Part shown: positions 1-32,000 of the stretch, in pieces
Position numbering within the stretch: the first letter of the stretch is position 1
Layout of the letters: every line of letters starts with the position of its first letter
Assembly (NCBI GenBank): GCA_963675515.1
Contig: OY776328.1
Span: forward strand, 1,920,001-1,952,000
Source: Coprobacillaceae bacterium
GTDB taxonomy: Bacteria > Bacillota_I > Bacilli_A > Erysipelotrichales > Coprobacillaceae
DNA: 32,000 bases
Direction: 5' to 3'
Notes under the pieces: model-generated
The model's database searches: none
Told to the model about the DNA's origin: nothing
The model's input: only the letters and a program-made list of their open reading frames with translations
Made by a program: the position numbers and the translations under genes

Positions 1-1677
1 AAGAAGACTAAAAACAAGGATAGAATCTATTTATCGTACATTCATTCTTACCGAGAAGGCAAGAAAATCAAGCAAGTTACAATTAAGAAACTGGGTTATG
101 TGGATGATTTGATGGCTACTTACGACGACCCTATCAAATACTTCACTGATAACCTTAAGAAATTCGAAAAAGAGCTAATGCCTGAACTTGATAACGTCAC
201 TATCGAGCTTTCGCGCACTAAGGACATTGATTTCGATACCAACCGATTTTTCAATTTCGGCTATGCACCGCTTAAGCAGATTTACAATGACCTCGGGCTT
301 TATGACTACTTTGTCAAATATCAAAAGAAGTCTATCTCAAAATACACCATCAATGAAATTATAAAGCTTCTAGTATTTTCAAGAATTATCCATCCCGGAT
401 CAAAAAACGAGAACTTTTCTAAGAAGGATCAATTTTTTGAGCGGTTCAATTTTGAAGTTCATGATATTTACCGTTGTCTTTCAGAGGTTTCCGATCTATC
501 TCAAGAAATCCAATCCGTAATCAATAAATCCATCAAGTCAAAATATGGAAGAGACGATAATCTCGCATATTATGATTGCACCAATTATTATTTCGAGATA
601 AATCAAGAAGATGAGTTGAGACGAAAAGGTCCTAGCAAGGAGAAAAGAAAAACTCCCATTGTTCAAATGGGATTACTAATGGATTCAAATGGGTTTCCGA
701 TATCTTACAATATCTTCCCTGGTAATAAATCAGAAAAATTATCTTTAGTTCCTGAGGTAAAAAGACTTCGAAAGAACAATGGAATCGATAAGATAATTGT
801 GGTAGCTGATCGCGGGCTCAATACTAGCGATAATATTTATCAGCTTGTCGGAAAAAGAGATGGGTACGTCTATTCGCAAACCATCAGGGGCTCTTCAGCC
901 AAATTCAAAGATTATGTATTGGACGAAAGTGGCTACGTGATTACCGAGAGCGGATTTAAGTACAAAGAAAGAGTTGAGAAAAAATATATCAATTATACTG
1001 ACACAAATGGCGAAAAGAAGAGAGCAAGTGTTCCACAAAAACAAATAGTTTTCTATAGTCCTGATTACGACAAAAGGGCAAAAGCTCTAAGATACGAAGC
1101 CATCAAGAAAGCCGAATCCTACGTTAAGTCACCAGGAAAATACAAGAGTTCTAAGGGTTATGGAGCAGCGAAGTTTGTCAACGAGACAAATTACAACGAT
1201 ATTACCGGAGAAGTAGTTGAACAGTTTTTGGAGCTTGATCTGGATAAAATTTCTGAAGAAGAGAAATTCGATGGATATTATTCGATAGTAACAAGCGAAA
1301 TCGAGAAATCATCTGAAGAAGTAATAGAAATATACAGGGGCTTGTGGCGAATTGAAGAATCGTTCAAAATCACTAAATCAGAATTCAAAGCAAGACCGGT
1401 TTATCTTAGCCGAGAAGAAAGGATAAACAGTCATTTTCTAACGTGCTTCATCGCATTGGCAATAATGAGGGTACTGGAATACGAATTAGGCAGAAAACAC
1501 GCCGTATCATCGATAATCGAAGCAATGAGGGAGTGTATCCTCATTAACGTAAACAATAATAATTATATTCCAGGAAACAGAAATAAGATAATGGATGAAA
1601 TCGGTCAAAAGTATGGGATAAATTTTAACCGTCAAGTATACACTCGCCAAGATATAAAAAAAATTTTGAAAAATTAA
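1..1677 (+). CDS. IS1634-family (IS4-like DDE) transposase; the 5' end runs off the window
   Basis: Frame 1 is open from nt 1 (KKTKNKDRIYLSYIHSYREGKKIKQVTIKKLGYVDDL...) into the tracked 525-aa ORF. DDE-type blocks are present: YYDCTNYYFE, VVADRGLNT, WRIEESFKITKSEF. The region is AT-rich compared with the adjacent core genes. Confidence 0.8.
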   Translation, partial: KKTKNKDRIYLSYIHSYREGKKIKQVTIKKLGYVDDLMATYDDPIKYFTDNLKKFEKELMPELDNVTIELSRTKDIDFDTNRFFNFGYAPLKQIYNDLGLYDYFVKYQKKSISKYTINEIIKLLVFSRIIHPGSKNENFSKKDQFFERFNFEVHDIYRCLSEVSDLSQEIQSVINKSIKSKYGRDDNLAYYDCTNYYFEINQEDELRRKGPSKEKRKTPIVQMGLLMDSNGFPISYNIFPGNKSEKLSLVPEVKRLRKNNGIDKIIVVADRGLNTSDNIYQLVGKRDGYVYSQTIRGSSAKFKDYVLDESGYVITESGFKYKERVEKKYINYTDTNGEKKRASVPQKQIVFYSPDYDKRAKALRYEAIKKAESYVKSPGKYKSSKGYGAAKFVNETNYNDITGEVVEQFLELDLDKISEEEKFDGYYSIVTSEIEKSSEEVIEIYRGLWRIEESFKITKSEFKARPVYLSREERINSHFLTCFIALAIMRVLEYELGRKHAVSSIIEAMRECILINVNNNNYIPGNRNKIMDEIGQKYGINFNRQVYTRQDIKKILKN

Positions 1678-1714
1678 TATTCGGATCTATTTCACAACAT
1701 AAAAATCAAAATCA

Positions 1715-1759
1715 AAAACCGCTGAAACCCTTATTATGTCTAGGTTTCAACGGTTTTTT
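1715..1759. terminator. Hairpin between the convergent transposase and hydrolase genes (possible bidirectional terminator, or part of the IS end)
   Basis: AAAACCGCTGAAACC ... GGTTTCAACGGTTTT inverted repeat followed by a T run. It lies between the stop at 1677 (+) and the stop at 1820 (-). Confidence 0.45.
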
Positions 1760-1819
1760 ACACACTATGGGTGTCAAACTCAAGTTACAGCCGGATTTTG
1801 TCAACCAATTATAAGGGTA

Positions 1820-2728
1820 CTAGTAGTAGGTGTGCCTTTCGAGCCAGTCGACTACCTGCCAATAGACATCCTTGTGTTTGATTTCATGAAGGATATCCAT
1901 CCGCATTTCAGGGTATATCTTCATTTCGATATCTTTGATGCCTTGTTTTTTATAACTGCTGTAAAGCCACGTGACGCCCTTGCCATAGCCTCCAAAAAAA
2001 TCATCCTGGCCTGAAAGCAGCAGGACTGGAAGATCGGTGGGGATGTTCTTGATGTATTCGTACGAAGCGCCCTGGTCAATCATCGTCATGATTTCCCGAT
2101 ATGATTTGTTCGTGTAGGCAAAATGATTGAATGGGTCGTCGTAGTACTTCGCCACTTCCTGTGGGTCATGGCTAATATAATCAAGAGCGTTGCTCGATTT
2201 TCCAAACCGGTTGTGGATTATTTTATGGATGAAATTGTTTTTGGCATCGTCTCTTAAAAAAAGCGAAGACAAGCGGAAAGCCAGCCGATAATGACAAAAC
2301 GGATTTGGTCCGTTTGTACCCAGCAGAATGCATCCGTCGATTTTATCCCCGAAGCGGGATATGTACTTTTTCAAAACGACAGATCCAAGCTGATAGCCAA
2401 GCATGAAATACGGCAGCGAAGGGTACCGGTCGGAAATGATGTCGCGCAGTTTCTCGACATCATCGACCAGGGAGATCGTACCGTCGAAGGCGGAGAATTG
2501 TCCTTGGGAGAAATTGTCGAGCGACTGGCCATGCCCGGCAAAATCGGCCGCAACAACCACATAGCCATGATTGGCAAGAAAAGAAGCGAATTTATGATAA
2601 CGTTCGTGATATTCCTCAAACCCATGGTGGATCTGGACAATGGCCCGGCAGCGGATGATGATTTTTGGAAGATAGATGGCAAAGTGGACGTGGGTGCCAC
2701 TGGTAACGTAAACTTCTTCGTTTCTCAT
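1820..2728 (-). CDS. Alpha/beta-hydrolase fold protein (lysophospholipase / monoacylglycerol-lipase-like) with an atypical nucleophile elbow
   Basis: 302-aa ORF. It has HGFEEYHERY...GHGQS typical of the family and C-terminal D and H candidates (SGQDDFFGG, DILHE). The elbow reads GYQLG instead of GHSMG. The start lies 3 nt after the ygiQ stop. Confidence 0.75.
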   Translation of the reverse strand: MRNEEVYVTSGTHVHFAIYLPKIIIRCRAIVQIHHGFEEYHERYHKFASFLANHGYVVVAADFAGHGQSLDNFSQGQFSAFDGTISLVDDVEKLRDIISDRYPSLPYFMLGYQLGSVVLKKYISRFGDKIDGCILLGTNGPNPFCHYRLAFRLSSLFLRDDAKNNFIHKIIHNRFGKSSNALDYISHDPQEVAKYYDDPFNHFAYTNKSYREIMTMIDQGASYEYIKNIPTDLPVLLLSGQDDFFGGYGKGVTWLYSSYKKQGIKDIEMKIYPEMRMDILHEIKHKDVYWQVVDWLERHTYY

Positions 2729-2731
2729 CGT

Positions 2732-4552
2732 CTAGCCCCTTTTGGTGTTTTTATGGCCGCGATTGCCCTTTGGCCTGATCAGACATTTTGGCGAGTGGCC
2801 GACAAGGTCGAGCCGGTTGGCTTGAACCAGGGCATTGTAGACCAGATCGTAGTTTTTAGGGTCGCGGAATTGCATCAATGCCCGCTGCATTTCCTTTTCC
2901 TTGGCATTTTTGGGAACGTACACTTCCTTCATCGTCCGCGGATCAAGCCCGGTGTAGTACATGGTAGTCGACAACGTTCCCGGGGTCGGATAGAAGTCCT
3001 GAACCTGTTTTGGCTGATGGTTGATGTCACGGAGATACTCCGCCAGCTCGATGGCATCATCCAGCGTCGAACCGGGATGGGAAGAAATCAGATAAGGGAC
3101 AATGAACTGATTCTTGTCCATTTCCTTGTTAAGCCGGTGGTATTTCGCCACAAACTTCTCATACAGACCCCGATGCGGTTTGCCCATAAGATCGAGAACA
3201 TGGTCGGAAATATGCTCAGGGGCAACTTTGAGCTGGCCGGAAATATGATGCTCCACCAGTTCCCTGAAGAAAGTGTCATCCTTGTCATACATCAGGTAAT
3301 CGTACCGCAAACCGCTGCGGACAAAGACCTTTTTGACCCCCGGAAGCTCCCGCAGCTTGCGAAGGAGTGCCAGGTAGTCGCCATGGTCGACGGTCAGGTT
3401 CTTGCATGGCGTCGGATGGAGGCATTGACGCTCGATGCAGACCCCTTTGGTCAGCTGCCCCTGGCAGCTTGGGTGTCTGAAGTTGGCGGTCGGCCCGCCC
3501 ACGTCATGGATGTACCCTTTGAAGTCCTTGTCGGCGATAAGTTCCTTGGCTTCCTGGATGATTGACTCGTGCGAGCGCACCTGCAGGATCCGGCCCTGAT
3601 GGAAGGTTATCGCGCAGAAACTGCAAGAGCCAAAGCAGCCCCGGTTGGATATAAGCGAATACTTGACCTCGTCGATGGCCGGAATATGCTTCTGGTACAT
3701 CGGATGGGCATTACGCGTATAGCCCAGCGAGTAAGCCCAGTCGAATTCGCTTTGCTCGAGTGGCCGCGCCGGACGGTTCTGGACAACATACCAGCCCGGG
3801 TAAGTCTCCACCAGCGTATTGCCCTTGAAATGGTCGGTGTTTTTCGACTGAATCAAAAAGCTTCTGGCATAGGCTTTTTTGTCATCACATATTTCCTGGA
3901 ATGAGGGCAGCATCGTCGCTTCATAGACACTGTCGATGTCTTTGGTCTTGTACACCGTTCCATCCAAATATGTCAGGTACTCGATATCCAAACCGGAATC
4001 GAGAGCCTGGGCGATTTCCACAATGATGTTTTCCGCCATCCCGTAAACAAGCAGATCGGCATTGGCGTCGATGATGATCGACTTGCGGACCTTGTTCGAC
4101 CAGTAGTCGTAATGGCCCATCCGGCGCAGGCTGGCCTCGATCCCGCCGATGATGATCGGTGTGTCCTTGTAAGAAGCCTGACGTGCCATCTGGGAATAGA
4201 CGATGGTCGCCCGATCCGGCCGTTTGAACGCGACATTGCCAGGTGTGTAGACATCGTTATGTCGTCTTTTTTTGGCAACCGTATAGTGGTTGACCATCGA
4301 ATCGATGTTGCCTGAAGAGATCAGGAATCCAAGCCGGGGTTGCCCGAATATCCTGAAATTCTCGACATCATGCCAATCCGGCTGTGACAATACAGCCACC
4401 TTGAAACCGTGTGCCATCAGCACCCGGCCCAAAATCGCCATGCCAAAAGTAGGATGATCGACATAGCCATCCCCGCTGATGAAAACAAAGTCGACTTCCT
4501 GCCATCCTCTGTCTTCCATATCCTGTTTACACACTGGTAATAATTCGCTCAT
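2732..4552 (-). CDS. ygiQ: YgiQ-family (UPF0313) radical SAM protein
   Basis: 606-aa ORF. The N-terminus GWQEVDFVFISGDGYVDHPTFG is typical of the YgiQ N-domain. The CxxxCxxC cluster motif is present (RGCFGSCSFCAI). An AAGGAG RBS precedes the ATG. Confidence 0.88.
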   Translation of the reverse strand: MSELLPVCKQDMEDRGWQEVDFVFISGDGYVDHPTFGMAILGRVLMAHGFKVAVLSQPDWHDVENFRIFGQPRLGFLISSGNIDSMVNHYTVAKKRRHNDVYTPGNVAFKRPDRATIVYSQMARQASYKDTPIIIGGIEASLRRMGHYDYWSNKVRKSIIIDANADLLVYGMAENIIVEIAQALDSGLDIEYLTYLDGTVYKTKDIDSVYEATMLPSFQEICDDKKAYARSFLIQSKNTDHFKGNTLVETYPGWYVVQNRPARPLEQSEFDWAYSLGYTRNAHPMYQKHIPAIDEVKYSLISNRGCFGSCSFCAITFHQGRILQVRSHESIIQEAKELIADKDFKGYIHDVGGPTANFRHPSCQGQLTKGVCIERQCLHPTPCKNLTVDHGDYLALLRKLRELPGVKKVFVRSGLRYDYLMYDKDDTFFRELVEHHISGQLKVAPEHISDHVLDLMGKPHRGLYEKFVAKYHRLNKEMDKNQFIVPYLISSHPGSTLDDAIELAEYLRDINHQPKQVQDFYPTPGTLSTTMYYTGLDPRTMKEVYVPKNAKEKEMQRALMQFRDPKNYDLVYNALVQANRLDLVGHSPKCLIRPKGNRGHKNTKRG

Positions 4553-4562
4553 TATGACTCCT

Positions 4563-5300
4563 TTACAAAAACTCGTTGATGAATTTCTTAGATTTGAATC
4601 TCATCCCGGTATATTCTTCAATATAATAATCAATTATCCTGATCAATTCAAGATAATCTTGCGATTCGATCGAAATTTTATCGATATCATCGATTGTTTT
4701 GGTGCATACTTGGCGGAACTCTCTCAAAAATCGTGGCGGATATTTCTGCGCCTTGTAATCGAGATGTTCCTTGCAGACAAACCCGCCCTCATATGATATC
4801 CCGGCAACCCTGGGACTGTGGCAGACATGGCAGCCGTTTGCTTCGACCTTGCAGCCTAGCAACCCCAGCACGAAGGTATTGAACAACAGATAGACCAGCC
4901 TTGGGTCATGGCCGTTATTCAGTGCTTCAAGACTTTTTTTTAGCACACCATAAAGCCTTGCCGTTGGCACATTGGTCTCCTGGAAGCGGTAGAAAAATTC
5001 AAGAATGTAAACGCCAAAACTTTGAACCGCTACATCGGAGTGGATGTAGCGGTAAAATTTGATATTCTGCGCCTTGATCAACCGGGACAGCCCCTTTTTC
5101 AACACCACGGTGAACTCGCTGTTGGCAAAAAGAAGGCAGCTCGAGGCATTCTTGTTAAGGATCTTCTTGACCCCTTTGGCGATGAAAGCTATCTTCCCGA
5201 ACTCCTGAGTGTAGATGGTGATGATCTGGTCATTGTCCTGGTACGCCTGGACATTGATGACAATCCCCTCGACAACCTCGAAATCAGTAGTCGTCTTCAT
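4563..5300 (-). CDS. recO: DNA repair protein RecO
   Basis: The internal start MKTTTDFEVVEGIVINVQAYQDNDQIITIYT matches the RecO OB-fold N-terminus. A zinc-finger-like CHVCH...CKEH is present. The ATG at 5300 overlaps the era stop. The first 38 codons of the tracked ORF are probably not translated. Confidence 0.88.
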   Translation of the reverse strand: MKTTTDFEVVEGIVINVQAYQDNDQIITIYTQEFGKIAFIAKGVKKILNKNASSCLLFANSEFTVVLKKGLSRLIKAQNIKFYRYIHSDVAVQSFGVYILEFFYRFQETNVPTARLYGVLKKSLEALNNGHDPRLVYLLFNTFVLGLLGCKVEANGCHVCHSPRVAGISYEGGFVCKEHLDYKAQKYPPRFLREFRQVCTKTIDDIDKISIESQDYLELIRIIDYYIEEYTGMRFKSKKFINEFL

Positions 5301-6174
5301 TGTAGCCAAATTCCCGCAAGTACTTCGGCTTGTTGCGCCAGTTCTTCTCGACCTTGACAAACAGTTCGAGGTAGACTGGCATCTGCAAGAACCGTCGGAT
5401 TTCCTTGCGGGCATTGGTCCGGATCTTCTGGATCATCGCTCCCTGTTTTCCAACGATTATGGCCTTCTGGGTCGGCCGCTCTACCACGATTGAAGCCATT
5501 ATTTCCATTTCCCCATCGATTTCCTGCATCCTCTCGATGACAATGGCGATGCTGTGGGGCACCTCGTCATGGGTGAAGTAGAGGATCTTCTCGCGGATGA
5601 ATTCAGCTACTATGAATTTTTCCGGGTGATCGGTGATCTGGTCGTTTGGATAGTATTTCACCCCTTCGCCAAGATATTTGACGATCTGGTCGATCAACAC
5701 CTGGATATTTTCACTTGATTTGGCGCTTATAGGAATGATCTGGTCGAAATCCATCAACTTTTGCCAAGCCGTCAGTTTCTGGATCAGTTGTTCCTTGGAA
5801 ACAAGATCGATCTTGTTTAGCACCAGGAACTTAGGTCCTTCGACCTGCTTGAGTTTTTCAACGATGAACCGGTCGCCATGACCTATTTCTTCATTGGCCG
5901 GAGCGACAAACAGGACAATGTCCACCCCGTATATGCTGTTGATGGCAGTGGTATTCATAAATGATCCAAGATTGTCCTGAGGCTTGTGGATCCCCGGAGT
6001 ATCCATGAAGATGATCTGGGCATCGTCGCGGTTGTAGATCCCCTGGATCGTGTTTCTTGTAGTCTGGGCCACATCCGACATGATTGCCAGCTTGGTTTGT
6101 AATATATTGTTGAGCAGGGTCGATTTGCCCACGTTGGGCCGCCCTACAATCGATACGAATCCTGATTTAAACAT
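5284..6174 (-). CDS. era: GTPase Era
   Basis: 296 aa. It has the G1 motif GRPNVGKSTLLN, DTPG, NKID and a C-terminal KH domain. It sits in the conserved ybeY-cdd-era-recO order. Confidence 0.95.
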   Translation of the reverse strand: MFKSGFVSIVGRPNVGKSTLLNNILQTKLAIMSDVAQTTRNTIQGIYNRDDAQIIFMDTPGIHKPQDNLGSFMNTTAINSIYGVDIVLFVAPANEEIGHGDRFIVEKLKQVEGPKFLVLNKIDLVSKEQLIQKLTAWQKLMDFDQIIPISAKSSENIQVLIDQIVKYLGEGVKYYPNDQITDHPEKFIVAEFIREKILYFTHDEVPHSIAIVIERMQEIDGEMEIMASIVVERPTQKAIIVGKQGAMIQKIRTNARKEIRRFLQMPVYLELFVKVEKNWRNKPKYLREFGYNEDDY

Positions 6175-6568
6175 CTATATCCTCCTTGGAAAATGCATAG
6201 GGCATCAGATCTTTCACCCTCAATTTTTCATAGCCTTGATTTGAACTCATGATGACAAGCCCGTCCTGGCCCATCAACTCTGCCATCACCTGTAGACAGG
6301 CTCCACATGGCCGGATGATTTTTTCACCGTCATGGTAGATGGCCAAAGCCTTGATGTCGCAAGGTTTAAAGCCATTGGAAATGGCCGCTCCCAAAGCGTT
6401 GCGTTCCGCACATATTGTCGAACCGTAGGCGGCGTTTTCAACATTCGTCCCCAGCACCACCTGGCCATCAACAAGTAGCAAGGCGGCACCAACGGCGAAA
6501 TTCGAATAGGGACTGTAGGAATGGCCAGACGCCTTTTTTGCCTGTTCGATAAGTTCTCTGTCTTCCAT
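6167..6568 (-). CDS. cdd: Cytidine deaminase
   Basis: Zinc-site motifs CAERNA and PCGACLQ are present. The preferred start MEDRELIEQAKK at 6568 follows an AAGGGGA RBS and lies 1 nt after the ybeY stop. The gene overlaps the era start by 8 nt. Confidence 0.9.
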   Translation of the reverse strand: MEDRELIEQAKKASGHSYSPYSNFAVGAALLLVDGQVVLGTNVENAAYGSTICAERNALGAAISNGFKPCDIKALAIYHDGEKIIRPCGACLQVMAELMGQDGLVIMSSNQGYEKLRVKDLMPYAFSKEDIDV

Positions 6569-6569
6569 A

Positions 6570-7028
6570 CTATCCCCTTTTGATTTCCAGACCATCCAGG
6601 ATCAGCTTCTGGAGATCGGTCATTTCTTTTTCATCCTCGTCATTCATATGGTCATAGCCAAGCAAATGAAGCAGGCCGTGGGTGAAAAGGAAGCAGAACT
6701 CTCTTCTTAGCGAATGACCGTATTCTTTGGCCTGATTGATCACATAATCGTCACAGATGAAAATGTCACCCAACATCCTGATTTCCCCTCCGACTATCTG
6801 TTCGCCCTCTTCCAATGCGAAGGAAATGACATCGGTAGGCCGGTCGATATGCCGGTATTCCCTGTTTATCTCGTGGATCTTTTCAGTAGAAACGATGATG
6901 CATGAGAGCTCCAGGTCCTCTTCGATATTCAACAGCTCACAGGTCTTCAAAACGATGTTGTTCAAATCCCCGCTGTAATCTTCTTCAATTTTTTCCGATT
7001 GGTTTATTAACGCTAAATCTATTTCCAT
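6570..7028 (-). CDS. ybeY: rRNA maturation endoribonuclease YbeY
   Basis: 152 aa with the metal-binding motif HGLLHLLGYDH. Confidence 0.92.
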   Translation of the reverse strand: MEIDLALINQSEKIEEDYSGDLNNIVLKTCELLNIEEDLELSCIIVSTEKIHEINREYRHIDRPTDVISFALEEGEQIVGGEIRMLGDIFICDDYVINQAKEYGHSLRREFCFLFTHGLLHLLGYDHMNDEDEKEMTDLQKLILDGLEIKRG

Positions 7029-7046
7029 TCAATTCACCTTACTTTT

Positions 7047-9038
7047 CTAAATTAAATCTATTCTATCATAAAGAACGCACAAATTCATCAATTTTGTATT
7101 GTGGGTTATCATCAGTACGATAATATCCAATTTCTCCAGGTAGTCAATGATAACTTGGGCAGTTGGCAGATCGATGTTGCTCAATGCCTCGTCCAGGATG
7201 ATGACTTCCGCTCCTTGGCATATGGTTCTTACAATCATGACAATCTGGGCCATGCCAGCCGAAAGGAAGTCCTGGTCGAGCTGGCATTCCAGCAAGTCCA
7301 GCAACGCAGACTGGTTGAATTTTTCCAGAAGCTCGATCATCAGTTTTTCCTGATCGCCCCCCAGCAAGATGTTGAACCTGAGGCTTTCATTGAAGAACGT
7401 CGGCTGCTTGTCGAGATAGACAATCTTTCTTTTAAGATGCCGGCTGTCATATTCGCCAAGATTGTCTCCGTTGATCAATATTTCCCCGGATTGAGCCTCC
7501 AGATCGCCGCAAAGAAGCAGACTCAGGGTTGTCTTCCCCTTGCCGATGGCACCGGTGATGATTGTGTTGCCTGTGATCTTGCGATTGAAGTTGTCAAATA
7601 TCAAATTGCGACCATAGCCGAATTTGAGATTGCAGCATTCGATTGACCTGATTGTTTTCTTGAGCCGCCGTCTGTTTTCCGGTTTGTCCGGGAGCAGCAG
7701 TTGGTACTTTGCGAATATCAGGGCCATTTCCGGAAAGTTGATTGCGAAGGTTACGATATTCATCAAAAACCTGGCCCCCAGCGTGAACAATAAATATATC
7801 AAAATAAGATAGGACTTGTCAAATGGCAGCAATGTCGCCAAAATTATTATCAAAACCCCCATCAGGCTGACAATCAGGTCACCAAGAAGGGAGATCTTGA
7901 CCTGGATCATGTTTTTTTCCTGGAAATCCCAGGCAAAGGCATCATAATGGAAGCCGACTTTTTTCTTGAAAAATGATCTCATTGAATACTGGTTGATGGA
8001 ATGGTAATTGTTGATCAGCTCGAGAACCGTCTCGTTGAAAGTTTCCTCGTTTTCCAGATAATCACCTTCGACTTTCTTAAGTACCTCCAGAAGTCGAAAC
8101 AGTCCCCAGGCAAAAAGCACCATAGCAATGATAATGGCTGCAAAAACCTGCCAGGAAATCAATGCTATCGTCCCGAAAAGAAAGACAACCAGGACCAGGT
8201 CGAAGGTGATTGTCGTGTACCCGGTGCAGATCGTCGCGCTAAGCACAAACAGATTGTTTATCTGGGTCAGGGTTTTACCTTGCTTGAGGTTTTGAAAGAA
8301 AAACGGCTGGAGATAGACAATATTCTCCACGGTCCGACATACCAATCGTTCCATGATTCCGCGCTGCAGCTTAAAAAAAAGAAAACTTCTGGCCTTTTCC
8401 AAAAGCGCCTTGATTACAATCAACCCGGCGAACGCCACCGAGACCACCAGCAGGAGATTTCCGGCAATTTCTTCCTGGAAGATATTGTTGTAATACCACG
8501 AGACTGCCAGGGTCGCCAATGAAATAAGCAACGAAAAGCCAATCAGCCTGCCCACTCCAAATCGGTCCTCCTTGAGATTGCCCGCAAGAAGCGCGACCAG
8601 GGAATTTGATTTGTTTTTGGATTCATAGCGGCCGACATGTTCAATATTTATGACAATACCCTTGAACATCGAAGCGAATTGTTCACGGGCTAGCTTGATT
8701 TTCCCTTTTTGGGGATCGCCGACAAGCAGGTTTTTCTTTGTTTTTTTGTAGACCACGACATAATGATTGTTTCCATGATTGTCAACCATCGCAATGGCTG
8801 GAAAACTGGCCTCGTCCAAAAATGAGTCAAGATCGCTCTGGTATCCCTTGGCCTCGATATTGTATCCCTTGAGCAGACGGATCATTCCCGATACGCTTGA
8901 ACCGGCAAAGTGCGGATTGATGGCCTGTTTTAGCTTTAGGATATTTTCATTGCGGCCATGATATGACAGGACCATCGCCACACAGTAGACCCCGCAGCTG
9001 CTCGGGTCATCCTGAATATAATAATTGTATTTTCGCAT
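7047..9038 (-). CDS. Peptidase-C39-domain ABC exporter (PCAT / bacteriocin-type transporter)
   Basis: 663 aa. The N-terminal C39 motifs are QDDPSSCGVYCVAMVLSYHG and HYVVVY. The middle of the protein is hydrophobic. The NBD has Walker A GAIGKGKTT, a Q-loop DKQP, an atypical signature LSAGM, Walker B VIILDEA and an H-loop ITHN. Confidence 0.8.
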   Translation of the reverse strand: MRKYNYYIQDDPSSCGVYCVAMVLSYHGRNENILKLKQAINPHFAGSSVSGMIRLLKGYNIEAKGYQSDLDSFLDEASFPAIAMVDNHGNNHYVVVYKKTKKNLLVGDPQKGKIKLAREQFASMFKGIVINIEHVGRYESKNKSNSLVALLAGNLKEDRFGVGRLIGFSLLISLATLAVSWYYNNIFQEEIAGNLLLVVSVAFAGLIVIKALLEKARSFLFFKLQRGIMERLVCRTVENIVYLQPFFFQNLKQGKTLTQINNLFVLSATICTGYTTITFDLVLVVFLFGTIALISWQVFAAIIIAMVLFAWGLFRLLEVLKKVEGDYLENEETFNETVLELINNYHSINQYSMRSFFKKKVGFHYDAFAWDFQEKNMIQVKISLLGDLIVSLMGVLIIILATLLPFDKSYLILIYLLFTLGARFLMNIVTFAINFPEMALIFAKYQLLLPDKPENRRRLKKTIRSIECCNLKFGYGRNLIFDNFNRKITGNTIITGAIGKGKTTLSLLLCGDLEAQSGEILINGDNLGEYDSRHLKRKIVYLDKQPTFFNESLRFNILLGGDQEKLMIELLEKFNQSALLDLLECQLDQDFLSAGMAQIVMIVRTICQGAEVIILDEALSNIDLPTAQVIIDYLEKLDIIVLMITHNTKLMNLCVLYDRIDLI

Positions 9039-9094
9039 GTTTTCACCCCTTCAAGACTTATTCCTCTTATCGGGGATGTTTCCTTGAAAATGTA

Positions 9095-9123
9095 ATGAAA
9101 AAAGTGCGGAAAAATCCACACTT
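9095..9123 (-). terminator. Rho-independent terminator after the aminotransferase gene
   Basis: The minus strand reads AAGTGTGGA-TTTT-TCCGCACTT followed by TTTTTCATT, starting at the stop codon. Confidence 0.6.
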
Positions 9124-10304
9124 TATATTTGAGACAGTACCTGATCAAAGACCGCGATGAACTCATCGATGTTTTCATCTGTGATGACCAAAGGCGGCAA
9201 CAGTCGGATTGTGTTCAACCCGGCTGTGACCACGATGACACCTTTATCAAGAAGACCTTTCATCACCGGTTTGGCTTCACAGTCCAGCTCGATACCAACC
9301 ATCAAGCCAAGACCTCGAAGTTCCTTGATGCAAGGATATTTCACTTTCAGCTCTTCAAGTTTTTCAAACAGGTATTTTGAACGGGCATTGACATTGTCCA
9401 GGATATTTTCCTTTTCGAAAATGCCAACGACACTGACGCAGGCCGAAGTGGCGAATGGGTTACCGCCGTAAGTCGATCCGTGGTCACCTGGTTTCATCGC
9501 CTGGGCAACCTTTTCATTGGCTACGAAAGCTCCGATTGGAACACCGGCTCCAAGACCCTTGGCCAGGGTTACGATGTCCGGATAAACGCCGTAACGTTGG
9601 TAAGTCATCATCGTTCCGGTCCGGCCCATACCACATTGAACCTCATCGAAAATCAGGCAGATGTCATACTCGTCACAGATCGCCCGCAAACCTTTAAGGA
9701 ATTCAGGTGTACAGACATGGATTCCACCTTCGCCTTGGACCGGTTCGACAATGATCGCACAAGTCTGTTCATTTACCAAAGTCGTAACCGATTTGAGATC
9801 GTTGATGTCACCATAGACAACCCCGCTTATCAACGGACCAAAACCTTTGTGGTAGCTTGGGTTCCCGGTAAGGGTCACCGCTCCGGTAGACCGCCCATGG
9901 AATGAATGGCGCAATGAGATTATTTGGGAATCATCCCTGTTTGTCTTTAGATAGTAGTATTTTCTAGCCAGTTTCAATGCCCCTTCGACCGCCTCGGTAC
10001 CCGAGTTGGTGAAGAATGTCTTTGAAAGTCCGGTCGTCTTGTTTACCAGTTCCGCCGCCTTGATCGATTCGACTGTGTTGAAATAGTTCGATACGTGCAA
10101 CACCCGGTGGATCTGCTTGCACAGTGCTTCGGTATAATCGGGATGGTCATGACCTAAGGCGTTGACTCCGATTCCTGAATAGAAATCCAGGTATTTCTTG
10201 TTGTTGACATCATAAAGATAAACCCCTTTGCCATGGTCGAAGGTGATGTCAAACCGGCCATAAGCTTCAATGAACGCTTCTAAACTTCTTTGATAAAATT
10301 CCAT
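9123..10304 (-). CDS. Class-III PLP aminotransferase (ArgD-like); by context the N-acyl-LL-diaminopimelate aminotransferase
   Basis: 393 aa with SGTEAVEGALKLARKY, DEVQCGMGRTG and TLAKGLG (PLP lysine). The start lies 1 nt after the deacetylase stop, and this is the last gene of the dap operon. Confidence 0.8.
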   Translation of the reverse strand: MEFYQRSLEAFIEAYGRFDITFDHGKGVYLYDVNNKKYLDFYSGIGVNALGHDHPDYTEALCKQIHRVLHVSNYFNTVESIKAAELVNKTTGLSKTFFTNSGTEAVEGALKLARKYYYLKTNRDDSQIISLRHSFHGRSTGAVTLTGNPSYHKGFGPLISGVVYGDINDLKSVTTLVNEQTCAIIVEPVQGEGGIHVCTPEFLKGLRAICDEYDICLIFDEVQCGMGRTGTMMTYQRYGVYPDIVTLAKGLGAGVPIGAFVANEKVAQAMKPGDHGSTYGGNPFATSACVSVVGIFEKENILDNVNARSKYLFEKLEELKVKYPCIKELRGLGLMVGIELDCEAKPVMKGLLDKGVIVVTAGLNTIRLLPPLVITDENIDEFIAVFDQVLSQI

Positions 10305-10305
10305 T

Positions 10306-11439
10306 CTACAGCTCCTCTAAATTGATATTGAATAATATGTTAGCATAAAGATCGATTGCCTTGAGCAATACCGCTTCATCGAAATCGAAGGTCGCGGTAT
10401 GGAGATTCGACTGGTGAACTTCGCTTCTGGTCCCCATGAAGAAAAAGATCCCCGGCACGCGAGTCTGGTAAAATGCGAAATCCTCAGCGAGCATCATCGG
10501 CTCCTCAAGCTCAAGATAATCCTTGCCGACCAGACTTCTAAACTGGCGATAAAGGTTCCTGTCATTGATCACCGGCGGATAGCCGTCAGGCAGGCTGGTT
10601 GTGATCTTGCAGTTGTAGGTTTTCTCGAAACCGGCATTAAGAAAGAAAATCGCCTTTTTTACCTGGGCGAAGACTTCCGGATTGAAGGCCCGCAAGGTCC
10701 CTTCCATTTTTGTCTTTGCCGCCACAATATTGCGAACCGTGCCACCTTCGATCTTGCCGATGTTCAAGACGCAAGGCTCGAATGGGGGCAATTGTCTTGG
10801 CAATATCTGCTGGTATAGACCAAGCAGGTTGCCGGCGATAGAGATGGTGTCAATTCCCAGGTGGGGCAACCCGGCATGGGCCGATTTCCCCTCGATTGTC
10901 ACGTCCAGTTCGCCAGCCTGGGCCATCAAAGGGCCAGGCCGGCATCCCACAACTCCCTGATCGAGCGAAGGCATCAGATGCATCCCGAAAATCGCTTTGA
11001 CATTGTATTTCTCCAGGATGTCCTGTTCCACAATCAGACGGGCACCTCCGGGCGATTCTTCGGCCGGCTGGAATATCAGCAACACATTGTAATCCGGTTT
11101 GTTGTCGTTTTTTTTCAAGAGGGCCGCCAAACCAAGCAGCGCACTCATGTGTCCATCATGGCCGCAAGCATGCATCATCCCATCGGTTTTGGACCTGCAT
11201 TGATGGGACGGGTCTTCTTCAATTGCCAGGGCATCGATATCGCTTCTAAAGGCCACCGTCTTTGCGGCATTGTTGTCGATATAAACGAGTATCCCGGTAT
11301 CTAATACCGGGATAGTCTCATAGCCCATTTTTTCCAGCTGGTCTTTCAAATAAGCACTGGTTCGATACTCTTGAAGACCAACTTCAGGAATCTCATGAAG
11401 ATCTTGCCGCCAAGTTTTCACTTGGGCAAATTCGATCAT
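10306..11439 (-). CDS. dapL: M20-family amidohydrolase, probable N-acetyldiaminopimelate deacetylase
   Basis: 377 aa with the HACGHDGH metal motif. Its ATG shares one nucleotide with the dapH stop (TAATG). The specific function is inferred from operon context. Confidence 0.75.
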   Translation of the reverse strand: MIEFAQVKTWRQDLHEIPEVGLQEYRTSAYLKDQLEKMGYETIPVLDTGILVYIDNNAAKTVAFRSDIDALAIEEDPSHQCRSKTDGMMHACGHDGHMSALLGLAALLKKNDNKPDYNVLLIFQPAEESPGGARLIVEQDILEKYNVKAIFGMHLMPSLDQGVVGCRPGPLMAQAGELDVTIEGKSAHAGLPHLGIDTISIAGNLLGLYQQILPRQLPPFEPCVLNIGKIEGGTVRNIVAAKTKMEGTLRAFNPEVFAQVKKAIFFLNAGFEKTYNCKITTSLPDGYPPVINDRNLYRQFRSLVGKDYLELEEPMMLAEDFAFYQTRVPGIFFFMGTRSEVHQSNLHTATFDFDEAVLLKAIDLYANILFNINLEEL

Positions 11440-12140
11440 TATAATTTCCTTAAATCATCCATCAGCTGAGTTTTTTCTTCAGTTGAGGCATCTTTTTGTT
11501 CCTTCATGATCCGAGCCGGATTGCCAACGACAACCGCCCCGGCAGGCACATCCTTGGTCACGATTGTCCCGGCTCCGACAACGGCACCTTTGCCGATTCT
11601 TACACCTTCGATCACGACTGCGTTGGCCCCGATGACAACATCATCTTCAACGATGACCGGAGAAGCACTAGGAGGTTCGATGACACCGGCCAAGACAGCT
11701 CCAGCCCCGATATGGCAGTTCTTACCAACGGTAGCCCGGCCACCTAGAATCGCGCCCATGTCGATCATTGTCCCATCACCGATGACAGCACCGATATTGA
11801 TAACCGCACCCATCATGATGACAGCATTGTTGCCGATTGTAACTTTGTCGCGGATGAATGAACCCGGTTCGATGCGGGCATTGATATTGCGGGTGTCCAG
11901 CAGCGGGATTGCCGAATTGCGGCGGTCATATTCATAGTAGACATCTTCAACTTGATCCTGGTTGTCCTCAAGATATTTTTCCACCAATTTCAAGTCCCCG
12001 ATGATCACTCGGCTTTTTTTGCTTCCAAACACCTTCAATCCCTCGGCCTTTGGCAAGTCTTTCCCATTGACATATGCTTTAACTGGCGTGGTTTTCACCG
12101 CATCGCCAATATACTTGATTATTTCTTGCGCGCTTTCCAT
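11439..12140 (-). CDS. dapH: 2,3,4,5-tetrahydropyridine-2,6-dicarboxylate N-acetyltransferase
   Basis: It closely resembles Bacillus DapH (NSAIPLLD...ARIEPG..IRD...[26 protein letters not shown]...[15 protein letters not shown] hexapeptide repeats). The start MESAQEII at 12140 follows a GGAGG RBS. The upstream 17 codons of the tracked ORF overlap dapF and are unlikely to be translated. Confidence 0.9.
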
Positions 12141-12150
12141 TTTTTTCCTC

Positions 12151-12987
12151 CTAAAATTCAACCGTTCCTTCAAATACGGTTGTCGCATCACCCGTCATGA
12201 ATATATGACCGGTATTTTTGTCGTACTCGATTTTCAAGGTCCCTCCAAGAAGCTCGACATCGACAACTTCGTCAACGTAGCCGTTCAAATAAGCGGCGTA
12301 CATAACCGCGCAGGCTCCGGTGCCACAAGCGAGAGTTTCGTGTGAACCTCTTTCCCAGACCCGCATTTTCAATTTGGATCTGGAAACGACTTGGACAAAC
12401 TCGGCATTGACTGATTCCGGGAACATCGGATTGTTTTCAAATTCCGGTCCCACTTTTTCCAGATCAAAATCAAGACTGCCTACAAACGTTACGACATGGG
12501 GATTGCCCATCGAGATGGCGGTAAGGCCATAAACATTGTCACCGATTTTGACATGTTCGTCGATCATTTCCTCTTCCTGGCAGATCACCGGAATTTTCGA
12601 ACAGGTCAGGACCGGTTTTTGCATGTCGACTCTGGCCCCGATGACGATGCCATCATCCATGATCAGATCGACTTCCCTTATTCCCGCCCCGGTTTCGATA
12701 ACCAGATGGGTCTTGTCGGTAAGTTTATGATCGTAGCAGAATTTTGCGAAACAGCGGATGCCGTTGCCACACATCCTTCCCATTGATCCGTCAGCGTTGT
12801 ACATTTCCATCAAAAAATCACAGTCACTTGAAGGTCGAATAATGATCACACCATCGCTTCCGATACCAAAATGACGTTTTGATATCTTTTTGATGACGTT
12901 CTCGTTGATTGAAAAGTCCTGGTTGATCCCATCGATATAGATATAATCATTCCCAATCCCTTCCATCTTTGTGAATTTAATTTGCAT
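12151..12987 (-). CDS. dapF: Diaminopimelate epimerase
   Basis: 278 aa. The N-terminus is [15 protein letters not shown], and both catalytic cysteines are present ([16 protein letters not shown]). Confidence 0.92.
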
Positions 12988-13038
12988 ACAATCTTCCTCC
13001 AGTGACTAAATATTATCAAATTAAGTGAATGTTTTCAA

Positions 13039-15027
13039 CTATTTTATTAGCCGGCGGTACTCCAAATAATCCATCGTGAAAAATCCTTCCGCCTGGGTCA
13101 GGGTTTTAAGATCCACCGCATACTCGCTGATAAGCCGAAGCGGCGCTGTCGCCTTGATCAAGATCAGGTTGTCTTCCAGGGAATCAGTGGCTTCGATAAG
13201 CGCCTTGCGCCCCTGAAGATCGGACATCACGTCGCCTAGATAGTTTTCTTCCACGTAAACTTTCATCTGGTAATACGGCTCGAGAACATAAGGTTTGAGT
13301 TTGGCCAATGCCTCCTTGAGGCAGTTGAAGCTTGCTGTCTTGAAGGCCATCTCGCTTGAATCGACCGAGTGATATTTCCCGTCGACCAGAACCGCATTGA
13401 CCCCGACGAGCATGTAGTTTTCAATCGGCCCCTTGACACAGGCCTCATTGAGCCCTTTTTCAACGGCCGAGAAGTAGGTTTTTGGGATCGCTCCGCCGAC
13501 CACTTTCTCTTTGAATATTACCGGAGTGTCAAAATCATCATTTGGCGAGAATTCGATTTCCACTTCGGCGAACTGGCCATGGCCGCCCGATTGTTTCTTG
13601 AAGCGGTGGCGATGGCTCGCAGAACCGTCGATGGTCGAGCGATATGGGATTACCAGATCCTCGAATTCGATATCCACCTTGAAACGGTCGGCGAGATGTT
13701 CCTTGAGCGTGTCAAGATGCACCTTGCCTAGACCTGACAGGCAAAGCTGGCTGGTCTCGTTGTCGAACTTGTAATTGAGGGTAAGATCCTCTTCGAGCAG
13801 CTTGGTGATCGCCGCATTGAATTTGTCTTCGTTGGAAAGGGTTTTTACCCCCTTGATGTAGTTTGGATTGCGGTAGATTATATGGGGATGATCGATGAAC
13901 TTGTCCCCTTGGGACAGGGTGTCATTGGTGTCGCTGGTGATCTTGTTGAGAATCCCCACATCACCGGCATGGATCTCGCTGACTTCCTCGATTCCCTTGC
14001 CTTTGTTTATGAAGATCTTGTTGATCTTCTCTTCACCCTGGTCGATATGGTTGATCAAGACTTGTCCCGGTCTGGCAACTCCGGCCAGGACCTTGAAGTA
14101 TGACAGTTTTCCCAGATACGGGTCATACTTGGTCTTGTAGATGTAAAGGCTGGTCGGTTTGGAATCGTCATAGTCAATCAGATCCTCACCGACAATCAGA
14201 TGATTCGAATAATCATCGATCCGGGTGAAGAAGGCTACCATCGAATTAAGGACAATCGATATCCCGATCTTGTCGGTCCCGCAAAGCACCGGAATGATTG
14301 TCTTTTCCATAACCCCTTTGCGCAGGGCATCCGAGATTTCCTCCTTGGTGAAGTCATCGTCAGAAAAGTACTTTTCAAGCAGCTCATCCGAGGTGTTGCC
14401 TACGGCCTCGTCGATCATGTCCTTGATTTCCAGGACCTCATCGAGCATTTCTTCAGGAATCGGGGCTTCAATGGTATGGTCACCGTCGAACATCCGCCCT
14501 TCCATCTTTGCCACATTGACATATCCGACCATGACATTATCTTCCATTATCGGCACCTGGATCGGCGCGATATCCTTGCCAAAGGTCGCCTTCAAAGCCG
14601 CCAACTTATCCTTGTAGGAATAGTTTTCATTGTCGAGATGCGAAACGTAAATAATCTTCGGCAGATTCTTGGCCTTGTTCATCGCCTTTTTCAATCCGAC
14701 ATTGACAGTAGGCTGGGCCGTGGTGACAATCAGGGCGTTTTCACAGACGTTTATCGCCGAATCGACATCGCCCTCGAAATCGAAGTAGCCTGGAGTGTCG
14801 AAGATGTTGAGCTTCACATCGTTCCACTCGATCGCTATGGTCTTGAGACTGTTTGTTGCGAGATGGTCGATTTCCAAAGGATCTGTATCTAAAATCGTAT
14901 TCCCCTTCAGGACGCTGCCTGGATGGTCGATCAGCTTGGCCCGATAGGCCATGTTTTCGATTATGCTTGTTTTTCCAGAACCGCTATGCCCCAATACAAC
15001 AACATTTGTGATATTTTTAGAATTCAT
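13039..15027 (-). CDS. Elongation factor G family protein (EF-G paralogue with a divergent G domain)
   Basis: 662 aa. It has the P-loop GHSGSGKT, DTPG, and EF-G-like domains II-V (e.g. GGHGQFAEV, GGAIPKTYF). DTPGYFDF replaces DTPGHxDF and SHLD replaces NKxD. Confidence 0.82.
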   Translation of the reverse strand: MNSKNITNVVVLGHSGSGKTSIIENMAYRAKLIDHPGSVLKGNTILDTDPLEIDHLATNSLKTIAIEWNDVKLNIFDTPGYFDFEGDVDSAINVCENALIVTTAQPTVNVGLKKAMNKAKNLPKIIYVSHLDNENYSYKDKLAALKATFGKDIAPIQVPIMEDNVMVGYVNVAKMEGRMFDGDHTIEAPIPEEMLDEVLEIKDMIDEAVGNTSDELLEKYFSDDDFTKEEISDALRKGVMEKTIIPVLCGTDKIGISIVLNSMVAFFTRIDDYSNHLIVGEDLIDYDDSKPTSLYIYKTKYDPYLGKLSYFKVLAGVARPGQVLINHIDQGEEKINKIFINKGKGIEEVSEIHAGDVGILNKITSDTNDTLSQGDKFIDHPHIIYRNPNYIKGVKTLSNEDKFNAAITKLLEEDLTLNYKFDNETSQLCLSGLGKVHLDTLKEHLADRFKVDIEFEDLVIPYRSTIDGSASHRHRFKKQSGGHGQFAEVEIEFSPNDDFDTPVIFKEKVVGGAIPKTYFSAVEKGLNEACVKGPIENYMLVGVNAVLVDGKYHSVDSSEMAFKTASFNCLKEALAKLKPYVLEPYYQMKVYVEENYLGDVMSDLQGRKALIEATDSLEDNLILIKATAPLRLISEYAVDLKTLTQAEGFFTMDYLEYRRLIK

Positions 15028-15058
15028 AACAAAATCCTCCTTGATTTTCTATATCTCC

Positions 15059-15077
15059 ATTCTACCACATATTGTGG
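15059..15077 (-). promoter_or_regulatory. Candidate extended -10 promoter (TGGTAGAAT) for the EF-G-like gene, overlapping a small palindrome
   Basis: The minus strand reads ...CCACAATATGTGGTAGAATGG... about 30 nt upstream of the GGAGG RBS. CCACA-N3-TGTGG is an inverted repeat. Confidence 0.35.
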
Positions 15078-15130
15078 ACAATACATAGCAATAATGTAAG
15101 GGTATACACCACTGAAAATCATTTTTTTGG

Positions 15131-15165
15131 AAACAACAAAAAGAGCCAACCGCAAGGGCTGACTC
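15131..15165 (-). terminator. Rho-independent terminator after the ABC-F gene
   Basis: The minus strand reads GAGTCAGCC-CTTGC-GGTTGGCTC (9-bp stem with two G-U pairs) followed by TTTTTGTTGTTT. Confidence 0.6.
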
Positions 15166-15173
15166 AATCAAGC

Positions 15174-16775
15174 TTATTTCTTTTTTTGTTGGTCTTTGTA
15201 ATCGAGGTATTCGTCGAAAGTTCCAAGACGGTCAAGGATTCCTTCTTCGTTGAACTCAATGACACGGTTAGCGATAGTTTGGACGAACTGATGATCGTGT
15301 GAAGTGAAAAGCATGTTTTCCTTGAAGCGGATCAGCCCTTCATTCAAGGCTTGGATGCTTTCCAAGTCCAAGTGGTTGGTCGGCTCATCGAGAATGATGA
15401 CATTTGATTCGCTCATCATCATCTTTGCGAGCATGCAGCGCACCTTCTCTCCTCCAGAAAGGACATTGGCTTTTTTCAAAGCCTCGTCACCTCTAAAAAG
15501 CATCCTTCCCAGCCAGCCACGCAGGTCCTGTTCATACATGTCCTTGTTGGCGAACTGACGTAGCCAGTCGATCAGGGTAAGATCGCTGTCGTTGAAGTAT
15601 TTCGAGTTGTCTTTAGGGAAATATGACTGTGAAGTCGTAACACCCCAGTTGAAAGATCCTTCAAAATCAGTATCCTCACCTGTGATGATCTTGAAAAATG
15701 CGGTTGTCGCTTTTTCGTCACCGACAAATGCCACTTTCTCTTTTGGATTGATCGAGAAAGAAACATTGTTGATGATGGTCTGACCGTCTTCAACCTTGGT
15801 CAGATTCTCAACATTCAGGATGATGTTTCCAACTTCGCGTTCCGCTTTGAACTCGATAAAAGGATAACGGCGCAGTGATGGTTTATATTCGACAACTTCT
15901 AGGTTGTCCAACAATTTCTTTCTTGAAGTCGCCTGCTTGGCTTTTGAAGCGTTGGCCGAGAAACGGGCGATGAAATCTTCCAATTCCTTTTTCTTGGCTT
16001 CAGCCTTCTTGTTTATTTCCTTGGCCTGAGCTGCCTGCATCTGCATGTACTCATACCAGAAATCGTAGTTACCCACATAAAGCTGGATTTTCGAATAGTC
16101 GATATCCGCGATATGGGTACATACCTTGTTCAGGAAGTGGCGGTCATGGGATACGACGATTACCGTATTTTGGAAGTTAAGCAGGTAGTTTTCCAGCCAA
16201 CGGATGCTGTCAATATCCAAGTGGTTGGTCGGTTCATCGAGCAACAGGATATCCGGATTTCCAAACAGGGCCTGAGCCAGCAGGACTTTCACCTTTTGAG
16301 ACCCATCAAGGTCTTTCATCTTCATGTAATGGTATTCGCTGGTGATTCCCAAACCATTAAGCAGGATTTCGGCATCGACTTCGGCATTCCACCCGTCCAT
16401 CTCCGCAAACTCACCTTCAAGTTCGGCCAATTTGATTCCATCTTCATCGGTGAAATCAGCTTTGGCATATAATACTTCCTTTTGTTCCATAATATCATAA
16501 AGGGTTTTATTCCCCATGATAACGGTCTTGACTACTTCAAACTCATCATAAGCGAAATGGTCCTGTTTCAAGAATGACAATCGTTTACCGGCCTCGATGA
16601 CAACATCACCTTTGTTCGGTTCAATTTCGCCTGATAATATTTTCAAGAATGTCGATTTTCCCGCACCATTGGCACCAATGATCCCATAGCAGTTACCTGC
16701 CGTGAATTTCACTGATACGTTTTCAAATAATGCCCGATCTCCATATCTAAGTGTTACGTTTTGTGTTAATATCAT
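15174..16775 (-). CDS. ABC-F family ATPase (YkpA-like translation factor type; no membrane domain)
   Basis: 533 aa with two NBDs (GANGAGKST, LSGSQK/LLLDEPTNHLD; LSGGEK/ILDEPTNHLD) joined by a charged linker (KKAEAKKKELEDFIARFSANASKAKQATSRKK). Confidence 0.9.
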   Translation of the reverse strand: MILTQNVTLRYGDRALFENVSVKFTAGNCYGIIGANGAGKSTFLKILSGEIEPNKGDVVIEAGKRLSFLKQDHFAYDEFEVVKTVIMGNKTLYDIMEQKEVLYAKADFTDEDGIKLAELEGEFAEMDGWNAEVDAEILLNGLGITSEYHYMKMKDLDGSQKVKVLLAQALFGNPDILLLDEPTNHLDIDSIRWLENYLLNFQNTVIVVSHDRHFLNKVCTHIADIDYSKIQLYVGNYDFWYEYMQMQAAQAKEINKKAEAKKKELEDFIARFSANASKAKQATSRKKLLDNLEVVEYKPSLRRYPFIEFKAEREVGNIILNVENLTKVEDGQTIINNVSFSINPKEKVAFVGDEKATTAFFKIITGEDTDFEGSFNWGVTTSQSYFPKDNSKYFNDSDLTLIDWLRQFANKDMYEQDLRGWLGRMLFRGDEALKKANVLSGGEKVRCMLAKMMMSESNVIILDEPTNHLDLESIQALNEGLIRFKENMLFTSHDHQFVQTIANRVIEFNEEGILDRLGTFDEYLDYKDQQKKK

Positions 16776-17081
16776 TAATTATCTCCTTAAGCAATTATAT
16801 TCTAAGGTATTATTACATAAATAACTGATAAAATCAAAATAAATTAATAATTTTGACACCAATTATTGCAAAATAACCCAGCATACGAATTGCCTTAAAA
16901 GATAAGAAATACAGCCAAATAATCTGCACAGCGAAATATTTGAATAGTCATTATTCATCCCGAAATTGTAAGAAGTTGAAATTATCAAGATAGATTCAAC
17001 GAAATTGTCATCAGTAGGGTTTAATACTCTTCAACAAACTTGTGTTACGGTAAAATAAATGAATTTTATTCCAAAAAAACC

Positions 17082-17110
17082 TTTACAAGGGTGAAGAAGC
17101 ATGTTAATAT
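17082..17110 (+). promoter_or_regulatory. Candidate sigma-A promoter for the tRNA pair
   Basis: TTTACA, a 17-nt spacer, then TAATAT, ending about 20 nt before the tRNA-Glu 5' end. Confidence 0.45.
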
Positions 17111-17129
17111 TTATGGGCACTTGAAATTT

Positions 17130-17205
17130 GGCCCGTTGGAGAAACGGTTAACTCACATGCCTTTCACGCATGCATTCACGGGTTCGAATCCCGTACGGGT
17201 CACCA
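17130..17205 (+). tRNA. tRNA-Glu (anticodon UUC), CCA encoded
   Basis: Acceptor stem GGCCCGT/ACGGGTC. Anticodon arm CATGC-CTTTCAC-GCATG. T arm CGGGTTCGAATCCCG. It is near-identical in its arms to Bacillus tRNA-Glu as I recall it. Confidence 0.93.
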
Positions 17206-17213
17206 ATTAAAAT

Positions 17214-17287
17214 AGGGGCGTAGTTCAATGGTAGAATACCGGTCTCCAAAACCGTTGATGCGGGTTCAACTCCTGCCGCCCCTGCCA
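17214..17287 (+). tRNA. tRNA-Trp (anticodon CCA), CCA encoded
   Basis: Acceptor stem AGGGGCG/CGCCCCT. Anticodon loop CTCCAAA. T arm GCGGGTTCAACTCCTGC. The 3' end is GCCA. Confidence 0.93.
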
Positions 17288-17412
17288 TTTGATAAATTAT
17301 CCGCTAATTAAGCGGTTTTTTTGTGCTTTCAAAAAGTCATCCAGCGGCAAATAAGCCAAACTTTTAGACATTCAAGTAAAAATGCAATAATTTCAGATGA
17401 TAAAGTCGAACC
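17283..17412 (+). repeat. Junction repeat copy T: the tRNA-Trp 3' end plus downstream flank (att-like core TGCCATTTGATAAAT at 17283-17297)
   Basis: The 15-nt core recurs perfectly at 22371, 24465 and 31520 in the same orientation. The next 75-150 nt are recognisably homologous in all copies. Confidence 0.85.
17301..17322 (+). terminator. Rho-independent terminator of the tRNA operon
   Basis: CCGCT-AATTA-AGCGG followed by TTTTTTT. Degenerate versions of this hairpin occur in the other three junction copies. Confidence 0.6.
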
Positions 17413-17462
17413 TTTTTAATGCGATGAAGGTTCGACTCTTAACTCTCCTTGAACACAAATAG

Positions 17463-18533
17463 TTATCTCTGCAATCTAGAAAATTTAACATCATTTATAT
17501 ACATTCCATACAACTCATTGCTATCAATCATTGTCAGCAAATCCTGTTTTTTAACGTAAACTCGCACACCAATCCCGGAGACACCATTCTCCATCGCATC
17601 CTCATACCGTGCAGATAAATCCTCATACATTTTTGCCGCACTATTACCACTGTAATCATATGAAAAATACGAATACATCAAATAGAGAAAATCTTTATGA
17701 TCCAGGAGCAGTTTCATTCTGGAAAGATAACTTTGCACTATGTCACTAGCTTTATATTCATTAAAATATAACCCAGGATATTTATTGCTGAATTCTTCGT
17801 TCAAGTCATAGCGAATTGTGTCAGAAAGAGAAATTCCAGTTGCAATATCCGTTCCCTGATCCACTCCTGTAGCCAACCAAACGAATCTAGAACCATTATA
17901 ATTATTTACAAAATCAATTACCTCTTCGACCGATATTGTATTTGCAAAGCTCAAAGAGACGTCTAAAATAGCTGATTCAGGCAATTCTTCAATATCGGCA
18001 AGGTTATAAGCAGTCTGCCATTGAACAAAATTTTCTATTGAATCATCATAATATTCCCCGTAAACCCTACTAAATATATGATCATAAGAACTGTCGATTT
18101 CCAAGGACGAACGATTAATAGTCAGAGTAGTGTTGGGAATTCCATCGACAGTTAAAAATGAAAAAGATGGCTGCATTTTTGCATTAATTGTATAGTTCCC
18201 AAATCCAAGATTGTTATAATCAATCCCATCATAAAAGACGCCCGGGAAATACATACTAAGAAATATCCCAGTCAGCATATTAAAGCCGTTTATCCCTTCA
18301 TCGGGAATTACCAATCCTGTTTCATCCTCAGGATTATAATTTACGAGGTTTAGACCATAAGAAGTCCCAAAAAAGCCTGCCGATAAAATTATGGAAATGA
18401 TCAACATAACTGCAATAACCCGGATATAAATGCGACGATTAATTCGTCGATTTATTTTTTTTTCAATCTCTTTAAACTCATTATCATCCAAATCTTCATG
18501 CTCGAACAATTCGTTGAACTCTTCATCATTCAT
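17463..18533 (-). CDS. Putative anti-sigma factor (single-pass membrane protein with a large extracytoplasmic domain)
   Basis: 356 aa with an acidic N-terminus, one TM helix (IRVIAVMLIISIILSAGFFG) and a C-terminal domain of about 290 aa. Its ATG overlaps the stop of the upstream ECF sigma gene by 8 nt (ATGAATGA). Confidence 0.6.
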   Translation of the reverse strand: MNDEEFNELFEHEDLDDNEFKEIEKKINRRINRRIYIRVIAVMLIISIILSAGFFGTSYGLNLVNYNPEDETGLVIPDEGINGFNMLTGIFLSMYFPGVFYDGIDYNNLGFGNYTINAKMQPSFSFLTVDGIPNTTLTINRSSLEIDSSYDHIFSRVYGEYYDDSIENFVQWQTAYNLADIEELPESAILDVSLSFANTISVEEVIDFVNNYNGSRFVWLATGVDQGTDIATGISLSDTIRYDLNEEFSNKYPGLYFNEYKASDIVQSYLSRMKLLLDHKDFLYLMYSYFSYDYSGNSAAKMYEDLSARYEDAMENGVSGIGVRVYVKKQDLLTMIDSNELYGMYINDVKFSRLQR

Positions 18534-18922
18534 GGTATTCCTCCTTCACACTTTCCATCAATTGCATTTTCACCCTGTGTTTTATCACTCTTACATTTTC
18601 TATACTGACATTAGCAATGTCAGATATTTCTTTATCGGATAACTCATTTTTAAGACTAAGCACCATAATTTCTCGATCACGGGGCTTCAATTCAAAAATT
18701 CTCTTGTATAACCACAACCTCTTCTCATCTTTGATAATATTTTCCAAGATTACATCTTTTTGTTCTAAAAGTTCAATAACAGTGACATCGATGTTAATCT
18801 CATTTTTCTTTTTCTTATACAGATTATAGCATTCATTTCTAATCACTTTATAGAGCCATGCCCTGATGTTTCCTCCATTGAAACTCAGGTATGCTCGTAC
18901 AAACGCGTTTGCTAGAACATCC
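18526..18922 (-). pseudogene. ECF sigma-70 family factor, 3' portion (regions 2.x-4), separated from its 5' end by IS66
   Basis: ...DVLANAFVRAYLSFNGGNIRAWLYKVIRNECYN... and the region 4 HTH LSDKEISDIANVSIENVRVIKHR. The frame continues exactly from 21697-21799 once the IS and one TSD copy are removed. Confidence 0.85.
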
Positions 18923-18999
18923 GTACGCGCCAAATAGAGCGGTGGTAGGATTCCTGTCGTTTTGTTGATACAATGATCACATCAATTTGGAGGTGTGAT

Positions 19000-19332
19000 A
19001 TGAGTCAGTATTCTCAAGAACAGTGGCATCAGTTTTTCGAAGATGCCGCCAATAGTGATTTACCAATCAAGAAATGGTGCTTAGCCAATGACGTTTCTTT
19101 TAATGCCTTTTGCTACCACAAATATTCGAAGCCTTATCGTAAAAAATCCAGGATAAGCGAATGTGCCAGCGAAGTCAACAGCCCGCTGGTGAAGCTCAGC
19201 TTAGTCGATTGCGTTCCAACCATTCGTAATGACGGGTTTGAAATCTCCATTGGTAAAGCCTGCATCAAAGTTGATGATTCAACGGATTTGGTGACTTTGG
19301 CCAAGCTTATCAGGTTGCTCAATGAAGATTAA
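19000..19332 (+). CDS. tnpA: IS66 accessory protein TnpA (orf1)
   Basis: The ATG follows a GGAGGTG RBS. It is small and HTH-like (IKKWCLANDVSFNAFCYHKY), and it is the first gene of the IS66 triplet. Confidence 0.75.
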   Translation: MSQYSQEQWHQFFEDAANSDLPIKKWCLANDVSFNAFCYHKYSKPYRKKSRISECASEVNSPLVKLSLVDCVPTIRNDGFEISIGKACIKVDDSTDLVTLAKLIRLLNED

Positions 19333-19681
19333 ATTTGAGGACTTCGACAATATCTATCTGGTACCCGGAGCAACGGATTTAAGAAAAAGTTATGCGGGAT
19401 TGAGCGCCATGGTGAGCCACAATCTTTACCTGGATCCAACCGCCAATAATCTCTACATATTTTGTAGCCGCAACAAGCGAACTATCAAGATGTTGGAGTT
19501 TGATAAAAACGGTTTTGTCATCCACTCCAAGAAGCTGTTGAACACTGATCGATTCTATTGGCCCAAGGCCCAAGATGATATCAGCTCGATGACCGTTGAC
19601 TTGCGGCAGCTAAACTGGCTACTTGATGGTCTGGAGATTGAACAAAAGCGGGCGTTCAAGGATATTTCAGTAATAATTTAG
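19322..19681 (+). CDS. tnpB: IS66 accessory protein TnpB (orf2)
   Basis: 119 aa with the YLVPGATDLRKSYAGLSAMV and NLYIFCSRNKRTIKML motifs typical of IS66 Orf2. It overlaps tnpA by 11 nt. Confidence 0.85.
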   Translation: MKIKFEDFDNIYLVPGATDLRKSYAGLSAMVSHNLYLDPTANNLYIFCSRNKRTIKMLEFDKNGFVIHSKKLLNTDRFYWPKAQDDISSMTVDLRQLNWLLDGLEIEQKRAFKDISVII

Positions 19682-19826
19682 CGAAAGATATAGGAGTAAT
19701 TCACAATAATTTGTGGGTTTCTTTTATATCTTTTTAAGTTATTCACATCTTTAATAAATTGCCGTAAAATCAAGACTTACAGCCATTTTTATGGTATACT
19801 CTCAAAGAGAAACGAGGTGGATTTCG

Positions 19827-21632
19827 ATGATAAAGCTGATGGAAAATATGTCTAAAGAAGAGCTGATTGCTGCTTTCAAAAATAGAGAAAAAGAGCTTTG
19901 TGAGAAAATCGAATCCGACCGTATTTCAAAAGTTAAACTTATCAAAGAAAATGAGTTGTTGGCTGCCAAAGAAAAGAAATTCACTGCTAAAGAAAAGACT
20001 TTGATCGCCGAAAATAAGAAGCTGATTAGTGAAATCAACGAACGCAAATTGGAACTGCAACAGAAAAACGAATATATCAAGATATTAGAAAACGCCCGAT
20101 ATTCCTCTCAGAGAAATAATATAAAAGAATACAATCAAGGTCCCGACCTTTTCAGTCTGATTGGTATCGATTTTGGTGTGGTAACTGAGACTGAAGAAAT
20201 AGAAGTCAAGGAAATCAAAGGGTACAAAAGAAAAGTAAGAATCCCTAAAGAAAAGCACATTAACTACGATCACCTAAAAACCAATGTCATTGACGAGCCG
20301 ACACCAGAAAATTTCGATGTCTGCGACCTTTGTGGTACAACCATGAAAATAAAAAAGTACGATGAAAGAAAGGAACTCGTCTATACCCCAGCCAAAGTGG
20401 AAATGAATATATACCGTACTCCAGTATACGAATGTGTTGCTTGCCAGGAACATAACCTGGACGGCAAGTCATCTTATAAAAGAGTTCCGGGCAGACAACC
20501 TGTCATCAAGGGGAGCATTGCTTCACCTTCGCTGATTGCGAATATAATGGATATGAAATATTTGAAGGGTTTGCCCCTGGCCGCTCAGGAAAAACGATTC
20601 CTGGAGAATGATGTTGTCATCCCTAGACAAAATATGGCCAATTGGATGATTAAAGCCTCGGTACATCTGGGTTTACTGTTCGAATGCATGCGCAAGGATC
20701 TGTTGGCCATGAATGTGATACACTGCGACGAAACCACGACCCAAATTTTAAATGAAGAGGGCAAGACGGCTCAAAGTAAATCCTACATGTGGGTGGTAAG
20801 AACCTGCCAATATGATGTGCCGATCATCTTATATCGTTATGATCCCACTCGCTCAAAACGTGTTGTCGAAGATTTCATCGGAGATTATTCGAACTACCTG
20901 GTAACCGATGCATATGGGGCCTACGAGGCCCTTGATAATGTCACCAACTGTTTTTGCCACGTCCACGCCTTCCGTTATTTCCGTAAAGCCCTTGAGGTAT
21001 TGCCAAAAGGTAGTGATAAAAGCAAAAGTTACGAATATACGTGCTATCGTTATTACCAGAAAATATTCGAAGCAAAAAACAAGATTGAAACGACCGCTAA
21101 GTCAAAACACTGCAAAAATCCAGTTAAATATTTTGAGTATGTTCATAAGGGCCGAAATGATATCGTAAAGCCTATTTATGACAATTTTTTAGCGTACCTT
21201 AAAGAAATAATCTTGCTACCTGAAGTGAATATGAAACCTACGTTGATCAAGGCAATTAATTACGAATTGAACCATGAGAAGGAATTCCGTGAAGTATTCA
21301 ATAATCCAAAAGTTCCGTTCGACAATTCAAGCGCCGAGAGAGTTATCAGACCATTTGTGGTATCTAGAAATCGCTGCAAGTTCTATACCAGCCCCAAAGG
21401 AGCCCAAGCTGCGGCAATCATCTACTCGTTACTACTAAGTGCTGAAGAGAACGGGTTGTCAGCATACATGTACATGGAGTACGTATTGGAAAGATTACCA
21501 AGCATCGATCCAAGTGATGAGGTCGAAATCAGAAAGCTATTACCATACAACAAGGACCTGCCCAAATATTTGCGCCAACTGACGGCCAAAGAAATCAAAG
21601 AACTCAAATTAGGAATCCAAAGACAGAAATAA
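19827..21632 (+). CDS. tnpC: IS66-family transposase TnpC
   Basis: It has an N-terminal coiled coil, zinc-finger cysteines (CDLCG...CVACQ) and a DDE core (HCDETT, YLVTDAYGAY, NSSAERVIR). The preferred start MIKLMEN follows a GAGGTGG RBS. Confidence 0.9.
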   Translation: MIKLMENMSKEELIAAFKNREKELCEKIESDRISKVKLIKENELLAAKEKKFTAKEKTLIAENKKLISEINERKLELQQKNEYIKILENARYSSQRNNIKEYNQGPDLFSLIGIDFGVVTETEEIEVKEIKGYKRKVRIPKEKHINYDHLKTNVIDEPTPENFDVCDLCGTTMKIKKYDERKELVYTPAKVEMNIYRTPVYECVACQEHNLDGKSSYKRVPGRQPVIKGSIASPSLIANIMDMKYLKGLPLAAQEKRFLENDVVIPRQNMANWMIKASVHLGLLFECMRKDLLAMNVIHCDETTTQILNEEGKTAQSKSYMWVVRTCQYDVPIILYRYDPTRSKRVVEDFIGDYSNYLVTDAYGAYEALDNVTNCFCHVHAFRYFRKALEVLPKGSDKSKSYEYTCYRYYQKIFEAKNKIETTAKSKHCKNPVKYFEYVHKGRNDIVKPIYDNFLAYLKEIILLPEVNMKPTLIKAINYELNHEKEFREVFNNPKVPFDNSSAERVIRPFVVSRNRCKFYTSPKGAQAAAIIYSLLLSAEENGLSAYMYMEYVLERLPSIDPSDEVEIRKLLPYNKDLPKYLRQLTAKEIKELKLGIQRQK

Positions 21633-21696
21633 ATTGTCCGCGGATTCCTTTTTCCTTGCATCAGAATATTCTTCCACCGCTCTATTTGACGCTTAC

Positions 21697-21799
21697 GAAC
21701 ATCCTTCGCATCTTCCTTGTCATTAGTGAGGGACAGTGCGTACAGAAATAACTGCTGATAGTATTTTCTATATACTATTTCGAAATCATCATTTCTCAT
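21697..21799 (-). pseudogene. ECF sigma factor, 5' portion (first 34 codons) cut off by the IS66 insertion
   Basis: MRNDDFEIVYRKYYQQLFLYALSLTNDKEDAKDV follows a GGTGGAGG RBS. The tracked 145-aa ORF continues artefactually into the IS66 right end. Confidence 0.85.
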
Positions 21800-22034
21800 A
21801 CCTCCACCTCTCTCATATATATAACAATTTAAAAGTAAATTAATTACAAAATTCCACATATTTATTACAAAAACATTGACCGATATATTTTTTATTTACA
21901 AATTTTAATTAATTATATCATAATTCACACTAGTATACGTGATTTGCTAAAATATCGGGAATCTTACTAATGAGTTAATCCTCTGCATTTTTTGCAAATT
22001 AATGACAACATAATCTAATATTGCCACTAATTTA

Positions 22035-22520
22035 AAAAAACTGGCTATCGGACGATAGACGAGCTCTCCACTACTTGTTAGAGCAATTGTATCTCAGCTA
22101 ATACGTTGACTTGCCGCGAAAACTCGGTCACCGTTCCGACTCAGTCGCAACGTGTGTATCTTAGAAATTCCAGCCTTACTATCTTACCACGACAGTTTTG
22201 AATGTAAGTTTTATCTCCGTTATTTCAATGTCGAGAACCCTTTTAGCTACTCCAAATGCAATCCTGATAACCTATCCACTTGTCAAAGATTAAGTAGATA
22301 AAAAACACAATTCTCCAACGATAATTGCGTTAATTATCGGTAAAAAAGTTCGAGGCACATATGCTAATGGTGCCATTTGATAAATCATCATCTTGTTAAG
22401 CGGTTTTTTGTGCATTTATACAGGACCCGGCGGTAAATGAGTCGAACTATATTCACTCTAAAAACATTAAATGTCTGAAATGTAATTCATAAACATGTTT
22501 GGAGTTCGAAAATTCAATGT
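22035..22520 (+). repeat. Junction repeat copy A: a non-coding module of about 336 bp, then the core (22371-22385), then the homologous flank
   Basis: It aligns along its length with 24133-24640. It shares the core and flank with the tRNA-Trp copy. Boundaries are approximate. Confidence 0.85.
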
Positions 22521-22568
22521 AAAAGTTTCGCCATCAACAAGCCGTAATTGCAAAACATTGAATCTTAT

Positions 22569-23981
22569 TTATAAGATGGCTGGAATATAAATTACCAAAT
22601 TCCAGCCACTAACATTTGTCTCAAATGCATAGACCGGCTGATAGTACGCTTTACTGTCTACCAAATATTCAAGTGAAACTTCGCCGATGTCGAGACTCAA
22701 TTCATTCGAATTTGAATTGATAGAAAACCTTCCATCCTCAATCATCTCAAATGCTTCTTCTTGAGATATGATGTCGCAGTCCTTATAATATTCACATAGA
22801 ATTATGTCACTGGTGATTGATCCCATTTTACCGTTTTCATAGTATGTGCATGAAATCGTGCCATCACAGATGGTTTCGCCTTTGGAGATGCCATTTGCTG
22901 TTAGGGTATAGTTACCTTCCCCGTTATTGGTGAAATCCATACCAACTGGGAGTTCAATGCCGTATTTTCCAAGTGCCAACACAATATCTTCTTCAGTCGC
23001 ATTCAAGACCGTTTCGCTTGGTGAATCCATAGAATCAGCATTGAAATCTGAAATATGATACGTACCACCAAGATAATCCATCCAATATGAATATCCGTCA
23101 AAACTGTTATAAACCGCAGTCTCATCATATATCTGCGTGCGACTCTCATTTATTGTATCTCCAAGCGATTCAAAGAATTTTTCCGCGTATTGATATGTTT
23201 CTACCTGAGTGAATCTTTTTGTCTTATAGACTTTGCATCTTGCACGCTTGTCGCTATAGTCATACTCAGAACTTACACTCAATATATCAGGATTCACTTT
23301 TGAAATGTACTCAACGGACAGATTACCAAGATCCTGGCGAGAATAAGCAGTAAAGATAGATGTAAAAGTTACAATTAAAATAATAAAAGGAAGTTGCAAT
23401 GCTGCAGTCTTTTTAAAACCATGCTTTTTCCCTTTGAAGCTTGAAATTATCGTAGATAAAAGTGCAAAACACCCATAGCCAATCATCACTCCCATTGTAT
23501 TATCAAAAATATCATCAAATTCAAATAACCCAATTCTTAAAACATACTGTATGATTTCAATTACTAAACTCATTAAGAAACCAACAAGATATGTTATCCA
23601 AAATTTCCTGAACCTTTGAATTCCAACTGGAAGCAAGAATCCAAGAGGCACAAATAAAACAATATTCAGGATAATGTTCCGCCAATCTCTAGGTCTGAAA
23701 TTCACCCAAGCTTCTCTATACGAATAAAAAAGCGAATGTATTTGAGAGTTCTCATAGAATGGCACCCGATTTAACATCGTCGCGCCAAAAATTACAGCTA
23801 AATAACAAACAAATACGATAAACCAGATCATCATCGATTTCGAGACAGTTTTTCTTCCCTTAAAAATCCTTTTGTAAAAGACAAAATACACAAACGAAAC
23901 TAACGTGGTTAAAAATGCTGCCAAAATTATTCCAAATATCAAATAGCGCTCACCTAATGAGATCATGTCAGATATCCTCAT
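22569..23981 (-). CDS. VanZ-family membrane protein with a C-terminal extracytoplasmic extension of about 250 aa
   Basis: VanZ hallmarks are present: NIVLFVPLGFLLP, EIIQ, FDDIFDNTMG. The start MRISDMISLG follows a GGGGGAGG RBS. There are multiple TM helices, then a soluble tail. Confidence 0.8.
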   Translation of the reverse strand: MRISDMISLGERYLIFGIILAAFLTTLVSFVYFVFYKRIFKGRKTVSKSMMIWFIVFVCYLAVIFGATMLNRVPFYENSQIHSLFYSYREAWVNFRPRDWRNIILNIVLFVPLGFLLPVGIQRFRKFWITYLVGFLMSLVIEIIQYVLRIGLFEFDDIFDNTMGVMIGYGCFALLSTIISSFKGKKHGFKKTAALQLPFIILIVTFTSIFTAYSRQDLGNLSVEYISKVNPDILSVSSEYDYSDKRARCKVYKTKRFTQVETYQYAEKFFESLGDTINESRTQIYDETAVYNSFDGYSYWMDYLGGTYHISDFNADSMDSPSETVLNATEEDIVLALGKYGIELPVGMDFTNNGEGNYTLTANGISKGETICDGTISCTYYENGKMGSITSDIILCEYYKDCDIISQEEAFEMIEDGRFSINSNSNELSLDIGEVSLEYLVDSKAYYQPVYAFETNVSGWNLVIYIPAIL

Positions 23982-24132
23982 TAAACCTCCCCCTTTCTGG
24001 TTGAATGATTTTTTTATACACAACAAGCATAACTACTATAACATATGTAACCATCTTCAGGAATACAATCGCAGTCATTTTTATGTTTTTTGTATATGAG
24101 TGACAATACAAATTTACATTTTCATTCATGTA

Positions 24133-24640
24133 CAAAAACTGGTTATTGAACAAGAGAAGCACTCTCTACTACTTTTTTAGCAATTGCATCTTTGCTAATA
24201 AGTTGACTTGCCTGCGACAGTACGATCACTGCTTTGACTCAGTCGCAACGTGTGTATCTTAGAAGTTTCAGCCCTACTATCTTGCCACGATAATTTTAAA
24301 TGTTAGTTTTATCGCCGTTATTTCAATGTTGCAAACCCATTTAGCTACTCCAACTGTTATCCAATAACCTAACCATTTGTCAAAGATCAAGCAAAAAAAC
24401 ACAATCATCCAACAAAAATTGCATTAATTATTGGCAAAAAAGTTCGACGCACATGTGCTAATGGTGCCATTTGATAAATTATCTGCTTAATAAGCTGTTT
24501 CTTTGTGTTTTCAAACAGGGATCCATTGATCACTAGTCGAAGTATACCTATTTTCAAAAACACAAATTAAATTATATGTATTTCAAATTTTCGATACTGC
24601 CTCTAAATTTACAACGTTGCAATTAATCTATTTTCGCAAA
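24133..24640 (+). repeat. Junction repeat copy B: a non-coding module of about 332 bp, then the core (24465-24479), then the flank
   Basis: It is homologous to copy A. From 24431 onward it is near-identical to 31486 onward (offset 7055). Confidence 0.88.
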
Positions 24641-24645
24641 GAAAG

Positions 24646-25203
24646 CTATTTATTCACATTCAGCCATACCTCTTTAGTAAGTTCGTAACCAAGACAGTGG
24701 ACTATGTCCCCATCATTGGAATCAATTTTACGTTTCTCAATTTCATCTTTTACATAGATAAATCCAAGCTTGCCCAGGATATTTGCGGAAGCTATATTCT
24801 CTTTTTCGAAGCAGGCACAAATTTTGTCAATCGAGGTGTAATCAAATAAATAGTTGAATATTGATTTACATGTTTCTTGTATGTAACCTTGATGCTGAAA
24901 ATTTTTTCCTAAAATATATCCAATTGTAGCATTATTATCACATATGACTGCTTTGAAATTACCAATTACATTTTCTGGCTTTTCCTTCTTTGTAATTGCG
25001 ACATTATGTATATTTGGATCACTGATATATGGAATTATTTGAGTTACTAGTTTATTTCTAGTGCATTCCACGTTTGAGTGTGGATACCATGCCATATATG
25101 TTGAAAGTTGCTCATCGCAATAGAAGTTATTATACATACTATAAGCATCATCAATGATATAGTTTCTCAAAATTAATCTATCTGTCATAATATTTATACG
25201 CAT
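24646..25203 (-). CDS. GNAT-family N-acetyltransferase (RimJ/RimL-like), copy 1
   Basis: TDRLILRNY...D start typical of Acetyltransf_3, plus a QHQGYIQE acetyl-CoA loop. The ATG at 25203 lies 9 nt after GGAGG. Confidence 0.82.
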   Translation of the reverse strand: MRINIMTDRLILRNYIIDDAYSMYNNFYCDEQLSTYMAWYPHSNVECTRNKLVTQIIPYISDPNIHNVAITKKEKPENVIGNFKAVICDNNATIGYILGKNFQHQGYIQETCKSIFNYLFDYTSIDKICACFEKENIASANILGKLGFIYVKDEIEKRKIDSNDGDIVHCLGYELTKEVWLNVNK

Positions 25204-25930
25204 AATACTCAACCTCCCTTATTTTGATTTCAAGCACTTACTTCGCTAAAAGTGAGTGCTTTTTCATTTTATTTTTTATAATAAATCGTAACACACATGA
25301 ATATAATAATGAACTTAATTAACCATCAAATACATGTGAGTTCGATATTTGATTATCTTCACTTATGAAAAACTACTAAACATCGGCTTTTTGGCTGAAA
25401 GTAATTCTTCTTCGGTACCAACAATAAACTCCAAGATGTATCTGGTGGCTAATTAAGATAATGAACAACAATTATATAATCTTTAGAATTTTTTAGATTT
25501 TATTCATGAGATTATCAGTTAAAACTTGTGACTTAATATATCCTGCATGATAGGACAGTTGCCCATGAATCACACAAATATTTGTCCGAGCATTCAGATA
25601 TCGCAAAGAAGAAGCTGATAATCACGGATTTCCATCTCATCGCGTAGTTTCAAGGATACGTCTTGAATAAATTCATACTTGCCCTGACCGCTGGTTCCAC
25701 TCGACATTTTTTCCTTAGCTGTTATCTCTCCCGGTCCAATTAATTATGGATCCGATTTCCGACAAGTTGATAATCGAATCGATAGCAGCTACCAAAACAC
25801 TTTTTATAACCGGATCACTCACTCCTGGCGGTGCTACTGGTTGTGATTCAACTGCACTTGGCTCTTGCTCTTGTATTTCGCTATCTTAGGTGGGGAGCAA
25901 CTATTTATATTAAATTGACACTCCCAGGTT

Positions 25931-25990
25931 AAAAAAAAGATTCCGACTAATAGTGGAGAACCATTTAGGTCTCTTCGCTATTGGTCGGAA
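25931..25990 (-). terminator. Rho-independent terminator after the permease gene
   Basis: A long hairpin TTCCGACCAATAGCGAAGAGA...TCTCCACTATTAGTCGGAA (minus strand) is followed by TCTTTTTTTT. Confidence 0.65.
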
Positions 25991-26016
25991 GCAAGTTGTT
26001 GGAATTGAATTGAAAT

Positions 26017-27942
26017 TTATTTTTTGACAATTTGATAATAAGTGCGTGCGGTGAGGAGGTAGACCAGACAGTAGATTGCTGCCAGGAAAGCCACTGTGAT
26101 GATGGTGATTATAAAGTAAGTTTGGACATTGCCAAGCAGGGCCATCCTAAGCACTCTCAAGATCAGCGGAAAGGCAAAAGCCAGGTGGATGATGGCAACT
26201 ATCAATGGCAAAAAGAAGAATACCAGTACCTGGCTTTTGATTGCCTGTTTGACTTCTTTTTGGCTCATTCCGACATTCTGAAGGATCTCGAATTTGTTTT
26301 GGTCCTCGTACCCTTCGGAAAGCTGCTTGTTGTATATGATCATTATTGCCGCCATCAGGAACATCACCGACATGAAAATCCCGATGAAAAGCAGACTACC
26401 AAGCACTTCATAACTATCCTGCAGTTGAGCATCATGATTCAAGAAAGTGACAGAACGAGGACCTTCTTGATTGAAGAATTCATTTTTGATGGTATCGACA
26501 GTAGCTTCCAGCTTGGGATCATCACTGTTTAGTCCGATGGCATAGCCGGGAATCAGCTCAGTTAGAGCCGGAATTGTTGCAATCTGGCCATTTGCGAAGA
26601 TGACCGCCATTCGTCGAGGTGCGTAATAATTGCCAACCATGATCCGCGGATCCACAAAGGTGCCAACCACCTGATAATCAACCCCATCAATCCAGATGTC
26701 GTCCTCTTGATAGTCGAAACTGGTGTAAAGAACAACCTGGTTGGACTGTAATTCGATACTTTGATTGAAACCTTGATTGAAAGTATCCTGGCTTAAAGCG
26801 TTGAGATTGATGGTATCGTTGAAACTGTCACTACTAGTCGCTTCCAAGACTACATGACCATCATGATAGATTCCAATTGTATCAAGCAAATCAAAGGAGA
26901 AGTAATCATAATAGTCAAGATCTTGCAGATGCGCAGTCGCAATTTCCTCAAAGTTGTTTTCGACCTCGCGGGCATAACCCACCATGATCTGGTCAGCCGG
27001 ACATTGGCCGTCAACTGATTCCTGGATGCCAATATACATGCAAAAAGTCGAGGAAAAAGTCACCAGGACACAGGTACAAAGAATACAGATATTGGCCAGA
27101 CCGATGGCGTTTTGTTTCATCCGGTATAAAAGTCCCGAAATTGCTGTAAAATGACGGGTCTGATAATAATACCGTTTGTTTTTGCGCAAGAGTTTGAGCA
27201 AAGTAATGCTCCCAGCGGTGAAAAGACAATAGGTTCCAATCATCACCAGAATCACGGCCACAAGAAACAAAGCGATTGCCAGAACAGGATCAGTGATGGT
27301 CAGGGCGATATAATAACCGGCACCAAGAGCAACCAGTCCGATCATGGTCGTGATCAGTTTGGTCTTGGGCTCTTTTTCCCCAATATTGCCCCCTTTTAAC
27401 AGTTCAATCGGTTTGGTCAACTGGACACTCAGCACATTGACAGCCATCGAAACCAAAAAGATGGTCAGGTATAAAAGGGCTGTTTCAAGAATCCCTTTAA
27501 ACGAGACACTCAAGGCGAACTCGATTGGAGCATGAATCAGATTGGTGATCAAAAGATCCATCAGCTGACCAAGCAAGATCCCCATAATCACGCCAGCGAT
27601 GATTGAAACAGCAGCCACAATCATAGTTTCCAGCAGCATCATCACCATGACATGACGTTTTTCCATACCTAAGATATTGTAGAGGCTGATTTCCTTTTTC
27701 CGGTTTTTGATGACAAAGCTATTGCCATAAAGCAGGAAAACCGTGGCGAAGATCATGATCACATAAGTCCCCATCGACATGAAAGTGCTAAGGGTCGGCC
27801 TATTAGCCAGCGATTCGCTGTAGTAAAGCGATCTGACAATATAGAACAGACAGCTGGTGAAGATGGCCGAAAAGATGTAAGGATAGTAGAACTTGCGGTT
27901 CTGGTTGATATTGGTTCGGGCCAGTTTATGATAGAATCCCAT
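26017..27942 (-). CDS. BceB-type FtsX-domain ABC permease
   Basis: About 641 aa with 10 predicted TM segments and a large extracellular domain between the late helices. The start MGFYHKLARTNI follows a GGAGG RBS, 1 nt after the ATPase stop. Confidence 0.85.
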   Translation of the reverse strand: MGFYHKLARTNINQNRKFYYPYIFSAIFTSCLFYIVRSLYYSESLANRPTLSTFMSMGTYVIMIFATVFLLYGNSFVIKNRKKEISLYNILGMEKRHVMVMMLLETMIVAAVSIIAGVIMGILLGQLMDLLITNLIHAPIEFALSVSFKGILETALLYLTIFLVSMAVNVLSVQLTKPIELLKGGNIGEKEPKTKLITTMIGLVALGAGYYIALTITDPVLAIALFLVAVILVMIGTYCLFTAGSITLLKLLRKNKRYYYQTRHFTAISGLLYRMKQNAIGLANICILCTCVLVTFSSTFCMYIGIQESVDGQCPADQIMVGYAREVENNFEEIATAHLQDLDYYDYFSFDLLDTIGIYHDGHVVLEATSSDSFNDTINLNALSQDTFNQGFNQSIELQSNQVVLYTSFDYQEDDIWIDGVDYQVVGTFVDPRIMVGNYYAPRRMAVIFANGQIATIPALTELIPGYAIGLNSDDPKLEATVDTIKNEFFNQEGPRSVTFLNHDAQLQDSYEVLGSLLFIGIFMSVMFLMAAIMIIYNKQLSEGYEDQNKFEILQNVGMSQKEVKQAIKSQVLVFFFLPLIVAIIHLAFAFPLILRVLRMALLGNVQTYFIITIITVAFLAAIYCLVYLLTARTYYQIVKK

Positions 27943-27943
27943 T

Positions 27944-28702
27944 TTAACGGCCTCCAGTGGCAATCATCTTGAGGGTATCCGAGATTTTTTGGTACATCTG
28001 ATTGTTTGAAAGATCACTTTTGTAAAGCTGATGATAGATTTCCCCGTCCTTGATAAACAGGACCCGGCTGGCATAGCTGGCTGCCTTAGTTGAGTGGGTA
28101 ACCATCAAAATCGTCTGCTTGGATTTATGGATTTCATCAAAGATTTCCAAGAGATTATCGGTTGATCTGGAATCCAGGGCTCCGGTCGGCTCATCAGCCA
28201 GAACGATCTTGGGATTGGTGATCAAAGCCCGGGCTACAGCCACCCGCTGTTTTTGACCGCCGGAAATCTCATAAGGATATTTTTCCAGCAAGTCTTCAAT
28301 CCCCAGTTTGGGTGCCAAAGCGGATAACTTTTCCTTCATTGAAGGATATTTTTCCTTGGACAGGACTAATGGCAGATAAATATTGTCTTCCACTGACAAA
28401 GTATCCAGGAGATTGAAATCCTGGAAGACAAAGCCCAGGTTCTTTCTTCGAAACGATGATATTTCCTTGTCCTTGATTTTGGTGATATCTTCTCCTTCAA
28501 GTAAGACTTCCCCGCTGGTTGGCTTGTCAAGTGAAGCCAGGATATTAAGCAAGGTGGTTTTCCCACTGCCGGATTCGCCCATGATGGCGACATATTCACC
28601 GGCTTCAATTTCAAAGTTGACGTTTTTCAAAGCCTCTACTTTCTGTTTTGAAAAACGGGTTGTATATATCTTCTTTAATTGGTTTACTTTTAATAATGTC
28701 AT
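27944..28702 (-). CDS. BceA-type ABC ATP-binding protein
   Basis: 252 aa with GESGSGKTTLLN, LSGGQKQRVAVARAL, LADEPTGALD and the H-loop VTHS. Confidence 0.9.
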   Translation of the reverse strand: MTLLKVNQLKKIYTTRFSKQKVEALKNVNFEIEAGEYVAIMGESGSGKTTLLNILASLDKPTSGEVLLEGEDITKIKDKEISSFRRKNLGFVFQDFNLLDTLSVEDNIYLPLVLSKEKYPSMKEKLSALAPKLGIEDLLEKYPYEISGGQKQRVAVARALITNPKIVLADEPTGALDSRSTDNLLEIFDEIHKSKQTILMVTHSTKAASYASRVLFIKDGEIYHQLYKSDLSNNQMYQKISDTLKMIATGGR

Positions 28703-28783
28703 AAGTATTACCTTCCCTTCTTTATCAGTTTACTAAAAAAAGGAAATGTCCATCCATCGATGTTCCTTACATTTCCCGTTTCC

Positions 28784-28805
28784 AATCTTACAATTTTGTA
28801 AGATT
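28784..28805. promoter_or_regulatory. Near-perfect 22-bp palindrome, candidate BceR-type response-regulator operator upstream of the transporter genes
   Basis: AATCTTACAATTTTGTAAGATT (TTACAA/TTGTAA half-sites) overlaps the kinase stop codon, about 85 nt upstream of the ATPase ATG. Confidence 0.5.
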
Positions 28806-29778
28806 ACTCGATAAAGATGCTTTTTTTATAGAAATCGATGCATACGGTAGTTCCAACACCGACTACGGAATCAATCGTAATGCCATGATTTAACTTGTCT
28901 AGAATCAATTTGACTAGGTATAATCCGATCCCACTGGCTTTTTTGTCCTGGCGACCCTGAAAACCGGTGAAGCCCCGTTCAAAGACCCGGGGCAAATCTT
29001 CAGCTTGGATTCCAGTCCCGGTATCCTGGATATAGAGTCGGGAATTATCATTATAAATTGAAATCGTTCCCTGCTTAGTATACTTGATGGCATTGGAAAG
29101 AACCTGTTCTATCACAAAGGAACTCCATTTTTCATCAGTCAAGACCTTGGTATCATCAAGATTGTACTCCAGATTGACCTTGCCATGGGCAAAGAAAGTG
29201 ACTTGTTTTTTTAGAACCTCACTGACCAACTTATCCAGTGACACATATTCAAACAAAAAGTCGTTATTGATATCTTCAAGCCGAAGATACTGCAGCACCA
29301 TATTGACATATTGTTCAATCTTCAAAAGTTCCAGCACCATTTCCTGATTATTGCACTGTGACTGCAATAAAAGTTTCAAGGCTGAAATCGGAGTTTTGAT
29401 CTGATGAACCCAGATCGTATAGTAGTCAATCAAGCCCTGATATTTGTTTTGATTGACTTGTTTGGTATCTCTAATCAGATTATTGAGCTGATCAATCAAC
29501 TCCTGATATTCTCTTTCGATAACATCTTTGGGCTTAAGGAATGTATCCAAAGAAACATCGATTGAATTCTTTAAATTGAGGACATTGTGGTACCGGTTTT
29601 TGAAAGCCAAGAAATCAAAAATGCCAAAACCAATTACCAAGGCCAACCAAACCAAAGTCAAATACTCAATCACTGAAGTCTCGAGTTGAACCAGAGAGAA
29701 AACCAACACTTCAAAGATGATGAAGATGGTAAAGACAAGGTATATGAATTTGCGATAGTTAAGATATTTCAACATCAA
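28804..29778 (-). CDS. BceS-type intramembrane-sensing histidine kinase
   Basis: 324 aa with two N-terminal TM helices joined by a minimal loop, the H-box HQIKTPISAL, the N-box SNAIKYT, and the G-boxes DTGTGI and GIGLYLV. Confidence 0.85.
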   Translation of the reverse strand: MMLKYLNYRKFIYLVFTIFIIFEVLVFSLVQLETSVIEYLTLVWLALVIGFGIFDFLAFKNRYHNVLNLKNSIDVSLDTFLKPKDVIEREYQELIDQLNNLIRDTKQVNQNKYQGLIDYYTIWVHQIKTPISALKLLLQSQCNNQEMVLELLKIEQYVNMVLQYLRLEDINNDFLFEYVSLDKLVSEVLKKQVTFFAHGKVNLEYNLDDTKVLTDEKWSSFVIEQVLSNAIKYTKQGTISIYNDNSRLYIQDTGTGIQAEDLPRVFERGFTGFQGRQDKKASGIGLYLVKLILDKLNHGITIDSVVGVGTTVCIDFYKKSIFIE

Positions 29779-30443
29779 ATCAGATACCCCATTCCCTTTT
29801 TGGTCTTGATAAAATCATCCAGCCCGATTGTTTCCAGCTTCTTGCGTAGACGATTGACATTGACGCTTAACGTATTGTCATCGACAAATTGGTGGTCATC
29901 CCAAAGAAAGTTCATGATCTCCTCCCGAGACAAAATCGTTTCGGGCTTTTGAAACAGCAACTCCAATATCTTGACTTCATTCTTGGTTAACTCCAAAGCT
30001 GCATCATTGAAGGAAATAGTGGCATTAGCAACGTCCAAGATGACATCATTGTAGGTAAGCAGATGAAAATCCTTGGCAAAACTGTATGTTCTGCGTAGAA
30101 TTGCCTGGATTTTGGCCGTGATGACATTCAAATCAAAGGGTTTGTTTATAAAATCATCACCGCCCATGTTCATTGCCATCACAATATTCATGTTTTCATT
30201 AGCTGAGGAAATGAAGACAATTGGAATCTGCGAGATATTTCTGATTTCCCGGCACCAGTGGTAGCCGTCAAATGAAGGCAAATATATGTCCAGCAAAACC
30301 AGATCCGGAGCAAAAGCTGAGAAGTCAACTAGGACATTATTAAAATCAGTTATACAATTAACCTGATAACCCCATTTTTCCAGATGATTTTTAAGCGTTG
30401 AAGCAATGACACTGTCATCCTCAACTATCATGATTTTATACAT
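29775..30443 (-). CDS. OmpR-family response regulator (BceR-like)
   Basis: The start MYKIMIVEDD follows an AAGGAGAG RBS. It has a receiver Asp (LLDIYLP) and a winged-helix C-terminus (TLSVNVNRLRKKLE...TKKGMGY). Confidence 0.88.
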   Translation of the reverse strand: MYKIMIVEDDSVIASTLKNHLEKWGYQVNCITDFNNVLVDFSAFAPDLVLLDIYLPSFDGYHWCREIRNISQIPIVFISSANENMNIVMAMNMGGDDFINKPFDLNVITAKIQAILRRTYSFAKDFHLLTYNDVILDVANATISFNDAALELTKNEVKILELLFQKPETILSREEIMNFLWDDHQFVDDNTLSVNVNRLRKKLETIGLDDFIKTKKGMGYLI

Positions 30444-30664
30444 CCCTAACTCTCCTTTGCTTACGTGGAATGGCAACATTATTCCCGACACTTTTATAAA
30501 AAGCGTTTAGAAGTGGTAAAATTTAGCAGAAATAAAGCTAGATTAATCTATTCGAACATTAGTTATAAATTGCTTTAAATGATGAATCCGAATAGTTACC
30601 TCCGGGTCGAATGTAATAAATTCCGATATTGTTCTCATACTCTTATACTATAGAAAAGTACCCA

Positions 30665-31377
30665 TCACAATACGATATTTGCACTCATCAGCTCTGCCTG
30701 CTTTATGACTGTATTAATAGCATTTTTTGCTTGGTCTGGCGGATATTTGTATTTTCTTAGCAAGTGCTTTACCTGAGTTCTCACATAGGCTCTTGCAGAC
30801 TGTTTTTTATCCCAGTCAAGCGTTCTGCTTTTTTGAATCAATGTAGTTAATTCGTGCGCCATTTCGACTAAAATAGCATCCACCATATTTTGTAGGACTT
30901 TTGGGTCTGCAACAAGCGCATCATAAAATGCCAATTCTTCAGGTGACAAACCTTTTTCGTTACCATCAACATAGGCCTCAGTCATTTCTTTTGAAAGAGT
31001 CAAAAGCTCTTCAATAACTTCTGCACTTGTTATCATTCGATTGTTATAGCGTTTCAAAACATTTTGCGTTTTTTCAGAAATAAGTTAGGCATTAACCGCA
31101 CCGGTTCTTGCAAATATTCGGATATTATATTCTTACATGATACGCAATAGTTCTGCTGCAATATTTTTATTTTTCATTTTCCGTACTTGTGCCATATACT
31201 CATCCGAAAGTAGTGAAATCTCCGGATTTTTTTGCCTGAATGTTCAAATACGTTTACCACACCATCCTGTTGAATCGCTTGTTCAAGCATCTTCATAATG
31301 CGAGCATTAATTTCATTGGAAGTGATTTTTCCTTTTCCACAACTTTGCATATTCCAGCCATAACGGATATTATACAA
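30665..31377 (-). pseudogene. hsdR: Remnant of the type I restriction enzyme R subunit (hsdR C-terminal region), 5'-truncated, frameshifted and with in-frame stops
   Basis: Reading the minus strand gives ...VVNVFEHSGKK (frameshift in an A run) NPEISLLSDEYMAQVRKMKNKNIAAELLRIM*EYNIRIFARTGAVNA*LISEKTQNVLKRYNNRMITSAEVIEELL...KYKYPPDQ, the conserved HsdR C-terminal (DUF3387-type) sequence. Confidence 0.75.
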
Positions 31378-31414
31378 GATTCTAACATGTCCTTATCTTC
31401 TTGTCTAATTTAGT

Positions 31415-31700
31415 ATAACTTATCCACTTGTCAATAATCAAGCAGATAAAATAGCACAATTCTCCAACGAAAATTGCATTAACTATTGGCAAAAAAGTTC
31501 GACGCACATGTGCTAATGGTGCCATTTGATAAATTATCTGCTTAATAAGCGGTTTCTTTGTGTTTTCAAACAGGGATCCATTGATCACTAGTCGAAGTAT
31601 ACCTATTTTCAAAAACACAAATTAAATTATATGTATTTCAAATTTTCGATACTATCTCTAAATTTACAGCGTTGCAATTAATCTATTTTCTCAAAGAAAG
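31415..31700 (+). repeat. Junction repeat copy C: only the last 105 bp or so of the module, then the core (31520-31534), then the flank
   Basis: The left part resembles copy A (TATCCACTTGTCAA, CACAATTCTCCAACGA). From 31486 onward it is near-identical to copy B. Confidence 0.88.
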
Positions 31701-32000
31701 CTATTTATTCACATTCAGCCATACCTCTTTAGTAAGTTCGTAACCAAGACAGTGGACTATGTCCCCATCATCGGAATCAATTTTGCGTTTCTCAATTTCA
31801 TCTTTTACATAGATAAATCCAAGCTTGTCCAGGACATTTGCGGAAGCTATATTCTCTTTTTCGAAGCAGGCACAAATTTTGTCAATCGAGGTCTTATCAA
31901 ATAAATAGTTGAATATTGATTTACATGTTTCTTGTATGTAACCTTGATGCTGAAAATTTTTTCCTAAAATATAACCAATTGTAGCATTATTATCACATAT
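31701..32000 (-). CDS. GNAT-family N-acetyltransferase, copy 2 (3' part only; the gene runs off the window)
   Basis: It is near-identical to 24646-24945 with the stop codon at the equivalent position. It is missing from the ORF track because no start codon lies inside the window. Confidence 0.8.
   Translation of the reverse strand: MCDNNATIGYILGKNFQHQGYIQETCKSIFNYLFDKTSIDKICACFEKENIASANVLDKLGFIYVKDEIEKRKIDSDDGDIVHCLGYELTKEVWLNVNK

Follow-up and report, generated by a model that had tools for sequence, protein, structure and literature searches.

Results

Genes and features of the locus

The stretch of DNA analysed here, which we call the window, is 32,000 nt long and carries two tRNA genes on its plus strand, tRNA-Glu (17130-17205) and tRNA-Trp (17214-17287), both called by ARAGORN and by the Rfam tRNA family with scores of 62-66 bits. 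The 3' end of tRNA-Trp runs into a 15-nt core, TGCCATTTGATAAAT, of which there are four perfect copies on the same strand, at 17283, 22371, 24465 and 31520, just as the first-pass annotation of this DNA had reported. By chance 0.26 matches would be expected, and none of 100 shuffled sequences reached five matches when up to two mismatches were allowed. The first copy includes the final 5 nt of tRNA-Trp, and the core has no more than these in common with the tRNA itself; the other co-oriented copies lie downstream of the intact gene. Beyond the terminator hairpin no dyad symmetry was found at the core, where the best dyad is no better than that of shuffled sequence.

The core copies delimit units of 5.1 kb, 2.1 kb and 7.1 kb. 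Cassette 1 (17463-21859, minus strand) holds a gene for an anti-sigma factor (Sigma_reg_C; 17463-18533) and an ECF sigma gene, of which the 3' part (18526-18921) and the 5' part (approximately 21698-21799) are separated by an IS66 element at 18922-21697. This insertion, recognised by its inverted repeats and by an 8-bp target duplication, GAACATCC, carries three ORFs on the plus strand, so that the earlier statement that all cargo genes point the same way does not hold. Cassette 2 consists of a VanZ-family gene on the minus strand (22569-23981; Pfam VanZ), 470 aa long as called in public data (P0121 is 100% identical). The third segment starts with a GNAT acetyltransferase gene (24646-25212, minus strand; Pfam Acetyltransf_3), followed by a non-coding stretch (25228-25495, plus strand) that is homologous to R', the tRNA-proximal flank in the related contigs L007 and L008, and into which a MITE-like element (25315-25457) has inserted. 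Further along, and all on the minus strand, are genes for a BceB-like permease (26017-27963), a BceA-like ATPase (27944-28702), a BceS-like histidine kinase (28804-29778) and a BceR-like response regulator (29775-30491), and then a 5'-truncated, frameshifted hsdR 3'-end remnant (30665-31377; Pfam T1RH-like_C) that is 92.5% identical to the corresponding end of a full-length hsdR gene (1009 aa) in L008. After core copy 4, a second copy of the GNAT gene (31701-32000, minus strand), approximately 97.5% identical to 24646-24945, runs off the window edge.

The cargo identities proposed earlier were thus confirmed by Pfam, but the picture of three clean units was not, since segment 1 is evidently old (see below) and segment 3 is a mosaic, in which a GNAT unit is joined to the remnant of a different type of island. 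The description of all segments as AT-rich is likewise only partly correct: their GC content is 0.30-0.39 versus 0.44-0.53 in the core genes at approximately 2000-15000, but the Bce genes reach 0.41-0.45.

Among the window ORFs of at least 60 aa that were tested, none showed a tyrosine or serine recombinase domain, in agreement with the first-pass annotation. Between 17.3 and 32 kb, where the set searched with Pfam consisted of the principal non-overlapping ORFs of at least 130 aa plus two short ORFs near copy 4, there was no integrase, excisionase or transfer gene, the IS66 transposase being the sole recombinase-like gene. Nor was an integrase or excisionase found in approximately 60 kb of related island DNA on contigs L007, L008, L009, L015, L016 and L019. 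Because no integrase turned up anywhere we searched, mobilisation in trans is a guess.

Anatomy of the repeat

The core is embedded in a much longer plus-strand repeat of approximately 460 nt in full. At copy 1 (17283-17362) the core (17283-17297) is followed by an arm, R, which is the native tRNA-Trp trailer with its terminator hairpin, CCGCTAATTAAGCGG, and a T-run. At the internal copies, R comprises 60-80 nt of this trailer including the terminator, and the core is preceded by a left arm, L, that is common to copies 2-4 and unrelated to the tRNA. Copy 2 (21984-22448) consists of L at 21984-22370, the core at 22371-22385 and R at 22386-22448; copy 3 (24082-24545) of L at 24082-24464, the core at 24465-24479 and R at 24480-24545; and copy 4 (31415-31600) of a truncated L at 31415-31519, the core at 31520-31534 and R at 31535-31600. 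The L arm ranges from 105 nt in copy 4 to approximately 385 nt in copies 2 and 3, which are 80% identical. What had been described as a common long att-proximal module therefore consists of the native trailer R and of L, the latter having been missed.

The reported alignment of the right flanks with the tRNA trailer is real, but its span is shorter than the 75-150 nt previously given. Copy 1 aligns with copies 3 and 4 over 61 nt (85-87% identity) and with copy 2 over 80 nt (77.5%); only copies 3 and 4 align further, at approximately 97.5% over at least 480 nt, up to the window edge. The distances of 176-198 nt between each core and the next stop codon, which are correct as first noted, follow from the homology of the R arm among the copies. 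In the relatives L009 and L015, the tRNA trailer is 89-93% conserved over 45 nt. The terminator hairpin has decayed in copies 2 and 3, and is intact in L002a. A TTGACA box is conserved in L approximately 95 nt from the core, and no conserved repeated 8-9-mers of the kind that would suggest arm-type binding sites were found in this arm.

The internal sites are therefore attP-like L-core-R joints: a conserved arm foreign to the tRNA precedes the core and the tRNA trailer follows it, as in an attP or where attR and attL are fused.

Comparison with related genomes

An exact scan for core plus flank in 185,579 species genomes yielded one real match, on a related Coprobacillaceae chromosome (OY780959, ctg13481l, complete). 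There, two to three L-core-R copies lie within 6 kb of each other, downstream of tRNA-Trp. The copies are not scattered at unrelated loci, the pattern that the first-pass annotation had named as speaking against its reading. Searches of the plasmid, phage, viral and JGI metagenome collections yielded no copy. A dispersed intergenic repeat or MITE, which would be expected in many copies scattered over unrelated loci, with terminal inverted repeats and target duplications, was rejected on the single exact match among these species genomes and on the clustering of the copies in OY780959.

In OY780959, tRNA-Trp (624,849-624,922) is followed by unrelated sequence directly after TGCCAT, and a native-type trailer, preceded by L, is found at 552.6-553.0 kb. 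Over 40 nt this displaced trailer matches the tRNA trailer of L009 at every position (100% identity). At 558.3 kb there is another copy, which has decayed and has an IS3 element inserted in it. Both are in the orientation of the tRNA, 66-72 kb downstream of it, and the DNA flanking them is rich in IS elements and other mobile-element genes. The native flank has been parted from its tRNA and reappears, joined to L, beyond foreign DNA. Both arms are conserved at copies 2-4 and in this genome.

The relatives differ in the DNA 3' of the tRNA, homology breaking at or just after the core: at TGCCAT in L007 and L008, and approximately 45-60 nt after the core in L009 and L015. Only left-hand breakpoints are visible, and no pair of occupied and empty sites with both boundaries visible occurs among the relatives compared. 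Homologous cassettes sit at different positions of the array in different genomes. The unit R-VanZ-L recurs, 82% identical, on contig L018, which is cut off within the core and within L. Directly after tRNA-core-R, L009 carries a 161-aa gene, a homologue (45% aa identity) of the 183-aa gene that directly follows an internal core-R in OY780959. In L016 and L017, it is an uninterrupted orthologous sigma/anti-sigma pair that adjoins tRNA-Trp. Between the window genome and OY780959 the non-coding L-core-R repeat is 84-87% identical, compared with only 71-81% for housekeeping genes, and the two long copies within the window genome share only 80% identity; the copies therefore do not group by genome.

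As for the age of the array, cassette 1 is syntenic in a relative at approximately 80% nucleotide identity, and it has diverged from its counterpart in L016 (76-79% identity) about as far as neutral intergenic DNA (76%). Cassette 1 is hence old, in place since before those lineages split. In copy 4, the left part of L resembles copy 2 and L002a, and from about position -50 rightwards the sequence resembles copy 3. The only event that can be dated as recent is the 97.5% tract common to copies 3 and 4, which starts approximately 50 nt left of the core. This breakpoint, lying outside the core, indicates that the newest rearrangement probably arose by homologous recombination or gene conversion rather than by an integrase crossover.

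Discussion

On balance, we consider it probable that the DNA downstream of tRNA-Trp is an old and decayed accretion array of the type formed by cis-mobilizable elements (CIMEs), originating from site-specific integration. Its layout, in which tRNA-core-R is followed by repeated L-core-R joints in one orientation with integrase-less cargo between them, is the architecture that serial integration at a tRNA 3' end would predict. The serial integration initially proposed is partly supported, by the layout, the comparative breakpoints, the displaced trailer, the modular cassettes and the L copies that do not group by genome, but not in its version with three clean units. Against it speak the failure to find an integrase in the DNA searched, the want of an occupied and empty site pair among the relatives compared, the age of cassette 1, the newest breakpoint outside the core, the mere 5 nt that core and tRNA share, and the lack of repeated 8-9-mers in L and of dyad symmetry at the core. 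Behind the repeat anatomy, the recombinase-free window, the breakpoints among relatives and the displaced trailer of OY780959, all of which are observed, we infer a tyrosine (or serine) recombinase that made the joints and is or was encoded elsewhere.

How could such an array have been built? Integrative elements of one family would have entered at the extreme 3' end of tRNA-Trp, the presumed attB, by site-specific recombination with the crossover inside the core, each element bringing an attP in which L, the core and a duplicate of the tRNA trailer (R) were joined. Every integration would then yield two junctions, tRNA-core-R next to the tRNA and L-core-R at the distal end, so that repeated integrations would result in head-to-tail cargo units separated by L-core-R joints. 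The units may subsequently have lost any integration and transfer genes, becoming CIME-like, and may have been eroded by deletion, as in the truncated L and hsdR at copy 4, by insertion of the IS66 and of the MITE, and by degeneration of the terminator hairpins. Ordinary homologous recombination between the repeats would have reshuffled them later on, the copy 3/copy 4 duplication being an example.

We must however take into account that L-core-R could instead be a conserved intergenic control module, a bidirectional terminator combined with a promoter or leader that serves the minus-strand operon downstream of it, spread with its neighbouring genes by segmental duplication and homologous recombination without any site-specific recombinase, and owing its likeness to the trailer to a single ancient illegitimate joint. 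R does contain a terminator; the sigma, VanZ and L002 membrane-protein genes have L upstream of them when read along the minus strand, and L carries the conserved TTGACA box; the cargo has a coherent theme of envelope stress and antimicrobial-peptide resistance; homologous recombination made the newest duplication; and no integrase was found. However, both the sigma gene and the L002 membrane-protein gene possess a sigma-70-like promoter in the interval that separates L from the start codon (read by eye, and absent from the matches of the promoter scan), and L is therefore not needed as a promoter. Furthermore, the minus-strand fold is no better than that of shuffled sequence (z = 0.02), and a control module leaves unexplained both the native trailer joined to L in OY780959, 72 kb of mobile DNA away from its tRNA, and L copies that are closer between species (87%) than within a genome (80%). 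We regard this explanation as unlikely.

Less probable still, L-core-R might be a non-coding RNA gene of approximately 400 nt on the plus strand, running from a promoter in distal L to the trailer terminator and duplicated beside envelope-stress genes as an antisense or regulatory RNA. In each of the three long copies, L has a promoter-like TTGCAA-N17-19-TAATAT at its distal end, although these hexamers were read by eye from the alignment and are absent from the matches of the promoter scan, and the presumed promoter is missing from copy 4. Perfectly conserved blocks such as GACTCAGTCGCAACGTGTGTATCTTAGAA, the intact terminator in L002a and a distal inverted repeat kept through compensatory changes also fit an RNA gene, but only three long copies are available for covariation, and the terminator has decayed in copies 2 and 3. 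The plus-strand fold scores z = -1.89, which is weak, as 5 of 100 shuffles fold as well. Rfam searches at E <= 1 matched only the two tRNAs in the window and nothing on the module in L002, and an RNA gene would leave the tie to the tRNA 3' end unexplained.

It is about equally improbable, in our estimation, that L-core-R is the working site of an undescribed Coprobacillaceae cassette-exchange system at tRNA-Trp, with a recombinase outside the cassettes (of the host or at the array end) that gathers single-operon envelope-defence cassettes in one orientation as integrons do, and with the 385-nt L, conserved above the housekeeping level, serving as recombination enhancer or functional RNA. Least probable is that integrase-less modules were moved by a host recombinase (Xer-dependent IMEX or pdif) or an integron-like cassette system: the small units of one gene or operon, uniform in orientation, devoid of a recombinase and each with its own conserved site, would suit it, but the core lacks the 11-6-11 dyad of a dif site (28 bp; two 11-bp inverted arms around a 6-bp centre) and lies at a tRNA end instead of the replication terminus. 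Of the parts that would make up an integron, namely intI with attI and Pc, and cassettes that end in hairpin attC sites, neither an IntI-like gene nor attI nor attC was found, and the repeat of approximately 460 nt, with the terminator hairpin as its only dyad, compares with 57-141 nt for attC.

The accretion array that we favour is a local example of an already known build-up of islands at tRNA genes, and it leaves the current understanding of the mechanism unchanged. If this reading is true, tRNA-Trp has long served as a landing pad in a family of gut bacteria that has received little study, and has collected small units that deal with envelope stress, resistance to antimicrobial peptides and defence against phages (ECF sigma, VanZ, Bce-type transporters and restriction genes), and such arrays outlast their integrase and are reshuffled by homologous recombination long afterwards. 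This matters for the inheritance and exchange of resistance and defence genes among gut Bacillota, and for the way in which island-finding software should handle integrase-less units bounded by tRNA-end repeats.

As summarised in PMC5704250, CIMEs of the ICESt1/ICESt3 family of Streptococcus thermophilus are elements that kept attL and attR and lost their integration and transfer genes (Pavlovic et al. 2004, Bellanger et al. 2011); the related elements accrete head to tail when they integrate site-specifically into an att site at the target gene's 3' end, and their internal sites are the right arm of one element fused with the left arm of the next. The present array shares the integrase-less units, the head-to-tail order, the fused-arm internal sites and the 3' end of a gene as target. 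In contrast to these relatives, its target is tRNA-Trp instead of fda, its units measure approximately 2-7 kb, its mobilisation is putative, no partner ICE or integrase was found in our searches, and its host is an uncultured Coprobacillaceae. Similarly, Dehalococcoides ssrA islands occur multiply and in tandem within 100 kb downstream of the small RNA gene, bounded by a 20-bp direct repeat of its 3' end plus extra conserved nucleotides that do not match the gene, and 15 islands without an integration module were proposed to be cis-mobilisable (PMC3146451). Tandem units, short 3'-end direct repeats and conserved non-gene nucleotides alongside them are thus common to both systems. Yet in 16 Dehalococcoides islands an integration module with a serine recombinase adjoins attL and none was found in the window, the target there is the T-loop region of tmRNA rather than the very end of a tRNA plus trailer, and the conserved arm is much longer here (up to 385 nt).

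The asymmetric 3' end is a recognised sublocation for integration into tRNA genes (bioRxiv 10.1101/2020.11.02.365908). Within the Bacillota, the tyrosine recombinase of Lactobacillus delbrueckii phage mv4 has its attB at the 3' end of tRNA-Ser, and requires only 21 bp, made up of a strictly identical 7-bp overlap region and degenerate core-binding half-sites (bioRxiv 10.1101/2023.11.06.565760). Such a requirement is compatible with the 15-nt perfect core without obvious symmetry seen here, whereas mv4, unlike the array with its putative arms and no recombinase that we found, is an entire phage that encodes int and xis and has a defined attP. The attP of mv4 measures approximately 234 bp.

Lastly, a homologue of the cassette 2 VanZ protein (57% aa identity) is cargo of a small integrative mobilisable element on metagenome contigs L021-L023, which encodes a tyrosine integrase and a Mob_Pre relaxase. 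These contigs carry no tRNA and do not resemble L, R or the core at the DNA level, and the element is of a different family. As in the window, VanZ lies at one end and reads outward; the tyrosine integrase is at the opposite end, the position taken by L in the window, and this layout is the one expected before decay.

A composite repeat at the tRNA-Trp locus

The first-pass annotation reported a 15-nt core, TGCCATTTGATAAAT, in four direct copies, and these are borne out at 17283, 22371, 24465 and 31520 (copies 1 to 4, with cassettes 1 to 3 between them), all on the + strand and free of mismatches, compared with 0.26 matches in shuffled sequence when up to two mismatches are allowed. ARAGORN places a tRNA-Glu at 17130-17205 and tRNA-Trp at 17214-17287, so that copy 1 opens with the final 5 nt of tRNA-Trp. 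To the right of the core the copies share the tRNA-Trp trailer arm (R), which is alignable over 61 nt between copy 1 and copies 3 and 4 (85-87%) and over 80 nt between copy 1 and copy 2 (77.5%). This stretch contains the tRNA terminator hairpin and its T-run; the hairpin is intact in copy 1, weakened in copies 3 and 4, and lost in copy 2. A search of the core for dyad symmetry found none beyond the terminator hairpin. This is not decisive, since for at least one Bacillota tyrosine integrase an identical 7-bp overlap with degenerate half-sites suffices (bioRxiv 10.1101/2023.11.06.565760).

The repeat also extends leftward: copies 2-4 are alike to the left of the core as well, in an arm (L) that was absent from the earlier account. 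Copies 2 and 3 have about 385 nt of L in common (21984-22370 versus 24082-24464, 80%), while copy 4 keeps just the last 105 nt, starting at 31415. L shows no similarity to tRNA-Trp or to the DNA upstream of the tRNA. With a shared L and a trailer-derived R, each internal site is thus an L-core-R joint of about 460 nt, and copy 1 is tRNA-core-R.

Displacement of the trailer in a related genome

The ABC-F gene adjoining the tRNAs has homologues of about 82% amino acid identity in Thomasclavelia, Massilimicrobiota and Tannockella, and its 90% cluster comprises Coprobacillaceae/Erysipelotrichaceae MAGs. Among the tRNA-Trp loci of related genomes, L009 and L015 retain tRNA, core and terminator and lose their similarity to the window some 45-60 nt past the core, and L016/L017 are collinear with the window across an uninterrupted anti-sigma/sigma pair. 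Loci L007 and L008 depart from all of these directly after TGCCAT, and continue into defence genes encoding GmrSD, a helicase, AAA_15, a KAP NTPase and a full-length hsdR. In L015, blastn pointed to a candidate diverged copy (E = 1e-5), which was not counted, as an nhmmer profile did not recover it. In L007/L008 (11706-16377), genes for a MarR regulator and two ABC2-type membrane proteins stand between ABC-F and the EF-G paralogue; they are absent from the window (15028-15173), L009, L015 and L016.

An exact scan for core plus flank through 185,579 genomes (one per species) gave one real match, OY780959.1, which is the chromosome of L007; four further matches (L003-L006) were rejected as chance. 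The chromosome from which the window derives is 2,881,239 bp long. In OY780959, tRNA-Trp lies at 624.85 kb on the minus strand and a long L-core-R at 552.6-553.0 kb; 40 nt of the latter's trailer match the L009 tRNA trailer at 100% identity. The native trailer is therefore about 72 kb away from its own tRNA. A second, diverged L-core-R is found at 558.3 kb, with an IS3 splitting off a distal fragment of L. Both copies are oriented as tRNA-Trp, and no tRNA is present in their vicinity. The intervening DNA, covered up to 567.6 kb and from 615.4 kb onward, includes copies of IS3, IS21 and IS66 as well as AbiEii, a Toprim/DUF3991 protein and genes for defence; L is attached to the displaced trailer on its inner side. 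[quoted passage not shown] A GNAT gene past the far copy was considered as shared chromosomal flank and rejected; this gene and the window GNAT are not orthologues, so no shared flank is defined. In L002, a related-island locus with L-core-R, sub-threshold Rfam matches to IS-associated small RNAs (Ref64, sau-5949) were seen at 4210-4277, beside a 483-aa transposase-like gene.

On balance, we find it probable that this is an old accretion array, derived from site-specific integration at the asymmetric 3' end of tRNA-Trp and followed by loss, erosion and reshuffling. Units would first have integrated at that end, then lost their integration functions, and the array would subsequently have eroded while homologous recombination between repeats reshuffled its units; the recombinase step is one that we infer. 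The asymmetric tRNA 3' end is a recognised integration sublocation (bioRxiv 10.1101/2020.11.02.365908), and the array matches the published patterns of CIMEs and accretion (PMC5704250) and of the tandem ssrA islands of Dehalococcoides (PMC3146451). Many of the latter have no integration module and, like the window array, they have conserved nucleotides beside the repeat that are unmatched in the target gene (PMC3146451). This kind of array is thus already known; the present case sits in an under-studied gut lineage.

Nature of the left arm and searches for a recombinase

So what is L? Several of its blocks are invariant across all three long copies, and its distal end is an AT-rich inverted repeat (window 21990-22040 and 24087-24138; L002 about 965-1015) with a stem of about 17-20 bp and a spacer of 12-16 nt, in which compensatory changes between copies preserve the stem. 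L-core-R might be a conserved control module of intergenic DNA that duplication has spread; set beside the displaced trailer of OY780959, we regard this as unlikely. Conserved repeated 8-9-mers were sought in L, and none were found. L-core-R could also be a non-coding RNA gene, to which the preserved stem might belong, and this appears quite improbable next to the folding of L, which is little better than shuffled sequence on the + strand (z = -1.89, weak) and without structure on the minus strand (z = 0.02); no Rfam family matches L.

Several coding or tRNA-like candidates were rejected. L as a decayed gene (e.g. the 3' end of an integrase) does not agree with stops in all six frames and the lack of any protein-like frame, and indels between copies have lengths that three does not divide. 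What looked like a C-terminal peptide (...IALIIGKKVRR...) and a small minus-strand ORF across the core are both lost in the diverged copy. The end of L is not a degenerate tRNA either: ARAGORN and Rfam were negative, and no T-arm could be drawn.

Left-arm and core patterns had no match in viral contigs or JGI metagenomes; a single metagenome candidate (L020) was rejected as a chance match within a coding region, and BLASTN of the L-core-R module against plasmids and phages returned nothing. Neither the window nor about 60 kb of DNA from related islands yielded an integrase. Dependence on a host recombinase, or an integron-like arrangement, would be compatible with this, and we hold it to be highly improbable.

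Age and reshuffling of the array

Housekeeping genes of the window share 86-92% identity with those of L016; the corresponding value is 76% for intergenic DNA, 76% for anti-sigma and 79% for sigma. Cassette 1 has probably kept its position ever since these two lineages split. Housekeeping genes of the window and OY780959 are 71-81% identical, whereas copy 3 and the OY780959 copy agree at 87% across L-core-R, compared with 80% between copies 2 and 3 inside the window. Variants of L and of R differ by 13-20%. The L-core-R copies do not cluster by genome, which points to inter-lineage exchange or strong constraint, and argues against simple homogenisation within a genome.

Identity between copies 3 and 4 is about 97.5% in a tract that starts some 50-65 nt left of the core and takes in R and at least 300 nt of GNAT, as far as the window edge; a second GNAT copy therefore stands behind copy 4. 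Left of about -50, copy 4 is of the OY780959/copy-2 type (4 differences in 53 gap-free positions, versus 12 for copy 3), and from there rightwards it matches copy 3 near-perfectly. Copy 4 is thus a mosaic, and its switch at about -50 means that the newest event took place between repeats by homologous recombination or gene conversion, and not as a crossover in the core. The serial integration proposed from the sequence alone finds partial support, as accretion at the tRNA-Trp 3' end; the newest event is of another kind, and the integrase is missing from the DNA searched.

Cargo and later insertions

Pfam confirmed the cargo named in the first-pass annotation (an ECF sigma/anti-sigma pair, VanZ, and GNAT, BceRSAB and an hsdR remnant), and the GC profile agrees with its AT-rich segments, except for the Bce genes. 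In segment 1, the ECF sigma gene is interrupted by an IS66-family element (18922-21697; + strand ORFs orf1, TnpB_IS66 and DDE transposase) with 30-nt inverted ends and an 8-bp target duplication, GAACATCC; the 163-aa sigma gene of L016/L017 is whole and free of this interruption.

The VanZ of cassette 2 is a 100% match to protein P0121, and window 22382-24220 has a collinear counterpart in a metagenomic contig (L018) whose VanZ homologue shows 81% amino acid identity. One end of this contig falls within the core and the other within L, which fits an assembler stopping at repeats. Similarly, the 161-aa gene directly after tRNA-core-R in L009 has 45% amino acid identity to a 183-aa gene directly after an internal core-R in OY780959, so homologous units can differ in position between genomes, either adjoining the tRNA or lying behind an internal joint. 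A 57% amino acid VanZ homologue is also cargo of a compact integrative mobilisable element (L021-L023), of a type present on 18 JGI metagenome contigs, with the gene order tyrosine integrase, HTH regulator, 80-aa ORF, AAA_25, Mob_Pre relaxase and long VanZ-family protein, integrase and VanZ lying at opposite ends. It has no DNA in common with L, R or core, the VanZ coding sequence alone being shared, and hence only shows that such genes travel on elements of similar layout.

In segment 3, the truncated L of copy 4 has the hsdR remnant (30665-31377) as its immediate neighbour. The remnant shares 92.5% identity with the 3' end of the 1009-aa full hsdR of L008 (2219-5248), a gene about 4 kb from tRNA-Trp. 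At one joint in the window, 2.3 kb from the 5' part of hsdR and most of the L arm are gone, and this junction is a deletion joint. Upstream of GNAT, a non-coding stretch with a strong terminator hairpin (25228-25314 and 25454-25495) is homologous to DNA 240-355 nt downstream of tRNA-Trp in L007/L008 (L008 9128-9243, and its L007 equivalent), so that segment 3 is composite. L007 and L008 have about 360 nt in common past the tRNA and then diverge; this homology suggests that the hotspot also has another family of tRNA-proximal arms (R'). Within the stretch, a MITE-like insertion of about 143 bp (25315-25457) has 21-bp terminal inverted repeats (TTAATTARCCAYCARATACAT) and the 9-bp direct repeat ATAATGAAC on both sides; it is missing from the homologous stretch of L008 and has no further copy within the window. 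Unrelated to the array, a 525-aa DDE_Tnp_1 (IS4-like) transposase occupies 100-1677 at the AT-rich left edge of the window.

What the first reader, a model, noticed from the sequence alone, without database searches (positions are those of the whole stretch)
22035..22370. Conserved non-coding module of about 330 bp upstream of each core copy, with a 29-nt invariant block and a tRNA-like 3' end
Immediately left of core copies A (22035-22370) and B (24133-24464) is a module that aligns end to end, roughly four fifths identical by eye. It is absent at the genuine tRNA copy and reduced to its last 105 bp or so at copy C (31415-31519). No ORF of 60 aa or more is shared by the copies. One 29-nt block is identical in A and B (GACTCAGTCGCAACGTGTGTATCTTAGAA; 22148-22176 and 24246-24274). 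It is bracketed by complementary GTTGACT / AGTCGCAAC arms. All three copies keep a minus-strand TTGACA hexamer (22281-22286, 24378-24383, 31429-31434). The module ends in GCTAATGGTGCCA, so it supplies a GCCA end where the tRNA would be. On the minus strand the module lies upstream of the cargo genes (sigma gene, VanZ gene). There the invariant block reads TGAAAC (B) or TGGAAT (A), then 14 nt, then CGTT. This resembles an ECF-type promoter, but the spacer is shorter than the usual 16-17 nt. Candidate roles are an attP arm carrying recombinase or directionality-factor sites, an outward-firing promoter that expresses each captured cassette, or an uncharacterised ncRNA.
Basis: partly seen in the sequence, partly recalled or inferred. 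Interest (0 to 1): 0.62.

Follow-up and report, generated by a model that had tools for sequence, protein, structure and literature searches.

The report
canT-like antiterminator RNA heading gene cassettes
The repeated 330-bp "module" is a folded non-coding RNA leader on the minus strand, a divergent relative of canT of the conjugative transposon Tn916 (an RNA that lets RNA polymerase ignore stop signals); here it sits orphaned at the head of integrase-less gene cassettes stacked behind tRNA genes.

Summary
Modules A and B are 82% identical, and the 29-nt block is exact but lies at 22138-22166 and 24236-24264, 10 nt left of the stated positions.

The functional strand is the window's minus strand. 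About 255 nt of the module is a multi-helix element present at least 9 times in this genome. It heads unrelated cargo behind tRNA-Trp, tRNA-Leu and tRNA-His, and it occurs in 5 genera of the family.

Covariation is strong. In the core, 93.7% of cells are paired against 27-48% when partners are slid. The closing helix changes sequence completely between lineages.

Covariance models built only from these copies hit the orf8-xis spacer of canonical Tn916. That spacer is canT, a cis-acting processive antiterminator RNA shown by experiment (PMC11658703). Its core is Rfam pemK RNA (RF02913). The window copies themselves do not reach that Rfam model.

The "TTGACA hexamer" lies in a boxA-like sequence, close to this genome's own rRNA boxA.

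Best reading: a canT-type antiterminator leader that carries transcription into each cassette. This rests on homology and was not tested here. The attP-arm and ECF-promoter readings are not supported.

This scan had already found canT/pemK RNAs on other DNA. What is new here is the divergent, orphan, multi-copy form.

The parts
17214..17287 (+). tRNA-Trp(CCA), the anchor of the cassette array. Its last 5 nt plus its trailer and terminator form the repeated core (17283-17343).
22371..22431 (+). Core copy A: TGCCA plus a decayed tRNA-Trp trailer and terminator.
   Evidence: family D3, 67% identical to the tRNA copy
22291..22370 (-). Junction segment of copy A. It holds the imperfect palindrome GCATATGTGC, CGAACTTTTTT, a hairpin CGATAATT-AACGC-AATTATCG (22339-22319) and a U-run (22310-22300). 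Its role is unknown; it may be an insulating terminator, a promoter region or an att arm.
   Evidence: It is conserved only within the genus.
It is the homologue of the first bases of the functional Tn916 canT fragment (TTGAAAACTGAATAA).
22038..22275 (-). Structured body of copy A (match to model R1). The closing helix P1 is GGUUAUCAGG (22271-22262) with CCGAUAGCC (22051-22043). Inside it lie a multi-helix 5' domain, the core and 3' hairpins.
22084..22163 (-). Core of copy A (match to model R2), a divergent pemK-RNA-like core. It has AAGAUACAC, helix ACGUUG/CAACGU, a short helix ACU/AGU, a conserved internal loop GAGUC...GGCA, a variable hairpin, and the hairpin AGC-UGAGAU-GC.
21985..22042 (-). 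Long AU-rich hairpin after the module (U-run ... A-run; -19.7 kcal/mol). It stands in the same place as the terminator-like hairpins that precede mazF in sister genera.
24465..24525 (+). Core copy B.
24136..24372 (-). Structured body of copy B (R1 match, 263.8 bits). Its core is at 24181-24261 (R2, 85.2 bits). The boxA-like AUCUUUGACAA is at 24387-24377 and the junction segment runs up to 24464.
24080..24135 (-). 3' hairpin of copy B (-11.5 kcal/mol).
31415..31519 (-). Copy C, truncated. Only the junction segment and the boxA-like GAUUAUUGACAA remain; the structured body is gone. Core copy C follows at 31520-31580.

Best explanation
The module is the DNA for a cis-acting leader RNA read from the window's minus strand.

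It begins with a boxA-like sequence, folds into a closed multi-helix structure of about 235 nt, and ends in a long hairpin just upstream of the cargo genes. Copy A precedes an IS66-broken ECF sigma gene and an anti-sigma gene. Copy B precedes a VanZ-like gene.

It is a divergent homologue of canT, the processive antiterminator RNA of Tn916, whose core is the Rfam pemK motif.

By homology, once RNA polymerase has transcribed the module, the nascent RNA stays with the elongation complex, possibly together with Nus factors recruited by boxA. This would make the complex resistant to terminators. Transcription would then run through the hairpin after the module, through the cargo, and perhaps through the tRNA-derived terminators that separate the cassettes.

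Shown here:
- the fold and its strand;
- its multi-copy spread;
- its homology to canT/pemK;
- its constant orientation towards the cargo.

Inferred:
- that it is transcribed in this genome;
- where transcription starts;
- that it antiterminates.

The ~80 nt between the module body and the core, together with the core itself, belong to the att-type junction of integrase-less islands accreted at tRNA genes.
For: (1) Structure. In the core alignment of 23 distinct copies, 19 pairs show 93.7% of cells paired. This compares with 83% in shuffles (0/500 reach the observed value) and 27-48% when partners are slid. Seven pairs change on both sides and one pair has five pair types. In the 5' domain, with Tn916 included, 90.9% of cells are paired and 10 of 18 pairs are compensatory. 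The closing-helix arms pair at -11.1 kcal/mol with their own partner and -4.8 kcal/mol across lineages.

(2) Strand. A G.U pair dominates one core position in 18 sequences, and by eye the mismatches in the closing helix are G.U apart from isolated mismatches in F and L058. Every copy points the same way as the genes downstream.

(3) Non-coding. 1-nt indels fall in loops.

(4) Homology. R1, built from own-genus copies only, hits sister genera at E 1e-15 to 1e-8. It hits Tn916 at L102 3956-4144 with E 3.5e-6 as the top hit. R2 hits Tn916 at 4016-4089 with 36.2 bits and a Tn5397-like element in another family with 42.2 bits. Rfam pemK scores 55 bits at the same Tn916 place. The 5' domains of Tn916 and the sister-genus (Coprobacillaceae) copies align with 45 invariant columns.

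(5) Function of the homologue. canT is a cis-acting, orientation-specific, processive antiterminator, and its 452-nt fragment starts 126 nt after orf8 (PMC11658703). That start point is exactly the boxA-like TTGAAAACTGAATAA.

(6) boxA. The seven rRNA operons of this genome carry GTTCATTGAAAACT in the leader and GATCATTGAAAACTGGATAAT in the spacer. Module copies D, F and J carry GATCATTGAAAA and copies A and B carry ATCTTTGACAA.

(7) Selection within this genome. Copies A and E carry compensatory changes in the closing helix, and A has a rebuilt variable hairpin.
Against:
- No promoter could be placed, and the simple promoter/terminator scan was uninformative.
- The window copies do not reach the Rfam pemK model at all, with no hit at E<=10 even in a 131-nt search. 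Membership therefore rests on chained covariance-model hits whose E-values are rough.
- This genome has none of the usual partners: no orf7/orf8-like sigma genes, no Resolvase-N protein, no mazF and no integrase next to the arrays.
- A single-sequence fold is no better than shuffled sequence (z = 0).
- The boxA 12-mer also occurs elsewhere in the genome: 38 loose matches against about 3 expected.
Confidence: 0.65

Rival explanations
1. The copies belong to the same RNA family but are dead relics in this genome. They would be leftovers of decayed tRNA-integrating elements, no longer transcribed or active.
For: No integrase, xis, sigma-like or mazF partners remain. Copies C and G are truncated. 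Copy F has a weakened closing helix. The sigma gene behind copy A is broken by an IS66 element.
Against: Eight full-length copies keep all helices at 72-91% identity. They carry compensatory changes, not random ones, in copies A and E. The H/I/J lineage lost exactly one hairpin cleanly. Flanking cargo shows no similarity at all, so the module is selectively retained.
Confidence: 0.15
2. The module is an attP arm that carries integrase and excisionase binding sites needed in cis to move each cassette.
For: In this genus the module always lies about 80 nt from a copy of a tRNA 3' end plus terminator, at four tRNA loci. Short palindromes flank the core.
Against: In four other genera, in Tn916 and in an E. 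faecium plasmid the same element is internal. It lies upstream of mazF/xis/int or a serine recombinase and is not at an att site. Helix covariation with G.U pairs on one strand is not expected of double-stranded protein sites.
Confidence: 0.05
3. The element is a single-strand DNA origin (sso) or an oriT that lets cassettes hitch a ride on conjugation. The fold would form in transferred ssDNA.
For: It is a strand-specific fold inside mobile DNA. Copy I and G002 copy b lie at the head of Rep-like/Toprim/ParAB conjugative elements.
Against: The Tn916 homologue was shown to work as an RNA-level, promoter-dependent, cis antiterminator in a reporter without transfer functions (PMC11658703). There was no match in 72,556 plasmids for the window-type copy and only one weak partial match for the sister-genus type. 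The boxA-like start is not paired as an ssDNA promoter would be.
Confidence: 0.05
4. The element is an RNA antitoxin or an autoregulatory leader for PemK/MazF toxins.
For: In four sister genera the module directly precedes a PemK/MazF gene with no MazE gene. A UACAU motif is conserved just before the mazF ribosome-binding site. From my own knowledge, UACAU is the Firmicute MazF cleavage site.
Against: This genome has no PemK gene at all, yet it keeps eight intact copies. Tn916 canT and the L093 copy precede xis or a recombinase, not mazF.
Confidence: 0.05
5. The invariant block holds an ECF-type promoter (TGAAAC/TGGAAT-N14-CGTT) that is driven by the adjacent sigma factor.
For: The hexamers exist as described in A and B.
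Against: The spacer is too short. Both boxes lie in paired regions: the 3' strand of the P2 helix and the central helix. The motif is absent from homologues in other genera and from Tn916. Most copies have no sigma gene nearby.
Confidence: 0.02

Closest known systems
canT of Tn916 (conjugation-associated antitermination RNA; Wirachman & Grossman, PLoS Genet 2024, PMC11658703)
   Same: - It is homologous by two covariance models built without any Tn916 sequence.
- It has the same order of parts: a boxA-like start, a closing helix, a multi-helix 5' domain, a GAUAC block, a central helix with a conserved internal loop, and 3' hairpins.
- It has the same orientation towards downstream genes.
- The only two AUA triplets that can be the inactivating canT(S3) mutation lie in GAUAAUGAUAC, the block conserved here as AAGAUAC (inference).
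   Different: - The window copies share about 25-bit matches only, and they have a shorter 5' domain and lack one hairpin of the core.
- They are not flanked by orf7/orf8, xis or int.
- They occur in 8-9 copies per genome.
- They head unrelated cargo cassettes behind tRNA genes instead of gating conjugation genes after excision.
- Their activity is untested.
pemK RNA motif (Rfam RF02913; from my own knowledge, reported as a candidate cis-regulatory RNA by Weinberg et al. 2017)
   Same: The Rfam model hits the same stretch of Tn916 (55 bits), of L093 (68.9 bits) and of the E. faecium copy (54.1 bits) that my models hit. Sister-genus copies do precede pemK genes.
   Different: The window copies give no hit at E<=10. 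Sister-genus copies reach 21 bits at best. The Rfam model covers 61 positions, whereas the conserved unit here is about 235-330 nt. The canT paper does not mention pemK or Rfam.
CIMEs and tandem accretion of integrative elements at tRNA genes (Streptococcus ICESt1/ICESt3 type; reviewed in PMC5704250)
   Same: Integrase-less islands lie head to tail, each bounded by a direct repeat of the tRNA 3' end and trailer.
   Different: Here every island keeps one conserved non-coding RNA module as its only common content. The same module serves junctions built on three different tRNA ends: TGCCA, CGCACCA and TCGCCCCA.
conAn2 RNA of pLS20 (PMC8191782), put of HK022, EAR of the B. subtilis eps operon, and rrn/lambda boxA-Nus antitermination
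   Same: All are cis-acting RNA antiterminators. conAn2 also has a ~240-nt centre flanked by a long-range inverted repeat with internal stem-loops. The module starts with a boxA-like sequence matching this genome's rRNA boxA.
   Different: There is no sequence similarity to plasmid conAn2. The upstream protein in relatives is Sigma70_r4_2, not ConAn1 (PF17362). Dependence on Nus factors is untested.

Membership tests
canT (Tn916 antiterminator RNA) | Sequence and structure homology to the orf8-xis spacer of Tn916 | tested here: met
   R1 gives 23.9 bits (E 3.5e-6, top hit) and R2 gives 36.2 bits (E 1.7e-6) on L102, in the right place and strand. E-values are rough. The architecture also matches by alignment.
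canT (Tn916 antiterminator RNA) | Lies downstream of orf7/orf8-type sigma-like genes and upstream of xis/int | tested here: not met
   The window copies lie between an att core and cargo, and the genome has no homologues of these genes. The feature is met in sister genera and in L093.
canT (Tn916 antiterminator RNA) | Orientation-specific, cis-acting, processive read-through of terminators | not testable with these tools
   This needs a reporter assay or Term-seq.
pemK RNA (Rfam RF02913) | Score at or above the curated gathering threshold (34.8 bits) | tested here: not met
   No hit at E<=10 on 21800-24700 or on 22060-22190. Tn916, L093 and L101 pass.
pemK RNA (Rfam RF02913) | AUAAUGAUAC block, a following helix, and a hairpin with a UGAAAUU-type loop | tested here: inconclusive
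   The window has CUAAGAUAC, the helix ACGUUG/CAACGU and the hairpin AGC-UGAGAU-GC, but it lacks the AGAAC-loop hairpin.
rRNA/lambda-type boxA antitermination signal | boxA sequence at the 5' end of the antiterminating RNA | tested here: met
   The rRNA leader and spacer boxA of this genome are GTTCATTGAAAACT and GATCATTGAAAACTGGATAAT. The modules carry GATCATTGAAAA (copies D, F, J) or ATCTTTGACAA (copies A, B). The short motif is not unique in the genome, and binding of NusB/NusE is untested.
attP arm of a tRNA-integrating element / CIME | Direct repeats of the tRNA 3' end bound each island | tested here: met
   Four copies of the core at 17283, 22371, 24465 and 31520. Junctions of the Leu and His types are also present.
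attP arm of a tRNA-integrating element / CIME | The conserved module is adjacent to att in all homologues (as an arm would be) | tested here: not met
   The element is internal in sister genera, Tn916, L093 and L101.
ECF sigma-dependent promoter | Conserved -35 (GAAC-type) and -10 (CGT-type) boxes with a 16-17 nt spacer upstream of a start site | tested here: not met
   The spacer is 14 nt, both boxes lie inside helices, and the motif is not conserved in relatives.
conAn (pLS20) bipartite antitermination | ConAn1 protein (PF17362) encoded just upstream of the RNA | tested here: not met
   Upstream proteins in relatives hit Sigma70_r4/r4_2 and Resolvase, not PF17362 (PMC8191782).

The most novel reading that the evidence does not exclude
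The arrays are a working cassette system. Each integrase-less unit would consist of an att core, an insulating terminator, a canT-type antiterminator leader and cargo.

A tRNA-end-targeting recombinase supplied in trans would capture and shuffle the units between tRNA loci. The whole stack would be expressed as one terminator-proof transcript, because every cassette brings its own antiterminator.

This would be a functional analogue of an integron, in which an RNA antiterminator replaces the common promoter.
Probability: 0.12. Interest if true: 0.8.

Novelty: new variant of a known kind. Interest (0 to 1): 0.5.

Why it matters
canT was shown in 2024 to be essential for Tn916 gene expression, but its authors could not derive a structure and left comparative analysis open. 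The divergent copies found here and in sister genera change almost every helix while keeping the pairing. They therefore give a covariation-supported architecture:
- a boxA-like start;
- a closing helix;
- a four-helix 5' domain;
- a GAUAC block;
- a central helix with a conserved internal loop.

This architecture can be tested directly by compensatory mutagenesis.

The work also ties canT to the orphan Rfam motif pemK RNA and to a boxA-like signal, which points to a Nus-factor mechanism.

For this genome, it explains the only conserved feature of about ten integrase-less islands at four tRNA genes. It suggests that antiterminator leaders can be kept as portable expression modules for accessory genes, including envelope-stress and resistance-type cargo such as an ECF sigma factor, VanZ and ABC transporters.

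Tried and rejected
- Small ORFs. A 13-aa frame (MAIKPTFKTIVAR) and a 57-aa frame with a good ribosome-binding site run through the core. Both were rejected: start codons are missing in A and B, and 1-nt loop indels break the frame.
- TTGACA-N16-GATAAC as the module's own sigma-70 promoter. Rejected because the covarying closing helix, with G.U pairs, starts inside the spacer, so the RNA must start upstream. The box is boxA-like instead.
- Invertible promoter (inverton) flanked by the closing-helix arms. Rejected because more than 25 copies all have the same internal orientation and, by eye, the arm mismatches are G.U type apart from isolated mismatches in F and L058.
- MITE with terminal inverted repeats. 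This does not explain the covariation of the internal helices.
- Extended -10 promoter TGGTAATAT at the 3' end. It is actually the 5' strand of a conserved hairpin.
- Riboswitch with a terminator/antiterminator switch. There is no conserved alternative pairing, because the terminator hairpins differ completely between elements.
- Searches that gave little:
  - Rfam on the window;
  - plasmid blastn;
  - metagenome pattern scan, 1 hit;
  - viral contigs, 0 hits;
  - search for the att-proximal 128 nt, found only in the genus;
  - att repeat in L035, none found;
  - promoter/terminator scan.

Full report
THE OBSERVATION

The window is G000:C1:1920001-1952000. tRNA-Trp lies at 17214-17287. Its last 5 nt plus about 55 nt of trailer and terminator recur at 22371, 24465 and 31520.

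To the left of the first two repeats lie modules A and B, which are 82% identical over about 390 nt. Copy C keeps only the last ~105 bp.

The 29-nt identical block is real, but it sits at 22138-22166 and 24236-24264, 10 nt to the left of the stated coordinates.

No integrase lies in 17300-32000. The cargo is an anti-sigma-like gene, an ECF sigma gene split by an IS66 element, a VanZ-like gene, GNAT genes, a BceAB-like ABC transporter with a two-component system, and an hsdR fragment.

NOT A LOCAL REPEAT

The left ~255 nt of the module recurs elsewhere in this genome without the tRNA-Trp core:
- three copies behind tRNA-Leu(UAG);
- one copy 3.7 kb from tRNA-His;
- one copy 8 kb from tRNA-Leu(CAG);
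- one copy in front of a Rep-like/Toprim/ParA/ParB block;
- a truncated copy just beyond the window.

The geometry is always the same. First comes the reverse complement of a tRNA 3' end (TGCCA, CGCACCA or TCGCCCCA) with its terminator. About 80 nt follow. Then comes the module, then unrelated cargo on the same strand, and finally the tRNA gene facing the cargo.

A FOLDED SINGLE STRAND, READ ON THE WINDOW'S MINUS STRAND

A model built from the nine own-genus copies (R1) finds the element in 10 of 151 genomes of the order. All ten are in one family, named Coprobacillaceae or Erysipelotrichaceae in record titles, and they span 5 genera.

The core of 23 distinct copies was aligned. My hand-drawn structure has 93.7% of cells paired. 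Shuffles give 83% and slid partners give 27-48%. Seven pairs change on both sides. The central helix appears as ACGUUG/CAACGU, AUGGUG/CACCAU, AUAGUG/CACUAU, AUAAUG/CAUUAU and AUACUG/CAGUAU.

The closing helix changes sequence completely between lineages. Each copy's two arms still fit each other: -11.1 kcal/mol with the own partner and -4.8 kcal/mol across lineages, and only 1.3% of cross pairs reach the self mean. By eye, its mismatches are G.U on this strand, apart from isolated mismatches in F and L058.

Frames through the core are broken by 1-nt loop indels, so the element is non-coding.

CONTEXT IN OTHER GENERA

In other genera the element sits in a fixed gene order: a small sigma70_r4 protein, a Resolvase-N-only protein, a sigma70_r4_2 protein, the element, a long hairpin with a short U-rich tail, PemK/MazF, an HTH_17 Xis-like protein and a tyrosine integrase. 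In some loci a tRNA gene follows. This is the layout of a Tn916-type regulation and recombination module. It shows that the element is not an att arm.

IDENTIFICATION

A core model built from Coprobacillaceae copies only (R2) found a hit in another family of Bacilli. It lies between an orf7-like gene, an orf8-like gene and a large serine recombinase.

Using that orf8-like protein, I fetched a canonical Tn916 copy with the gene order tet(M), orf6, orf9, orf7, orf8, xis, int (L102). The hits on it were:
- R2: 4016-4089, 36.2 bits, E 1.7e-6;
- R1: 3956-4144, E 3.5e-6;
- Rfam pemK RNA: 4014-4114, 55 bits against a threshold of 34.8 bits.

This spacer is canT. It is a 452-nt region required for Tn916 conjugation-gene expression. 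It works in cis, in one orientation only and processively, and it acts on heterologous terminators. The authors report that structure prediction was inconclusive and that they did not pursue comparative analysis (PMC11658703).

Their fragment starts 126 nt after the orf8 stop. That position is L102 3857, exactly the first base of TTGAAAACTGAATAA.

The putative orf5 has only two tyrosines. Both correspond to AUA triplets in GAUAAUGAUAC, so the inactivating S3 mutation must lie in the block conserved here as AAGAUAC (inference).

The 5' domains of Tn916, L093, an E. faecium plasmid copy and eight Coprobacillaceae copies align with 45 invariant columns. Ten of 18 pairs are compensatory and 90.9% of cells are paired.

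The canT paper does not mention pemK or Rfam. I found no paper in the held library that links the two. Earlier reports of this scan had already made that link on other genomes.

boxA

All seven rRNA operons of this genome carry GTTCATTGAAAACT 104 nt before the 16S gene and GATCATTGAAAACTGGATAAT in the 16S-23S spacer.

Module copies D, F and J start with GATCATTGAAAA, followed in copy J by UUGAAUAGG. Copies A and B carry ATCTTTGACAA, and Tn916 carries GTTCTTTGAAAACTGAATAA.

The 12-mer is not unique in the genome, with 38 loose matches. This is a lead towards Nus-factor involvement, not proof.

WHAT REMAINS OPEN

- The window copies do not reach the Rfam pemK model. They lack one of its hairpins, so they are a divergent branch.
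- No promoter could be placed. A -10-like box (GGCTAWATAAGTGA) and a 5' hairpin precede the boxA-like sequence in other genera, and a weaker equivalent exists here.
- The ~80 nt next to the core is conserved only within the genus. It could hold an insulating terminator, a promoter or att-arm sites.
- The genome has none of the partner proteins. If the copies are active, they must act with host factors alone. That matches the reporter result for canT, where no other Tn916 gene was needed.

VERDICT

The module is a divergent, orphan, multi-copy member of the canT/pemK antiterminator-RNA lineage. It most likely serves as a terminator-proofing leader for each integrase-less cassette.

Noticed in passing
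L102 4014-4114 (Tn916 copy on C. tetani plasmid NZ_AP026824.1): The orphan Rfam family pemK RNA (RF02913) scores 55 bits on the core of the experimentally defined canT antiterminator. The canT paper does not mention pemK or Rfam. Earlier reports of this scan made the same link.
   Followed up: partly
L044, L046-L051, L056 and L058, about 20-40 nt before the mazF start (sequences): A conserved UACAU lies just upstream of the mazF ribosome-binding site in every sister-genus element, right after a 12-14 bp hairpin whose sequence differs in each element. From my own knowledge, UACAU is the Firmicute MazF cleavage site. This may be self-cleavage feedback.
   Followed up: no
L071 (G118:C1:2720000-2733000, reverse complement) about 2700-7064; also L070: Very small integrative units of about 4.5 kb: XRE repressor, sigma-like gene, Resolvase-N-only gene, sigma-like gene, canT-like RNA, antitoxin-less MazF, Xis and Int. 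L070 holds two of them in inverted orientation.
   Followed up: partly
L035/L056 locus, L035 855-1750: Two further copies of the promoter-like/boxA unit lie upstream of the Resolvase-N gene. One has a 'mini' module that keeps the boxA-like start, the closing helix and the GCCATGAC...GCGAGCGA hairpin but lacks the pemK-like core.
   Followed up: no
window 18973-21632: An IS66-family element (three ORFs of 119, 119 and 613 aa) splits the ECF sigma gene. [quoted passage not shown]
   Followed up: partly
window 24393-25212 and 31448-32000: About 96% identical duplication of core, flank and a GNAT acetyltransferase gene. A third GNAT gene and a truncated module (genome 1952557-1952713) follow just beyond the window.
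   Followed up: partly
genome G000, e.g. 88321-90726, 260826-263231, 637828-640281, 834233-839649, 1434184-1438266: Five sets of three adjacent tyrosine recombinase genes, which look like recombinase-in-trio elements. None is next to the tRNA arrays.
   Followed up: no
G002:C1:552611-580000 (L068, L069): The same-genus genome has a tRNA-Trp-type core plus module heading membrane and PadR genes. A second, IS3-truncated module stands in front of AbiE, Rep-like, Toprim, ParAB and conjugation genes. The module can therefore head a whole conjugative element.
   Followed up: partly
L093 154-389: Rfam SQ2397 (cis-regulator of an HTH transcription factor) scores 170.7 bits upstream of the orf7-like gene of the Tn5397-like element. 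This is a known family.
   Followed up: no
genome G000 2351797 (+): A further TTTTAGATCATTGAAAAGTGAAT sequence resembles the start of a module but was not hit by R1. It may be another truncated copy.
   Followed up: no
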